A stretch of 50,998 nucleotides of DNA from an uncultured Acidimicrobiia bacterium (GTDB taxonomy: Bacteria; Actinomycetota; Acidimicrobiia; Spongiisociales; UBA4744). This document shows, piece after piece, positions 1-50,998 of the stretch. The number at the start of each line of letters is the position of its first letter. The stretch's first letter is position 1. The stretch lies in NCBI GenBank assembly GCA_964633745.1, contig CAZWHZ010000004.1, positions 1 to 50,998 on the forward strand. Direction: 5' to 3'. Under the pieces are notes generated by a model. The model was not told where the DNA came from and did not search any database. It worked only from the letters and a program-made list of their open reading frames with translations. Both the position numbers and the translations under genes were made by a program.

Positions 1-57
1 CCTTCTCTATGCGATCAATAATCGGCCCGACTCGTTGGGTGCTTGAGGGGTTTGGGG

Positions 58-1119
58 CTAGGGCAGCACCCCGTCTCTCTTCGCCTGCGCCTTGAACGCC
101 TGGAATTCCTCGTAGGTCGCTGCGAACGAGTGTCCCCCGTCCGAGCTGGTGAGCACGTAGTAGAGGTACTCCGTGATCGCAGGGTCCGCGGCCGCCGCGA
201 GACTCGCCAGTCCTGGGGCGTCGATCGGCGTAGGTGGCAGTCCCAGATTCCGATATGTGTTGTAGGGGGAATCTGTGTCGAGGTCCTCTGCCGTCAGCCC
301 GATGCCACGCTCCCCCATCGCATACAACACGGTGGCGTCGATCTGCAGCGGCATGCCGATTGCCAACCGGTTGACGATTACGCTGGCGATCAGAGGACGA
401 TCCACGTCGAGTTTCGCCTCCGCCTCGATCATCGAAGCGATGATCACTCCATCTCGGACGCCGTAGCCCATCTCCTCGAGAGGACTCCAGTCCACTGAGG
501 CAACGCGGTCCTCCATCGTCGATGCGAGGCGTTGGAGGATCTCACGAGGGGTCGCGTCACCCGTGAACTCGTACGTGTCCGGGAATAGGCCCCCTTCCCA
601 GCCTTGGAAGCTGCTTCCTCCGAATCCCAAGGATGAGCTCACGTCGACGAGCGCCTCCGCGAACTGCTCCCTGGTGTACGGCGTCTGCTCTGCGAGACGA
701 TCGAGGATTTCCGACACGCGCAGGCCCTCGTGGATCGTCACGCGATAGGCGTCCGACTCGGGCCCGGCCAGCAGCACATCCAGGGCCTCTCCAGCTGTCA
801 TCCCCGTTGTGAAGCTGTAGTTTCCTGCCTGAAGGCGATCCCCGACTCCGCCGGTTCTCACGGCGAGCTCGAACGACAGCGAAGAATCGATCACGCCGGC
901 CCGGGCAAGTTGCTCCCCGATCTGACGAGCCGATGATCCTTTCGTCACCTCGAGTCGCAGCGGGAGACCGGGGACGATTCCCGCGGGTGCCGTGATGTCC
1001 GGCGGACTTCCGAGCTGTCCCGCCCAGTTGGCGAGCCCGCGTCCCCCCAGGACCGCTGCAACACCGACGGCGATGATCGCAAGGGCAACCGATATGGCTC
1101 TGCCCGCTCCGCTCTTCAC
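58..1119 (-). CDS. mltG: Endolytic murein transglycosylase, YceG/MltG family
   Basis: 353-aa ORF. N-terminal TM helix (AISVALAIIAVGVAAVLGG). YceG-type core IASMIEAEAKL...VNRL...PLQIDATVLYA. GTG start overlaps the ruvX stop (GTGA). Same position as in the actinobacterial alaS-ruvX-mltG synteny. Confidence 0.85.
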   Translation of the reverse strand: MKSGAGRAISVALAIIAVGVAAVLGGRGLANWAGQLGSPPDITAPAGIVPGLPLRLEVTKGSSARQIGEQLARAGVIDSSLSFELAVRTGGVGDRLQAGNYSFTTGMTAGEALDVLLAGPESDAYRVTIHEGLRVSEILDRLAEQTPYTREQFAEALVDVSSSLGFGGSSFQGWEGGLFPDTYEFTGDATPREILQRLASTMEDRVASVDWSPLEEMGYGVRDGVIIASMIEAEAKLDVDRPLIASVIVNRLAIGMPLQIDATVLYAMGERGIGLTAEDLDTDSPYNTYRNLGLPPTPIDAPGLASLAAAADPAITEYLYYVLTSSDGGHSFAATYEEFQAFKAQAKRDGVLP

Positions 1120-1514
1120 GTGCCCGTCCCCAGGTACCCCTCGAGAAGCAATGCTGCGGCGACCTTGTCGACGACGTCCTTGCGACGCTTGCGACGTACC
1201 CCACCTTCGAGCAGCGCCCGTTGCGCATCGGACGTCGTGAAGCGTTCATCGATCATACGAACGGCGATGCCTGTGAGCTGCTCCACGCGTCTCGCGAACT
1301 CCCTCGCCGCGACTGCCGAAGGCCCTTCGGTGCCGTCCAGGGACGTTGGTAGCCCCACGATGATCTCATCGACGTCCTGAACGAGGTCGGGAAGGCGTGC
1401 ATCGAGATCGCCGACGAAAACCACATCGAGCGGCTGCGCGGTGATACGAAGTGGATCTGACACGGCTACGCCGATGCGAACGGTTCCATAGTCCAGTGCG
1501 AGAACGCGGCCCAT
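1116..1514 (-). CDS. ruvX: Putative pre-16S rRNA nuclease / Holliday-junction-resolvase-like YqgF (RuvX)
   Basis: N-terminus MGRVLALDYGTVRIGVAVSD matches the YqgF signature. ATG at 1514 shares 1 nt with the alaS stop (TGATG). The track start at 1517 is a TTG one codon upstream. Confidence 0.85.
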   Translation of the reverse strand: MGRVLALDYGTVRIGVAVSDPLRITAQPLDVVFVGDLDARLPDLVQDVDEIIVGLPTSLDGTEGPSAVAAREFARRVEQLTGIAVRMIDERFTTSDAQRALLEGGVRRKRRKDVVDKVAAALLLEGYLGTGT

Positions 1515-4129
1515 CAACCCAACGCTCTTCCCGCCGCATCTCTGATCGCGTCGAGGGCCTCAGAGAGGCGATCAGCGTTGGGGCCGCCGGCCTGAGCCAG
1601 CTCAGGATCTCTGCTTCCACCTCCACCCAGGATCCGAGCTCCGGGCATGAGCAGTTCAGCTGCAGAAACGCCGCGAGACACGAGATCGGCGCTCAGTACC
1701 GCGACCAGTGCGCCCTTGCCACCTGCGGCGCTGCCAAGCACGACGACGCCCCGTCCCAAGCGATCTCTCAGCGTAAGAGCCAGACCTCGCAGTTGCCCCG
1801 GCGGAACGTCCTCCCTGGCGGCGACCAGCACCTTGACGTCTCCAATCACCGTGGCCTCATTCACGAGTTCTCCTGCCTCTTCGGCTTGGAGTTTCGCTCG
1901 GAGTGTGGACGCCTCCTCTTCCAAGGATCTCATCCGCTCGAGGAGCTGCCGGACCCTGGCCGGGACCTCCTCCGGCTGTGCTCTGAGGAGCTGACCGGTC
2001 TCACCCAAGCGACGGCGCAGCCCGGCCAGATAGTCGTATCCATGATCCCCGGAGTACGCCTCGATCCGGCGGAGGTTCGAGCCGACCGACGACTCACCGA
2101 GAATCACCAACGGGCCGACCTGACCAGATGATGGTGTGTGCGTTCCCCCGCACAACTCCTTCGAGAAGTCACCGATCTCGACGACGCGCACAACATCCCC
2201 GTACTTGTCGCCGAAGAACGCAAGCGCTCCGAGGTCGCTCGCATGGTCCATGGAGGTGTTGAACGTGTGTACGTGGGAATTCGCGATCACTCGCTCGTTT
2301 GCGATCCGCTCGATCTCGGCGAATTCCTCGTCGGCCAATCCGCCGAAGTGACTGAAGTCGAACCGCAGGCGGCCGGCCTCCACCCGAGACCCGGCCTGAT
2401 GGACGTGATCGCCGAGCACACTCCTCAGTGCCCAATGCAGTATGTGTGTGCCCGTATGGCTCTTCGAGATCGCTTCCCTCCTCGGGGAGTCGACCATCGC
2501 CTCCACCTGATCCCCAACTCGCATCTCGCCCGTGACCACTTTCACATGGTGCGAGACGAGCCCAGGAACGGCAGCCTGGGTGTCGGTCACGACGCCTCGG
2601 GCGCCGGGAGTCTGGAGAAAGCCAGAGTCTCCGACCTGGCCGCCCGCCTCGGCGTAGAACGGGGTTCGGTCGAGAAAGACTTCCACGGCCTGGCCCACAC
2701 TCGCCGAGTCGACCGACTCGCCATCTCGCAGCATCGCGACAACCGTGGAACCGGCCACGAGTTCCGAGTACCCAAGGAACTCCGATGGCCCGATCCCGTC
2801 GAGGAGCCGCCGGTACACGCCTTCGTCGGCAGCTTCCTCGGCCCCCTTCCACGCCGATCTGGCCCGCTCACGCTGCTCGTCCATCGCCTGTTCGAACGTT
2901 TCCATATCGACGCTCACGCCCTGTTCAGAGGCGATCTCCGTGGTCAGCTCTACCGGAAACCCGTACGTGTCGTGCAGTTTGAAGGCCACCGAGCCCGCGA
3001 GACGATCGCCTTCTGTGAGCCCGGCAAGGGCTTCATCCAAGAGGTTGTGTCCTGAAGACAGGGTTGCGCGAAACCGATCCTCCTCTCGGCTCACGACGTC
3101 CTGGATGAAGCTCTCCTTCTCGACCAACTCCGGGTACCCCGACCCGAGGATCCGAACGGTCTCTTCGACAAGGAGCGGGGTGATCAGCGAGCTGCCCCCG
3201 AGGCGCCAGGCATGACGAACGGCGCGACGAAGCACCCGCCGCAGCACGTAGCCCCGGCCCTCGTTGGACGGGACAACACCATCGGCGATCAGGAACGTGA
3301 TCGCCCTGCCGTGGTCGGCCAGCACGCGCAACGACACGTCGGTCAGAGGATCCTTGCCGTAGGCAACCCCGGAGTGACGTTCCGCAACGGCGAGAATCGG
3401 CCGCACGGTATCGATGTCGAACACCGTCGCTTTGCCCTGGAGCACCATCGCGATCCGCTCCAGCCCCATGCCTGTGTCGATGCTCTTGGCCGGCAGGTCT
3501 CCAACAACATGGTACGGCTGGTCCTGTACGTACTGCATGAACACGAGGTTCCAGATTTCGACGAATCGATCTTCATCGACCGCTGGGCCCCCGTCGGCCC
3601 CATACTGCGCGCCCCGGTCGTAAAAGATCTCCGAAGACGGGCCTGCGGGCCCCGGTACACCCATCTGCCAGAAGTTGTCCCGTCCCCGGCGTTGCACACG
3701 GTCAGGTCGGGCTCCGACGTCGTCGATCCATATGCCTGCTGCCTCGTCGTCGCTCTCGTGTACGGTGAACCAGAGGAACTCCGGGTCGATCCCGAAGCCT
3801 TCCGTTACCAGCTCGTACGCGTACGGGATTGCCTTCTCCTTGAAGTAGTCGCCAAAGCTGAAGTTTCCGAGCATTTGGAAGAACGTGAAGTGGCGCGCCG
3901 TCGTACCGATGATGTCGATGTCGACGGCGCGAAAGACCTTCTGCACCGACGTCGCACGCGGGTATGGCGGCGTCTCCTCACCGAGGAAGTACGGCTTGAA
4001 TGGCACCATTCCTGCGTTGGTGAGGAGCAGGGTGGGGTCAACGGGTATGAGCGACGCCGAAGGACGGACCTCGTGGCCCCGTTCCTCGAAGAAGCGCAGA
4101 AACGACGAACGAATGCGTGCTGATTCCAT
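1514..4129 (-). CDS. alaS: Alanine--tRNA ligase
   Basis: 871 aa. FLRFFEERGH, PSASLIP, FTNAGM-like and FEMLGNFSFGDYFK-like (FQMLGNFSFGDYFK) class II AlaRS motifs. HTGTH editing-domain motif. C-terminal DHHA1-like region. Confidence 0.96.
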   Translation of the reverse strand: MESARIRSSFLRFFEERGHEVRPSASLIPVDPTLLLTNAGMVPFKPYFLGEETPPYPRATSVQKVFRAVDIDIIGTTARHFTFFQMLGNFSFGDYFKEKAIPYAYELVTEGFGIDPEFLWFTVHESDDEAAGIWIDDVGARPDRVQRRGRDNFWQMGVPGPAGPSSEIFYDRGAQYGADGGPAVDEDRFVEIWNLVFMQYVQDQPYHVVGDLPAKSIDTGMGLERIAMVLQGKATVFDIDTVRPILAVAERHSGVAYGKDPLTDVSLRVLADHGRAITFLIADGVVPSNEGRGYVLRRVLRRAVRHAWRLGGSSLITPLLVEETVRILGSGYPELVEKESFIQDVVSREEDRFRATLSSGHNLLDEALAGLTEGDRLAGSVAFKLHDTYGFPVELTTEIASEQGVSVDMETFEQAMDEQRERARSAWKGAEEAADEGVYRRLLDGIGPSEFLGYSELVAGSTVVAMLRDGESVDSASVGQAVEVFLDRTPFYAEAGGQVGDSGFLQTPGARGVVTDTQAAVPGLVSHHVKVVTGEMRVGDQVEAMVDSPRREAISKSHTGTHILHWALRSVLGDHVHQAGSRVEAGRLRFDFSHFGGLADEEFAEIERIANERVIANSHVHTFNTSMDHASDLGALAFFGDKYGDVVRVVEIGDFSKELCGGTHTPSSGQVGPLVILGESSVGSNLRRIEAYSGDHGYDYLAGLRRRLGETGQLLRAQPEEVPARVRQLLERMRSLEEEASTLRAKLQAEEAGELVNEATVIGDVKVLVAAREDVPPGQLRGLALTLRDRLGRGVVVLGSAAGGKGALVAVLSADLVSRGVSAAELLMPGARILGGGGSRDPELAQAGGPNADRLSEALDAIRDAAGRALG

Positions 4130-4141
4130 GGGCGTTCCAGG

Positions 4142-4330
4142 TTAGTTGGGGCGCCGGGCCAGACGGGTCCCACCGGCGTCGAGCAGATCCGCGACGACCA
4201 AGGCGCCGCTGCGGGCAAGATGCGCCGGCGTCAGCGCCACCTTCGCTCGCTCGATTCGTCTGAGTACGCGAATGGTTCCCCAGGCACCCGCGAACGCACC
4301 CGCGGCGAACCACCACAGTCTGACCATCAT
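4142..4330 (-). CDS. Small hypothetical membrane protein
   Basis: 62-aa ORF fills the rarA-alaS gap on the same strand. It has one hydrophobic helix (LWWFAAGAFAGAWG) followed by a basic stretch. No recognisable family. Confidence 0.4.
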   Translation of the reverse strand: MMVRLWWFAAGAFAGAWGTIRVLRRIERAKVALTPAHLARSGALVVADLLDAGGTRLARRPN

Positions 4331-4339
4331 GCGGGAAGG

Positions 4340-5671
4340 TTAGCGCTCCCTCCCAGGGTCCTGCCCGGCCGTCCACCTCTGGACGCGTTCCGCAATCTCC
4401 CGTTCTTCTCCCTGTGTTCCAGGTTCGAAGAGGCGCGCGCCCTCGAGCTCATCGGGAAGGTACTGCTGCACCACGAAGTGTCCTTCGTAGTCGTGGGGAT
4501 AGCGGTACTCGGTCCCGTGACCGATCTTCTGAGCGCCCTTGTACGAAGCATCCCTGAGGTGTGCCGGCACCTCGGCCCCGGGTGTCCTCTCCACGGCTTC
4601 CTTTGCCCGAGCGATCGTCGTGGCCATGGTGTTCGATTTGGGCGCCGTAGCGAGGTAGGTGGCGGCGTGGGTCAACGCATAGCCTGCTTCCGGGAGCCCC
4701 ACGTATGCCAGGGCCTGGGATGCCGCCACGGCGATTGGCAGCGCATGCGGGTCGGCGAGTCCTACGTCCTCGGAAGCGAAGACGATCATGCGCCGCACGA
4801 TGAACTCTGGATCCTCTCCGGCCTCGAGCATCGTGTGTAGCCAGTAGGCGGCTGCATCGACGTCCGAACCCCGCATGCTCTTGATGAACGCCGAGATGAC
4901 GTCGTAGTGACGATCCCCGGACTTGTCGTAGCGCACGATCCGTCGCTGGAGCGCCTCAGCGACGTCGCCCTCGGTGATCCCCGTCCTCCCCGCCCCGATC
5001 GCGAGACCGGCTGCCACCTCCAGACCATTCAGAACCAAGCGAGCATCGCCCCCAACTCTCTCGGCCAGCGCCACCCGGGCATCGTCATCCAGTGTGAGCC
5101 CCTGTCCCCCGAGACCCCGCTCCGAGTCGCCCAGCGCGCGCTCGAGGAGGATTTCGAGATCGGTGGATTCAATGCCTTCGAGCCGGAACAGGCTCGCTCG
5201 CGACATCAGAGGCGAGTTCACCTCGAAGAAAGGATTCTCGGTCGTGGCACCGATCAGGACGATCGTCCCGTCCTCCACTCCCGGAAGCAGTGCATCCTGT
5301 TGCGACTTGGAGAATCGATGAATCTCATCGAGGAATAGCACGGTCCGCCGCTCTTCCTCGCCGAGGCGGCGATCAGCTTCCTCGAGAACCCTGCGTACAT
5401 CGCGCACCCCGGCCGAGGTAGCAGAGAGCTGCTCGAACCATGCCGAGCCTGCGGCCAGACGGGCAAGGGTCGTCTTCCCTGTACCCGGTGGACCCCACAG
5501 GATCATCGACATGGGCCGCCCCGACTCGATCAGTCTCCGGAACGCCGAACCTTCACCAACCAAGTGCCGCTGGCCGACGACCTCCTCGAGGCCTGTTGGA
5601 CGCATCCGGGCGGCGAGTGGAGCGACGTGCGCCTTCACCTCCGCCCGGTGGGCCTCGAAAAGGTCCCCCAT
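4340..5671 (-). CDS. rarA: Replication-associated recombination protein A (AAA+ ATPase, MgsA/RarA)
   Basis: 443 aa. Walker A GPPGTGKTTLA, Walker B VLFLDEIHRF, C-terminal MgsA domain (YDVISAFIKSMRGSD, AAYWL). Confidence 0.93.
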   Translation of the reverse strand: MGDLFEAHRAEVKAHVAPLAARMRPTGLEEVVGQRHLVGEGSAFRRLIESGRPMSMILWGPPGTGKTTLARLAAGSAWFEQLSATSAGVRDVRRVLEEADRRLGEEERRTVLFLDEIHRFSKSQQDALLPGVEDGTIVLIGATTENPFFEVNSPLMSRASLFRLEGIESTDLEILLERALGDSERGLGGQGLTLDDDARVALAERVGGDARLVLNGLEVAAGLAIGAGRTGITEGDVAEALQRRIVRYDKSGDRHYDVISAFIKSMRGSDVDAAAYWLHTMLEAGEDPEFIVRRMIVFASEDVGLADPHALPIAVAASQALAYVGLPEAGYALTHAATYLATAPKSNTMATTIARAKEAVERTPGAEVPAHLRDASYKGAQKIGHGTEYRYPHDYEGHFVVQQYLPDELEGARLFEPGTQGEEREIAERVQRWTAGQDPGRER

Positions 5672-5672
5672 G

Positions 5673-7430
5673 TCAGTCCCCTGCCTTCACCTCCGGTCGG
5701 AGGGCGATACCGAGCTCCTGGAGCTGTTCGTCGTCGACCGGTGTCGGAGAGCCGCTCATCGGATCGGTTCCCGTTTGCGTCTTTGGAAATGGAATGACCT
5801 CTCGAATGGATCGTTCTCCCTGGAGGATCGCCAGGAGGCGGTCGATGCCCACGGCGAACCCCGCATGTGGAGGCGTACCGAATCGGAGGCCTTTCACGAA
5901 CCAGCCGAACCGCCGTTCCGCATCTTCCGGTCCGATCCCGAGGATGTCGAACACCTGTTGCTGCACGATCGGATCGTGAATCCTGACGCTCCCGGATCCC
6001 AGTTCCGACCCGTTGAGAACGAGATCGTACGACTTCGAGATCGCCGTCTCGGGCGAGGTCCGCATCTCATCGACATCGATGGGCGCGGTGAACGGGTGGT
6101 GTGCGGGTGACAAGCTTCCGTCGTCGTTCACGTCGAATACCGGAAAGTCGATGACCCAGAGGAACGCCAGCTCTTCGTGGTCCTTGGGTTGCCCCAGTTC
6201 CAGCCGAAGTTGTCCGAGAACGCTGCCTGCCAGCTTGGAGGTGTCGGCGACGAGCAGCAAGAGATCCCCCGGCGTGCCATCGAGGGCTTCGATGATCGAT
6301 CTCTGTTCCCCGTCGGACAGAAACTTGGCGATGGACGAACGCAGGCCATTCTCCTCGACGACGAGCGACATGAGGCCCTTGGCGCCCAAGGCCCGTGCCC
6401 GATCGGTGAGCGCGTCCATGGCCGACCGAGACAAGCCGACGGCACCGACGTTGATACCCCTGACGACGCCCCCACCGGCCACTGTCGAGGCAAACACGTC
6501 GAATGCCGATCCACCGACCAGAGAGCTGATGTCGTGAATTTCCATGCCGAAGCGAAGATCTGGCTTGTCTGTCCCGTAACGATCCATGACATCGGAGTAC
6601 GTCAGGCGTCGGAAGGGCGTTGGTACCTTCATTCCCCGCACCCGCTCGACGACCGCCGAGATGACCTGCTCGAGTGTCTCGAAGACTTCCTCTCGCCCCC
6701 AGAAGGCACCTTCGAGGTCGAGTTGGATGAACTCGAGCTGTCTGTCGCTCCTGAAGTCCTCATCGCGATAGCACCGGGCGATTTGGTAGTAGCGGTCGAC
6801 GCCGGCGACCATGAGGAGCTGCTTGAACAGCTGCGGAGACTGTGGGAGCGCGTAGAACGAGCCTTTCCGCAGACGCGACGGCACCAGCACGTCGCGGGCA
6901 CCCTCGGGTGTCGATCGGATGAGAGTGGGCGTGTCGACATCCATGAATCCCAGCCCATCGAGTACCTCCCGCATCGCTCTGAACGCGGCCGAGCGGGCGC
7001 GAAGATTGGCCGCCATCCGTGGGGTGCGGAGGTCGAGGAATCGGTACTCGAGGCGAGTACGCTCGTCGACGTCCACCCGATCGTCGAGCATGAACGGAAG
7101 GGTCTCCGATGCCGACAGCACGGTCAGCTCATCGACGGCGATCTCGACCATACCCGTTGGCATCTCCGCGTTCTGGGTGCCTTCGGGCCGCGCCCGAACG
7201 ACCCCATGGAGCGAGACGACGTACTCGAGCTTGAGCTTGTGAGCTTCGGGGAACTCCTCAGGATCGATGACCGCTTGCACGATGCCCGAGGCATCCCGAA
7301 GATCGATGAAGATGATGGCGCCGTGGTCGCGGCGGCGGTCGACCCAGCCGGCGACTCTGACGGCTTCTCCGGAACGTTCGTCGCTCACGTGTCTTGCGTA
7401 CGTGTCTCGATAGACATCTACCTGAGCCAT
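5673..7430 (-). CDS. aspS: Aspartate--tRNA ligase
   Basis: FIDLRD, QSPQLFKQLLM, FRDEDFRSDRQ-like and GGGxxRxxM-type class IIb motifs. I start at the internal ATG 7430 (MAQVDVYRDTY), which is preceded by GAGGAGG. The track start at 7508 adds 26 Arg/Gly-rich residues overlapping hisS. Confidence 0.95.
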   Translation of the reverse strand: MAQVDVYRDTYARHVSDERSGEAVRVAGWVDRRRDHGAIIFIDLRDASGIVQAVIDPEEFPEAHKLKLEYVVSLHGVVRARPEGTQNAEMPTGMVEIAVDELTVLSASETLPFMLDDRVDVDERTRLEYRFLDLRTPRMAANLRARSAAFRAMREVLDGLGFMDVDTPTLIRSTPEGARDVLVPSRLRKGSFYALPQSPQLFKQLLMVAGVDRYYQIARCYRDEDFRSDRQLEFIQLDLEGAFWGREEVFETLEQVISAVVERVRGMKVPTPFRRLTYSDVMDRYGTDKPDLRFGMEIHDISSLVGGSAFDVFASTVAGGGVVRGINVGAVGLSRSAMDALTDRARALGAKGLMSLVVEENGLRSSIAKFLSDGEQRSIIEALDGTPGDLLLLVADTSKLAGSVLGQLRLELGQPKDHEELAFLWVIDFPVFDVNDDGSLSPAHHPFTAPIDVDEMRTSPETAISKSYDLVLNGSELGSGSVRIHDPIVQQQVFDILGIGPEDAERRFGWFVKGLRFGTPPHAGFAVGIDRLLAILQGERSIREVIPFPKTQTGTDPMSGSPTPVDDEQLQELGIALRPEVKAGD

Positions 7431-8641
7431 TCCGAAACCTCCTCGACAGGTACCGCTCGCTGGTCTCCCGTCGTCATGTCCCTGGCGGTCACCGCCCCGT
7501 CGCGCCATTCCTCGCCGATCACCAGGACATTCGGCGCTTCTCGACGAGAGGCGATCTTGAACTGCGCTTTGACCGACCGCCTGTCGGGGTCATAGTCGAC
7601 TCGGAACCCTCGAGCACGCAAATCGGAGACCAGCTCGATCGCTTCCGTCCGCAATCCCTCTTCGGCGACGACCACGAAGACGTCTAGAGCCCCTTCTTCG
7701 ACGATGTCTCCCAGAGCGAGAACGATACGGTCCAGCCCCAATGCGAAGCCCACGCCAGGGATGGGGGGCCCTCCGATGGACTCGGAGAGACCGTCGTACC
7801 TCCCTCCGCCACCAACCGCGTTCTGTGCAGCGTCGAGATCGGTCGCGATGTACTCGAACGCGGTCCTCGTGTAGTAGTCGAGCCCGCGTACGAGGTGAGG
7901 GTCTTCCACGAAGGGGACGAGTACCGCTCCCAGAGTGTCCTTCACCGTCTGATAGTGGACAGCACACGCATCGCAGAGATGTTCGACCGGGGTTGGGGCG
8001 TCCCGCAGAAGGGGCTTGCACACCTTGCAGTCCAAGACGCGCAGCGGATTACTGTCGATTCGCCGGCGACTATCGTCGCAGAGTTCATCCTCACGGGCCT
8101 TCAGGTACTCCTTCAAGACTTCCTGATACGCAGGACGGCAGACCGGGTCACCGATCGAGTTGATGGTGACGGCCACGTCGACCAGTCCCACGTCGCGCAG
8201 GTACCGATATCCGAGTTCGATGACCTCCGCGTCCGCCAGGGGTGAGTCGGTACCGATGTACTCGGCGTCGAGTTGGTAGAACTGCCGCCGCCGACCGGCT
8301 TGGGGCCGTTCGTACCGAAACATCGGACCCCAGCTGGCGGCCTTGCGCACTCCGCTGCCTCCTGCCTGCTGGTGAGCGCGCATGACAGAAGGTGTCGCCT
8401 CCGGCCGCAAGGTCAGTGACCGGCCACCCTTGTCGCTGAATGAGTACATCTGCTTCTGGACGATCTCCGTGTCTTCTCCGGAGCCCCTCGCAAACAGCTC
8501 TGTGGCCTCGAAAAGCGGTGTGAAGATCAGGTCGTATCCGAAGCGTTCAGTGATTTGATCCCATGTGCGGAGCATCCTGCGCCATGTTCTGGCTACCGGC
8601 GCCAGGATGTCATCGGTACCTTTGGGTGCACGGATGGTCAT
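7418..8641 (-). CDS. hisS: Histidine--tRNA ligase
   Basis: MTIRAPKGTDDIL N-terminus, and FRYERPQAGRRRQFYQ motif 2. ATG 8641 overlaps the stop of the upstream MBL gene (ATGA). The 74-aa track extension overlaps that gene and is rejected. Confidence 0.95.
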   Translation of the reverse strand: MTIRAPKGTDDILAPVARTWRRMLRTWDQITERFGYDLIFTPLFEATELFARGSGEDTEIVQKQMYSFSDKGGRSLTLRPEATPSVMRAHQQAGGSGVRKAASWGPMFRYERPQAGRRRQFYQLDAEYIGTDSPLADAEVIELGYRYLRDVGLVDVAVTINSIGDPVCRPAYQEVLKEYLKAREDELCDDSRRRIDSNPLRVLDCKVCKPLLRDAPTPVEHLCDACAVHYQTVKDTLGAVLVPFVEDPHLVRGLDYYTRTAFEYIATDLDAAQNAVGGGGRYDGLSESIGGPPIPGVGFALGLDRIVLALGDIVEEGALDVFVVVAEEGLRTEAIELVSDLRARGFRVDYDPDRRSVKAQFKIASRREAPNVLVIGEEWRDGAVTARDMTTGDQRAVPVEEVSEWLR

Positions 8642-9276
8642 AACAGATCTCGGAGGAACGGGTTGCTGCGACGTTCGGCCCGCATCGTAGTCGCGGGTCC
8701 GTGACCCGGGTATACGATGGTTTCGTCCGGTAGTGGCAGGATCTTCGTTCGCATGCTGCTGAGGAGTTCCGCCATGTCCCCGCCCGGAAGATCCGTTCGT
8801 CCGATCGACCCTGCGAAGAGGTGATCGCCGGAGAGCAACCGTCCCTCGACCATGAAGCAGCAATGCCCTGGCGTGTGCCCTGGCGTGTGAATCACCTCTA
8901 TGTCGAGGCCGCCCAATGCGAGACGTGTGCCATCGAACAGTCGTTCCACACGGTCCGGCGCAGGCAGAGAGGCTGATTCAGCGCCGAAGAGCGCCCTGAG
9001 TTGCGTCGCTGGGTCGAAGGTGAGGAAGTCATCGTCGGGATGCACGTACGCGCTGATCCCTGCACGTTGGCATATGTCGAACGAACCGCCGGTGTGATCG
9101 ACGTGCCCGTGTGTGAGGAGCAATGCCACCGGAGCGAGCCCGTTTCGTTCGACGAGCCCCAGGACGGCGTCGGGATCAGGCGGAGCGTCTACGATCACGC
9201 AAGGCCCTCCCCGCTCTCGCGCGACCACGTAGGTGTTGGTTCGCGCAATCCACAGACATTCGGATTCGATCAGCAC
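8638..9276 (-). CDS. MBL-fold metallo-hydrolase (glyoxalase II-like)
   Basis: 212 aa. HxHxDH motif THGHVDHTGG, later HTPGHTPGH and a GD..F region. Same position as the glyoxalase II-like gene next to hisS in mycobacteria. Confidence 0.85.
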   Translation of the reverse strand: MLIESECLWIARTNTYVVARERGGPCVIVDAPPDPDAVLGLVERNGLAPVALLLTHGHVDHTGGSFDICQRAGISAYVHPDDDFLTFDPATQLRALFGAESASLPAPDRVERLFDGTRLALGGLDIEVIHTPGHTPGHCCFMVEGRLLSGDHLFAGSIGRTDLPGGDMAELLSSMRTKILPLPDETIVYPGHGPATTMRAERRSNPFLRDLL

Positions 9277-9314
9277 CCGACGTAGCGTACTGACATCGCG
9301 CGTCTCGCTTGCTG

Positions 9315-10748
9315 CTAGGAACTACACCCCAGCGGCCCCGGAGGAACCTCACGCCATATCCGAGGCTGGGGAATGAACTGATCGGCTCCAGCGGGATCAA
9401 AACTGAACACGCCTTGAATCGAGTCGTTCATCGGACGGAAGTGCACGTAGGAACGCTGTCCCTGATTGCCGCCCTCTCCATAGATCGTCCCGTAGATCAC
9501 CGAGTTGTTCACGGTCGCGACGGTTCCGGCCGAGTAGCCGAGGAAGTGGATGTCCTCCGTTCCTGTCATCGTGAAACCTTGGGCCATGAACAGGGACTTG
9601 TCCGAGGCACCCACGACGACCGCGACCGACACCGGCGTGTCGCTCGAGTCTGTCGTGACGTTCTGCCACTTCGTCACGTCAGCATCACCGTTGGGCACAT
9701 AGATCACGACATCCCCGTGGAATTCGGTCTTGCTGAACTCGATCGAGACATCACCGTCGGGCATCCGGTAGCTGGTTGTCTGCCCCGCCACACCCAACTC
9801 GGACGGCGCCCAGTTGCTGTCCGCCACGAGCTGCTTGTTGGGGGAGGTGCTCCACTCGAATGTCGGGAGCGCCAATTCGGTTACGGGTGTCCAATCGACT
9901 CCTGTGAGCACCTCGTTCACCCCGCTCAGATCCCCACCGGGAGCGGACGTATCACGCATATTCAGACTGCCGACAACAGTCGGCTCCTTCAAGTAGCTGG
10001 CCGAACCGCCGATGGAGACGTCCGCCTGGTAGAGGGTGTTCTTCTTGTTGTCGTTCAGATCACCATTCACGCGAACTGGGCCGGCAAACTGGCTTGCAGC
10101 GTTCTTAGCGACGGTCATGTCTCCGACGACACCAACGGATCCATCCCCTGGCCACGGGATGTCGTTGGCGAGGATGGTCGTCGAGTTGGCGACGTCGAAG
10201 TCGCCCGCGCTGTACACGTCGCCCCAGATCTTCTTGTTGTTCCCGCCGGCGTATCCACTCAGGCCGGTGAACACAGCAAAGTCGAAGCCGCCTCCAAAGG
10301 GTCGAAGTTCGATCTCGAAGTCGATCTCCTTCTCGGACTGTAGGCGAGCATCGTGACTTGGTGCCCAGCCCCACGCTTCTATCCGGTAGCGAAGGTCGAA
10401 ACCCGGCGTCTTTGTGACTCTCACCCAGTACTCGCCCAACTGATCCGACGCCGTTCCTGAGGAGTCGATACGGTCGTAGACGCAGGCATTCCCTTCCGGG
10501 CTGGTCGTGTAGACGGCTCCGGACACTTCCAACGAATCGCGAACAGTCTTGTCGTTTGCGAGGACGTACATCATCTCTCTTGCGCCCGCCTCGGCCGAAT
10601 TCAAGGCCATCGCTGCAGCTCGATCCCCCGCTGCCTGGTCGATCTCGTGTGTACTGATCCCGTACCACAGCGCAGCCAGGATGAACACCACGAACGAAAT
10701 CATCAGAGCCGTGATCAACCCAAAGCCTTCTTCGTGCCGGAGTTTCAC
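9315..10748 (-). CDS. PilX/GspK-like minor pilin (pseudopilin) with large beta-rich C-terminal domain
   Basis: Prepilin-type N-terminus (V)KLRHEEG|FGLITALMISFVVFILAALWYGIS. It has no Glu at +5 (Thr instead). About 440 further residues are rich in G/N/D/S/T/V. Preferred start is GTG 10748, which overlaps the upstream stop (GTGA) and gives an 8-aa leader like the two neighbours. The alternative ATG 10778 gives an 18-aa leader. The track start at 10961 is rejected. Confidence 0.7.
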   Translation of the reverse strand: MKLRHEEGFGLITALMISFVVFILAALWYGISTHEIDQAAGDRAAAMALNSAEAGAREMMYVLANDKTVRDSLEVSGAVYTTSPEGNACVYDRIDSSGTASDQLGEYWVRVTKTPGFDLRYRIEAWGWAPSHDARLQSEKEIDFEIELRPFGGGFDFAVFTGLSGYAGGNNKKIWGDVYSAGDFDVANSTTILANDIPWPGDGSVGVVGDMTVAKNAASQFAGPVRVNGDLNDNKKNTLYQADVSIGGSASYLKEPTVVGSLNMRDTSAPGGDLSGVNEVLTGVDWTPVTELALPTFEWSTSPNKQLVADSNWAPSELGVAGQTTSYRMPDGDVSIEFSKTEFHGDVVIYVPNGDADVTKWQNVTTDSSDTPVSVAVVVGASDKSLFMAQGFTMTGTEDIHFLGYSAGTVATVNNSVIYGTIYGEGGNQGQRSYVHFRPMNDSIQGVFSFDPAGADQFIPQPRIWREVPPGPLGCSS

Positions 10749-11308
10749 GAGCAGCTCCCTCCTTGCATCGGAGCCCATATGTTCCGTCCCGATACTTCCG
10801 TCTCGGCCAGGCGACGGCCAATCCGGTCTGTGGGATCCGCGTCCGACCAAATCGATATCGTTACGACCTTCCCCTCGCTCGGCGTCCCTCCCGCCGACCC
10901 CTGTGTCGCGAACAGCGGTTCCGACGATGCGTTGACCACATCGTCGATGACCGTACGCCATGCCGATCCGCCATCGGAGGATCGTTCGAGCGTTCCGTCC
11001 GTCAACCTGTAGATGATGTGCTGCTGGGACGTCTCGGCTCCTGCATATGCGCGGGTGGTGAAGTCCAGCGTGTTAGAGGTGGTGCACGGCAACGGCTCGT
11101 AGATCGCGTCGGCAGATCGAAGTTCCCGGCTGATTTGCCTGAGAACGAGACGGGAACTGTCGTTCGACGCGGCAACCCCTTGGAAGTCCTTCGTCACTGT
11201 GAAGCTCGTCGACAGGGCGGTTCCGAACACTGCCGCAACCATCACCATGAGGGCCATGGCGATCAAGAGCTCGATCAGGCTGATACCCTTGTCATTCATG
11301 CCTTTCAT
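10745..11308 (-). CDS. Prepilin-type N-terminal cleavage/methylation domain protein (PilW/GspJ-like minor pilin)
   Basis: 187 aa. MKGMNDKG|ISLIELLIAMALMVMVAAVFG has a short basic leader, Gly at -1, Glu at +5 and a hydrophobic helix about 20 residues long. ATG overlaps the upstream stop (ATGA). Confidence 0.8.
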   Translation of the reverse strand: MKGMNDKGISLIELLIAMALMVMVAAVFGTALSTSFTVTKDFQGVAASNDSSRLVLRQISRELRSADAIYEPLPCTTSNTLDFTTRAYAGAETSQQHIIYRLTDGTLERSSDGGSAWRTVIDDVVNASSEPLFATQGSAGGTPSEGKVVTISIWSDADPTDRIGRRLAETEVSGRNIWAPMQGGSCS

Positions 11309-13194
11309 GAGAGCTCGGGATTGATGTAGACGGCCGTCGCCTGCACGCCTCCCGCCGAGAAGGTCAAGGTGAAGTCGTACAGAGTCGCCAGATCCTCGTC
11401 GCCGAACTCCTCAGCACCGATCACGTCGACGACTCGATACGTGAGCGTTCCCGTGACGATGTTCGCCGCCGACACGGTGTTCGATCGAACTTCCCCGGTC
11501 GAGTACTGCTGCGTGGTTCCGACGCACATGCCGTTCACGGTCACGCTGCCGGAAACCCGATAGTGAAGCTGTGGCATCCCGGCTGTCGACGTTGTGAGTT
11601 CCTCGTCGACCGGGAGCGTCTCGGAGCTGCAGTTGGGAATGTCTTCGTAGCTGCTGAAGATCTGGGTGTAGGAGCTCCCATTCCATAGGTCGATCGTCAC
11701 ATCTCCACTCTTCACACCGATTTGGGGAGTCAGGGCGGAGTAGTACTCGCCCGCTTCCAGGGGCGCCAGGGCTCCCCCATTGCTGACCCTGGGCAGCGAG
11801 ACCACTGCCCATCCCCTGAAAGCCGGTGCCAGCGCTGCGAGGACCTCGTCGTCCAGAAGGTCGATCTCCTCACCCTTCCAATCGAACTCGGCTCGTGCCT
11901 TCCGCAGCCCGGTCGCGGGGTCATCTTGCCTGTCGCTTTCGCCGCTCCATTCCAGCGAAGATGCCTGATCGTGATCCCCGTATCTGAAGAAGGTGAAAGC
12001 GTAGGAAGTAGAGAGCAACGGGTCACCTTTGTCCACATACGCCTGTGCCGGGTCACCCGACCAGTCTTCTGTGCGGCTCATGCTCGTCTGGCCCGCGCCC
12101 ACCACCGACAGAGAAGCATTCGGCAGGTCGTCTGCAGGGTCTACGGCTGCGGCGCCTCCGGGGATCGGAACAGCCGTGTGGTTCTTCACCAGCGGACCGG
12201 CCGATTCCTGGATTCTCACAGCGTCCTGCGTGGTATCCATCCGGGGCAAGTCGACCTGAGCGATCAGCGGATAGCTCAGTGGAGCCGAGGATGTACCGTC
12301 GTCGTCCGCGAACAGGTTGATCACGTTCTGGTCAGAGGTCGCGAGCCGCACGTCGTCCAAGCTCGGCGATCCGATCAGCCCGTCAGGGCCGGCCCCGATC
12401 CAGTACGCAGATGCTCCCTCCAGCCGGGCTTCTCCGACCGACACGTAGTCGGACGTGGCAGTCAGACGCATCGATGGCAAGGAAGCGAGAATCGACTCAT
12501 CTTCAGAGCCGTCGTGCGGTAGTCCCCAGCCTTGCATCCCGGTCACTCGGCCCTCGACCTGACCGTAGCCCCCATCAAGGCTGGACTCGGCCGAAATGAA
12601 GGGCTGCGATGGTTCGGTGAAAGGGCTCACGTATGAGGAGAGCCGAACCTCTCGTCTATGTCCGTTCGAAGCACTCCAGCGAACCACGGCGGTAATCCTC
12701 CGGTACTTCTCGGTCGCGGGATCGCTGTTGTCGCTTCTGACCGACGTGATGAACAAGTATCGGTCGAATACCGTGTTGTCCCTGATCACTTGCTGATGGA
12801 ACGACAGGAACGGATCGAATGTTGCTCCCGTGGCAAACACGATCGGCTCGCCGCCAAACTCGTACGTGCTGCCACTCGCGGCGATTTCGGAGGCGAACTC
12901 GGTGACGAACAACGAACAACCCACGCCCTGGGGAGGATCGCTTGGTGAGGCCGGTTCGGTGCAGTTGGCACTGTTGGCATCAACCGTAAGCCCCATGTTC
13001 GACCACTCGAGAGAACGGGCGCGCTCTACGAGCTCCGAGGCGAGTGCCGACGCCGCAGATTGGCGCTTGGTCTCAATGAGCACCCTCGAACTCGTGTCGA
13101 TGCTTCGCAACATCACGAGCACAGCCCCGAAAATGATCACGAGCGCCACGAGCGCCTCGATGATCGTGAATCCTTCTTCGCGCGAAAGCCGCAT
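11305..13194 (-). CDS. Prepilin-type N-terminal domain protein (PilV/GspI-like head) fused to a long C-terminal extension
   Basis: 629 aa. MRLSREEG|FTIIEALVALVIIFGAVLVML has Gly at -1, Phe at +1 and Glu at +5. The first ~190 aa end in a PilV-like RRITAVVRWS strand. About 430 more residues have no motif I recognise. Confidence 0.75.
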   Translation of the reverse strand: MRLSREEGFTIIEALVALVIIFGAVLVMLRSIDTSSRVLIETKRQSAASALASELVERARSLEWSNMGLTVDANSANCTEPASPSDPPQGVGCSLFVTEFASEIAASGSTYEFGGEPIVFATGATFDPFLSFHQQVIRDNTVFDRYLFITSVRSDNSDPATEKYRRITAVVRWSASNGHRREVRLSSYVSPFTEPSQPFISAESSLDGGYGQVEGRVTGMQGWGLPHDGSEDESILASLPSMRLTATSDYVSVGEARLEGASAYWIGAGPDGLIGSPSLDDVRLATSDQNVINLFADDDGTSSAPLSYPLIAQVDLPRMDTTQDAVRIQESAGPLVKNHTAVPIPGGAAAVDPADDLPNASLSVVGAGQTSMSRTEDWSGDPAQAYVDKGDPLLSTSYAFTFFRYGDHDQASSLEWSGESDRQDDPATGLRKARAEFDWKGEEIDLLDDEVLAALAPAFRGWAVVSLPRVSNGGALAPLEAGEYYSALTPQIGVKSGDVTIDLWNGSSYTQIFSSYEDIPNCSSETLPVDEELTTSTAGMPQLHYRVSGSVTVNGMCVGTTQQYSTGEVRSNTVSAANIVTGTLTYRVVDVIGAEEFGDEDLATLYDFTLTFSAGGVQATAVYINPELS

Positions 13195-13273
13195 GAGGTT
13201 GCTATCGGCCTGAACCAGCGAATCACTTAGAGAAACGTGGGATCATCACAAAGAGGCGCGGAGTGTCTAGTCC

Positions 13274-15433
13274 TCAGCGCGGTACCAGTCGATACGCGTG
13301 GTAGACACCATCGATACCGTTGAGCCCAACGACGAGCCGGTCGAGTTGGCCGGGGTCCGACAACTCGACCTCATAGCGGAGAAGTGCGGTCCGATCGCTG
13401 CTGGTGGTGGACGACGACGCGCGGATGTCGCCGCCTACCTCTGAGATGCACTCGGTGACATCACGCAACATGCGCGGTCGATCGAGCGCTTCGATTTGGA
13501 TCCACACAGAGAACCTTCCCGCCCTGTCAGGTGCCCATGTGACGTCGATCATTCTCTCCTCACCAAGAGCATCGATGTTCGTGCAGTCCGAACGGTGCAC
13601 CGACACACCCCGGCCGACTGTCACGAACCCGATGATGTCGTCACCGGGAACGGGGGCACAGCACCTCGCTATACGCACCCATACGTCCTCGAGGCCCTCG
13701 ACGATGATCCCAACACCCGTGTCCGAGCGTGGCCGAACCGGCGGCAGCTCGGGCAGGGCGGCCTCTGCAGCCTCCTCCTCCTCGGGCCTCGCGAGTCGAA
13801 CGACGCGCGCCACGACGGTCGAGGCTGCAACTCCCCCCTCGCCAACCGCGATGAACAGGGAGTCCACGTCCCGCTGCCCCATTCGTTCGGCAACCCCCTT
13901 GAGGAGTTCGTCTCTCCGATTCGAGTGCAGCCCAAGGCCCTCCTTGCGAAGCAGGGCCAGCACCGCATCACGTCCCTTCTCGAGAGCCGCAACCCGGCGC
14001 TCCTTTCCGAACCATTGACGGATCTTGGCCCTTGCCCGGGAGGTGCGTACGTACGTCAGCCAGTCCCTGCTCGGACCCGAGTCCTGCGCCTTGGAGGTGA
14101 CGATCTCGACGATATCGCCCGACTCGAGTCTCGTGTCGAGCGGAACGAGCCGGCCGTTCACCTTCGCCCCGATACATCGATGCCCCACCTCAGTGTGCAC
14201 GCTATAGGCGAAGTCCACCGGCGTAGCTCCCCGCGGGAGGGTCTTGACTTCTCCCTTCGGCGTGAGGATGAACACTTCCTCTTGGTAGAGATCTATTTTG
14301 AGACCGGCCAGGAACTCCGTCGGATCCTCGTACTCGTCCTGCAGGAACCGCATGTCGGCGATCCATGGAAGGGACTCGGCCGTCTCCCCTTCCTTGTACC
14401 GCCAGTGCGCGGCGATGCCAAACTCGGCACGCTCGTGCATGTCCCTCGTGCGAATCTGCACCTCCAGAGGGCCTCCACCGGGCCCGATCACGGTCGTATG
14501 CAAGCTCTGGTAGAGGTTGAACTTGGGCATGGCAACGTAGTCCTTGAACCGCCCATGAACGGGAGGCCACGTCGAGTGGATGACGCCTAGCACCGCATAG
14601 CAGTCACGGACATCCTGCACGATCAGCCTGATCCCTATGAGGTCGTGAATGTTTTCGAACGGGAGCCCGCTGGTCACCATCTTCCGGTATATCGAGTACT
14701 GGTGCTTCGGACGGCCCGTCACCTCACCTTTGATACCTGCCGAATCGAGGAGATCCTTGACCTTCTCGATGACGTCATCGAGGAAGGCTTCACGCATGGG
14801 CGCCCGCTGCTCGAGAAGGGCGTTGATCTCGGCGTTCCGTCTCGGATACAGGATGGCGAAGCACCTGTCTTCCATCTCGTGCTTGATTTCCTGAACTCCG
14901 AGCCGGTGCGCCAGTGGGGCGTAGATCTCGAGACTCTCTCTGGCAATCCGCTGTTGCTTCTCGTCTGGGAACGGCCAGATGGTCCTGAGGTTGTGCAACC
15001 GGTCGGCGAGCTTGATCAGGAGAACCCTCACGTCCTTTGCGAGAGCGACCACCAGCTTCCGGATCGTCGCCGCCTGTGCCTCCTCCCGTGATCCGAACTT
15101 GATCAGGTCCAGTTTCGTGACGCCGTCGATCAGTTCTGCGACGTGGCCACCGAATTGCCCCGCCACCTGATCGAGGGTCAGCTCCGTGTCCTCGACCGTG
15201 TCGTGCAGCAATGCTGCACACAGCGTCTCGATGTCGAGCCCGTAGTCGGCGAGTATTTCGGTCACAGCAACCGGGTGGGTGATATAAGGATCCCCCGTCT
15301 GTCGCATCTGCCCCTCGTGCCGATCCTTGGCCAGCGTATAGGCCTCGGTCAGCAGCGTCGTGTCAACACCAGGATGGTGGGCGCGAAACGAATCGAGAAC
15401 CCGCTGGATCCCCTCCTGAGAGAGGTCAGGCAT
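13274..15433 (-). CDS. relA: Bifunctional (p)ppGpp synthetase/hydrolase Rel (RelA/SpoT homologue)
   Basis: 719 aa. HD hydrolase motif (HPVAV...LLHDTVEDT), synthetase motif [16 protein letters not shown] and ACT C-terminal regions. Confidence 0.96.
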
Positions 15434-15944
15434 ATGTCACGAGGGCGTGCAGATCGGTCCCGTTCAGAGAAGCTCTCCCCCCGAGGAACGCCAACTCGAT
15501 GAAAACAGCTACTCCCACGACTTCTGCGTCGAGCCTCTCGACCAGCCGTATTGCCGCTGCAGCCGTTCCACCCGTCGCAAGCACGTCGTCCACGATGAGC
15601 ACCCGGTCGCCAGGGTGGAGTGCATCGCTGTGCATCTCGAGAGCATCGGTGCCGTACTCCAGCTCATAGGTCTCACGAATGACCTCGGCAGGCAGCTTGC
15701 CTGGCTTGCGAATGGGAACAAAACCGGCCCCAAGTCGTTCAGCGACGGGCGTTGCGAGGATGAACCCGCGCGCCTCGATGCCCACAACTTTGGAGATCGA
15801 TCCAGCTTCGTACGGCTCGCAGAGTTGATCTACCAGCATGGAGAATGCATCCGGGTCCGCGAGGACCGGCGTGATGTCTTTGAACACGACCCCCGGCTTC
15901 GGAAAGTCGGGGACGTCACGAATGAGATCGATGAACTCGAACAC
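15426..15944 (-). CDS. apt: Adenine phosphoribosyltransferase
   Basis: 172 aa. [15 protein letters not shown], and PRPP-binding [14 protein letters not shown]. 8-nt overlap with the rel start. Confidence 0.94.
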
Positions 15945-15962
15945 CGGCTGATTGTAACGCGT

Positions 15963-17015
15963 TCAGCGCTTCCGGCCCTTCTTGGGTGGACGCGGTGTGG
16001 CGCCGCTCTTGCGCGTGGGTGCCTGCTTCGTGACCGTGGGCGACGCGGGTGTCTCACTACGTGAGCCCCTTCCCCGGTCTCTGCGTCTCCGAACACGTGC
16101 CCACTCTTCCTCGTGTTCCTTCCAGGAAGCGAGGATCGGTGACGCGACGGCGATCGACGAATAGGTGCCGGCCGCGATCCCGACGAACAGGGCAAGGGCG
16201 AAGTCGCGCAGGGTCTGCGCGCCGAGAAGGAACGAACCGACAAACAGCAGGCTCCCGACAGGCAGGAGGCTCGTCAGAGACGTGTTGATCGACCGCATGA
16301 GCACCTGATTCATGGACCGGTTCACGAGTTCGGTGATGGTCATACGGTCGGTGTGCAACTCCTCGACGTTCTCCTTGACCTTGTCGAACACCACAACCGT
16401 GTCGTACAGCGAGTAGCCGAGGATCGTCAGTACGCCAATGACCGTCGCCGGTGTGACCTCGAATCGCGTCAACGCGTATATTCCGAACGTGATAACGAGG
16501 TCGTGGAAGAGCGCCGCGATACCGGCCACCGCCATCTTCCATTCGAGTCGCCATGAAATGAACAGGACGACCGCCGCGAGAAACACGATGAGAGCGGTCA
16601 GAGCCCGATTCGTGATCTGAGCTCCAAACGTGGGACCGACCTCGTTCAAAGAGATCTCGCTGATCGTCGTGCCCGTCGCTTCTGCAACGGCCTTCTGGAA
16701 GGCCTCGGACTCGCTCGGGGTCAACGCCCCGACCTGCACGCGGATGTCCGCGCCTCCGGCCAGCTCCTGAATCTTCGCCTCATCCAGGCCGAGCGGTGCG
16801 AGCGCGGCCCGCATGTCGGCAACGCTTGCACCCGCCGGATTCGAGGCTTCCACCGCAACGCCACCCCGGAAGTCCAGACTGAGGTTGAGGCCGAAGACGA
16901 TCAGGGCAAGAAGTGACACCAGCACCAGCGCCGCGGAAATGGTCAGCCAGAGTCGCCTGGCGCCCACGAAGTCGAATGAGGTCTCTCCTCTGTAGAGGCG
17001 TCTGATGAGATTCAT
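15963..17015 (-). CDS. secF: Protein translocase subunit SecF
   Basis: 350 aa. FDFVGARR, LSLDFRGG, multiple TM segments, and a basic Arg/Lys/Pro C-terminal tail typical of actinobacteria. ATGA overlap with secD. Confidence 0.93.
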   Translation of the reverse strand: MNLIRRLYRGETSFDFVGARRLWLTISAALVLVSLLALIVFGLNLSLDFRGGVAVEASNPAGASVADMRAALAPLGLDEAKIQELAGGADIRVQVGALTPSESEAFQKAVAEATGTTISEISLNEVGPTFGAQITNRALTALIVFLAAVVLFISWRLEWKMAVAGIAALFHDLVITFGIYALTRFEVTPATVIGVLTILGYSLYDTVVVFDKVKENVEELHTDRMTITELVNRSMNQVLMRSINTSLTSLLPVGSLLFVGSFLLGAQTLRDFALALFVGIAAGTYSSIAVASPILASWKEHEEEWARVRRRRDRGRGSRSETPASPTVTKQAPTRKSGATPRPPKKGRKR

Positions 17016-18616
17016 GATGCCTCCTGCACTCCCCCGGCCGCCGCCCGGATGCTGAACCGTCCTCCTTCGCCGAGCCCGCTGTGAGCGATCGCACTCACCG
17101 CATTCCTGGTGAAGAAGTACGCAACGAGGATGTCAAGGAACGTGGCGATCCCCAGCGTGAGCGCGAAGCCCTTCACCGGTCCGACGGCAAGCAACCACAG
17201 CAGCACGGCGGCCAGAATGGAAACGGTGTCGGCGGTGATGATCGTGTGAAAGGCCCGTGAGAAGCCCTCGTCCACGGCAGCCTTCATGGTCCGGCCCCGG
17301 TGGAGCTCCTCCTTGATCCGTTCGTAGAACACGATGTACGAGTCGGCCGTAATACCAACCGATACAACGATTCCCGTCACTCCGGCGAGCGTCAGTGTCA
17401 GGCCGGCAGTCCTGCTGAGCAGGCCAAGTACGATCAACATCAACGATCCGAAGACGCTCAATCCCACAATCGTCACTGCGCCGAGCGACCGGTAGTAGAG
17501 CAGCATGTAGATGGCCACCAGAATCAGGCCCGCCAATCCGGCAATGAGGCCCGAGCGGAGTGAGTCCGATCCGAGCGTTGCAGACACGCTCTGCACCTGA
17601 TCCTGCTCGAAGCTGACAGGCAACGACCCATAGCGGAGAACCACCGCGAGGTCCTGCGCTGCAGCTTGCTGGTTGTCGCCCGCACCCAGGGTGATCACCG
17701 CGCTGCCACCTGCGATGCCAATGTTGGCGTCGACCGTCGACGCGACCTGTGGTGCCGAGATGATCTTCCCATCGAGCACGATTGCGATCTGGCGCTCAGG
17801 ATCGCCGGTCGGGAATTGGGCGGCGGCCCGCGTCAGTTCTTGGAACTTGCGTGCTCCGTCATCATTGAGTTTGAGGTCGACCTGCCACTGGCCCGTGGTC
17901 TGACTGAAGTTGGCGAGGGCCTCGGTGATGTCGGAACCGGTCATCGGGTCGGGCGTCCCATTGGTGGGGTTCCCGTCACTCCCTTCTTGGCACGTGGCGA
18001 GAGTTGTCCCGTCGTTGCACAGCGTCCCGATCTCATACCCGGCAGTAAGACTCCCGTTGCTGTCGTACTCGGGCACCCAGGCACGGAGGAGTTCGGGGCT
18101 GTCGGTGATCGTGAACCCGGTACCGGGATCAACACCCTCTGGAAGCGAGGTGGTCGTGGTGGTTGCCTCGGTGGTCGTCGTATCCGCCGAAGTCGAGGTC
18201 GTGTCCCCTGGTGTCGTCGTTGTGGTCGCAGCCGTCGTCGCAGTGGTCGTATCGAAGATGGGACTCTGGAACGATGAGGTGAACACTGGCCGGAACGAAA
18301 GCACGCCGGTCTGGCCTATCGCCTGGAGGGCCCTCGCCCTGTCTGTCACGCCTGGAAGCTGAACGAGCACGGAATTGTTGCCGCTGATCGCAATCTCCGG
18401 CTCCTGCACCCCGAACGCCTCGATGCGGCCGCGCATGATTTCGACCGCCTTCGTGAGCACATCGGGATCCGTCCCCTCCGGCGCACGCAGGATCACCGAA
18501 GTTCCACCCTTGAGATCGAGACCCAACTTGGGTGTGCTGTGGCTACCGACGATCGCTGCAACTCCCCCGTAGGCGAACAGCAGCACGATGATGAGCGTCG
18601 TGATACGCCTGGACAT
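17012..18616 (-). CDS. secD: Protein translocase subunit SecD
   Basis: 534 aa. LGLDLKGG, periplasmic P1 domain, C-terminal 6-TM RND-like core (YRSLG...ITADSYIVFYERIKEE). Contains a poly-Thr linker at 18146-18253. Confidence 0.93.
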   Translation of the reverse strand: MSRRITTLIIVLLFAYGGVAAIVGSHSTPKLGLDLKGGTSVILRAPEGTDPDVLTKAVEIMRGRIEAFGVQEPEIAISGNNSVLVQLPGVTDRARALQAIGQTGVLSFRPVFTSSFQSPIFDTTTATTAATTTTTPGDTTSTSADTTTTEATTTTTSLPEGVDPGTGFTITDSPELLRAWVPEYDSNGSLTAGYEIGTLCNDGTTLATCQEGSDGNPTNGTPDPMTGSDITEALANFSQTTGQWQVDLKLNDDGARKFQELTRAAAQFPTGDPERQIAIVLDGKIISAPQVASTVDANIGIAGGSAVITLGAGDNQQAAAQDLAVVLRYGSLPVSFEQDQVQSVSATLGSDSLRSGLIAGLAGLILVAIYMLLYYRSLGAVTIVGLSVFGSLMLIVLGLLSRTAGLTLTLAGVTGIVVSVGITADSYIVFYERIKEELHRGRTMKAAVDEGFSRAFHTIITADTVSILAAVLLWLLAVGPVKGFALTLGIATFLDILVAYFFTRNAVSAIAHSGLGEGGRFSIRAAAGGVQEAS

Positions 18617-18897
18617 TACTTCTCCAGCTTCCCGGCGATTGCCCGCCGGGAAATGCGCATGCGCCCTTCTTCGAGGCCGATCACCACGGAGTCGTCGTCC
18701 AGACCGACCACGACACCGTGCACGCCACCGTAGGTCTGCACCTTGTCGCCGACCTCGAGAGCGGCTGCAAGTTCTCGCTGTTGTTTCGCCCTGACGCGTT
18801 GCGGGCGGATCAGCAGGAAGTAGAACATCCCGATGAGCAAGGCCAGGAAGACCAGCGAAGTCCAGGGGCTTCCTGTGGATGCTGTTTGGGCAAGCAC
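18616..18897 (-). CDS. yajC: Preprotein translocase subunit YajC
   Basis: 93 aa. TM segment followed by FYFLLIRPQRVRAKQ, the YajC signature. GTG start preceded by AAGAAGG. The stop shares 1 nt with the secD ATG (TAATG). Confidence 0.9.
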   Translation of the reverse strand: MLAQTASTGSPWTSLVFLALLIGMFYFLLIRPQRVRAKQQRELAAALEVGDKVQTYGGVHGVVVGLDDDSVVIGLEEGRMRISRRAIAGKLEK

Positions 18898-18947
18898 GCG
18901 TTACCTTCTTTGTGATGAGTGGAGGCTCACCTCCGGCGAGCCGCCGG

Positions 18948-21066
<2,119 letters not shown>

Positions 21067-21070
<4 letters not shown>

Positions 21071-22077
21071 TCGAGCAAGGTGGGCTGATGCGGTGGTTCC
21101 AGGCCGAGGTGTCGAAACGCCGCCGGGGTCGCGACACGACCTCTCGGGGTCCGCTTGAGCAGGCCACGCTTCAGCAGAAACGGCTCGTACGCTTCCTCGA
21201 CCGTCTCCGCTTCTTCGCCCACGACGATCGCGAGAGTCGAAAGACCGACGGGTCCGCCTCCAAACGTCTCCACGACAGCTCTGAGGATGTCGAGATCCAC
21301 CCGATCGAGCCCTAGGTCATCAACCTCGAACACCCTGAGCGCCTCGTTTGCCGTGTCGGCATCCACCACACCCGCGGCCCGCGCCACGGCGAAGTCCCTC
21401 ACGCGTGCCAGCAGCCTGTTGGCGATTCGGGGAGTACCCCTACTCCTCCCGGCGACAATCGCTGCACCGGCGTCGTCGATCGGCACTCCGATGATGCCCG
21501 CTGAGCGAAGAACGATCTGCGAGAGTTCATCGTCGGAGTAGAACTCGAGCTTGTCCACGATCCCGAACCGGTCGCGCAGTGGAGCAGTCACCTTGCCCTT
21601 TCGCGTCGTCGCTCCGACAAGCGTGAAGCGGGGTAGCTCCAGCCGGACCGACTGCGCAGAGGGCCCCTTGCCCAGCACGATGTCGAGGCGGAAGTCCTCC
21701 ATTGCGGGATAGAGAACCTCCTCCACTGCCCTCGGAAGCCGATGGATCTCGTCGATGAACAACACCTCACCCTCTTCGAGGTTGGTGACGATCGACGCCA
21801 CATCGCCGGGTCGTTCCAGCGCCGGTCCCGAGGTCACCCGGATACGAGTGCCGAGTTCCGTGGCGATGATCCCGGCCAGGGTCGTCTTGCCCAGGCCCGG
21901 GGGCCCGGACAGGAGGACGTGGTCCAGAGGGTGCTCGAGCTGCCTGGCGGCATCCAGACTGATTCTCAGGCGCTCCTTGACGTTGCCCTGCCCGATGAAC
22001 TCGTCCAACCGATTCGGGCGGAGTGTTTCATCGGTGTCGTCGGGGAGCCGCTCCGAGGTGAGGAGATCTTCTCTCAT
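21067..22077 (-). CDS. ruvB: Holliday junction DNA helicase RuvB
   Basis: 336 aa. [12 protein letters not shown], Walker [26 protein letters not shown]...LRDRFG. Confidence 0.97.
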
Positions 22078-22643
22078 CGCTTCCCCAGTTCCTGCAGTGC
22101 GAGCCGAAGCGCCTCCTCCACAGTGGCGTCCTCAGGGAGCGAGGCGATCACTTCTCGTAGTTCCGTCGCTGCGTATCCCAGCCCCTCGAGCGCGTCACGC
22201 ACCTGTGCCCGGGTACCGGATCCCACGACATCCGCTTCTTCACCCGCGATCCGCGGCCGAAGCTCGAGGATGAGCTTCTGGGCGCTCCTCGAGCCGATCC
22301 CGGGAACCACCGTGAGTGCCGCCGGGTCCTCCGCGATCACGGCCCTGCGGATCTCCTGGGCGCGCAGGCTCGCCATCATCGCCATCGCCAGCTTGGGACC
22401 GACCCCCGACGCTCCCAGAAGGAGCCGAAAGAGATCGCGGTCGTGCTGGTCAACGAACCCGTACAGGTCCAGAGCGTCCTCGCGCACGTGAAGATGCGTG
22501 TGAACAGTTGCAGTGCTGCCACCTTCGGCGAGCTTGGCGATGTCGCGCGGTGTGAGCTTCATCTCGAATCCGACACCCCCAACCGACAGGATGATCCCCT
22601 CCGCGCCGCGTGACTCGATCGTCCCATGCAGAACCCCGATCAT
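22074..22643 (-). CDS. ruvA: Holliday junction DNA helicase RuvA
   Basis: MIGVLHGTI... OB fold, HhH region ([31 protein letters not shown]). ATG 22643 shares 1 nt with the ruvC stop (TGATG). The 13-aa track extension is rejected. Confidence 0.93.
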
Positions 22644-23116
22644 CACACCCTCCTCGACAGGGCATGCTGCTGGAGGTGGCACAGGGCGATGGCTACGGCG
22701 TCGGCGGCGTCCGGTGGGGACGGCGGCTCCGAGAGGCCCATCCGGGCAGCCACCATGCGCTGCACCTGTTCCTTCGGCGCTCGTCCATAGCCCGCGACAG
22801 CCGACTTCACGGCCGATGGGCTGTACTCGACCACGAGCAGCCCGGCCTCAGCTGCGGCAATCATCGCAGCTCCCGACGCCCGCACGACGGAGGTCGCCGT
22901 TTGGAGGTTGCGATTGACGAACACTTGCTCGATCGCCATAACCGACGGTGAAAACTCTCGAATCAAGCCTGCGAGGTCCCTTCGTATCTCGGCCAGCCGG
23001 TTCGGAATGGGATCTGCCGGACTCGTCCGGATCACCCCGAGTGCAACTATTTCGTCGTTTCCAACGACCGCGTAGCCGGTCGTGGTCAACCCGGGGTCGA
23101 TGCCGAGAACGAACAT
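22643..23116 (-). CDS. ruvC: Crossover junction endodeoxyribonuclease RuvC
   Basis: 157 aa. VLGIDPGLTTTGYAVV, EQVFVNRN, and C-terminal DAADAVAIALCH. Confidence 0.95.
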   Translation of the reverse strand: MFVLGIDPGLTTTGYAVVGNDEIVALGVIRTSPADPIPNRLAEIRRDLAGLIREFSPSVMAIEQVFVNRNLQTATSVVRASGAAMIAAAEAGLLVVEYSPSAVKSAVAGYGRAPKEQVQRMVAARMGLSEPPSPPDAADAVAIALCHLQQHALSRRV

Positions 23117-23159
23117 ATGTACGACAGTGTAACCGGCGAAGGTGACGCCACCGCGGCTA

Positions 23160-23900
23160 TCAGCCCATCAGGTCGGCCATCACATCGTCCGGAATATCGA
23201 AGTTGGCGAACACTTCTTGGACGTCATCGAGGTCTTCCAGTGCGTCGACGAGGCGCAGTATCTTCGGAGCCGTTGCACGATCGACCGGAACGACTGTCTT
23301 CGGCAAGTAGGTCACCTCGGCACTCTCCATTTCGGTCGCAATGCCCCCCACGGCCTCCCTCACGGCGGTGAAGAGTGCCGGCTCGCTGATCACCTCGAAT
23401 GCTCCCTCCGTTGGACGCACATCCTCGGCACCGGCATCGAGGGCAGCCAGCATGATTCCGTCCTCATCGCCTCTCACGACCAGGTACCCGCGCTGTTCGA
23501 ACAGGTAGGAGACAGATCCCGGTTCCCCCAAGTTGCCCCCATTGCGAGAGAAGGTCGATCTGACGTCGGATGCTGCCCTGTTGCGATTGTCCGTAAGGAT
23601 CTGGAGGAGGAGAGCGACTCCACCCGGACCGTACCCCTCGTACCAGAACTCCTCATACTCGACACCTTCGACTTCCCCGATCCCCCGTTTGATCGCGCGG
23701 TCGATGTTGTCGTTAGGTACCGACGCAGCTTTCGCCTTCTCGATGGCGTGGGCGAGCGTAGCGTTCCCGGTAGGGTCGCCACCCCCCTCTCTGGCTGCCA
23801 CCTCTACTACTTTGACGAGCTTCGCGAACAGCTTCCCCCGCTGTGCGTCCTTGGCGCCCTTCTTGTGCTTGATCGTTGACCACTTCGAATGTCCGGACAT
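23160..23900 (-). CDS. yebC: YebC/PmpR family DNA-binding transcriptional regulator
   Basis: 246 aa. [28 protein letters not shown] is the family signature. Confidence 0.95.
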
Positions 23901-24475
23901 CAGGCTGCTCCCATACTCAGAGCCATCTTATGTACTCGCGAGTCGCCGGTCAGTTCCGGGTGGAAAGCGGCAGCGACGATACTCCCATCCCGGACCAGCA
24001 CCGGGTGCCCTTCGACTTCGGCCAGCACCTCGACGTGGGGCCCTACGCGCTCCACCCACGGAGCTCGAATGAACACTGCGTGGAACGGCGTGTCGAAGCC
24101 CTTCACGTCGACCTCGGCCTCGAACGAGTCATTCTGACGACCGAAGGCATTCCGCTGCACGGTCACATCCAGCACGCCGAGCAGGACTTGCGACCCTTCG
24201 GTGACCTCCGATGAGAGGAAGATCAAGCCGGCGCAGGTCCCCAACGTGGGAAGCCCCCCGCCGATCGCTTCCCGAAGCGGTTCGACCAACCCGAAACGGT
24301 CGGCGAGGCGGGCGATCGTTGTCGACTCGCCACCGGGGAAGACAAGACCGTCGAGACCCCGAAGGTCATCCGGCTGTCGCACTTCGCGAGGAGTCCATCC
24401 AAGTGTTCGCACGAGGTGCGCGTGTTCACGAACATCGCCCTGGAGGGCGACGATCCCGATCTCTCCCACGCTCAC
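23900..24475 (-). CDS. pdxT: Pyridoxal 5'-phosphate synthase glutaminase subunit PdxT
   Basis: 191 aa. [18 protein letters not shown] (catalytic Cys), FHPE. GTG start overlaps the pdxS stop (GTGA). Confidence 0.93.
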
Positions 24476-25353
24476 CAGCCCCGCGTCTGAAGCAGCTCCG
24501 ACTCGGAGAGCACGGATATCTCGATGCCACGCATCGGTTCGCCGAGGCCTCGCGACACCTTCGCGACCATCGCTGGGTCTTGGAAGAACGTCACGGCCTC
24601 CACTATCGCCCGCGCTCGCGGTGCGGGGTCTTCGCTCTTGAAGATGCCCGATCCCACGAAGACACCCTCACATCCGAGCTGCATCATGAGAGCAGCATCC
24701 GCTGGGGTGGCCACTCCCCCGGCGGCGAAGTTGACGACCGGCAGCTTGCCCGTCTCGGCCACTTCGCGCACCAGCGCAACCGGTGCACCCAGATGCTTGG
24801 CAGCCGCCGCCAACTCCTCGGATCCCATGACGGTGAGAGCTCGCATCTCGCTCGTGACAGTTCTCATGTGACGAACCGCCTCCACAATGTTCCCGGTGCC
24901 GGCCTCGCCCTTGGTACGGATCATCGCTGCGCCCTCACCAATGCGTCGTAGCGCCTCGCCAAGGTTCCTCGCCCCGCACACAAACGGAGTCGTGAACTGC
25001 CACTTGTCGATGTGGTGCTCTTCGTCGGCGGGCGTCAGTACTTCGCTCTCGTCGATGTAGTCGACGCCCAGCGCCTGAAGGATCTGTGCTTCCACGAAAT
25101 GGCCTATGCGGGCCTTCGCCATGACGGGAATGCTCACCGCCCCCATGATCTCTTCGACCTTGGTGGGGTCAGCCATTCTCGCAACGCCACCCTCCCTGCG
25201 GATGTCGGCCGGGACGCGCTCGAGTGCCATCACTGCGACGGCACCGGCTTCCTCCGCAATCTTCGCCTGCTCCGCATTGACGACGTCCATGATCACGCCG
25301 CCCTTGAGCATCTCGGCAAGTCCTCGTTTCACCAAATCGGTCCCATGTTTCAC
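24472..25353 (-). CDS. pdxS: Pyridoxal 5'-phosphate synthase lyase subunit PdxS
   Basis: [53 protein letters not shown] start at GTG 25353, which lies 7 nt after GAGGAGGAA and 13 nt after the pimA-like stop. The track start at 25437 (also GTG) would overlap the upstream gene by 71 nt. Confidence 0.93.
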
Positions 25354-25366
25354 GTTCAGTTCCTCC

Positions 25367-26422
25367 TCATCTACCGATTCTACCGGCGGCACGCTCGATG
25401 GCTCGCTCGTAGACCGCGACCCAGCGCGGAAGGACACGACTCCAGTCGAAGGCGGCTGCCCTGGCCCTCCCCGACGCCCCGCGGCTGCGAGCGTGCGCCG
25501 GGTCCTTCAGGAGGCTCACAAGGGTGTCGGCGAGAGCGCGGCTGTCCCCCACCGGAACGTGATCGGCCGCACCGCCGGCCACAGCGAGGAACGCGGGGAG
25601 ATCCGTGGCCACGACGGCGCAGCCCGCGGCCATCCCCTCGATGAGGGTGATGCCGAAACTCTCGTTTCCGGTGTTGGGAGCACAGTAGATCGACGATGAA
25701 GCGAGAACCTCGCGCTTGCGTCGATCGGAGACGGACCCTTCGAACGTGACACCTTCGACGCGCACGCCCCGGGCCGCGCCCACCACGACCAGTTCCGCAT
25801 CTGGAACCATCGTCCTGACTCGCGTCCACGCATCCAGCAGCTCGTCCAGGCCCTTCCGGGGATCGTCGCGTCCGACAAACGCAACACGGTGACTGAAGCG
25901 CTCCTGTGGTGCGAACAGGGAAACGTCGACCGCGTTGGGGACGATCTCCAGGTCGGGTGCGAACCCGGTGACGGCACCGGCTGCCTCGGAGCTGACCGCG
26001 GTCAGTACGTCGACTCCCTCCAGGAGGCGGGAGAGAAGCGGCCCCCCGAACTTGTAGATAGCCCTCACGAAGATCGCGGGCTCGGCATGGAAGGTGCCGA
26101 CGGTAGGCGTGGTGCTACCGATCCACGATGCCGGGCCGACGAGCGGAAGAAGCGGTTCGTGGATGTGCACCACATCGACGTCGCCAATCGCCTCCCTGAC
26201 CCGCTGGATCGCTCCCGGCTCCAGGCAGACCGGCGCCACAGCGTCGTTCGATTCGACGTTGGTCGTGCCCCCGACAGACGTCCACGTCCCGTCGGATTCC
26301 CCTGGGCCGATCAAGTGCACACCGTACCCCGCCTTCCGCAGCTGATCCCGCAGACGCAGGGCCTGATCCTGTACGCCACCGTGTCTGTCGAGTGCGTACG
26401 GGCAGACGATCGCGACTCTCAA
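25367..26422 (-). CDS. pimA: GT4 glycosyltransferase, PimA-like phosphatidylinositol mannosyltransferase
   Basis: 351 aa. [17 protein letters not shown]-terminus and E-x7-E motif ([14 protein letters not shown]). Sits directly downstream of pgsA and the HtrB-like acyltransferase, as in the mycobacterial pgsA1-acyltransferase-pimA operon. TTG start overlaps the upstream stop (TTGA). Confidence 0.8.
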
Positions 26423-27285
26423 GGGGCTTGCCTATCGGAGGGCCAGTTTGGCTGCACGATGTGCCACTGCTCGGGAGCCCTCCGGATGAGTTCCTCCAGG
26501 GCCACGGCAATCCTGGCCGTGCCCTCGACGATTCGTTCCTCCACCGTGCCTGAGGTCGGCATCGGGACTGGCGCTTCCACGACCAGTCGGTGCCCGCGGC
26601 CTTCCTTGAAGTAGGCCGCGACGGGAAACACGGGCACACCGTGACGCATCCCCAGCGCTGCCGCGCCTGCAGGCATGGAGGTGCGTTCTCCAAAGAATTC
26701 GACGTCCACTCCGCGCGCTCTCACGTTGCGATCCATCACGAGAGCGACGGCGGCGCCGCGATCGAGCGCCTCTCCGAGGATCGACATGATCCCCGGCTCG
26801 TTCGCGAGCACAACGTCGATGCCGAGTTGGCGTCGGATGTCGATGAACCAGTCGACGACATCACTATCGGGCAGGGCCTCCGCTACCGCCAGGAGTTCGA
26901 GGCCGATATCGTGCCCGACGGTCCCCGCAACCTCCCAATTTCCTATGTGGGGCAGGGCGAAGATCATGCCTGTTCCCGCGTCGTGTGCGGCCTCTACCCG
27001 CTCGATCCCATCCCTGTCGATGTGTCGCAGGATCGCCGGCACTCGATGGGGTCGCACCCAGAACGCTTCGGCCCAATAGCGGCCGTACGCGCCGAATGCT
27101 GCTCTCGCCGTGTCTTCGACCTCGTGTTCGGAACCGATCGCTCGCGCCACGTGCCGAAGACTCATACGGCGCCTCCGACCGGAGCGTCCGTAGGCGATGC
27201 GTCCGGCTCGCTCACCTGCCCTCCTCACCAAGCTCTCCGGCAGCCATCCGGCCAGCGAGATCCCGGCGCGGTAGAACAGGTTCAT
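26419..27285 (-). CDS. LpxL/HtrB-family lipid acyltransferase (PIM acyltransferase-like)
   Basis: LPHIGNWEVAG (H-x-GNWE acyltransferase motif). Synteny between pgsA and pimA. ATG 27285 overlaps the pgsA stop (ATGA). The 93-aa Arg/Gly-rich track extension is rejected. Confidence 0.8.
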   Translation of the reverse strand: MNLFYRAGISLAGWLPESLVRRAGERAGRIAYGRSGRRRRMSLRHVARAIGSEHEVEDTARAAFGAYGRYWAEAFWVRPHRVPAILRHIDRDGIERVEAAHDAGTGMIFALPHIGNWEVAGTVGHDIGLELLAVAEALPDSDVVDWFIDIRRQLGIDVVLANEPGIMSILGEALDRGAAVALVMDRNVRARGVDVEFFGERTSMPAGAAALGMRHGVPVFPVAAYFKEGRGHRLVVEAPVPMPTSGTVEERIVEGTARIAVALEELIRRAPEQWHIVQPNWPSDRQAP

Positions 27286-27875
27286 TCGTCGAGCCGCTTC
27301 CAGCCGATCCAGAACCGCTGACCGACGGTGATCCACACGAGAACAGCCATCGCCCACAACATCGGTTCGACCTGCCCGAACAGAACCCCCGCGCCGAACA
27401 AGATCAGACGTTCCGCCCTTCCCATGAGCCCCCCACGTCCGTCGGCGCCACCCATCTCCACCTTTGCCCTCAGGTATGAGATCAGAAGCGAACCACCCAG
27501 CGAGACCGAGCACAGGGCGACCAGAGTCGGCTTGTCGGCGACGGCCAGAGCCAGTCCGGTCCACATCGCCGTCTCCTCGATTCGATCTGTCACCGAGTCC
27601 AGCAGTGCGCCCTTCGCCGAGTCGGTCCCCCGCACACGCGCAACCGCACCGTCGAGCGCGTCGATCGCTGATCCGATGAGCACGATGCCAACGCCGACGC
27701 GCAATCGCCCCATTCCTATGAGGACAGCGCCGGCGAGTGCGACAGCCAACCCAAACAAGGTGACATGCCAGGCTCGAACCCCGATTCTGGCAAGCGCCTT
27801 GCCGATAGGCGCAAGCAGCACGTTGGCCCTCCGGCGGGCTTTCAACTCGATCATGGGCTCAGCAACGTACCACAC
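27282..27875 (-). CDS. pgsA: CDP-alcohol phosphatidyltransferase (phosphatidylinositol-phosphate synthase-like)
   Basis: D-x2-DG-x2-AR...G-x3-D-x3-D motif (DALDGAVARVRGTDSAKGALLDSVTDRIEE), and a multi-TM protein. Start is uncertain: GTG 27875 or ATG 27854. Confidence 0.85.
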   Translation of the reverse strand: MWYVAEPMIELKARRRANVLLAPIGKALARIGVRAWHVTLFGLAVALAGAVLIGMGRLRVGVGIVLIGSAIDALDGAVARVRGTDSAKGALLDSVTDRIEETAMWTGLALAVADKPTLVALCSVSLGGSLLISYLRAKVEMGGADGRGGLMGRAERLILFGAGVLFGQVEPMLWAMAVLVWITVGQRFWIGWKRLDE

Positions 27876-27912
27876 CGCAGCGACGCCAGGATGAGGGCCG
27901 AGATCCCGCCAC

Positions 27913-27918
27913 TAGAAT
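27913..27918 (+). promoter_or_regulatory. Candidate -10 element (TAGAAT) for the EF-G-like gene
   Basis: TAnnnT hexamer in the divergent pgsA/EF-G-like spacer, 24 nt upstream of GTG 27942. AGGAGG lies at 27933-27938. Confidence 0.3.
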
Positions 27919-27941
27919 CGTCCGAAACACCAGGAGGTCAT

Positions 27942-29987
27942 GTGGTCCCCGAGAACATACGCAATGTCGCGCTGGTCGGTCATGGTGGCAGCGGGAAGAC
28001 CTCCCTCGCTGAAGCGCTGCTCTTCGTCGCCGGACAGACCACTCGACTCGGACGTACGGAGGATGGCAACACCGTCACTGACCATGAACCCGAGGAGATC
28101 GAACGCGAACTCTCCCTCGGGCTCGCCACGGCCTCATTTCCTTGGGGTCAGCAACGGATCACCCTCATCGACACACCCGGGTATGCAGACTTCATCGGAG
28201 ACGCCCGTTCGGCGCTCCGTGCTGCCGACATGGCCGTGTTCGTCGTTTCCGGCGTTGACGGTGTCGAGGTGCAAACCGAGGCTCTGTGGCAGTTCGCCGG
28301 CGAGGAAGGCATCCCGCGGATCATCTTCGTGAACAAACTGGACCGCGAGCGTGCGTCGTTCCAGAGAACACTCGACCAGCTTCGCGAGACATTCGGCAAA
28401 GGTGTCGCACCGGTGCAGGTTCCCATCGGATCGGAGTCGAGCCTGTCGGGCCTGGTGCGGGTGGTGTCCAACACGGCCGTTGAGTACACCTCGGGCAACC
28501 CGAAAGGAAAGCCGGGTACCGCCCCGGAGTCGATGGCCGACGTAATGGCCAAGATGCACACCGCCTTGGTCGAGTCGGTTGTCGAGACGAGCGACGATCT
28601 TCTCGAGGCCTACTTCGAGGGCGTCGAACCGGACAGGGCGACGATCGTCAAGGTCACCCACGCGGGCATCCTCAGCGGGGAGATCCAGCCGGTGTTGTGC
28701 GGATCGGCGACACAGCTCATCGGTATCGACGCGCTCGCCGACTTCATCGCCGAGTTCGGTCCGAACCCACTGGAGCGCGCGTCGGTGCCGCTCGTGGGCG
28801 GTGGAACACTACCCAAGGACAGCGGGCCCGTGGCCTATGTGTTCAAGACGACCTCCGATCCGTACGTCGGTCGGATCTCCCTGCTGCGCGTCTACTCGGG
28901 CGAGGTCAAAGCTGACGACGTACTCGAGTCCTCATCCAGGGAGAAGGTTCGCGTCCACAACCTGTTCACCATGCAAGGCAAGGAGCACAACGATGCTGCC
29001 GATCTGATCGCCGGGGACATTGCGGCGGTCGCCAAGATCGAGGATCTCCGTCCCGGCGACACACTTCATGCGCCTGGGTCCTCCGTGGCGATCGCCCCCG
29101 TGACGATGCCGCGCCCGGTCATGAGTGTCGTTGTGTCCCCGCACTCTTCGCAGGACGAGGAGAAGCTCTCGACGGCTCTCGCCAGGATCACTGAAGAGGA
29201 TCCAACGCTCGAGGTCGAACGGCGAGCCGAGACAAAGGAGACGGTCCTCGCGGGTCTCGGTGACACCCACCTCGACGTCACGGTTGCCCGTCTCGCTCGG
29301 AAGTTCGGTGTGGAAGTGGAGACGTCGATCCCGACCGTTGCGTATCGGGAGACGATCGCGGCTACCGCTGAGGCCGAAGGCAAACACAAGAAGCAAAGCG
29401 GTGGCCGTGGCCAGTATGGCGTGGCGTTCGTCCGATTCGAGCCTCTGCCGAGAGGCTCCGGCTACGAGTTCGTCGACGCGATCAAAGGTGGATCGATTCC
29501 CCGCCAGTACATCCCCGCCGTCGACAAGGGTGTCCACGAGGGGCTCGAGAGAGGGATCCTCGCCGGCTTCCCGGTCACCGATGTGCGCGCGACGGTGTAT
29601 GACGGCAAGTACCACTCGGTGGACTCTGACGAGTTGTCCTTCCGGATGGCAGGCATCATGGCGGTTCGAGCTGCAGCCCCGAGTCTGCGCGCCACATTGC
29701 TCGAGCCGATCGTCCATGCCCGCGTCAGCGTGCCGGAGGACTACATGGGCGACGTCATCGGCGACCTCAACTCCAAACGGGGCAAGGTTCTCGGAATGGA
29801 CTCGGACGGTCGGTTCCGGATCGTCACCGCAGAGGTCCCTTTGGCCGAGATGCAGCGCTACGCGATCGATCTCCGGTCGATCACGGGTGGACGCGGTAGT
29901 TTTGAAATGGAGTTTGATCACTACGAGGAGGTTCCGAGGCAGGAAGCCCAGAAGATCATCGCTTCTGCCCAGCAGGAAGAGGCGTAA
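27942..29987 (+). CDS. Elongation factor G paralogue (EF-G-like / EF-G2-type translational GTPase)
   Basis: G1 GHGGSGKTS, G3 DTPGYADF, G4 NKLD, then EF-G domains II-V (GRGQYG, domain IV/V motifs). I start at GTG 27942, directly after AGGAGG. The upstream 59 codons of the track ORF overlap pgsA and are rejected. Confidence 0.88.
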   Translation: MVPENIRNVALVGHGGSGKTSLAEALLFVAGQTTRLGRTEDGNTVTDHEPEEIERELSLGLATASFPWGQQRITLIDTPGYADFIGDARSALRAADMAVFVVSGVDGVEVQTEALWQFAGEEGIPRIIFVNKLDRERASFQRTLDQLRETFGKGVAPVQVPIGSESSLSGLVRVVSNTAVEYTSGNPKGKPGTAPESMADVMAKMHTALVESVVETSDDLLEAYFEGVEPDRATIVKVTHAGILSGEIQPVLCGSATQLIGIDALADFIAEFGPNPLERASVPLVGGGTLPKDSGPVAYVFKTTSDPYVGRISLLRVYSGEVKADDVLESSSREKVRVHNLFTMQGKEHNDAADLIAGDIAAVAKIEDLRPGDTLHAPGSSVAIAPVTMPRPVMSVVVSPHSSQDEEKLSTALARITEEDPTLEVERRAETKETVLAGLGDTHLDVTVARLARKFGVEVETSIPTVAYRETIAATAEAEGKHKKQSGGRGQYGVAFVRFEPLPRGSGYEFVDAIKGGSIPRQYIPAVDKGVHEGLERGILAGFPVTDVRATVYDGKYHSVDSDELSFRMAGIMAVRAAAPSLRATLLEPIVHARVSVPEDYMGDVIGDLNSKRGKVLGMDSDGRFRIVTAEVPLAEMQRYAIDLRSITGGRGSFEMEFDHYEEVPRQEAQKIIASAQQEEA

Positions 29988-30008
29988 GAGGAAAACTCAC
30001 GAGTCGGG

Positions 30009-30038
30009 CGAGGGCATCCCCCCTCGGGCATGCCCTCG
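30009..30038 (+). terminator. Hairpin between the EF-G-like and citrate synthase genes
   Basis: CGAGGGCAT (30009-30017) pairs with ATGCCCTCG (30030-30038), giving a 9-bp stem and a 12-nt C-rich loop. Alternative shorter GAGGG/CCCTC pairings exist. No U-tract. Confidence 0.35.
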
Positions 30039-30058
30039 GTACAGCCCAAGGAGGCACC

Positions 30059-31357
30059 ATGACACTGAAGGAAGCCCTAGAGACGAAGATCGACGACTGG
30101 CGACCCAGAACAACCCGTCTACTCAAGGAGTTCGGAGACGTCAAAGTCTCGGATGTTTCGATCTCCCAGGCGATCGGCGGAGCGAGAGGGGTTCGGTGTC
30201 TTGTCACAGACATCTCATACCTCGATCCCAATGAGGGGATCCGATTCCGCGGTCACACGATTCCCGAGACACTCGCGATGCTCCCGAAGGTGCCTGGAAA
30301 GGAGATGCCCTTCGTAGAAGGTCATATCTACCTCCTGCTGACCGGTCAGGTGCCGACGGAAGACGACGTCGCCGATCTCGTCGAGGACTTGAAGCGCCGC
30401 AGAGGCGTTCCCGGCTACGTGTTCGACATGTTGCGGGCAATGCCCCTCGACACCCACCCGATGACCTTGTTCTCAGCCGGAATTCTCGCCATGCAGCGTG
30501 AGTCCGCGTACGTCGAGGCGTACAACGAAGGACTCGGCAAGATGGATCACTGGCAGCCAACCCTGGAGGACGCACTGAATCTCTGGGCGAGGCTTCCCGA
30601 GCTTGGCGCCTTCATCTACCGGCTCAAGTACAAAGGCGACACGCCGATCGCACCGGACCCGGACTTGGACCTGGGAGGAGACTTCGCCCACATGATGGGC
30701 ATCGACGATCCGTACGACGACGTCGCACGTCTCTACTTCATCCTCCACTCGGATCATGAGAGCGGCAACGTGAGCGCTCACGCCGGTCATCTCGTGGCGA
30801 GCGCCCTCTCCGACGTGTACTACGCAACCTCCGCGATGATCGACGGCCTCGCCGGTCCGCTCCACGGACTCGCCAACCAGGAGGTGCTGCGCTGGATCCA
30901 GGGCGTCATGGACAAGATGGGCGGTGTAGTACCCACCGAAGAGAAGATGAAGGAGTTCGTGTGGGACACGCTCAACTCCGGGCAAGTGGTCCCAGGCTTC
31001 GGACACGCGGTGCTCCGAAAGACCGATCCAAGGTACGCCGAGCAGCGAAACTTCTGCCTCAAGCACCTTCCCGACGATCCCATCTTCAAGTATGTGGACG
31101 TCCTCTACAAGGTCGTTCCACCGATCTTGGAGGAGCAGGGCAAGGCGAAGAACCCGTGGCCGAACGTCGATGCTCAGTCCGGTGTCATCCAGTGGCACTA
31201 TGGGCTGCAGGAGTATGACTTCTACACGGTGCTCTTCGGCATTGGACGCTCCCTAGGGGTGCTTTCCAACATCGTGTGGGACAGGGCTCTCGGCTACCCG
31301 ATCGAGCGGCCCAAGTCGCTGACCACGGCGATGCTCGAGGAGATCGCCGGCGTCTAG
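30059..31357 (+). CDS. Citrate synthase (eukaryote/mitochondrial-like type)
   Basis: 432 aa. LHSDHESGNVSAH, GPLHGLANQEV, PGFGHAVLRKTDPR catalytic His/Asp signature regions. AAGGAGG is 5 nt upstream of the ATG. Confidence 0.92.
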   Translation: MTLKEALETKIDDWRPRTTRLLKEFGDVKVSDVSISQAIGGARGVRCLVTDISYLDPNEGIRFRGHTIPETLAMLPKVPGKEMPFVEGHIYLLLTGQVPTEDDVADLVEDLKRRRGVPGYVFDMLRAMPLDTHPMTLFSAGILAMQRESAYVEAYNEGLGKMDHWQPTLEDALNLWARLPELGAFIYRLKYKGDTPIAPDPDLDLGGDFAHMMGIDDPYDDVARLYFILHSDHESGNVSAHAGHLVASALSDVYYATSAMIDGLAGPLHGLANQEVLRWIQGVMDKMGGVVPTEEKMKEFVWDTLNSGQVVPGFGHAVLRKTDPRYAEQRNFCLKHLPDDPIFKYVDVLYKVVPPILEEQGKAKNPWPNVDAQSGVIQWHYGLQEYDFYTVLFGIGRSLGVLSNIVWDRALGYPIERPKSLTTAMLEEIAGV

Positions 31358-31369
31358 GCCGAGTTCGAC

Positions 31370-31403
31370 AGAGTGGGAGTCCTCAGGGGAGGACTCCCAC
31401 TCT
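31370..31403 (+). terminator. Strong intrinsic-terminator-like hairpin after citrate synthase
   Basis: Perfect 15-bp stem, AGAGTGGGAGTCCTC / GAGGACTCCCACTCT, with a 4-nt loop AGGG, 12 nt after the stop codon. No U-tract, which is common in high-GC actinobacteria. Confidence 0.7.
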
Positions 31404-31479
31404 CGTATCTGCTACCTCGCGACTGTCGACGCACGGCGACCGCGGGGCAACTCGTACCCCTACGAGATACAAGGTGCAG

Positions 31480-31504
31480 GGTGAGCGAGCTTCGCTCGGT
31501 CACC
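31480..31504 (-). terminator. Hairpin immediately downstream of the MMPL gene
   Basis: GGTGAGCGAGC-TTC-GCTCGGTCACC: an 11-bp stem with one G.G mismatch, 3 nt after the MMPL stop (31508). Confidence 0.45.
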
Positions 31505-31507
31505 CTC

Positions 31508-34060
31508 TTACTCTTCCAGGAGCCCGTGAGCGGCCAGCCGTTCCCTGTCAAACGTCGTCGAGTGGCGGCGACGGTGCCACGAGTCCCACAGGGCGAGCAT
31601 CGAGGGCAACACCAGAACCGAAGCGATCAGCGCTGCGCCGAGAGCGAAGACGGTCACCTCGCCCATCTGCTGCATCGGTTTGAGCGACGAGGTCATCAAG
31701 ATGCCGAAACCGGCCATCGTCGTGAACGCGGATCCGGCCAGTGCAGCGCCTGTGTGCCGTGCCGTTGACCGGATGGCCTCTTCCTGGTCCTCGTACCGGA
31801 TCCTGTCCTCCTCGAACCTGTGGGTCACGTGGATCGTGAAGGGTACGCCGATGCCGATCGCCATCGCCGACAGCGTGGCGGTCACCGGATTGAACGAGAT
31901 GCCGAACAGGGCCATCATCCCGAACGTCCACAACACGACCAGCGCCACCGGCGCAATCGTGATCACGCCGAGGAACGGTCTCCTCGTCTCGAACCAGAAG
32001 TTCCCCACGAGCAGCAGCATCGCGGCGATGATCGCTACGAACAGGGATCGAATCTGCGAGCTGGACAGCTTCTGGATGATCACCGATGAAATGATGTTGG
32101 TGGACGTGGGCGTCGCCGTCAGTCCGGTGTCTCTCATCTGTGTGAAGTCGCCGTTCAGGTCGACGAGCAATGTACTTGCCCGCTCCTCCCCCGCCGATGT
32201 CGAAATCACGAACTGGGCCGCCGTATACGCCCCATCTGAATCCTTGTGCAGAACACGTCCCGCCGCTTCCGGAGATGCCGCCATTGCTGCGTCGTAGATG
32301 GCCGAGACGTCCGCGCTCGACGATACGGTCAGGTCTGGTTGGAGCCCGGCCGCCCCTGCGGACTGCATGAAGGTCTGATCCCCTGACTGGGCCAGGGTCG
32401 CTATCACGCTCAAAGGGGACTCGGCTGCGGCGAACCCGCCATACGTGACGACATCTGGAGTGTCGGAGAGGCTCTTCGAAGCGTCCAGCATTGCCTGGTA
32501 CGCCTCCGGCGTCGCGACCTGACCCTTGATGAGCACGTTCGTCTGTTCTCCGAACCCTCCGGAGAACTCCCTGTCGAGCGTCCTGAATGCGACAACCGAC
32601 GGGGAGTCGGCAGGCAGGAAGTCGATGAAGCTGAACGTCGTCTTGAGCTGGCTGAGCCCGTAGGCGCCCAGCCCTCCGAGGAGCAGCGCGACGATCAGGG
32701 TGATGACAGGAACACGTTCCGCAAGCACGGCCGTTCGAGCAGCGATCCTCGGAAGCGCCCGCTCGGTGGTCCCCACCATGAACGACTCAGGATGGAGCCG
32801 ATCGTTACGCTCGGCGCGGCGATCGAGCACGAATCTGATCGCCGGCAGCATGGTGAGCATCAGCACAAACGCTGCGACGATGCCGATCGAGGTCAGGATG
32901 CCGAAGTCCTTCAGACCAGGGATGGGTGAGATGAGGTTGGTCAAGAAGCCGACCGCTGTCGTGATCGTCGCGAGGATGAGAGCTACACCCACCGTGCCGA
33001 TTGCTCTCGTAGATGCGCCAGCGACGCTCTTGCCCAGGCTGATCTCTTCCCTGTATCGCCCGGTGAGGTGAATCGCGTAGTCGACTCCAAGGCCGATGAG
33101 GAGAATGGGGATGATCTGCGTGATCTCGTTGAGCTTTCCGACGACACCAAGATGGTCCGGACCGAGTAAGACGGCGAGGCCCTGCATCCACACAATCGCG
33201 GTCATGATCACGAGCAACGTCAGCGATACGTCGGCCGCGGTGCGCCGCACGCTGCTCCAGCGCGATCGACCGCCCTGAGGGCGAACCCAGTACACGTACC
33301 CGAGGATGAGCAGAATGATCAGAAAGGCGCTGATGAACAGCCGCCCAACTTCCTTGGAAAAGTCGAATTCGCTGCCGAACAGCAACAGAGTGCTGAAGGC
33401 CTGCACATTGATGCCGGCACCCGTGTACTGCTCGGCGGCGTTCGCTGCAGCTTGCTCGATGTCGACGATCCCGCTCAGATCATTGCCACCACCCATCGCC
33501 GCGGCGTCCAGGAACACCACCACGAGGCCGGCGGGTGCGGCAGCGTCGTCGAGGCTGCTGTTCGTCGAGACAAGCGCCCGCAGGTAGTCGGCCTGGCCGG
33601 CGGGGGCCTGCGAAAGGCTGAGCGAGTAGAACTGCCGCACCTGCTCGTCGGTCAGAGAATCCAGCGGGATACCCTGCATGGTGGCACCCTGGATCACTCC
33701 AGAGGCGTAGGAAACGATCCCCGCCCTGTCGGCCCGGTCGGAGATGTACGGACCGGCTGCGCTGGCTCTGATCGCTTCCTCGATCTTCTTCACCGTCGTG
33801 ACACCCTCGGCCGAAATGACGTTGCCGCCGGTAAGGATGATCTGCAATGTCTGTTCGTTCCCACCGGTCGAGAACAATTGCTCGATCTCCCTTGAAGCCT
33901 GGATCTCCGGTGTGTCAGGAGCGAACCCCTCTTGGCCGGTCGCGACAACACTGCGCGACGCGAATGAGCCAAGCACAGCGGTAATCAATACCACGACCGC
34001 AAGCGTCCACCACGGCCATCGGCGGACGACTGCGGAGATTGCACCTACCAAACGCTTCAC
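31508..34060 (-). CDS. MMPL/RND-superfamily membrane transporter
   Basis: 850 aa. Two-fold architecture (TM1, large extracytoplasmic domain, 5 TM, repeated). Typical MMPL stretches (GVDYAIHL, GIGVPFTIHVTHRF). GTG start preceded by GGAGGGAG. Confidence 0.85.
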   Translation of the reverse strand: MKRLVGAISAVVRRWPWWTLAVVVLITAVLGSFASRSVVATGQEGFAPDTPEIQASREIEQLFSTGGNEQTLQIILTGGNVISAEGVTTVKKIEEAIRASAAGPYISDRADRAGIVSYASGVIQGATMQGIPLDSLTDEQVRQFYSLSLSQAPAGQADYLRALVSTNSSLDDAAAPAGLVVVFLDAAAMGGGNDLSGIVDIEQAAANAAEQYTGAGINVQAFSTLLLFGSEFDFSKEVGRLFISAFLIILLILGYVYWVRPQGGRSRWSSVRRTAADVSLTLLVIMTAIVWMQGLAVLLGPDHLGVVGKLNEITQIIPILLIGLGVDYAIHLTGRYREEISLGKSVAGASTRAIGTVGVALILATITTAVGFLTNLISPIPGLKDFGILTSIGIVAAFVLMLTMLPAIRFVLDRRAERNDRLHPESFMVGTTERALPRIAARTAVLAERVPVITLIVALLLGGLGAYGLSQLKTTFSFIDFLPADSPSVVAFRTLDREFSGGFGEQTNVLIKGQVATPEAYQAMLDASKSLSDTPDVVTYGGFAAAESPLSVIATLAQSGDQTFMQSAGAAGLQPDLTVSSSADVSAIYDAAMAASPEAAGRVLHKDSDGAYTAAQFVISTSAGEERASTLLVDLNGDFTQMRDTGLTATPTSTNIISSVIIQKLSSSQIRSLFVAIIAAMLLLVGNFWFETRRPFLGVITIAPVALVVLWTFGMMALFGISFNPVTATLSAMAIGIGVPFTIHVTHRFEEDRIRYEDQEEAIRSTARHTGAALAGSAFTTMAGFGILMTSSLKPMQQMGEVTVFALGAALIASVLVLPSMLALWDSWHRRRHSTTFDRERLAAHGLLEE

Positions 34061-34119
34061 AAAGACTCCCTCCGAATGCTGTCAGAATATGTGTATGCTG
34101 GAGCTAGCAGACATCGCGG
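34061..34119 (-). promoter_or_regulatory. AT-richer thrS-MMPL spacer with short repeats (candidate promoter/operator)
   Basis: ATGCTG occurs twice (34076-34081 and 34095-34100). GCTAGC palindromes lie at 34103-34108 and 34119-34124, the second spanning the thrS stop. On the minus strand a TATTCT-like -10 precedes the GGAGGGAG SD. Confidence 0.25.
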
Positions 34120-36045
34120 CTAGCGAGGCGGTTGCACCGCCGCCTTCAACCGAGCGATAGCATCCTCCAACGCTACCCCGCGATCCTCGTGGTCGGCCTC
34201 ATAGCGGCGATAGCCGACGGTTCCCGCAGACACATCCTTGTCTCCGACAACAAGCACGGCCGGCACCTTCAGGGATAGCGCCCGGCGTATCTTTTCCCCC
34301 ACCGTCTCCGAAGTGCTGTCGACATCGACGCGGATTCCGGCTTCGTGGATGGCGGTTGCCACCTCGTCCGCGTACTCCAGGTGCCGGTCTGCGACCGGAA
34401 CGATCGTTGCCTGAACGGGAGCGAGCCACGCCGGAAATGCCCCCGCGTAGTGCTCGACGAGAATGCCGAAGAATCGTTCCACCGACCCGAACAAGGCGCG
34501 ATGGATCATGACGGGACGCTCCCGCGTGTTCTCCGCACTCGTGTACTCGATCTCGAATCGCTCCGGGGTGGAGAAGTCCACTTGTATCGTCGACAGCTGC
34601 CACTTGCGGCCGATGGCGTCCTTGATGTGGACATCGATCTTCGGGCCGTAGAAGGCGCCCTCTCCCTCGGCGATGTCGTAGCTGAGCCCGGCAGTCTCGA
34701 GGGACTTGGCGAGCGCCGCGGTCGCAAGATCCCACAGCTCGATCTCACCGACATACTTCTCGGGGCGCGTCGACAGCTCGGCTTCGAATTCCTCGAATCC
34801 GAAATCCCGAAGCACCATCAACACGAAGTCGAGGAGGTTCTGCAGCTCCGCTCCGATCTGGTCCACCGCGCAGAAGATGTGGCTGTCGTCCTGGGTGAAA
34901 CCCCGTGCCCTGAGGAGCCCGTGGACAACACCGGACCGTTCGTACCGATACACGGTCCCGAGTTCGAAGAGCCGCAGTGGAAGCTCTCGGTATGACCGTG
35001 ATCGACTCTTGTAGATGAGCACATGGAAGGGGCAGTTCATCGGTTTGACAATGTATGAGTCGCCGTGGTCGAGCTCCAGAGGCGGGTACATGTTGTCCGC
35101 GTAGAACCCGAGGTGTCCCGAGGTCTCCCAGAGCTGCGCCTTGGCGACGTGGGGGGTGACAACGATTTGGTAGTCGTTCTCGAGGTGCACACTACGGCTG
35201 TAGTCCTCGATCACTTTGCGTATCAACCCGCCCCGCGGATGCCACACGGCCAACCCGGACCCGAGCTCCGGTGGGAACGAGAACAGATCCAACTCGGTTC
35301 CTAGCTTCCGGTGATCCCGCCGCTCCGCCTCTTCCAGGCGATGCAAGTAGGCGTCCAGCGCCTTCTGGTCTTCCCACGCGGTTCCGTAGATCCGCTGCAG
35401 CTGCGGACGATGTTCATCTCCGCGCCAGTAGGCGCCTGCAGACCTCAGGAGCTTGAATGCTCTCACCCTCGCCGTCGATGGCACGTGCGGCCCTCTGCAC
35501 AGATCGACGAACCCGTTGTTCCGGTAGATGGAAATGACTGCTCCCATCTCCGAGTCGTCGACCGACCGGATGATCTCGGTCTTGAACGGTTGATCGGCGA
35601 AGATCTTCAGCGCCTCGGCCTCGGAGAGCTCCTCCCTCACGAACGGCTGGTCGACGGCGACGATCTCCCGCATTCGCTCTTCGACCCGTTCGAGGTCCTC
35701 CGGGGTGAACGGGCGGCCGATATCGAAGTCGTAGTAGAAGCCGTCCTCGATGGATGGTCCGATCGCGAACCGGGCGCCATCGAACAACGACAGCACCGCC
35801 TGCGCCATGACATGGGCCGTCGAGTGCCTGAGCACGTCTCGTCCTTCTTCGGTGCTCACCGTCACGATCTCGAGCCTTCCGCTCTGGTGCAACGGTCGGG
35901 TCAGGTCGATCAGTACGCCGTCCAGCTTGATCGCTACGGCCGCTGCCGCGAGCCTCGGGCCGATATCGGTCGCGATCTCCAATCCGCTGACTCCGTCGGG
36001 GTAGCTTCTACGGGAGTTGTCGGGAAACTCGATTTCGATGGACAC
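34120..36045 (-). CDS. thrS: Threonine--tRNA ligase
   Basis: TGS domain start VSIEIEFPDNS..., editing-domain HSTAH, class II motifs (FRDE-like, RGFTQDD, HRALFGSVERFFGILVEHYAG). I start at GTG 36045 after GAGGTGG. The 34-aa track extension is rejected. Confidence 0.95.
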   Translation of the reverse strand: MSIEIEFPDNSRRSYPDGVSGLEIATDIGPRLAAAAVAIKLDGVLIDLTRPLHQSGRLEIVTVSTEEGRDVLRHSTAHVMAQAVLSLFDGARFAIGPSIEDGFYYDFDIGRPFTPEDLERVEERMREIVAVDQPFVREELSEAEALKIFADQPFKTEIIRSVDDSEMGAVISIYRNNGFVDLCRGPHVPSTARVRAFKLLRSAGAYWRGDEHRPQLQRIYGTAWEDQKALDAYLHRLEEAERRDHRKLGTELDLFSFPPELGSGLAVWHPRGGLIRKVIEDYSRSVHLENDYQIVVTPHVAKAQLWETSGHLGFYADNMYPPLELDHGDSYIVKPMNCPFHVLIYKSRSRSYRELPLRLFELGTVYRYERSGVVHGLLRARGFTQDDSHIFCAVDQIGAELQNLLDFVLMVLRDFGFEEFEAELSTRPEKYVGEIELWDLATAALAKSLETAGLSYDIAEGEGAFYGPKIDVHIKDAIGRKWQLSTIQVDFSTPERFEIEYTSAENTRERPVMIHRALFGSVERFFGILVEHYAGAFPAWLAPVQATIVPVADRHLEYADEVATAIHEAGIRVDVDSTSETVGEKIRRALSLKVPAVLVVGDKDVSAGTVGYRRYEADHEDRGVALEDAIARLKAAVQPPR

Positions 36046-36107
36046 GCCCACCTCATTGCTGTCGTCTCGTGTAGCGTAAACGACGGCGTCCGTATCACCG
36101 ATCGCTT

Positions 36108-36959
36108 TTGGAGGAGCCCCGGGTGCAGGCACAGGAGATCGCAGCATTGCTCGCAGACGGTGACCGTGTTCACGCGCTGTCGTCAGGTACCAATAGCGTG
36201 TTCCGTATCACCGGCACCGACGGCTCCACCACGATCCTCAAGGTGTACGGTTCGGCTTCCTATCAGCGGCGAGAGCGCAGAGCACTCGAAGCGCTCGACG
36301 GTCTGGAAGGACTGCCTGCCGTCATCGAGTGGGGCTCCACACAAGGAGCCGACTGGGTTCGTTTCGCCGACGCCGGCCGATGGACTCTGGCATCGCTTCC
36401 GGGAGACAGCAAGGCGGCGGAGCAGGCCGGTTCACTTCTCCGACGTCTTCACGAGGCCGACTTCTCTCGGCTCTCGAACCTCGAAGAGGGCATCGGCTCC
36501 GCGTGGATGGAGACGGCGCTTCGCGGCAACTTCGCCCGACTAGAACGGTATCGGCGCAGGCTGAATATCCCTTCCTCGGTATTCGACAAGGCCTCCGACC
36601 TCTCCTTCCCGGTCACCGGACCTCCGAGAGCCTCTCACACCCGGCCTTTTCCGTCAGCGTTTGTCATCGACGACTCGGGAGCTGTGACCTTGACCGGCTG
36701 GACGTGGGCAACGCTGACCCCGGCGGAGTGGGACTTCACGTTCACGTACTGGCACCTCGCGCGCCATCAGAATGCCGGCGAGGCGTTCGCGAGCGGGTAC
36801 GGGGCCAAGGTCGACACCGCCGTTCTCCGAACGTGGATTGCCTTTCATATCACAGCAGCGCTCCTCAGGGAGGCGGAGAGTAGGGACGGACGACTCGACG
36901 ATCTCCGTCCCTACGTCGATCAACTGGTCGGCGCGATCCAGGCGCGTAGATCGACCTGA
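36108..36959 (+). CDS. Aminoglycoside-phosphotransferase/protein-kinase-like fold protein, catalytic motifs apparently degenerate
   Basis: 283 aa. N-lobe-like GTNSVFRITGTDGSTTILKVYGS with a conserved Lys. The region aligning to the Brenner motif H-x-D-x4-N and the downstream IDWE reads SHTRPFPSAFVI ... LTGWTW. Start is TTG 36108, or alternatively GTG 36123. Confidence 0.6.
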   Translation: MEEPRVQAQEIAALLADGDRVHALSSGTNSVFRITGTDGSTTILKVYGSASYQRRERRALEALDGLEGLPAVIEWGSTQGADWVRFADAGRWTLASLPGDSKAAEQAGSLLRRLHEADFSRLSNLEEGIGSAWMETALRGNFARLERYRRRLNIPSSVFDKASDLSFPVTGPPRASHTRPFPSAFVIDDSGAVTLTGWTWATLTPAEWDFTFTYWHLARHQNAGEAFASGYGAKVDTAVLRTWIAFHITAALLREAESRDGRLDDLRPYVDQLVGAIQARRST

Positions 36960-37006
36960 TCTTCATCGGGCCGCTCCGCCGGGAGGATCAAACGACAGGT
37001 GACTAG

Positions 37007-37047
37007 CTCGGCCTGCAGAGATTTCGGATAGCCCGCTGCACGCCGAG
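37007..37047 (+). terminator. Imperfect hairpin downstream of the APH-like gene
   Basis: CTCGGCCTGCAG (37007-37018) pairs with CTGCACGCCGAG (37036-37047): 12 bp with 1 mismatch and a 17-nt loop. Confidence 0.25.
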
Positions 37048-37101
37048 ATTCTGACTGCGTACGGTGGTATCTTGCCCACGATACGCGCGAATGGAGAGAT
37101 C

Positions 37102-37356
37102 ATGTCCCGCCGCTGCAAAGAGCACCAATTCACCGAATCCGTCGCCGTCGGCGGCGGCATCGTTCGTGTCACCTGCTCTCGCTGTGGTGCCGTTCATCTC
37201 GGTCGACGCGATGTGACCCTGGACTCGGGCCTCTTCCAATCGGGTCGCAGCAAGTGGATGGCGTGGGAACCTGACGTCGTTCCACCCGTCCGGTACGAGC
37301 GGACGTTCGGCAAGGCCCTTCGACGCCGGCGCAGACCCCGCTCAGCAGTGGCCTAG
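37102..37356 (+). CDS. Small zinc-ribbon-like basic protein (hypothetical)
   Basis: 84 aa from ATG 37102, with GGAGAG upstream. The track TTG at 37072 adds 10 aa. C-x2-H ... C-x2-C (CKEH...CSRCG) and an Arg-rich C-terminus. Confidence 0.45.
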   Translation: MSRRCKEHQFTESVAVGGGIVRVTCSRCGAVHLGRRDVTLDSGLFQSGRSKWMAWEPDVVPPVRYERTFGKALRRRRRPRSAVA

Positions 37357-37417
37357 GTCGCGAAATCCTTCCCTAACCGCCATCTCGGCCATACACTCCG
37401 CCGCGAGAGGAGGACGT

Positions 37418-37633
37418 GTGGGCCAATTGCTCGTAGCGGCATCGATCATCACGGTGCTGGTTCTGATTGCTGGAAGCCGCTTTCGCGACATCGACCAGGG
37501 CCTCGCGACAGAGACCTGGGTCGAGGTCTATCGCTCAGCCACCGAGCTCCCGTGTCCGTGGTGTGGCGCCGAGACGGAAGAGTCCGATACTGCCTGTCCG
37601 AGCTGCCATCGCACTTTCGGGGTCACTGTCTGA
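37418..37633 (+). CDS. Small membrane-anchored zinc-ribbon protein (hypothetical)
   Basis: 71 aa. GTG start after GAGAGGAGGA. N-terminal TM helix (LLVAASIITVLVLIAG). C-terminal CPWCG-x11-CPSCH zinc ribbon. Confidence 0.55.
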   Translation: MGQLLVAASIITVLVLIAGSRFRDIDQGLATETWVEVYRSATELPCPWCGAETEESDTACPSCHRTFGVTV

Positions 37634-37646
37634 GTAATCTGCTCTC

Positions 37647-38591
37647 GTGAGCAGAGTAGGTCTTATCCTCGGGGGTGGAGGCGTAACCGGCGCATCCTTT
37701 CATCTCGCGGCATTGCTCGCGCTGGAAATGGCAACCGGGTGGGATCCCACCACGGCCGACGTCATCATCGGTACTTCTGCTGGTTCGTTTGCTGCCGCGG
37801 TGGTTCGCTCGGGCAGCCTCTCTTTGGACAGCATCGTCCGCCCAGGAGAACGGGAAGAGGACGTTGAACGGCGCATCCGCGCGTGGATCTACAAGAAGAA
37901 ACCCCTGAACGGGGTCGGTCGTTGGTTGCGGCACGGAATCCTCCCCGGTCTGCGGCACCCCGGCGTTACGTCGCTGCTCGGTGCGCCTGGACGCTTCGAT
38001 CCATCGGGAATCGGAGACTGGGTTGCCTCCCAGGCCCCGTCCATCGCCGACAGCTGGCCGGATCGACCGACTGTCGTGGTCGCCTACGGTCTCGAGGACC
38101 GCCGCAGAATGGCGTTTGGCACGACCGACGCCCCCGATGTGACGCTCCGTGATGCCGTGTCGGCCTCCTCCGCGGTGCCGGTACTCTTCGACCCCCACAT
38201 CATCAAGGGCAAGAGCTACGTCGATGGGGGGGTCGCTTCGGGAACCAACGCCGATCTCGTTCTCGGCAACCCCGAGCCACTCGACCTGCTCTTGATCCTT
38301 GCACCGATGGCAGCGGAAGCTCAGAGGAGCGGTGCCCTCTTCTACGAAGCCGTGTTCGACCGTGTTGGACGCTCTGCGCTTCACGATGAACTCGAGGCGG
38401 TGGCAACGGTGTGGCCAGACACCGACACACTCGTGCTTCGTCCAACCTCAGCCGTACTCGCCGCCATGCGGCCCAATCCGATGGATCCGGCGCGTGCGGT
38501 GCCGACTTTCGTGCGCACGCTGGCGTCGCTCCGCTCCCGACTCGCCCGGGCCGAGGTGTGGCAGGTTCTCGAGCGTCACCTGGTCGCCTGA
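37647..38591 (+). CDS. Patatin-like phospholipase
   Basis: 314 aa. Oxyanion GGGGVTG, nucleophile elbow GTSAGS (GxSxG), catalytic Asp in YVDGGV. GTG start 14 nt after the preceding ORF. Confidence 0.85.
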   Translation: MSRVGLILGGGGVTGASFHLAALLALEMATGWDPTTADVIIGTSAGSFAAAVVRSGSLSLDSIVRPGEREEDVERRIRAWIYKKKPLNGVGRWLRHGILPGLRHPGVTSLLGAPGRFDPSGIGDWVASQAPSIADSWPDRPTVVVAYGLEDRRRMAFGTTDAPDVTLRDAVSASSAVPVLFDPHIIKGKSYVDGGVASGTNADLVLGNPEPLDLLLILAPMAAEAQRSGALFYEAVFDRVGRSALHDELEAVATVWPDTDTLVLRPTSAVLAAMRPNPMDPARAVPTFVRTLASLRSRLARAEVWQVLERHLVA

Positions 38592-39571
38592 GGGATCTCC
38601 TCCAGCCACGCTGCCTTTTCCTTTTCTCCCGCAAATGAAGCCTCGATCGATGACCGCGCGATCGAGGCGACATTCTCCTCCGTCAGTCCCAGTGCGGTCG
38701 CTGCTGCAACGTAGTTGTCCACGATGTACCCCCCGAAGTAGGCGGGGTCGTCGGAATTGATCGTGACGACGGCGCCGGCATCGAACAGGCGCTTCAGGTT
38801 GTGTTGCGCCAGCTTCTGAACCACCTGAAGCTTGAGGTTCGAAAGAGGGCACATCGTGAGGGGGATCCGCTCCTTGACGACCCGGTCGAGGAGCGCCGGG
38901 TCCTCGTCGATCCTCACCCCATGATCGATCCGTTCGGCGTGGAGGAGGTCCAATGCCTCCCGGATGTACTCCGGAGGGCCTTCCTCCCCTGCGTGCGCGA
39001 CGACGTGAAGTCCTTCGTCGCGTGCTCGGGCAAACACACCGGTGAACAGTGACGGAGGTCGACCCGTCTCCGATGAGTCGAGCCCGACGCCAATGATCTT
39101 CATCCGGTGACGAAGGCCATCTTCGAGAGTCCGCATCGCCGCCTCTGGGCTGAGATGGCGAAGGAACGACAGGATCAGTGCAGCCGAGACACCAAGATCC
39201 GATGCCTCCTCCACGGCCCTGTGGAGCCCCGAGATCACAACATCGAAGGGGATGCCCCGGTCGGTATGCGTCTGTGGATCGAAGAAGATCTCAGTCCTGC
39301 GCACTCCGTCCGCAGCAGCGCGTTGCAGATACGCCCATGCGAGGTCATAGAAGTCACGCTCGGTTCGAAGGACGGCTGCACCTTCGTAGTAGATGTCGAG
39401 AAACGACTGGAGATCGGTGAATGCATATGCCGCATTGATCTCCTCGACCGTCGAGAAACGCAACGCTACGTCATTTCGCTTCGCGAGTGTCAGCATGAGA
39501 TCCGGCTCGAGCGACCCCTCGATGTGGATATGCAGTTCCGCCTTGGGGAGGCTTCGAACGTAGCTCTGCAC
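38576..39571 (-). CDS. add: Adenosine/adenine deaminase family protein
   Basis: 331 aa. LPKAELHIHIEGSLEP, HAGE, SDDPAYFGG metal and catalytic motifs. The 3' end overlaps the convergent patatin gene by 16 nt. Confidence 0.92.
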   Translation of the reverse strand: MQSYVRSLPKAELHIHIEGSLEPDLMLTLAKRNDVALRFSTVEEINAAYAFTDLQSFLDIYYEGAAVLRTERDFYDLAWAYLQRAAADGVRRTEIFFDPQTHTDRGIPFDVVISGLHRAVEEASDLGVSAALILSFLRHLSPEAAMRTLEDGLRHRMKIIGVGLDSSETGRPPSLFTGVFARARDEGLHVVAHAGEEGPPEYIREALDLLHAERIDHGVRIDEDPALLDRVVKERIPLTMCPLSNLKLQVVQKLAQHNLKRLFDAGAVVTINSDDPAYFGGYIVDNYVAAATALGLTEENVASIARSSIEASFAGEKEKAAWLEEIPQATR

Positions 39572-39592
39572 TGCTCACTTCTCTTGCCGGCT

Positions 39593-40978
39593 ATGAAACC
39601 CGAATCCTACCCGCAGGTCGTTAGCATCGCTTCCAAGGTGACCACGCTCCTGGTAACGCACGCGACCGTGCTCGTCACGATGGACGAGCACCAAAGGGAG
39701 ATCCCCGATGGCGGGCTCTTCATTCGTGACGGTTGGATCGAACAGGTTGCCCCCTCCTCTGACCTCCCCGCATCGGCGGACGCCATCCTCGATCTGACCG
39801 ATCATGTTGTTATTCCCGGCCTGGTGAATACTCACCACCACCTGTACCAGACACTGACGAGGGCATACGCACAGGACTCGGAACTCTTCGATTGGCTCAC
39901 GACGCTGTACCCGGTGTGGGCCAAGATCACCTCCCAGGATGTCAATGTCTCTGCGCGTCTCGGATTGACGGAACTCGCCATGAGCGGGTGCACCACCTCC
40001 TCCGATCATCTCTACCTGTTCCCCAACGACTCTCGACTCGACGACGAGATCGACGCTGCCGGGCACGTCGGCCTCCGATTCCACGCGGCGAGAGGTTCGA
40101 TGAGCCTCGGTCAGAGTGCCGGCGGCCTGCCTCCCGACTCGGTGGTTGAGGACGAGGAGGAGATCCTGAAGGACACACGCCGGGTGATCGAGACGTTCCA
40201 CGATCCCAAGCCCGGCTCGATGCTGAGGGTGGTCGTCGCCCCGTGTTCTCCATTCTCGGTCACCCGGGACCTGTTGCGGGAGTCGGCAGCACTTGCCCGC
40301 CACTACGGTGTCACGCTCCATACCCATCTTGCCGAGACGATCGACGAGGAGGCATTCTGCGTAGAGCACTTCGGCATGCCACCTCTCGCCTATGCCGAGA
40401 GTGTCGACTGGGTAGGACCGGAGGTGTGGTTCGCCCACGCGGTGCACATGTCCGAACGTGAGATCGCTCGCATGGCCGACACAGGCACGGGCGCCGCCCA
40501 CTGTCCGGCGTCGAACATGCGCCTGGGATCCGGCATCGCACCCGTCGCCGAGTATCTGGACGCCGGTGTTCGCGTTGGCCTCGGTGTCGACGGCTCCGCT
40601 TCGAACGACGGCAACGACCTCATCGGTGAAGCACGACTTGCCCTCTTGCTCGCACGCGTTCGGAGACAAGGCATGATGCCCGTACGGTCTGCGCTCGAAC
40701 TTGCCACGATCGGGGGGGCACGCGTGCTCGGAAGGGATGACATCGGGACCCTTTCGGTCGGGAAGGCAGCCGACTTCGCAGCGTTCGACGTGAATCGTGT
40801 CGAGTACGCGGGCGCCCAACACGATCCGGTTGCCGCCCTCCTGCTGTGCGCATCAACCCGCGCCTCGTATACCTATGTGCATGGGAAGCCCGTCGTCAGC
40901 GAAGGCCATCCCGTCAACTTGGAACTGGAAACGCTCGTGGAAGAGCACAATCGCGCCGCAGCACGGCTCTTCTCATAG
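39593..40978 (+). CDS. COG0402 amidohydrolase (8-oxoguanine/guanine-deaminase-like aminohydrolase)
   Basis: TLLVTHATVLVTMD, VNTHHHLYQTLTRA, HTHLAE, FAHAVH, GVDGSASND: the amidohydrolase metal ligands in the chlorohydrolase/deaminase arrangement. Start is ATG 39593, or alternatively GTG 39638. The first 162 codons of the track ORF run antisense to add and are rejected. Confidence 0.85.
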   Translation: MKPESYPQVVSIASKVTTLLVTHATVLVTMDEHQREIPDGGLFIRDGWIEQVAPSSDLPASADAILDLTDHVVIPGLVNTHHHLYQTLTRAYAQDSELFDWLTTLYPVWAKITSQDVNVSARLGLTELAMSGCTTSSDHLYLFPNDSRLDDEIDAAGHVGLRFHAARGSMSLGQSAGGLPPDSVVEDEEEILKDTRRVIETFHDPKPGSMLRVVVAPCSPFSVTRDLLRESAALARHYGVTLHTHLAETIDEEAFCVEHFGMPPLAYAESVDWVGPEVWFAHAVHMSEREIARMADTGTGAAHCPASNMRLGSGIAPVAEYLDAGVRVGLGVDGSASNDGNDLIGEARLALLLARVRRQGMMPVRSALELATIGGARVLGRDDIGTLSVGKAADFAAFDVNRVEYAGAQHDPVAALLLCASTRASYTYVHGKPVVSEGHPVNLELETLVEEHNRAAARLFS

Positions 40979-41037
40979 CCGACAGCCAGCGGCACACAGC
41001 TCACAGCCAGACAAGGCCGGCCAGTAGGTGTCAGCTG

Positions 41038-41066
41038 GAGATCGGGTAGCTCTGCTACCCGATCTC
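41038..41066. terminator. Hairpin at the convergent junction of the deaminase and molybdo-hydroxylase genes
   Basis: GAGATCGGGTAGC / GCTACCCGATCTC: a perfect 13-bp stem with loop TCT. The right arm covers the last codons and TAG stop of the large-subunit gene. Confidence 0.55.
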
Positions 41067-43265
41067 TGCGATGTCCTCCGGGTGAATAGGTAGTCGCGTC
41101 ACCGGCTTGCCCGTTGCGACGCGCACGGCCGCCGCCACCGCGGCCGCCGACGAAATCGACGGGAGTTCCGAGAATCCTTTCGCCCCGAAGGGACCCCAGG
41201 AACTCGGCTGTTCAACAACGATCGCCTCGACCGGTGGCATGTCCTCGATCGTCGGCAAGAGGTAGTCGGTGAACGTCGGGTTCTTGATAGCACCGTTGTC
41301 CAGGATGAGCTCCTCCATGAGGGCCATGCCGAAACCCTGCGCGATCCCGCCCTCTATCTGCCCGATCACCTGCACGGGGTTGAGCGCCTTCCCAACGTCC
41401 TGGGCCGTGTCGATCCTGACCACTCGTACCAGGCCCAGAATCGGGTCGACGTCGACGACCGCCCGGTGGGCGGCGACGCAGAAGTCGACATGGACGTCCC
41501 CTTGCCCACTCTCGTCGGGTTCTTCTGTCGGGGCATGCCGGTAGCGGACCTCGCCGACAATTGGCCCTTCCCCACACAACTCGGGCCAGGTGCCGACCAA
41601 CCTGCCGTTGCGCCACACACCGTCCTCATCCATCTCATCCCCTCCAACCCGCTCGAGGGCTGCGGCGCGCGCCCGGCGGGCAGCCTGCTCGACCGCACCT
41701 CCGGTCATCTGGGTCTGTCGCGATGCCGACGACGATCCGGCGGAGCCGATCTGTGATGTGTCGCCCCAGACGACCTCGACACGCTCCAGACCCAGGACAC
41801 TCCTCGCGATCTGGCCGAGAATGGTGACCATCCCTTGACCAACCTCCGCAGCTGCGGTGTAGACGCGCGCTCCCTGCGGGGTCAGTTCGACTCTCGCGTC
41901 TGCGTAGTCATCGAACGCCTCGGAAAACGCAAGGTTCTTGACTCCGACGGCATACCCGATGCCTCGAACGACCGCGGAAGGCGGAGTTGTGAGACCCGTG
42001 CCGCCTGGCCGTCGATCGGTCTCCTCATCGGGCAATGGGATCGACATCACCGACCGGATGACCTCCTCTGTCGGAAGCGGATCGACGATTCGCTGACCTG
42101 TCGTCGCGAGCACGTCACCGGGACCGATGGCGTTCTTCAATCGGAGTTCCAGTGGATCCATGCCCAGTGCAGCGGCGAGCCTGTCCATCTGTGCTTCATA
42201 CGCGAAACAGACCTGATTGGCACCGAACCCCCGCATCGCCCCCGTCGGCGGGTTGTTGGTACGTACCACATACCCTTCAACGAACACGTTGGGGCAGCGG
42301 TACGGTCCCGCAGCGAAGTACACGGCGTTTGCGATCACGGCCTCGGACGTGTTCGCATACGCACCACCATCCAACACGAGCTTCGCGTCGACCCTGACGA
42401 GCGTCCCGTCAGGATCTGCCTCGTGCCGGTACCACATGTGGGCGCTATGGCGCTTCACATGCCCGACGAAGCTCTCGTCTCGCCCATACACCATCTTGAC
42501 GGGACGCCCCGTTCGCAACGCGAGCATGCACAGGTGGGTGTGCAGGCTGAGGTCCTCTCTGGACCCGAACGCCCCGCCAAGACCCGTCGGGTGAACACGA
42601 AGCTGGTCGGACTCGAGTCCGAGACACCGAACGAGCTGCTCGTGGTCGACATGAATCCACTGCGACGGAGGGTAGAGGTCTACCCCACCAGACCCGTCCG
42701 GGACGGCAAGTCCTGCCTCGGTGCCCAGTGGCGCCTGGTCGATATTCGGCGTCTCGTAGTAGCCCTCGACGACGACTGCGCCGTGCGCTTCGTGGTCGCC
42801 CCGTCTCACCCGCATCTCTCTGAAGATCTCTCCAAGCTCAACCGCCTCTTCGAGATTCGTTGCGGGAGTCAGCGGCTCCACCTCGACACCGATCGCAGCG
42901 GCGGCCGCACGCGCCTGGTCTCGCGTCTCGGCAGCAACCAACGCGACGGCCTCGCCCCAGAAACGGATCTCTCCTTCGGCGAGAACCGGCTGGTCCTGCA
43001 CGATCTGGCCCTGGTACTTGAAACCGGGCACGTCACCCTGTGTGAGGACGGCGACGACCCCTTCCATGTCGAGCGCGGGTGTGACATCGATCGAGATGAT
43101 CCGGGCACGGGGCGCGAACACCCTATGTGTGGCTCCCCACAGCATGGTCTTGGCACTGAGGTCGCCCACATACGCGAATGCCCCCGAGACCTTCGCGGCG
43201 CCGTCCGGTCGTCGAATGGACTCGCCCACACCTCCGCTCACGCGCCTCGATGTTCTCGCCGTCAC
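41055..43265 (-). CDS. Xanthine dehydrogenase-family molybdopterin-binding large subunit
   Basis: 736 aa. Aldehyde-oxidase/XDH a/b hammerhead N-terminus, GAMRGFG motif, C-terminal GAKGFSELP with the conserved catalytic Glu. No CODH AYRCSFR loop. GTG start overlaps the FeS-subunit stop (GTGA). Confidence 0.9.
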   Translation of the reverse strand: MTARTSRRVSGGVGESIRRPDGAAKVSGAFAYVGDLSAKTMLWGATHRVFAPRARIISIDVTPALDMEGVVAVLTQGDVPGFKYQGQIVQDQPVLAEGEIRFWGEAVALVAAETRDQARAAAAAIGVEVEPLTPATNLEEAVELGEIFREMRVRRGDHEAHGAVVVEGYYETPNIDQAPLGTEAGLAVPDGSGGVDLYPPSQWIHVDHEQLVRCLGLESDQLRVHPTGLGGAFGSREDLSLHTHLCMLALRTGRPVKMVYGRDESFVGHVKRHSAHMWYRHEADPDGTLVRVDAKLVLDGGAYANTSEAVIANAVYFAAGPYRCPNVFVEGYVVRTNNPPTGAMRGFGANQVCFAYEAQMDRLAAALGMDPLELRLKNAIGPGDVLATTGQRIVDPLPTEEVIRSVMSIPLPDEETDRRPGGTGLTTPPSAVVRGIGYAVGVKNLAFSEAFDDYADARVELTPQGARVYTAAAEVGQGMVTILGQIARSVLGLERVEVVWGDTSQIGSAGSSSASRQTQMTGGAVEQAARRARAAALERVGGDEMDEDGVWRNGRLVGTWPELCGEGPIVGEVRYRHAPTEEPDESGQGDVHVDFCVAAHRAVVDVDPILGLVRVVRIDTAQDVGKALNPVQVIGQIEGGIAQGFGMALMEELILDNGAIKNPTFTDYLLPTIEDMPPVEAIVVEQPSSWGPFGAKGFSELPSISSAAAVAAAVRVATGKPVTRLPIHPEDIAEIG

Positions 43266-43705
43266 TGCACGCTCCTGACTGCCCTGATGATGGACCCATA
43301 CCCGGTACAGCGACAGATGTTGCCTGCAAGGGACTCGCGGATCTCACCGTCGGTCGGGTGCGGGTTCTGATCGAGGAGGTGCGTGGCGGCGACGACGATT
43401 CCCGGCGTGCAGTAGCCGCACTGGACACCTCCCTCATCGAGGAGTGCCCCTTGCACCGGGGAGAGGCCCGCCTCGGGAGTCAACCCCTCCACTGTGACGA
43501 TGTCGGCGCCCTCGGCATCGAGCCCCAAGACGAGGCATGAGCACACAGGCTGCCCGTCCATCAGGACCGTGCACGAACCGCACTCGCCCTGTTCACACGC
43601 GTCCTTGCTCCCGGTTACTCCAAGGTTCTCGCGCAGGACTCTCAGCAGACTCTGCGCACCATCGACGGCTGTCTCCGTCTCGATCCCGTTGAGTCGGAAT
43701 CTCAT
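43262..43705 (-). CDS. [2Fe-2S]-binding small subunit of the molybdo-hydroxylase
   Basis: 147 aa. Plant-type cluster CEQGECGSCTV and second cluster QCGYCTPG...CRCTGY. ATG 43705 overlaps the FAD-subunit stop (ATGA). The 242-aa N-terminal track extension is out-of-frame overlap with the FAD gene and is rejected. Confidence 0.92.
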   Translation of the reverse strand: MRFRLNGIETETAVDGAQSLLRVLRENLGVTGSKDACEQGECGSCTVLMDGQPVCSCLVLGLDAEGADIVTVEGLTPEAGLSPVQGALLDEGGVQCGYCTPGIVVAATHLLDQNPHPTDGEIRESLAGNICRCTGYGSIIRAVRSVQ

Positions 43706-44493
43706 AGCAAACGCTCCAATGTGCGTCGTGCGATGACGCCTACTCCGTGCCGCCGGTAGCGTGCGGTCGCCCGGTGGTCGGTGATCGGAGATGCCTCTTC
43801 CGACACGAGCCGTTGGAACTCGTCGAGTGCCCCTTCGCTCGGCGATCGTTCTTCGGAGATCATTTCCTCGGCGCGCCGAGCCCTCGTCACCGTCGGCGCG
43901 ACCGAACCGAGCGCGACGCGTGTCCTCCCGTCGGTGAATCGAGCAACGCACACCGATGCGATCGCAATCACCATCGCCGACCGGGTACCGATTTTCGAGA
44001 ATCCCTGCCGCTCGGGGATCTCGGGTGGCAGCTTCACTCCGACGATGAGTTCGTCCGGCAACAGTGCCGTGCGCTTGACGCCGGTGAAGAACTCGTCCCA
44101 GCGCAGCTCCCGGGATCCGCCGACCGATCGCGTCACGATCGTCGCATCGACCGCTGCAAGAAACGGGAGCGCGTCGCCCGCCGGACTTGCCGTCCCGATG
44201 TTTCCGCCGATCGTCCCAACGTTGCGGATCTGGGGTGATCCGACCGTTCGGGCTGCCTCGGAGAGACCTGGCCATCGGCAACGTTCGAGCCGTGCGTATG
44301 TGACCCCGGCGCCGATCCAGTCTTGCCGCATGTCGGCGAGTTCGTCGATCCGACGCAACGCGACCACTCGCGAGGGGCGGCGGTGTCCGAAGTTGACCTC
44401 GACCATGAGATCCGTCCCGCCCGCAAGGCACGTCGTATCGCCATCGAGCGCTTGCACCGCATCGTCGATCGTTGTCGGAAACTCGATGTGCAC
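43702..44493 (-). CDS. FAD-binding medium subunit of the molybdo-hydroxylase (CoxM/XdhB-like)
   Basis: AGGTDLMV, IRNVGTIGGNI, and the C-terminal CO-dehydrogenase-flavoprotein-like region. Start is uncertain. I prefer GTG 44493 (VHIEFPTTIDDAVQAL), which leaves a 62-nt divergent spacer with TAGATT on the minus strand. The track ATG 44580 would overlap the divergent gene. Confidence 0.85.
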   Translation of the reverse strand: MHIEFPTTIDDAVQALDGDTTCLAGGTDLMVEVNFGHRRPSRVVALRRIDELADMRQDWIGAGVTYARLERCRWPGLSEAARTVGSPQIRNVGTIGGNIGTASPAGDALPFLAAVDATIVTRSVGGSRELRWDEFFTGVKRTALLPDELIVGVKLPPEIPERQGFSKIGTRSAMVIAIASVCVARFTDGRTRVALGSVAPTVTRARRAEEMISEERSPSEGALDEFQRLVSEEASPITDHRATARYRRHGVGVIARRTLERLL

Positions 44494-44555
44494 GTTACGC
44501 CCAAATCTAGCGACTCGCCGAACCTGTCCGCCTGCTGCCCGGTAGGGTCCACCCC

Positions 44556-45230
44556 ATGGACATCGATGCGATCCTCGCACAGTGTGAATCGGCGCTCGCA
44601 GAGCCCGGCACGGTCGATCTTGCGGAGCTGGGCTTCTGGAAGGTGGTCGCGAGGCTGAAGCGCGATCCGCAACTCGTAGCCCGCTACGGAAACCGAGTTG
44701 CCACGATCGACCAGCGCGCTCTTGGTCGTTGGGCTCTCGTCATGCTGCCGATCGGGGCCGGCATTGGCGCCATGTCGCTACTCACTGTGGTTGGCCTCGC
44801 CGTCGTGTCGCTCGCCTATTTCGTCGACGCCCCATGGAACGGCATCTGGGTGCTCCTCGGCACCGGCATACTTCTCGGCTCGACACACACACTCGCACAT
44901 TTCATCGTCGGTCGAATCGTTGGGATTCGATTCACCCACTGGTTCATCGGCCGCACTCCTCAGCCGGGCGTCAAGATCGACTACGTCAGCTACCTCGCGA
45001 CACCACCACGAGGGCGCGCCTGGATGCATGCATCGGGCGCACTGACGACCAAGCTGGTCCCGTTCCTCAACCTCGGCGCGGCGTGGGGCTCCCACTCCCC
45101 CGCCTGGACGACTTGGATCCTCCTCCTGCTGGGCGTCGTCATGATCGGGACCGACGTCTTCCTGTCCACGAAGCAGTCCGACTGGAAGAAGTTCCGTCGG
45201 GAGATGAAGTACGCCCACCAGGCGGGCTAG
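44556..45230 (+). CDS. Hypothetical polytopic membrane protein
   Basis: 224 aa. Soluble N-terminal segment of about 60 aa, then 4-5 hydrophobic helices. H-x3-H (HTLAH) lies at a helix start. No family recognised. Confidence 0.6.
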   Translation: MDIDAILAQCESALAEPGTVDLAELGFWKVVARLKRDPQLVARYGNRVATIDQRALGRWALVMLPIGAGIGAMSLLTVVGLAVVSLAYFVDAPWNGIWVLLGTGILLGSTHTLAHFIVGRIVGIRFTHWFIGRTPQPGVKIDYVSYLATPPRGRAWMHASGALTTKLVPFLNLGAAWGSHSPAWTTWILLLLGVVMIGTDVFLSTKQSDWKKFRREMKYAHQAG

Positions 45231-45237
45231 CGCCCGC

Positions 45238-45307
45238 CGTACCCGGTACCTGGTTCCGGGCGTTCCGAGACCGCAGGGCGTACCAGGTACCGGGTACGAG
45301 GTACAAC
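45238..45307. repeat. 17-bp perfect inverted repeat built from GTACNNG heptads
   Basis: CGTACCCGGTACCTGGT (45238-45254) and ACCAGGTACCGGGTACG (45282-45298) are exact reverse complements separated by 27 nt. The right side continues as four phased heptads, GTACCAG GTACCGG GTACGAG GTACAAC (45280-45307). The left side has GTACCCG GTACCTG. Confidence 0.8.
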
Positions 45308-45322
45308 CCGGTTCGGACCGGC

Positions 45323-46318
45323 CTACATCGTAAGGACGGCTGCCCCGGCAACCAGTCCCTCTCGAAGCTCCAACAGCGCACGGTTCGCATCCTCCAATGG
45401 ATACTCCTGAACCACCGTGGTAATGGGGATCTCGGCTGCGAGCTGCAGGAACTCGGATGCATCCTGCTTCGTGAAGTTGGCAACGCTCCGCAGCTGACGC
45501 TCCAACCAGAGATGCCGATAGTCGAAGGCGGGCATCTCATCGAGGTGAATGGCGTTAATCGCCACCACCCCTCCACGATCGACCGCTCTGAGCGCGTTCA
45601 CAACGACCGAGCCCACTGGTGCGAATGTGACGGCGGCGTCCAATGGAACCGGCGGTCGCTCGTCGTAGCCGCCCGCCCAGACAGCACCCATCTCGATGGC
45701 CCTCGCCCGTTCCGTTTCGGATCTCGTTGCGACGTACACATCACAGCCCCACTGCTGCGCCACCTGGAGGGAGAGCAAGGCGGACGCGCCGAATCCGTAG
45801 AGCCCGAGGCGACCTCCCGGTTGAATGCCTGACACCTTCAGTGCTCGGTAGCCGATCACTCCACCACACAGCAGCGGAGCGACGTCGACATCAGACACGC
45901 CTTCAGGAAGATGAAACGCGTACCCCGCATCGGCTGTCGCCTTCTCGGCATATCCGCCATCGCGGTCCCATCCGGTGAACACCGCCGACGTGCACAGGTT
46001 CTCGCGACCCGACCGGCAGAAGTTGCACCTGCCGCAACTCCCGCCGATCCAGCCAACACCCGCTCGCTCCCCCACGCTCCACCCCTCCACGGCGTCACCG
46101 ACTGCTGCGACCGCACCGACGATCTGATGTCCCGGTATCACCGGAACCCGGTGCGGCTCGATGTCGCCCTCAACCTCCTGGAGGTCGGTACGACACACAC
46201 CGCACGCCGTCACATCGAGCAACAGTTCTCCGGCCATTGGAACAGGATCGTCCGTATGTTCGAGGCGCAGCGGCTGTCGGTCGACTGGAGCCAGTTCGTA
46301 CAGCAGCTGCGCACGCAT
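45323..46318 (-). CDS. Zinc-dependent alcohol dehydrogenase family oxidoreductase
   Basis: CGVCRTDL, PGHQIVG (Gln in the usual GHE position), structural-zinc CGRCNFCRSGRENLC, Rossmann GLYGFGASA. ATG 46318 lies 1 nt after the upstream stop. The 19-aa track extension is rejected. Confidence 0.88.
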   Translation of the reverse strand: MRAQLLYELAPVDRQPLRLEHTDDPVPMAGELLLDVTACGVCRTDLQEVEGDIEPHRVPVIPGHQIVGAVAAVGDAVEGWSVGERAGVGWIGGSCGRCNFCRSGRENLCTSAVFTGWDRDGGYAEKATADAGYAFHLPEGVSDVDVAPLLCGGVIGYRALKVSGIQPGGRLGLYGFGASALLSLQVAQQWGCDVYVATRSETERARAIEMGAVWAGGYDERPPVPLDAAVTFAPVGSVVVNALRAVDRGGVVAINAIHLDEMPAFDYRHLWLERQLRSVANFTKQDASEFLQLAAEIPITTVVQEYPLEDANRALLELREGLVAGAAVLTM

Positions 46319-46319
46319 A

Positions 46320-47789
46320 TCAAAGCTCGGAGAGCAGCCCGGTCTTCTCGTTGAACGCCTCGATGTGACGATCAATTACGTCGACCTCCGACTGAACCGA
46401 TGTCCAGTAGTCGTCGTCGTACCACTGAGCCTGAATCTCCTCGTAGGTCTTGCCCTGCTGCTCGACCCACGTGTAGTACTTGAGGTTGTGGATACGCATG
46501 CGACCTTGGTAGTCGAGTTCGACCATGGCGTCGGTTCCGACACCTCGCAGGTAGCGCTCGAACGCGACGACTGCGTCGTCCCGGGTGAAGGCACCGCGTT
46601 CTTCATTGAGCTCTCTCAGTCGTGACTCATACATCTCGACGGAGTCTGTCGCTACGGTCATCACGACGTCCTGGCCGGTCATCTGGTTCCACTTCGCGAA
46701 CTTGATCGACGACAGCATGTTCGCAACGCTCGATATGCCGAGCTGAGGGAGTTCCTCCACGAAGGATGCGTCCACACCTCGCTCGATCAGGTAGTCCTGA
46801 CCGACCGGCTCGTTGAAGAGGCGCAAGATCTGCATGGTGGCTTCGTCATCGATAGCCGTTACGAAGTCGGTGTTCTTGACATTGTGGATCCACGGGACGT
46901 GCTTGTCGCCGATTCCTTCGATCCTGTGCGCGCCAAACCCGTTCTCCAGCAGCGTCGGGCACTGCAGGGCCTCGCTTGCGACGATCTTGGACGTCGGATA
47001 CTGCTGCTTCATGTAGTCGCCGGATCCGATGGTCCCTGCCGACCCTGTGGTCAGCGCGACACCGCGGTACCGGTCCCCCGGTCCCATGATCTCTTCGAGG
47101 ACCTCGACCATCGCGGGGCCGGTGATGGTGTAGTGCCAGAGGTAGTTGCCGAACTCATCGAACTGATTGAAGATCACGACGTCCTCACCGGATCGACGGA
47201 GTTCCCACGTCTTGTCGAAGATCTCTTTGACGTTGCTCTCCGATCCGGGGGTCGCTATGACCTCGCCTGCGACCTTTGACAACCACTCGAATCGTTCGCT
47301 GCTCATGCCCTCCGGGAGGATGGCGACGGACTCGCACGCGAGCAGATTCGAGTCGTAGGCTCCGCCGCGGCAGTAGTTTCCGGTCGATGGCCACACGGCC
47401 TTCTGGCTGGTTGGATCGAACTGGCCGGTCACCAATCTCGGCACGAGACACCCGAATGCGGCCCCGACCTTGTGCGCTCCCGTCGGGAACCATTTGCCGA
47501 CCAACGTCACGATACGGACCGGAACACCGGTGAGAGCGGACGGGTACTCGAGAAAGTTCACGTCCCCATACCCTCCCCCGCTCGGCACAGGCTCGTTCTT
47601 CCACGTGATCCTGAACAGGTTGATCGGATCCAGGTCCCACAGGCCGACGCTGCCGAGTTTCGCTTTGATCGATTCGGGTACCAGTCCCGGATCGCGCTGC
47701 TGGGCGAATGTCGGAATGATGATGTTGCGCTCGCGCGCCCTCTGAACTGCCCGTCCTAACGGCGCCTCGTGGATGGTGAGGTCGATCAC
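46320..47789 (-). CDS. Fold-type II (TrpB/CysK-like) PLP-dependent enzyme with N- and C-terminal extensions
   Basis: 489 aa. Putative PLP-lysine motif FPTGAHKVGAA at residue ~107, STGNYCRGGA, GSAGTIGSG glycine loop, then a helical tail of about 130 aa. GTG start overlaps the upstream stop (GTGA). Confidence 0.75.
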   Translation of the reverse strand: MIDLTIHEAPLGRAVQRARERNIIIPTFAQQRDPGLVPESIKAKLGSVGLWDLDPINLFRITWKNEPVPSGGGYGDVNFLEYPSALTGVPVRIVTLVGKWFPTGAHKVGAAFGCLVPRLVTGQFDPTSQKAVWPSTGNYCRGGAYDSNLLACESVAILPEGMSSERFEWLSKVAGEVIATPGSESNVKEIFDKTWELRRSGEDVVIFNQFDEFGNYLWHYTITGPAMVEVLEEIMGPGDRYRGVALTTGSAGTIGSGDYMKQQYPTSKIVASEALQCPTLLENGFGAHRIEGIGDKHVPWIHNVKNTDFVTAIDDEATMQILRLFNEPVGQDYLIERGVDASFVEELPQLGISSVANMLSSIKFAKWNQMTGQDVVMTVATDSVEMYESRLRELNEERGAFTRDDAVVAFERYLRGVGTDAMVELDYQGRMRIHNLKYYTWVEQQGKTYEEIQAQWYDDDYWTSVQSEVDVIDRHIEAFNEKTGLLSEL

Positions 47790-49015
47790 GGAATCTCCAG
47801 TCTGTCGATCACTGCCTTTGCGGCATCCAATGTGGGTTCGATCGTGTACGGCTCGGCACCCGCCATGCCCGCGGCGCGCACCGCGGATGCGACGTCCTTG
47901 AGGCCGCTCCCCGTGTTGAGCACGACGACACTGTCCGACTCGGTCAGCACTCCCAGCTCACGCGCCTGAAGAAAGCCTGCGTAGGCGGCGGCACCCGCCG
48001 GTTCGCCGAACACGCCGCTCGCCCGGGCCATCTCCGGAATCGCATCGAGGATCTGATCATCCGACACGGTCACGTACGCGCCTTCCGTTTCCACGACCGC
48101 CGCCATCGCCTTGATGCGGTCGCGAGGAAGGCCGGCCGAGATCGAGTCGGCCACCGTCGTCGCTTCGATCGGCGGCTTGGTCAGCACGTCCTCGCCGTTG
48201 GCCCAGGCTTCGGCGAGGTAATTGCTCCCGGCTGCCTGAGCGCCGATCAATCGGGGCACCCGGCCGATCCAACCGAGTTCGAGAAGGTCCTTGAAGCCTT
48301 TGTGCAGCCCCCCGATGATGCATCCGTCTCCGACGCTCACAACGACGGCGTCGGGCACGTCCCAGCCGAGTTGCTCTGCGATCTCGTACGCCGCGGTCTT
48401 CTTGCCTTCGGTCATATACGGGTTGTAGGCCGTGTTGCGGTTGTACCAGCCGTACTCTCCCGCGACCTCGAGACACAGCTCGAATGCATCGTCGTAGGTG
48501 CCCTGAACCGTGAAGACGGTGGAACCGAACACGAGCAGCTGGGCGATCTTGGCTTGCGGAGCTGACGCCGGTACGAAGATCACGTTTCGCTGAGCGACCG
48601 AGGCACAGACCCCCGCCAGTGCAGCCGCCGCGTTCCCGGTTGATGCCGTCGTGACGACGTCGGCACCGCGTTCCGCCGCCTTCACAACAGCGATGGCACT
48701 CGCTCGATCCTTGAACGATGCGGTCGGCTCCCGTCCGTCGTCCTTGATCCACACACGTGAGTCGACTTCGTACATCGGCGTCCAGCCGATGCTGAGGGGT
48801 GGAACGACGGCGTCCTGTTGAATCGGCAGGAGCGGGCGGTACCGCCACATCGACCAGTCCGAGCCCAGATTGTCTCGATCGACGGTCGTGCGAAGGTCCT
48901 CGTAGTCGTAGACAACGTCGAGGATGCCTTCATTGCCGTGTTCCGGACAGACGTACTCGACTTCGTCCGGCTCGTACACCGTCCCGCAGATGACACAGCG
49001 AAGTCCGATGATCAT
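47786..49015 (-). CDS. Threonine-synthase-like PLP-dependent enzyme
   Basis: 409 aa from ATG 49015, which overlaps the arcC stop (ATGA). N-terminal C-x2-C...C-x2-H ribbon (CVICG...CPEHG), PLP-lysine motif TASFKDRAS, TASTGNAAAALA, and a C-terminal SGLKD. The 65-aa Arg/His-rich track extension is rejected. Confidence 0.8.
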   Translation of the reverse strand: MIIGLRCVICGTVYEPDEVEYVCPEHGNEGILDVVYDYEDLRTTVDRDNLGSDWSMWRYRPLLPIQQDAVVPPLSIGWTPMYEVDSRVWIKDDGREPTASFKDRASAIAVVKAAERGADVVTTASTGNAAAALAGVCASVAQRNVIFVPASAPQAKIAQLLVFGSTVFTVQGTYDDAFELCLEVAGEYGWYNRNTAYNPYMTEGKKTAAYEIAEQLGWDVPDAVVVSVGDGCIIGGLHKGFKDLLELGWIGRVPRLIGAQAAGSNYLAEAWANGEDVLTKPPIEATTVADSISAGLPRDRIKAMAAVVETEGAYVTVSDDQILDAIPEMARASGVFGEPAGAAAYAGFLQARELGVLTESDSVVVLNTGSGLKDVASAVRAAGMAGAEPYTIEPTLDAAKAVIDRLEIP

Positions 49016-49965
49016 CTCGTGATCCGTGTCCCTGTCTCGCCTCGCACCGCGCGCTCGATGTTCTCGGGGTTCGTGATGATGACCTCGGTGCCGCCGGCGT
49101 CGAGGTACATGATCGCCGCCTCGATCTTGGGCGCCATGCTTCCTTTGGAGAAGTGCACACCTTCGGCGAGGTACTGTCTCGCCTCCTCGACCGTCATCGA
49201 GTCCACCCAACGCTGTTCAGGGGTCCCCCAGTCGAGGGCGACCTGCTCCACCGCGGTTGAGATGAGCAGAAGATCTGCGCCAAGCTCCCCTGCCAGGAGC
49301 GCGGACGCGCGGTCCTTGTCGATCACCGCGGGAACACCTTTGAGCCAGCCGCCCGGTGCGGAAACAACGGGGATCCCACCACCGCCGACACAAATGACGG
49401 CCATGCCTCGTCCGAGCAGATCGCGAATGGCGTCGATCTCGACGATCCGTTTCGGCTGGGGAGACGCAACGACCCGCCGCCAGCCGCGGCCGGCGTCCTC
49501 CACGACCTCCCATCCGTCAGATATGCGTCGCCGTTCGGCGGTCTGTTCGTCCATGAACGATCCGATCGGCTTCGAGGGCTGATCGAAGGCAGGATCGGCA
49601 GCATCAACTTCGACCTGGGTGACCACGGTCGTGACGGTCTTGTCGATTCCAAGGGCGAGGAAGTCGTTGTAGAGGTTCTGTTGGAGGGCGTACCCGATCG
49701 CACCTTGGGTGTCGGCGCCACAGACGTCGAGGGGAACTTCGTGCAGTTCTCCCCGCGCGAGCTCGGATCGACGGAGTATGAACCCGACCTGCGGGCCGTT
49801 CCCGTGGGTGATCGCGACATCCCACCCTTCCTTGATCAATTCCGCTATGTGGTGGTCCGTCTCCCCCGCGGCTATGTACTGATCCTCGACTGTGGAATGC
49901 TCGCTGTCTCTGATCAACGAATTGCCGCCGATCGCCACCACCGCCAGTTTCGTGTTGCTCAACAC
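49012..49965 (-). CDS. arcC: Carbamate kinase
   Basis: 317 aa. VVAIGGNSL, THGNGPQVG, GGGGIPV, DKDRASALLA amino-acid-kinase / carbamate kinase motifs. Confidence 0.92.
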   Translation of the reverse strand: MLSNTKLAVVAIGGNSLIRDSEHSTVEDQYIAAGETDHHIAELIKEGWDVAITHGNGPQVGFILRRSELARGELHEVPLDVCGADTQGAIGYALQQNLYNDFLALGIDKTVTTVVTQVEVDAADPAFDQPSKPIGSFMDEQTAERRRISDGWEVVEDAGRGWRRVVASPQPKRIVEIDAIRDLLGRGMAVICVGGGGIPVVSAPGGWLKGVPAVIDKDRASALLAGELGADLLLISTAVEQVALDWGTPEQRWVDSMTVEEARQYLAEGVHFSKGSMAPKIEAAIMYLDAGGTEVIITNPENIERAVRGETGTRITR

Positions 49966-49991
49966 CGTCTCCTTCCGGAGGATGGCTCGAC

Positions 49992-50966
49992 CTACATGGT
50001 TAGTGCCATCACCGCTTTCTGTGCGTGCAGCCTGTTCTCCGCCTGGTCGAAGACGACGCTGTGTGGGCCGTCGATGACTCCGTCGGTGACTTCGACGTTC
50101 CGATCTGCCGGTAGGGGATGCATGTAGATGGCATCCTCGTCGGCAAGAGCCATCCGGCGTTCGTCGGTGATCCAGTCCGTGTACTTGTCGCCGATCGCTT
50201 TCGACTCCACTTCGTCGGTGGTGGTCAGCATCGCGCCCCAGCTCTTCGCGTACACCACGTCGGCACCACGGAACCCTTCATCGAAGTCCTCGATGATCTC
50301 GAACGAGCCGTGTGACCTGCGTGCGTTCTCCTCGGCTTGTGCGACGACCTCTGGCATCAGTTTGAACTCTGGCGGACGGGTCAACCTGACGTTCATCCCG
50401 AATCGCGTCGCCAGCAGGACGAGGCTCTGTGGGACACTCAGCGGCTTTTGGTAGCTGGATGCGTATGCGTAGCTCACATTGATCGTCCTGCCGCGAGGAT
50501 CACCCTTCTTCTCGATGATCGTCATCAGGTCGGCGAGGATCTGATGCGGGTGGTACATCTCGCACTGCATGTTGAGTACAGGAACCCTGCTTGCCTCCGC
50601 GACAGCTCGTTGGTACGCGTTGCCGACCCCCCAGTCGACCTGACGGATGGCGATACCGGCGCTGTAGCGACCGAGAATCTCACCGATTTCGGTGGCGGTG
50701 TCCCCATGACTGATCTGTGTCGTACGGGACTCCATGAACATTGCGTGACCGCCGAGCTGTGCCATCCCGGCTTCGAAACTCGCCCTCGTCCTGGTGCTCG
50801 AGAAGAAGAACAGCATCGCGAGCACTTTGTCGCGCAAGTACGCATGTGGCTCACCGAGCGCCTGCTTGCGCTTCAGATCGAGCGCGACATCCAGCACCGT
50901 GTCGATCTCGTCCTTGGTCCACTCCTGGGTCGTGATCATGTCCCGACCCCTCAATCCCGTCTGCAT
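49992..50966 (-). CDS. ygeW: YgeW-type (knotted) carbamoyltransferase
   Basis: 324 aa. STRTR carbamoyl-phosphate motif, GNAYQRAV, NMQCEMYHPHQILADL, YAYASSYQKPLSVPQSLVLLATRFGMNV, ADVVYAKSWG, YMHPLPADR. These blocks match my recollection of E. coli YgeW rather than OTC/ATC (HCLP is replaced by HPLP). AAGGAG is 7 nt upstream of the ATG. Confidence 0.82.
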   Translation of the reverse strand: MQTGLRGRDMITTQEWTKDEIDTVLDVALDLKRKQALGEPHAYLRDKVLAMLFFFSSTRTRASFEAGMAQLGGHAMFMESRTTQISHGDTATEIGEILGRYSAGIAIRQVDWGVGNAYQRAVAEASRVPVLNMQCEMYHPHQILADLMTIIEKKGDPRGRTINVSYAYASSYQKPLSVPQSLVLLATRFGMNVRLTRPPEFKLMPEVVAQAEENARRSHGSFEIIEDFDEGFRGADVVYAKSWGAMLTTTDEVESKAIGDKYTDWITDERRMALADEDAIYMHPLPADRNVEVTDGVIDGPHSVVFDQAENRLHAQKAVMALTM

Positions 50967-50980
50967 CGTTGGCTCCTTGC

Positions 50981-50998
50981 AGTCTTCAGTCTTCAGTC
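50981..50998. repeat. Tandem heptamer (AGTCTTC x ~2.6) at the window edge
   Basis: AGTCTTCAGTCTTCAGTC lies directly upstream (minus-strand sense) of the ygeW SD. It is truncated by the end of the window. Confidence 0.6.

Follow-up and report, generated by a model that had tools for sequence, protein, structure and literature searches.

A probable minor-pilin set separated by eight housekeeping genes from the type IVa pilus cluster of an uncultured Acidimicrobiia bacterium

Three overlapping genes of an uncultured Acidimicrobiia bacterium, here termed gA, gB and gC, are pilin-like. At a probability that we put at roughly 0.8, they encode the minor pilins (PilI/J/K, that is GspI/J/K or PilV/W/X type) that initiate and tip a retractile type IVa pilus without a secretin, whose machinery lies ~9.3 kb downstream. 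The trio is most likely a further example of a known minor-pilin set, with eight housekeeping genes between it and its machinery, and is located within a window of 50,998 nucleotides, meaning the whole stretch of DNA that was analysed, as follows.

Positions 11305..13194, minus strand: gA, 629 aa, leader MRLSREEG followed by FTIIE, a class III signal peptide
Positions 10745..11308, minus strand: gB, 187 aa, leader MKGMNDKG followed by ISLIE, a class III signal peptide
Positions 9315..10748, minus strand: gC, 477 aa from a GTG start, leader VKLRHEEG followed by FGLIT, with Thr at +5
Positions 13195-13273, minus strand: relA-gA spacer, 79 nt, 53% GC against 63% for the window

ORF calling on the window returned three consecutive minus-strand ORFs with prepilin-type N-termini, each a brief basic leader closed by Gly ahead of a ~20-residue hydrophobic helix, bearing out the coordinates and leaders given in an earlier note on this DNA along with the ATGA overlap of gA and gB at 11305-11308 and the GTGA overlap of gB and gC at 10745-10748. 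The Glu at +5 of gA and gB and the Thr of gC, also described there, were confirmed, the Glu being kept across the gA and gB families and the Thr alternating with Ser among gC homologues; the relatively AT-rich character of the 79-nt spacer was confirmed too. When the six-frame translation of the window was searched, a prepilin expression (Gly, hydrophobic, Glu at +5) gave two matches against 0.14 expected from triplet shuffles, and a gC-type expression gave one match against 0.01 expected; all three are the N-termini of gA, gB and gC. Cys pairs are conserved in each of the three proteins, which is consistent with export. The spacer holds a single sigma-70-like site (TAGACA-16-GATGAT with TG) where shuffles predict 1.0, a count that is no evidence by itself, and this site is a possible promoter of the trio. 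GC3 of the trio (0.74-0.75) equals that of the neighbouring genes, supporting the view that the trio is native to the conserved rel-hisS block.

The DNA between the trio and the left edge of the window is occupied as follows.

Positions 58..9276, minus strand: co-directional housekeeping block of MBL-fold hydrolase, hisS, aspS, mgsA-like AAA, a 62-aa ORF, alaS, ruvX and yceG/mltG (Pfam annotation of identical sister contigs and ORFs)
Positions 1..57, minus strand: intergenic DNA past the yceG stop (overlapping contigs L075, L077 and L078)

Inside the 51-kb window no pilus machinery gene emerged from two Pfam scans or from the Pfam annotation of sister contig L001, which together cover most large ORFs, and a six-frame motif search found neither a T2SSE Walker A nor an A24 GxGD motif there. 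The earlier report of no machinery in the 51 kb is thus accurate for the window itself, but the absence is an artefact of the contig boundary. Contig L075, which comes from the same run as the trio contig L003 (SRR11828907), aligns to window positions 3561..1 at 99.92% identity and then continues on the trio's strand into a cluster ordered patA_N-pilB-pilT-pilC-pilA1-pilA2-pilD-pilM-pilN-pilO. Contigs L077 and L078 repeat this continuation past window position 1. Across the overlapping contigs the PatA_N gene starts ~8-65 nt beyond that position, and the machinery begins ~9.3 kb downstream of gC. The trio and the pil cluster are placed in the same genome by a 3.5-kb overlap of metagenome contigs at 99.9% identity.

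Inspection of the cluster reveals a PilB with MshEN and T2SSE domains, a PilT-like ATPase carrying the AIRNLIREGK motif, a PilC with a T2SSF domain, two N_methyl pilins and a 257-aa PilD with A24_N_bact and Peptidase_A24 domains. The earlier note had proposed looking for a prepilin peptidase and filament machinery in the genome; both are present, which favours the pilin reading. No secretin was seen, as expected for a monoderm, and no minor pilin was found from pilB to pilO apart from the two PilA-like genes, so that the cluster needs a set such as gA-gB-gC. With the patA_N to pilO genes just past window position 1, the description of the trio as an orphan, encoded apart from filament machinery, no longer holds. 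Nor is the arrangement unusual, as had been suggested, since minor-pilin operons apart from pilB/C/D are normal in type IVa pili, for example fimU-pilVWXY1E of Pseudomonas.

Each protein was compared with curated models, and no protein of the trio scores as high as the cut-off of any minor-pilin model (PilV, GspI, GspJ/T2SSJ, PilX_N). In the largest protein, gA, the alpha1 helix leads into a small pilin head (~60-200), after which comes a beta-rich C-terminal domain of ~430 residues. Among its 27 homologues (34-78% identity), E13 (Glu+5) is invariant and G8 (Gly-1) and F9 are nearly so. It scores 18.0 bits against Pfam N_methyl (PF07963; gathering score 21.2), 25.4 bits against PilV (NCBIfam TIGR02523; cut-off 52.2) and 15.5 bits against GspI (TIGR01707; cut-off 44.35), with further weak matches to ComGE and XpsI models. 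Across the family, ComGE is matched by 24/27 members, PilV by 19/27 and GspI by 10/27, with XpsI also among the models matched, all under curated cut-offs, and TIGR02598 is weakly matched by 3/27. These weak but consistent matches suggest that gA is by type a PilV/GspI-like (PilI-type) minor pilin outside the curated PilV and GspI models. The AF2 model of gA presents a helix at 11-62, a low-confidence pilin head and a confident, all-beta region at 200-629; this C-terminal domain has no meaningful structural match in the PDB and no relative by sequence.

The smallest member, gB, passes both Pfam N_methyl (25.0 bits against a gathering score of 21.2) and TIGR02532 (16.8 bits against 16.3), and N_methyl is matched by 20/21 of its family. 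Within these 21 sequences G8, E13 and a C-terminal GRN-W...C motif are invariant. T2SSJ (PF11612) gives gB 13.5 bits, below its gathering cut-off of 28, and is matched by one of the 21 family members; TIGR02599 gives E 0.8. By gene order, size and the one weak T2SSJ match, gB is a putative PilW/GspJ (PilJ-type) protein.

The GTG start of gC agrees with its homologues, which begin M-x4-[DE][DE]G, while Prodigal-type calls on sister contigs start at an ATG 30 nt upstream to give 487 aa. Gly-1 is present in gC, and position +5 is Thr or Ser in all homologues, with no Glu5. In the AF2 model of gC (pLDDT 85.7, pTM 0.74), a helix spans 7-65 and is followed by a sheet; a beta-solenoid occupies ~159-440, and the terminal strand covers 457-468. 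Foldseek places ComZ chains (6QVI) in its top three positions (E 1.9e-9 to 1.2e-7, probability 1.0), at a global TM-score of just 0.31-0.34 and ~10% identity, followed by tapirin and ice-binding beta-helices. No Pfam model matches gC itself, N_methyl and PilX_N (PF14341) included, and neither does TIGR02532. The gC-family profile nevertheless reaches PilX_N proteins, of which P0309 scores 26.9 bits against the PilX_N gathering score of 25.5 and P0208 (23.7 bits) and P0071 (16.8 bits) fall under it; distant family members match PilX_N, DUF7305 and Bactofilin. We therefore predict gC to be a ComZ/PilX/GspK-like (PilK-type) cap pilin with a beta-solenoid inserted in its pilin head. The pilin domain of ComZ is itself closest to GspK, and a tip position has been argued for ComZ (PMC6561018). 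The family matches and the ComZ-like model together uphold the earlier proposal of a GspI/J/K- or PilV/W/X-type set in which gC is the cap subunit lacking Glu5.

The likeness of gC to ComZ, a DNA-binding competence pilin that associates with a neighbouring minor pilin (PMC6561018), raises the question of which filament the trio would cap. It could stand at the tip of a DNA-uptake pilus, gC acting as DNA receptor in the manner of ComZ, or on a short secretion pseudopilus, in place of an adhesive or motility pilus, and the prevalence of ComGE as the commonest model match in the gA family fits such an assignment. We consider it improbable. The DNA-binding lysines of ComZ are not mappable onto gC at ~10% identity, beta-solenoids of this sort are also found in cellulose adhesins (tapirins) and ice-binding proteins, and neither comEA nor comEC was seen in the regions read. 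Furthermore, the neighbouring PilT-type retraction ATPase and two PilA-type pilins are typical of general type IVa pili.

Each related locus of sufficient length keeps the gA-gB-gC order, in agreement with the earlier expectation of co-inheritance. Identity of gC ranges from 30% to 83% across the loci recovered by tblastn (L007-L031), and relatives from a metagenome scan, down to 24% identity, have the same three N-terminal motifs in the same order. All named records with the trio are Acidimicrobiia or Actinomycetota MAGs. A homologous trio stands directly upstream of pilB in L034, L035, L036 and L062, where the gA pilin module (BLASTP E 9e-17), gB (E 9e-16) and gC (25-28% identity) can be related to those of the window. 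L062 displays the whole cluster as pilO-pilMN-pilA / trio-pilB-pilT-pilC, and L034, a more distant relative, has its trio inside a full pil cluster. Two subfamilies can be distinguished, one adjoining pilB and the other in the rel-hisS block.

The existence of these two subfamilies leaves room for the trio of the window to serve a second type IV filament system elsewhere in the genome, such as a Tad pilus or another pil/com set, as a paralogous minor-pilin set of the kind found in Myxococcus; genomes with several minor-pilin clusters have been described (PMC7541494). Some lineages do have the trio far from any machinery seen, with none within 10 kb in L010 and L014/L032. We judge this unlikely, as no other such system came to light, the neighbouring pilB-pilO cluster is without minor pilins of its own, and the ~9.3 kb spacing recurs in L039 (gC 81% identical), where PatA_N lies at the same distance.

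Far less probable still is that the three are membrane-anchored or surface proteins with an independent role outside any filament, an idea that drew on the machinery-free window and finds an echo in the large non-pilin domains of gA and gC. Machinery including PilD is encoded next door in the same genome, homologous trios sit within pil clusters, and Glu+5, which is required for filament assembly and not for anchoring, never varies within the families of gA and gB. That the N-termini are ordinary Sec signals or TM anchors, pilin-like by chance, as the sub-cut-off Pfam/NCBIfam scores of gA and gC might suggest, is effectively refuted by the motif occurring three times running, its conservation down to 25% identity, the gB score above the N_methyl gathering threshold, the ComZ-like fold of gC and the linkage of the family to pilB.

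If the trio is the minor-pilin set of the neighbouring type IVa pilus, we infer the following course for its processing, assembly and tip location. The three proteins would enter the membrane by way of their class III signal peptides and be cut after Gly-1 by PilD, with gA and gB becoming N-methylated after cleavage. Their alpha1 helices would form a heterotrimer on the PilC/PilMNO platform, capped by gC as proposed for ComZ and GspK, because gC lacks Glu5 and its bulky beta-solenoid would be too big for the filament body. Polymerisation of the major pilin by PilB under this complex would leave the trio at the pilus tip, where the gC solenoid and the ~430-residue domain of gA may bind a surface, polysaccharide or DNA ligand, replacing a separate PilY1/PilC adhesin.

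A more tentative extension, which we regard as doubtful, is that gA represents a new kind of modular PilI/GspI-type minor pilin standing in for PilY1/PilC, its ~430-residue domain serving as a receptor-binding module and its C-terminal strand being donated to the gC sheet in a licensing role. This strand is strongly conserved (...GGVQATAVYINPE), and a licensing role has recently been described for the C-terminus of PilY1/PilC (PMC13533445). Were this so, the trio would amount to a self-contained three-protein tip and licensing complex.

To our knowledge, type IV pili of the Actinomycetota have barely been studied, above all those of the uncultured Acidimicrobiia that abound in soils, sediments and waters, and in the source annotations the trio proteins are either nameless or labelled "hypothetical protein" or "PulG". 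A PilI/J/K-type set in which the cap has a ComZ-like solenoid and one pilin is large and modular would fill out the parts list of the monoderm pilus, and gC and gA are the likeliest determinants of its binding target. There is also a practical warning, in that the partners of an "orphan" module lying 9-13 kb from a contig end may be found past that end.

Among known systems, the closest structural parallel is ComZ-PilA2 of Thermus thermophilus (PDB 6QVI; PMC6561018). The predicted gC shares with ComZ the long alpha1, the pilin sheet and a large, ice-binding-protein-like beta-solenoid, and both are encoded beside smaller minor pilins and of a size that argues for a tip position. Identity is ~10% and the global TM-score only 0.31-0.34, and any DNA binding by gC would be hypothetical. 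The hosts also differ, that of the window being a monoderm actinobacterium without a secretin, and PilA2 is a small pilin whereas gA has 629 aa with an extra domain.

GspI-GspJ-GspK form the tip trimer of the type II secretion pseudopilus, correspond to PilV/PilW/PilX (PilI/J/K) of type IVa pili, and prime assembly (PMC7541494, PMC13533445, PMC5979040). The trio resembles them in its three pilin-like genes, presumably co-transcribed, in its putative tip and initiation role, and in its division into a gA with GspI/PilV-type matches, a small gB and a gC without Glu5 and with the largest head region. In contrast to these sets, no trio member passes the curated models of its type, the operon has neither a PilY1/PilC adhesin gene nor a FimU/GspH-like fourth gene, and the ~430-residue C-terminal domain of gA is absent from GspI and PilV. 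The Verru_Chthon cassette proteins A-D (TIGR02598/TIGR02599 group) are likewise a lineage-specific, co-inherited prepilin-type cassette annotated apart from machinery, but they occur in other phyla, number four genes against three, match far under cut-offs and share no homology with the trio past the N-terminal helix. A final parallel is offered by PilB and PilC of Streptococcus sanguinis, modular minor pilins of monoderm type IV pili (PMC8179133, PMC9934059). Although the domain grafted onto gA is neither vWA nor lectin and has no PDB match, gA would share with them a pilin module joined to a bulky functional domain for display on the pilus, likewise in a monoderm host.

Inspection of the window recovers all three minus-strand reading frames described in the earlier note (gA, gB and gC, together the trio), and both the ATGA and GTGA overlaps between them and the 79-nt spacer (53% GC) separating relA from the trio are verified. 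The genes and their N-termini, with a slash at the predicted cleavage point, are as follows.

13194-11305, minus strand: gA, 629 aa, N-terminus MRLSREEG/FTIIE
11308-10745, minus strand: gB, 187 aa, N-terminus MKGMNDKG/ISLIE
10748-9315, minus strand: gC, 477 aa counted from GTG, N-terminus VKLRHEEG/FGLIT

In a six-frame translation of the window, a prepilin regex requiring Glu at +5 (the fifth residue after the leader-terminal Gly) gave 2 matches versus 0.14 expected and a gC-type regex gave 1 versus 0.01 expected, with every match of both being the N-terminus of gA, gB or gC. The GTG start of gC is consistent with the starts of its homologues, and a promoter and terminator scan gave a result at chance level. 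Against profile HMMs, gB scores 25.0 bits for Pfam N_methyl (gathering score 21.2), gA falls slightly under that threshold at 18.0 bits, and gC has no Pfam family match. NCBIfam returned weak PilV, ComGE and GspI matches for gA, each under its curated cut-off. The sole pass of a curated cut-off within the trio is that of gB for the generic N_methyl motif.

No pil machinery lies within the 51-kb window, and motif searches (T2SSE Walker A, A24 GxGD) gave 0 matches in the window or the first 31 related loci. These empty scans first suggested a true orphan, a reading since overturned by distant gC relatives and by a search with the gene at the window's left end. Of the gC relatives, P0071 and P0072 are the most distant (28% identity); they belong to a homologous trio encoded directly upstream of an MshEN+T2SSE ATPase, in loci L034 (an Acidimicrobiia MAG), L035 and L036. 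On the 26-kb contig L062, a trio of this pilB-adjacent subfamily (gA', gB', gC') sits inside a complete pil cluster, where one strand carries pilO, a pilM-pilN fusion and pilA and the other carries gA'-gB'-gC'-pilB-pilT-like-pilC together with a GGDEF-EAL gene. The pilin modules of gA and gA' align (E 9e-17) whereas their C-terminal domains do not, and gB aligns with gB' at E 9e-16. A homologue search found PilB to be abundant in Acidimicrobiia.

The 2.63-Mb contig L074 presents the order mgsA-alaS-ruvX-yceG-aroE-PatA_N-pilB, the same block as the window's end. Because of this yceG-aroE-PatA_N-pilB synteny, we searched with the product of the gene at the window's left end, YceG (58-1119), and retrieved L075, a contig from run SRR11828907, the source also of trio contig L003. 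It matches window positions 1-3561 at 99.92% identity (3 mismatches) and, read as far as PilO, encodes the following beyond window position 1.

L075 3569-4513: PatA_N protein, 314 aa
PilB, 561 aa (63%, the best identity among the proteins returned)
L075 6251-7789: PilT-like ATPase with MshEN N-domain, 512 aa, AIRNLIREGK motif
PilC, 405 aa
Two PilA-type pilins, 158 and 150 aa
PilD, 257 aa, A24_N_bact and Peptidase_A24
PilM, PilN and PilO

The claim that the trio is an orphan fails on this contig, which runs on from the window into a pil cluster with PilD; pilD, pilB, pilC and a major pilin are all encoded there, contiguous with the window end. The junction between window and pil cluster is seen again in L077 and L078. 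In L039, whose gC is 81% identical, the spacing from PatA_N to gC is the same as here, and in L031 the PatA_N gene lies ~9 kb upstream of the trio on the opposite strand. Trio and pil cluster are co-directional across a gap of ~9.3 kb holding eight housekeeping genes (MBL hydrolase, hisS, aspS, mgsA, a 62-aa ORF, alaS, ruvX and yceG). Since trio homologues adjoin pilB, PilB is common in the class and the machinery directly adjoins the window's end, the orphan label is removed. The earlier interpretation is partly supported, in that the trio is best read as a minor-pilin tip set, but not as an orphan.

Several further observations concern the pil clusters themselves. In this lineage and its relatives, pilB is directly preceded by a gene for a PatA_N (PATAN) protein (also L074 8886-9887, L039 14307-14984 and L031 689-9, minus strand). 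Cyanobacterial PATAN-domain regulators act on PilB, so by analogy the protein is likely a regulator of the pilus motor. The MshEN domain normally marks PilB-type extension ATPases; here it is N-terminal in PilT-type ATPases of 512-530 aa with the AIRNLIREGK motif, in L062 (13035-14627) as in L075. The pil cluster of the L074 genome (Acidimicrobiia, GCA_046331155.1; region 10001-21506) is interrupted or rearranged, with a type I CRISPR-Cas locus (Cas3, Cas_GSU0053, a Cas4-Cas1 fusion and Cas2) right after PatA_N-pilB in place of pilT-pilC.

Co-inheritance of the trio is borne out by tblastn, which finds the order gA-gB-gC in all loci of sufficient length, with gC identity of 30%-83%. A scan of GTDB species genomes gave 21 loci, 18 with titles naming Acidimicrobiia, Actinomycetota or Actinomycetes MAGs and 3 just 'bacterium'. 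None of the 51 gA homologues (~610-820 aa) has a Pfam domain. Aligning 27 of these shows an invariant +5 Glu (E13) and near-invariance at G8/F9, along with conservation of two Cys and of much of residues 1-200. Across loci, gB keeps G/x[ST]LxE and gC keeps [DE]xG/[IFVM]G[ILVM]x[TS]AL, where +5 is never Glu. Horizontal transfer of the trio was rejected: its GC and GC3 equal those of neighboring genes, so it is native.

Several lineages share the rel-trio-MBL-hisS arrangement, at 33-100% identity (the window, L008, L033 and L037). Elsewhere the trio is flanked by a rhodanese gene and ClpS (L007/L013, L014/L032) or lies among two-component genes (L010), and these distinct contexts show that the cassette moves as a unit. 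Individual loci depart from the common form. In L033 (10001-15611) the trio looks degraded, with gA in two pieces of 554 and 121 aa, the gC region in several ORF pieces around a Transposase_mut gene, and a resolvase and DDE transposase upstream; the damage may be real decay or assembly error. In L007/L013 (3957-6161, a long-read MAG), gB and gC share one 714-aa frame with no intervening stop, the two explanations being a frameshift artefact and a genuine gB-gC fusion. After gC, L008 carries an additional 172-aa gene (14650-15168) with a weak match to TSP3_bac, a calcium-binding repeat. Apart from the trio, in the window an adenosine deaminase ORF (38576-39571, minus) and the longest amidohydrolase ORF (39107-40978, plus) are convergent and overlap by ~460 nt; the true amidohydrolase start is probably far downstream, because the domain starts only at residue 234.

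The AF2 model of gC (pLDDT 85.7), built on 18 homologues, comprises an alpha1 helix of 60 residues, a small sheet and a long beta-solenoid, and ends in a strand. Its first three Foldseek matches in the PDB are ComZ chains of Thermus thermophilus (6QVI, E 1.9e-9 to 1.2e-7), followed by tapirin adhesins and ice-binding beta-helices. ComZ is a pilin into which a beta-solenoid is inserted, and its pilin domain is nearest GspK; it binds DNA and the neighboring minor pilin PilA2, and its pilus-tip position has been argued on steric grounds (PMC6561018). A gC family profile search gave 911 clusters at 50% identity, 280 of them with E<=1e-10; PilX_N (E<=0.01) was matched by 4 of 10 sampled clusters, 1 over the gathering score, and distant relatives match PilX_N, DUF7305 and Bactofilin weakly. 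Searched against PDB sequences, the gA, gB and gC family profiles gave no match past the N-terminal helix, apart from the weak Asp-box match of gB described below.

By sequence, gB is predicted to be a small pilin; N_methyl is matched by 20 of 21 family members and T2SSJ by a single weak match. Around residues 109-120 ('RSSDGGSAWRTV', gene 10745-11308) there is a lone, family-wide BNR/Asp-box-like motif, S-x-D-G-G-x-T/A-W. Pfam BNR matches 3/21 members weakly, and the family profile has a weak PDB match to the Asp-boxes of dispase autolysis-inducing protein.

In the gA model (pLDDT 75.8), residues 11-62 form a helix, the head is poorly defined, and residues 200-629 make up a beta-rich domain predicted with confidence, for which Foldseek found no meaningful PDB match; full-length matches (porins, beta-propellers and similar folds; TM 0.1) were judged meaningless. 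Among 27 family members, ComGE is matched by 24, PilV by 19, XpsI by 18 and GspI by 10, all under cut-offs. This C-terminal domain is the one really uncharacterised element of the trio. In one subclade (P0040, P0043 and P0047; 780-820 aa) it carries a ~190-residue insertion. The last ~15 residues of gA ('...GGVQATAVYINPELS', window 11305-11350) are among the family's best conserved, recognisable even in the pilB-adjacent subfamily as 'GRVTTRATYQPAPA', and are a candidate inter-subunit beta-strand. The C-terminal strand of PilY1/PilC completes the PilK sheet (PMC13533445), a role that the gA strand may, speculatively, mimic.

In the proposed mechanism, PilD would cleave the leaders of gA, gB and gC, and the three alpha1 helices would assemble on the platform into a GspI-J-K-like trimer capped by gC, which lacks Glu5 and bears the bulky solenoid. 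PilB would then add major pilin below the trimer, so that the trio would end at the pilus tip. No PilY1/PilC gene was seen, which makes the gC solenoid and gA C-terminal domain likely binding modules, with a surface, polysaccharide or DNA as candidate ligands. A literature search on Acidimicrobiia pili found nothing specific. Minor-pilin operons apart from pilBCD are normal in type IVa systems, and this, together with its likeness to known systems, makes the trio a lineage-specific case of a known type. The nearest of these, which the trio would resemble in its working, are ComZ/PilA2 of Thermus, the GspIJK and PilVWX(Y1) initiation complexes (PMC7541494, PMC5979040) and the modular pilins of Streptococcus sanguinis (PMC8179133, PMC9934059).

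Follow-up and report, generated by a model that had tools for sequence, protein, structure and literature searches.

An operon of an Acidimicrobiia bacterium as the probable distal module of a reductive uric-acid cluster, with a pair of uncharacterised PLP enzymes in the place of YgeX

The biochemistry of the reductive uric-acid (2,8-dioxopurine) pathway of E. coli and Clostridium was published in 2025 (PMC12507026; bioRxiv 10.1101/2025.04.24.650524). The E. coli cluster comprises xdhD-ygfM, ygfK, ssnA, hyuA, ygeW, yqeA, ygeY and ygeX and is also found in E. faecalis and C. sporogenes; Li et al. and Liu et al. disagree over which ureido group is cleaved by YgeW (PMC12507026; 10.1101/2025.04.24.650524). 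A D (R) configuration has been proposed for the intermediates in the 2025 pathway studies. Here we describe an operon from an uncultured Acidimicrobiia bacterium which is probably the distal module of such a cluster, with a pair of PLP enzymes in the place of YgeX. It would represent the ATP-yielding end of this recently discovered oxygen-free breakdown of uric acid. In this environmental variant, different and uncharacterised enzymes would take the place of three of those in E. coli.

The operon is located at the end of the window, which is the whole analysed stretch of 50,998 nucleotides. ORF calling verified five minus-strand genes. They encode a carbamoyltransferase of 324 aa (CTaseA, 49992-50966, PF02729+PF00185), a carbamate kinase of 317 aa equivalent to YqeA/ArcC (49012-49965), a ThrC-like fold-type II PLP enzyme of 409 aa counted from its ATG (ThrCl, 47786-49015, PF00291), a PLP enzyme of 489 aa with CysK/OASS fold (PLP489, 46320-47789, PALP, CysK-like) and a Zn-dependent alcohol dehydrogenase of 331 aa from ATG (ADH, 45323-46318). 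The longest open reading frames of ThrCl and ADH extend to 49210 and 46375, respectively. As read from the sequence, the TAG of CTaseA is followed by 26 nt including GGAAGGAG and then by the GTG of the kinase. Kinase and ThrCl overlap by ATGA (49015-49012), ThrCl and PLP489 by GTGA (47789-47786), and the junction of PLP489 and ADH is TGA-T-ATG with a 1-nt spacer at 46319. An AAGGAG ribosome-binding site precedes the ATG of CTaseA. Independent calls on public contigs with identical proteins (L082) gave the same gene boundaries, and inside the five genes no promoter- or terminator-like sites were found, which is weak evidence. A preliminary description of this DNA had reported five tightly coupled genes with these junctions, and ORFs and junction sequences agree with it. 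Its assignments of the OTCace, kinase, PALP and Zn-ADH families hold as well (OTCace_N+OTCace; TIGR00746, 367 against a cutoff of 358; TIGR02822, 378 against 283).

The first gene product had been called a YgeW-type transferase. In the sense of family membership this has to be revised: CTaseA lies outside the YgeW family because it is below every curated cutoff, the YgeW models giving 175-180 bits against cutoffs of 453-500. The scores (with cutoffs) were 265 (306) for OTC, 257 (288) for AOTC, 220 (500) for PTC and 180 (453) for YgeW. A transferase phylogeny had been proposed earlier as a check. In a neighbour-joining tree with few reference sequences, the CTaseA core clade has a bootstrap value of 100%, its group with YgeW 81% and the superclade with AOTC 99%, apart from OTC and PTC; membership in the latter two families was rejected on cutoffs and tree position. 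YgeW (knotted carbamoyltransferase, PDB 3Q98; TIGR03316/NF005538) is the sister group and occupies the same genomic slot. Both proteins carry the motifs QI[SA]HG[DE]T, NxQC[DE], [AP]KSW and YMHxLPAD, but they are only 34–37% identical, and CTaseA is 72 aa shorter (324 versus 396 residues). Compared with YgeW, it is missing 16 aa at the N-terminus, 20 aa at the C-terminus and the insertions that follow the positions of CTaseA residues 126, 257 and 289. We therefore regard CTaseA, on the basis of these sequence comparisons, as a short sister clade of YgeW. The best-scoring solved structures are the AOTC of X. campestris (3KZC/3L02; 192 bits, 39% identity) and the archaeal OTC of P. furiosus (1PVV; 213 bits, 41% identity). 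The AKSWGA motif is common to AOTC and CTaseA, which are both inside the 99%-supported superclade, but the 12-aa 80s-loop insertion of AOTC is missing from CTaseA, as are two OTC features, the ornithine loop DxxxSMG and the motif HCLP. The arginine-pathway context of AOTC and OTC is absent around the gene.

The carbamate kinase passes, in addition to TIGR00746, the model NF009007 (384 against 266) and aligns with E. coli YqeA over the full length at 47% identity.

ThrCl is named 'threonine synthase' in public records. Threonine synthases are its best solved relatives (about 140–166 bits), and it passes the old TIGR00260 cutoff (176 against 167). ThrCl shares with the solved enzymes (2ZSJ, 6CGQ, 2D1F, 1UIM, 1E5X) the fold-type II PLP scaffold, the lysine motif SFKDR and a catalytic part of the same overall length. 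It differs from them by an additional N-terminal Cys-rich zinc-ribbon motif, by its purine-catabolic context and by two replacements. The Arg of NPxR.EG, present in all five aligned solved threonine synthases, has given way to Met or Thr, and STGNT has Ala in place of its Thr. These replacements were found in 47/47 locus-derived members and in 120/120 database homologues (167 in total), the counts being limited to sequences where this motif could be located. We take the two residues to be the phosphate ligands R160 and T88 of the T. thermophilus threonine synthase structures. ThrCl has lost this phosphate site and, as far as sequence can tell, is not a threonine synthase.

PLP489 gave a weak score with the CysK model (80 bits against a cutoff of 351), and none of the NCBIfam models covers even its distant relatives. 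The top Foldseek matches of its AF2 model (pLDDT 74, pTM 0.83) are OASS/CysK enzymes, at about 22% identity and a target TM of about 0.78. Fold, PLP lysine, Asn loop and phosphate loop are common to both, but PLP489 has extensions of roughly 100 aa at the N- and the C-terminal end. Conserved elements are Lys107 in PTGAHK, the Asn loop PSTGNY and the GSAGT loop. Across phyla the protein keeps 67–77% identity, and at least 599 species genomes encode it. ThrCl and PLP489 are two uncharacterised and mis-annotated enzyme families. They show homology to YgeX (DpaL) at the superfamily level only (BLASTP, 44 bits for ThrCl and 30 bits for PLP489). The pair occupies the genomic place of YgeX, and PLP489 is the main candidate to replace it.

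Public names for the gene products (ornithine or N-acetylornithine carbamoyltransferase, threonine synthase, cysteine synthase) would fit an ordinary arginine or agmatine deiminase operon, or adjacent housekeeping biosynthesis by AOTC/OTC, threonine synthase and cysteine synthase. The TIGR00260 score of ThrCl and the fact that the highest raw scores of CTaseA come from OTC and AOTC models point the same way. However, CTaseA misses the OTC, AOTC and PTC cutoffs and the diagnostic loops, ThrCl has neither of the phosphate-binding residues, PLP489 is far below the CysK cutoff, no arcA or aguA is present in the window, and synteny with YgfK, SsnA, XDH, HyuA and YgeY is kept across phyla. This reading is largely refuted, and we give it very little credence. 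The proposal of an ATP module of carbamoyltransferase and carbamate kinase acting on a ureido-amino acid stands.

Contigs with identical or 86–97% identical proteins extend the cluster past the window end. The gene order leading to CTaseA is XdhD-like enzyme, Se-XDH, SsnA-like hydrolase, YgfK, BMP-type ABC transporter and CTaseB. The XdhD-like enzyme is 41% identical to E. coli XdhD, the Se-XDH reaches 841 with TIGR03311 (cutoff 830), and the SsnA-like hydrolase is a short form. YgfK is a true member of its family (TIGR03315, 922 against 835 bits; 35% identity with the E. coli protein over 1114 aa). These genes bear out the view that the locus is related, in a non-canonical form, to the ygeW-yqeA purine cluster of E. 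coli; the same YgfK, just past the window end, contradicts the claim that ygfK had been replaced. CTaseB, a second carbamoyltransferase immediately upstream of the window in near-identical contigs, still has the residues for carbamoyl phosphate and R167 for the alpha-carboxylate, and those for the aspartate side chain (K84, R229, Q231) are lost. It is an ATCase-derived carbamoyltransferase; that it passes one ATCase model (TIGR00670, 254 against 237) counts against our assignment. About 35 kb of this lineage's cluster yielded neither HyuA nor YgeY, which also counts against it, and one ring-opening step is therefore unaccounted for. The replacement proposed for hyuA holds only as far as its absence is concerned. 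ygeY is absent as well, but its replacement is CTaseB and not the genes named, CTaseB having been missed because it is outside the window.

To assess co-conservation, we surveyed 80 PLP489-centred loci from several phyla. ThrCl was adjacent to or near PLP489 in 59 of them, and the further partners were carbamate kinase (26), CTaseA or YgeW (22), HyuA (22), XDH (12), YgeY (9) and SsnA (8); representatives of HyuA, YgeY and SsnA pass curated cutoffs. Among the 22 loci with CTaseA or YgeW, CTaseB occurs in 10 and YgeY in eight, both together in only one, so that the two alternate. Clusters combining a true YgeW with carbamate kinase, PLP489 and ThrCl also exist (L145, L156). Four genes of the operon are co-conserved across phyla, but the ADH is not: it was found in a single locus (L001) and persists beside its neighbour TM224 in L087, where the genes from CTaseB to PLP489 are missing. 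The ADH is lineage-specific and outside the conserved module, although it is co-transcribed here, and the final 'reduction' step proposed for it is therefore unsupported.

YgeX was found within 8 kb in none of the 80 loci, and the ThrC-like and PLP489 pair, as its probable replacement, stands in its place. A metagenome contig (L100) carries PLP489 together with a DpaL-family protein (NF006058, 336 against 276) in the same YgfK/SsnA cluster, and therefore PLP489 is not strictly an alternative to YgeX. The pair might, within the same cluster, act on another intermediate or yield another product instead of being a 2,3-diaminopropionate (DAP) ammonia-lyase. It could, for instance, remove urea from albizziin (3-ureidoalanine) by beta-elimination, turn DAP by beta-replacement into serine or cysteine that is then dehydrated, or handle one stereoisomer as a racemase plus lyase. 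Besides L100, the CysK/OASS fold of PLP489 with an Asn loop typical of aminoacrylate-forming beta-replacement enzymes, the conservation of two enzymes where a DAP ammonia-lyase needs one, and the proposed D (R) intermediates are consistent with this. Yet DAP must be disposed of by some enzyme where YgeX is absent, neither a urease nor any other gene for handling urea turned up in the loci, and with a release of urea the carbamoyl phosphate for whose capture transferases and kinase are set up would be wasted. We consider such a deviating reaction rather unlikely.

The link to uric acid was evaluated in the 54 PLP489 loci of at least 12 kb, of which 39 contain one or more uricolytic markers and 25 contain two or more. 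Nine long loci have no screened marker nearby, and in a complete Chloroflexota genome (L172) the module GntR-CTaseB-CTaseA-CK-ThrCl-PLP lies beside an adenine deaminase gene, with YgfK, SsnA and XDH absent within 10 kb; both findings count against our assignment. The module, with its own GntR regulator in L172, could be only loosely tied to purine genes and degrade a non-urate compound, such as a pyrimidine- or amino-acid-derived di-ureido compound or a ureido-amino acid. The purine cluster of L087, otherwise similar and devoid of the module, and the missing HyuA of this lineage agree with that idea. The frequency of uricolytic markers, the position of the module between YgfK and XDH in the window lineage, the use of the same slot by CTaseA-like and YgeW proteins in bona fide uricolytic clusters, and the adenine deaminase adjoining even the L172 module argue against it, and it is hardly probable.

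The flanking genes inside the window are those described before. A PucCDE-like XDH on the minus strand (41055-44580) consists of an FAD subunit (43702-44580, FAD_binding_5), a 2Fe-2S subunit (43262-43750, pucE/XdhC-type) and a Mo subunit (41055-43265, 739 with a pucD cutoff of 784); the trio is syntenic in L001 at 80–90% identity. It likely feeds urate into the pathway by oxidation of hypoxanthine and xanthine. A COG0402 deaminase on the plus strand (39650-40978) is an 8-oxoguanine deaminase, forming urate (NF006055, 671 against 532). It reached 118 with the SsnA model (cutoff 444) and is therefore not the SsnA of the pathway. With the adenosine deaminase gene add (38576-39571, minus strand; NF006850, 517 against 419) the border of the purine cluster is reached. 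All genes upstream of about 38.5 kb are housekeeping genes (thrS, citrate synthase, fusA-like, ruvAB, queA, tgt, secDF, relA, hisS, aspS, alaS). Between ADH and XDH lies a plus-strand ORF of 224 aa (TM224, 44556-45230), which has no Pfam or NCBIfam match and is conserved alongside ADH in L001 (84%) and L087 (73%). Many hydrophobic stretches, read by eye, suggest a membrane protein.

The assignment to the reductive uric-acid pathway is well supported. Purines would be converted to urate by the in-window add, 8-oxoguanine deaminase and PucCDE-like XDH. Reduction of urate and opening of the pyrimidine ring would involve the XdhD-like enzyme or Se-XDH, YgfK and the short SsnA-like hydrolase, and a hydantoinase, not found in the cluster of this lineage, would lead to 2,3-diureidopropanoate. 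The substrate of the operon had been considered unreadable from the sequence; by way of the 2025 pathway, we can name this compound with reasonable confidence. CTaseA would phosphorolyse one of its ureido groups to carbamoyl phosphate, most likely the 3-ureido group, and CTaseB the other (alpha) group, replacing the hydrolase YgeY. The kinase would use both carbamoyl phosphates with ADP to form ATP, NH3 and CO2, which may yield up to two ATP per urate versus one in E. coli. The ThrCl and PLP489 pair would convert 2,3-diaminopropionate to pyruvate and ammonia, and the ADH would be a lineage-specific passenger.

The arginine deiminase pathway, with catabolic OTC and carbamate kinase, follows the same principle of ureido phosphorolysis to carbamoyl phosphate and ATP. 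It differs in substrate, in transferase clade and by arcA, which is absent from the operon described here, and two transferases would feed one kinase here. A purine cluster on the C. botulinum plasmid pCN1 (NZ_CP063818.1), with XDH genes and 8-oxoguanine deaminase, contains a CTaseA homologue (49.7% identity, annotated as 'ornithine carbamoyltransferase') in the YgeW slot after dpaL-hydA-ygeY. It retains dpaL (YgeX), hydA (HyuA) and YgeY but has neither the ThrC-like nor the PLP489 gene, nor, within the 31 kb displayed, a gene for carbamate kinase. With the E. coli-type cluster, the Acidimicrobiia cluster has in common a true YgfK, an SsnA-like hydrolase, XdhD-like and Se-XDH enzymes, a YqeA-related kinase and a YgeW-related transferase coupled to this kinase for ATP. 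Whereas the E. coli-type cluster encodes YgeX, YgeY, HyuA and a UacT-type permease, the Acidimicrobiia cluster lacks these three enzymes and contains a shorter YgeW-sister transferase, an ATCase-derived second transferase, the ThrC-like and PLP489 pair, a BMP-type ABC transporter and an additional ADH.

The five minus-strand open reading frames and the four junctions given in the preliminary description were borne out by an ORF listing and by direct reading of the sequence. The gene for CTaseA, a 324-aa carbamoyltransferase (49992–50966, minus strand), ends in a TAG codon and is followed, after 26 nt including GGAAGGAG, by the GTG start codon of the carbamate kinase gene (CK, 49012–49965, minus strand). 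The stop codon of CK overlaps with the start of ThrCl, a 409-aa ThrC-like PLP enzyme (47786–49015, minus strand), as ATGA (49015–49012), and the stop codon of ThrCl overlaps with the start of PLP489, a 489-aa CysK-like PLP enzyme (46320–47789, minus strand), as GTGA (47789–47786). The TGA of PLP489 is separated by a single T from the ATG at 46318 of the zinc ADH gene (45323–46318, minus strand). The same gene boundaries are found in the calls on public contigs encoding identical proteins (locus L082). A promoter and terminator scan of the five-gene block revealed no internal promoter-like or terminator-like site, with nothing above chance. At the very end of the window (50980–50998), a short tandem repeat (GACTGAA, 2.7 copies) is located just upstream of the CTaseA ribosome binding site, in the region between CTaseA and the gene for a second carbamoyltransferase, CTaseB.

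CK passes the arcC equivalog model TIGR00746 over its full length (367.2 bits, cutoff 358.25), scores 383.5 bits with NF009007 (cutoff 266) and shares 47% identity with E. coli YqeA, which confirms the carbamate kinase. The assignment of the zinc ADH also holds, as the protein passes the subfamily cutoff of TIGR02822 (adh_fam_2; 377.6 bits versus 283.5). The neighbours previously read as a molybdo-hydroxylase, a COG0402 deaminase and add could be specified: downstream of the operon are a three-subunit PucCDE-like XDH, an 8-oxoguanine deaminase and add. The COG0402 gene was considered as the SsnA of the pathway and rejected, because it passes the curated cutoff for 8-oxoguanine deaminase (671 > 532). 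An ORF of 224 aa (44556–45230, plus strand) lies between ADH and XDH and shares 25 nt with the longest ORF of the XDH FAD subunit on the opposite strand. It has no Pfam or NCBIfam match; hydrophobic stretches, read by eye, suggest a membrane protein. This ORF is kept together with ADH in L001, labelled as an uncultured Acidimicrobiia MAG, and in the metagenome contig L087.

A 314-aa ORF (37647–38591, plus strand), possibly encoding a patatin-type phospholipase, is convergent with add, shares 16 nt with the 3' end of add and marks the boundary of the purine cluster. Below approximately 38.5 kb, the window contains housekeeping genes throughout. Two long ORFs between hisS and relA (9315–10961 and 11305–13194, both minus strand; 548 and 629 aa) had no Pfam match at E ≤ 1e-6; they may encode novel proteins, or the ORFs may be called too long, the DNA being GC-rich. 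An exact-protein look-up found no record for ORFs 27765–29987 and 9315–10961, likely because the start of the longest ORF is not the one used in gene calling.

The reductive urate pathway has been established by two studies of 2025 and a commentary (Li et al., 2025, PMC12507026; Liu et al., 2025, bioRxiv 10.1101/2025.04.24.650524). Urate is converted to 2,8-dioxopurine by XdhD-YgfM or a selenium-dependent DOPDH, followed by further reduction by YgfK. HyuA opens the hydantoin to 2,3-diureidopropanoate, one ureido group of which is cleaved with phosphate by YgeW, ATP being made by YqeA, while the second is hydrolysed by YgeY. Finally, YgeX converts 2,3-diaminopropionate to pyruvate and ammonia (Li et al., 2025; Liu et al., 2025).

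The window ends 32 nt upstream of CTaseA. Genes beyond this point were read from L081, a JGI contig encoding an identical CTaseA, and from relatives with 80–97% identical proteins (L086, L148 and L001). They are, in order, an XdhD-like Mo enzyme, which shares 41% identity with E. coli XdhD and is accompanied by FeS and FAD subunits, an FeS-Mo fusion enzyme (selenium-dependent XDH model, 841.4 > 830.45), a short SsnA-like amidohydrolase of 340 aa (255 bits versus a cutoff of 444), YgfK (TIGR03315, 921.9 versus 835.3; over 1114 aa, 35% identical to the E. coli protein), a BMP-type ABC transporter in divergent orientation, which is missing in L148 and L001, and the 317-aa CTaseB, followed by the genes of the window's operon. 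The match to the selenium-dependent XDH model and the XdhD-like Mo subunit were seen in the 86% relative L086 and provide candidates for the urate-reducing Mo enzyme of the XdhD/DOPDH type. The replacement of ygfK postulated in the preliminary description was not borne out, as YgfK is encoded above its equivalog cutoff approximately 6 kb upstream of CTaseA, on the contig with the identical CTaseA (L081:570–3989). The lack of ygeX, ygeY and hyuA was confirmed: tblastn gave no match for HyuA, YgeY or YgeX in the window, L081, L086, L148 or L001, and neither a hydantoinase nor YgeY was found in the cluster of about 35 kb in the window's lineage. The operon is evidently the distal part of a reductive urate degradation cluster.

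The SsnA-like gene directly upstream of YgfK covers only positions 58–346 of the SsnA model, and the protein appears to lack both terminal regions of E. coli SsnA. This short form is located beside YgfK at L148:8965–9987, L081:1–556 and L100:2129–3151. YgfK clusters in L100 (L100:7224–8378 and L100:8362–10152) and also in L113 contain a divergent DpaL-family gene, which passes NF006058 and fails TIGR03528. It adjoins a gene of approximately 596 aa matching only the N-terminal 400 or so residues of YgfK.

CTaseA had been described as a YgeW-type carbamoyltransferase, which does not hold in the sense of family membership. Both OTCace domains were found by Pfam, and the protein scores below all curated NCBIfam cutoffs checked, namely those for YgeW (TIGR03316, 175.3 bits, cutoff 500; NF005538, 180.3 bits, cutoff 453; positive references, YgeW of E. 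faecalis and E. coli), OTC (TIGR00658, 251.1 bits, cutoff 280.85; NF001986, 265.5 bits, cutoff 306), PTC (TIGR04384, 219.9 bits, cutoff 500) and AOTC (NF003384, 256.7 bits, cutoff 288). It has 324 residues versus about 396 in YgeW, and five YgeW-specific segments (YgeW residues 1–16, 141–151, 286–301, 336–341 and 377–396) are missing, as is the 12-aa insertion PIEFNLGTVMDG in the 80s loop of AOTC. Where OTCs carry DVW.SMG, CTaseA has AKSWGAM, of which AKSWGA is common to CTaseA and AOTC; a DxxxSMG ornithine loop is absent, and HPLP replaces the HCLP of OTCs. The motifs QI[SA]HG[DE]T, NxQC[DE], [AP]KSW and YMHxLPAD are common to CTaseA and YgeW. An AF2 model of CTaseA (pLDDT 61, pTM 0.62) did not reach the quality needed to search for similar folds or to look for a trefoil knot.

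In a neighbour-joining tree (38 sequences, 313 columns, 300 bootstraps), the core CTaseA clade (14 sequences) and a YgeW clade (five sequences) excluding CTaseA each had 100% bootstrap support. Reference sampling was sparse and comprised E. coli YgeW, ArgI and PyrB, E. faecalis YgeW, a PTC, archaeal and bacterial OTCs including that of P. furiosus, and X. campestris AOTC. CTaseA, YgeW and a C. botulinum/Halanaerobiales group (including locus L047) were joined at 81%. As regards the transcarbamylase phylogeny proposed earlier, the CTaseA/YgeW clade grouped with AOTC at 99%, apart from OTC and PTC. Grouping of CTaseA with the P. furiosus OTC, the only OTC grouping measured, had 0% support. The true PTC (E. 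raffinosus, 571.5 bits) was placed among the OTCs.

CTaseA occupies the genomic slot of YgeW in the reductive urate clusters of L081, L086, L148 and the C. botulinum plasmid pCN1. In the latter, a 50%-identical homologue follows dpaL-hydA-ygeY, which is the position of YgeW in E. faecalis. Because of the failed cutoffs, the missing segments, the tree position and the shared motifs and slot, CTaseA is most appropriately regarded as a short sister clade of YgeW that presumably has the same role and lies outside the YgeW family. E. coli YgeW is known to cleave 2,3-diureidopropanoate to carbamoyl phosphate in a phosphate-dependent reaction (Li et al., 2025; Liu et al., 2025), and we infer the same reaction for CTaseA. 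The pCN1 locus (L167, NZ_CP063818.1, 2939–33910) contains two XDH sets, dpaL, hydA, ygeY, the CTaseA-like transferase and an 8-oxoguanine deaminase. [quoted passage not shown]

CTaseB, located directly before the window's operon genes on the related contigs, passes the ATCase model TIGR00670 (254.5 bits versus 236.95) and fails the ATCase model NF002032 (229.5 bits versus 263). It retains all carbamoyl-phosphate ligands and R167. The ligands of the aspartate side-chain are changed (K84 to Y, R229 to K or L, Q231 to R or V, the alignment near 229 being uncertain), and there is an 8-aa insertion relative to ATCase. Judged by these features, CTaseB is an ATCase-derived paralogue with a predicted alteration of the side-chain pocket.

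ThrCl is labelled 'threonine synthase' in public records. It scores 176 bits with the older threonine synthase model TIGR00260 (cutoff 167.1) and 289.5 bits with NF006050 (cutoff 303). All five solved threonine synthases aligned to ThrCl contain NPxR.EG and STGNT, for which the window protein has NPYMTEG and STGNA, with Arg replaced by Met and Thr by Ala. Among 47 locus-derived members with the motif, Arg is replaced by Met or Thr (Leu in one case) and Thr by Ala; all of 120 database homologues have Met and Ala, and all 120 contain an N-terminal CxxC...CxxH ribbon. We take the Arg and Thr to correspond to R160 and T88 of T. thermophilus, ligands of the phosphate of O-phosphohomoserine. If this role is correct, ThrCl would not be a threonine synthase, because the residues binding the substrate phosphate are replaced.

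PLP489 keeps the CysK fold, the PLP lysine, the Asn loop and the Gly loop, and is far below the cutoffs of the CysK/CysM models (TIGR01139, 80.5 bits, cutoff 350.95; TIGR01136, 76.2 bits, cutoff 344.15). Almost no variation is seen at Lys107, in the Asn loop PSTGNY and in the GSAGT loop. The closest solved folds to an AF2 model (pLDDT 74, pTM 0.83) are OASS/CysK, with about 22% identity. A known long CysK-like enzyme, such as the thiolase subunit OrtB, was considered as a possible identity of the family. An exhaustive profile-free search gave about 350 representative clusters at E ≤ 1e-30. None of the full-length distant relatives (32–61% identity) reaches a curated family, the matches being limited to sub-threshold ones to CysK, CBS and SbnA. 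Relatives with 67–77% identity occur in at least 599 species-level genomes, from groups including Chloroflexota, Acidimicrobiia, Desulfobacterales, Myxococcota, Burkholderiaceae, Halanaerobiales and Terriglobia; a cluster-member look-up for cultured hosts returned no cultured organism and no informative names. In a complete Chloroflexota genome (L172:11366–12346, CP070688.1), a homologue called as 327 aa is 79% identical over residues 1–326 and then stops, which points to truncation of the gene or to an error in the assembly. Complete genomes with both PLP genes include CP070708.1 and CP070688.1.

The DpaL models TIGR03528 and NF006058 (positive controls: E. coli YgeX, 651 bits; L100 homologue, 336 bits) were not among the best 25 of 34 NCBIfam matches of ThrCl, nor among the six of PLP489. 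BLASTP scores with E. coli YgeX were 44 bits for ThrCl and 30 bits for PLP489. By these comparisons, the relationship of ThrCl and PLP489 to YgeX does not go beyond the superfamily.

Co-conservation was surveyed in the best 80 PLP489-centred loci, with up to 8 kb of flank on each side. A ThrC-like gene is present in 59 of these, carbamate kinase in 26, CTaseA or YgeW in 22, D-hydantoinase in 22, XDH in 12, CTaseB in 11, YgeY in nine, SsnA in eight and YgfK in four; YgeX is found in none. Group representatives of the hydantoinase, YgeY and SsnA from these loci pass curated cutoffs, HyuA and YgeY thus occurring in PLP489 loci of other phyla. Among loci of at least 12 kb, 39 of 54 have at least one uricolytic marker and 25 at least two; nine long loci have none of the screened markers nearby. 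That the module acts on a ureido substrate not derived from urate is, in our opinion, very improbable. The cutoffs, the motifs, the lack of arcA and aguA in the window and the conserved purine context rule out an operon of the arginine- or agmatine-deiminase type as well as biosynthetic genes grouped by chance.

The 22 CTaseA/YgeW loci reveal an alternation, as CTaseB is present in 10 and YgeY in eight, with a single overlap. Of the five with neither gene, four end at a contig or locus edge. PLP489, the ThrC-like gene or both recur in 80 YgfK-centred loci, some of which (L145, L156) contain a true YgeW (65–67% identity to E. coli YgeW) together with the PLP genes. The complete Chloroflexota genome of L172 has a free-standing operon, GntR-CTaseB-CTaseA-CK-ThrCl-PLP, adjoining adenine deaminase, and in L100 PLP489 shares a contig with a DpaL-family gene passing NF006058. 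In the metagenome contig Ga0315542_1001301 (L087; YgfK 80% identical), the upstream purine genes, ABC transporter, ADH and 224-aa ORF are kept, and the genes from CTaseB to PLP489 are missing. Since the surrounding genes occur there without this block, the module behaves as an insertable or deletable unit. The locus counts and L087 therefore define the conserved unit as (CTaseB or YgeY)-CTaseA-CK-ThrCl-PLP489, with ADH outside. Thus, the proposed conservation of all five genes stands for CTaseA, CK, ThrCl and PLP489 and not for ADH (one of 80 loci).

Several other genes are found within or beside the unit. In 26 loci (L020, L041, L065 and 23 others of the Anaerolineae type; e.g. L041:5411–6367), a GT2 polyprenyl-phosphate glycosyltransferase gene, PgfS/ArnC-like at sub-threshold level, lies between the ThrC-like gene and PLP489. 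Five other loci have an RNase-Z-like MBL-fold gene at this position. A role in purine catabolism is not obvious for either gene. An ORF of 192 aa (u192), restricted to Anaerolineae-type loci and lacking an NCBIfam match, directly follows PLP489, usually before the D-hydantoinase gene (L065:9578–10156 and 22 other loci). A 224-aa ORF of L100, which looked like a regulator, was considered as a small conserved partner protein after PLP489 and rejected, being found in only some YgfK loci with a weak partial match in one PLP489 locus. On the B. thuringiensis plasmid pBTHD521-6 (L171), a divergent OTC-like gene is located immediately upstream of sbnA, a 2,3-diaminopropionate biosynthesis gene, which hints at a siderophore or natural-product cluster that makes a carbamoylated DAP compound.

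ATCases act on alpha-N-carbamoyl groups. We propose that 2,3-diureidopropanoate would be cleaved by two phosphorolytic transferases, CTaseA acting on the 3-ureido (side-chain) group, in view of its relationship to side-chain transcarbamylases, and CTaseB on the alpha-ureido group, in view of its descent from ATCase. This order agrees with that of Liu et al. (bioRxiv 10.1101/2025.04.24.650524). CK would recover up to two ATP from the carbamoyl phosphates, and the diamino acid would be deaminated to pyruvate by PLP489 together with ThrCl. All these substrate assignments derive from homology and gene context. Two PLP enzymes are conserved, more than a diaminopropionate ammonia-lyase step would require. 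The pair might catalyse a different reaction, such as urea elimination from albizziin, beta-replacement or the handling of stereoisomers, which we consider unlikely. Going beyond deamination by PLP489 and ThrCl as proposed, a wider reading appears possible, though we advance it tentatively. ThrCl and PLP489, the latter the putative founder of a new and very conserved CysK-fold family, may form a new two-enzyme, possibly heteromeric, PLP system with chemistry new to the urate pathway (a ureidoalanine/diaminopropionate beta-lyase, or beta-replacement, coupled to a second PLP step, or a pair resolving stereochemistry). Together with all-phosphorolytic cleavage by two transferases (2 ATP per urate), this may be the prevailing way of degrading urate anaerobically in environmental members of Chloroflexota, Acidimicrobiia, Desulfobacterota and further groups.

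Overall, the preliminary interpretation was supported in part; YgeW family membership, the loss of ygfK and the inclusion of ADH in the module were not upheld. The operon is a new variant of the reductive urate pathway, in which a second carbamoyltransferase takes the place of a hydrolase and which includes two conserved PLP families, both uncharacterised and mis-annotated. Current annotations assign the three conserved families to ornithine or acetylornithine carbamoyltransferase, threonine synthase and cysteine synthase, and because of this mis-annotation metagenome surveys for ygeW, ygeX and ygeY would miss or mislabel the capacity. ThrCl and PLP489 are concrete candidates for new enzyme activities. 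Literature searches found no paper on a ThrC-like/CysK-like variant of the urate cluster. In the published analysis of gene neighbourhoods, every PF00185 protein was scored as 'YgeW' and every PF00291 protein as 'YgeX', and this variant would therefore not have been distinguished.

A second carbamoyltransferase in place of YgeY would double the substrate-level ATP obtained from the ureido groups. The two published studies dispute which ureido group is cleaved first by YgeW (Li et al., 2025; Liu et al., 2025), and the combination of an ATCase-like replacement with a YgeW-like enzyme related to side-chain transferases provides independent comparative evidence on this question. Elucidation of the reductive urate pathway dates from no earlier than 2025 and has been limited to gut bacteria (Li et al., 2025; Liu et al., 2025). 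Its environmental version is widespread, as judged by the species-level genomes encoding the 489-aa enzyme, and proteins which are not orthologous to the E. coli enzymes would perform three of the E. coli steps in it.
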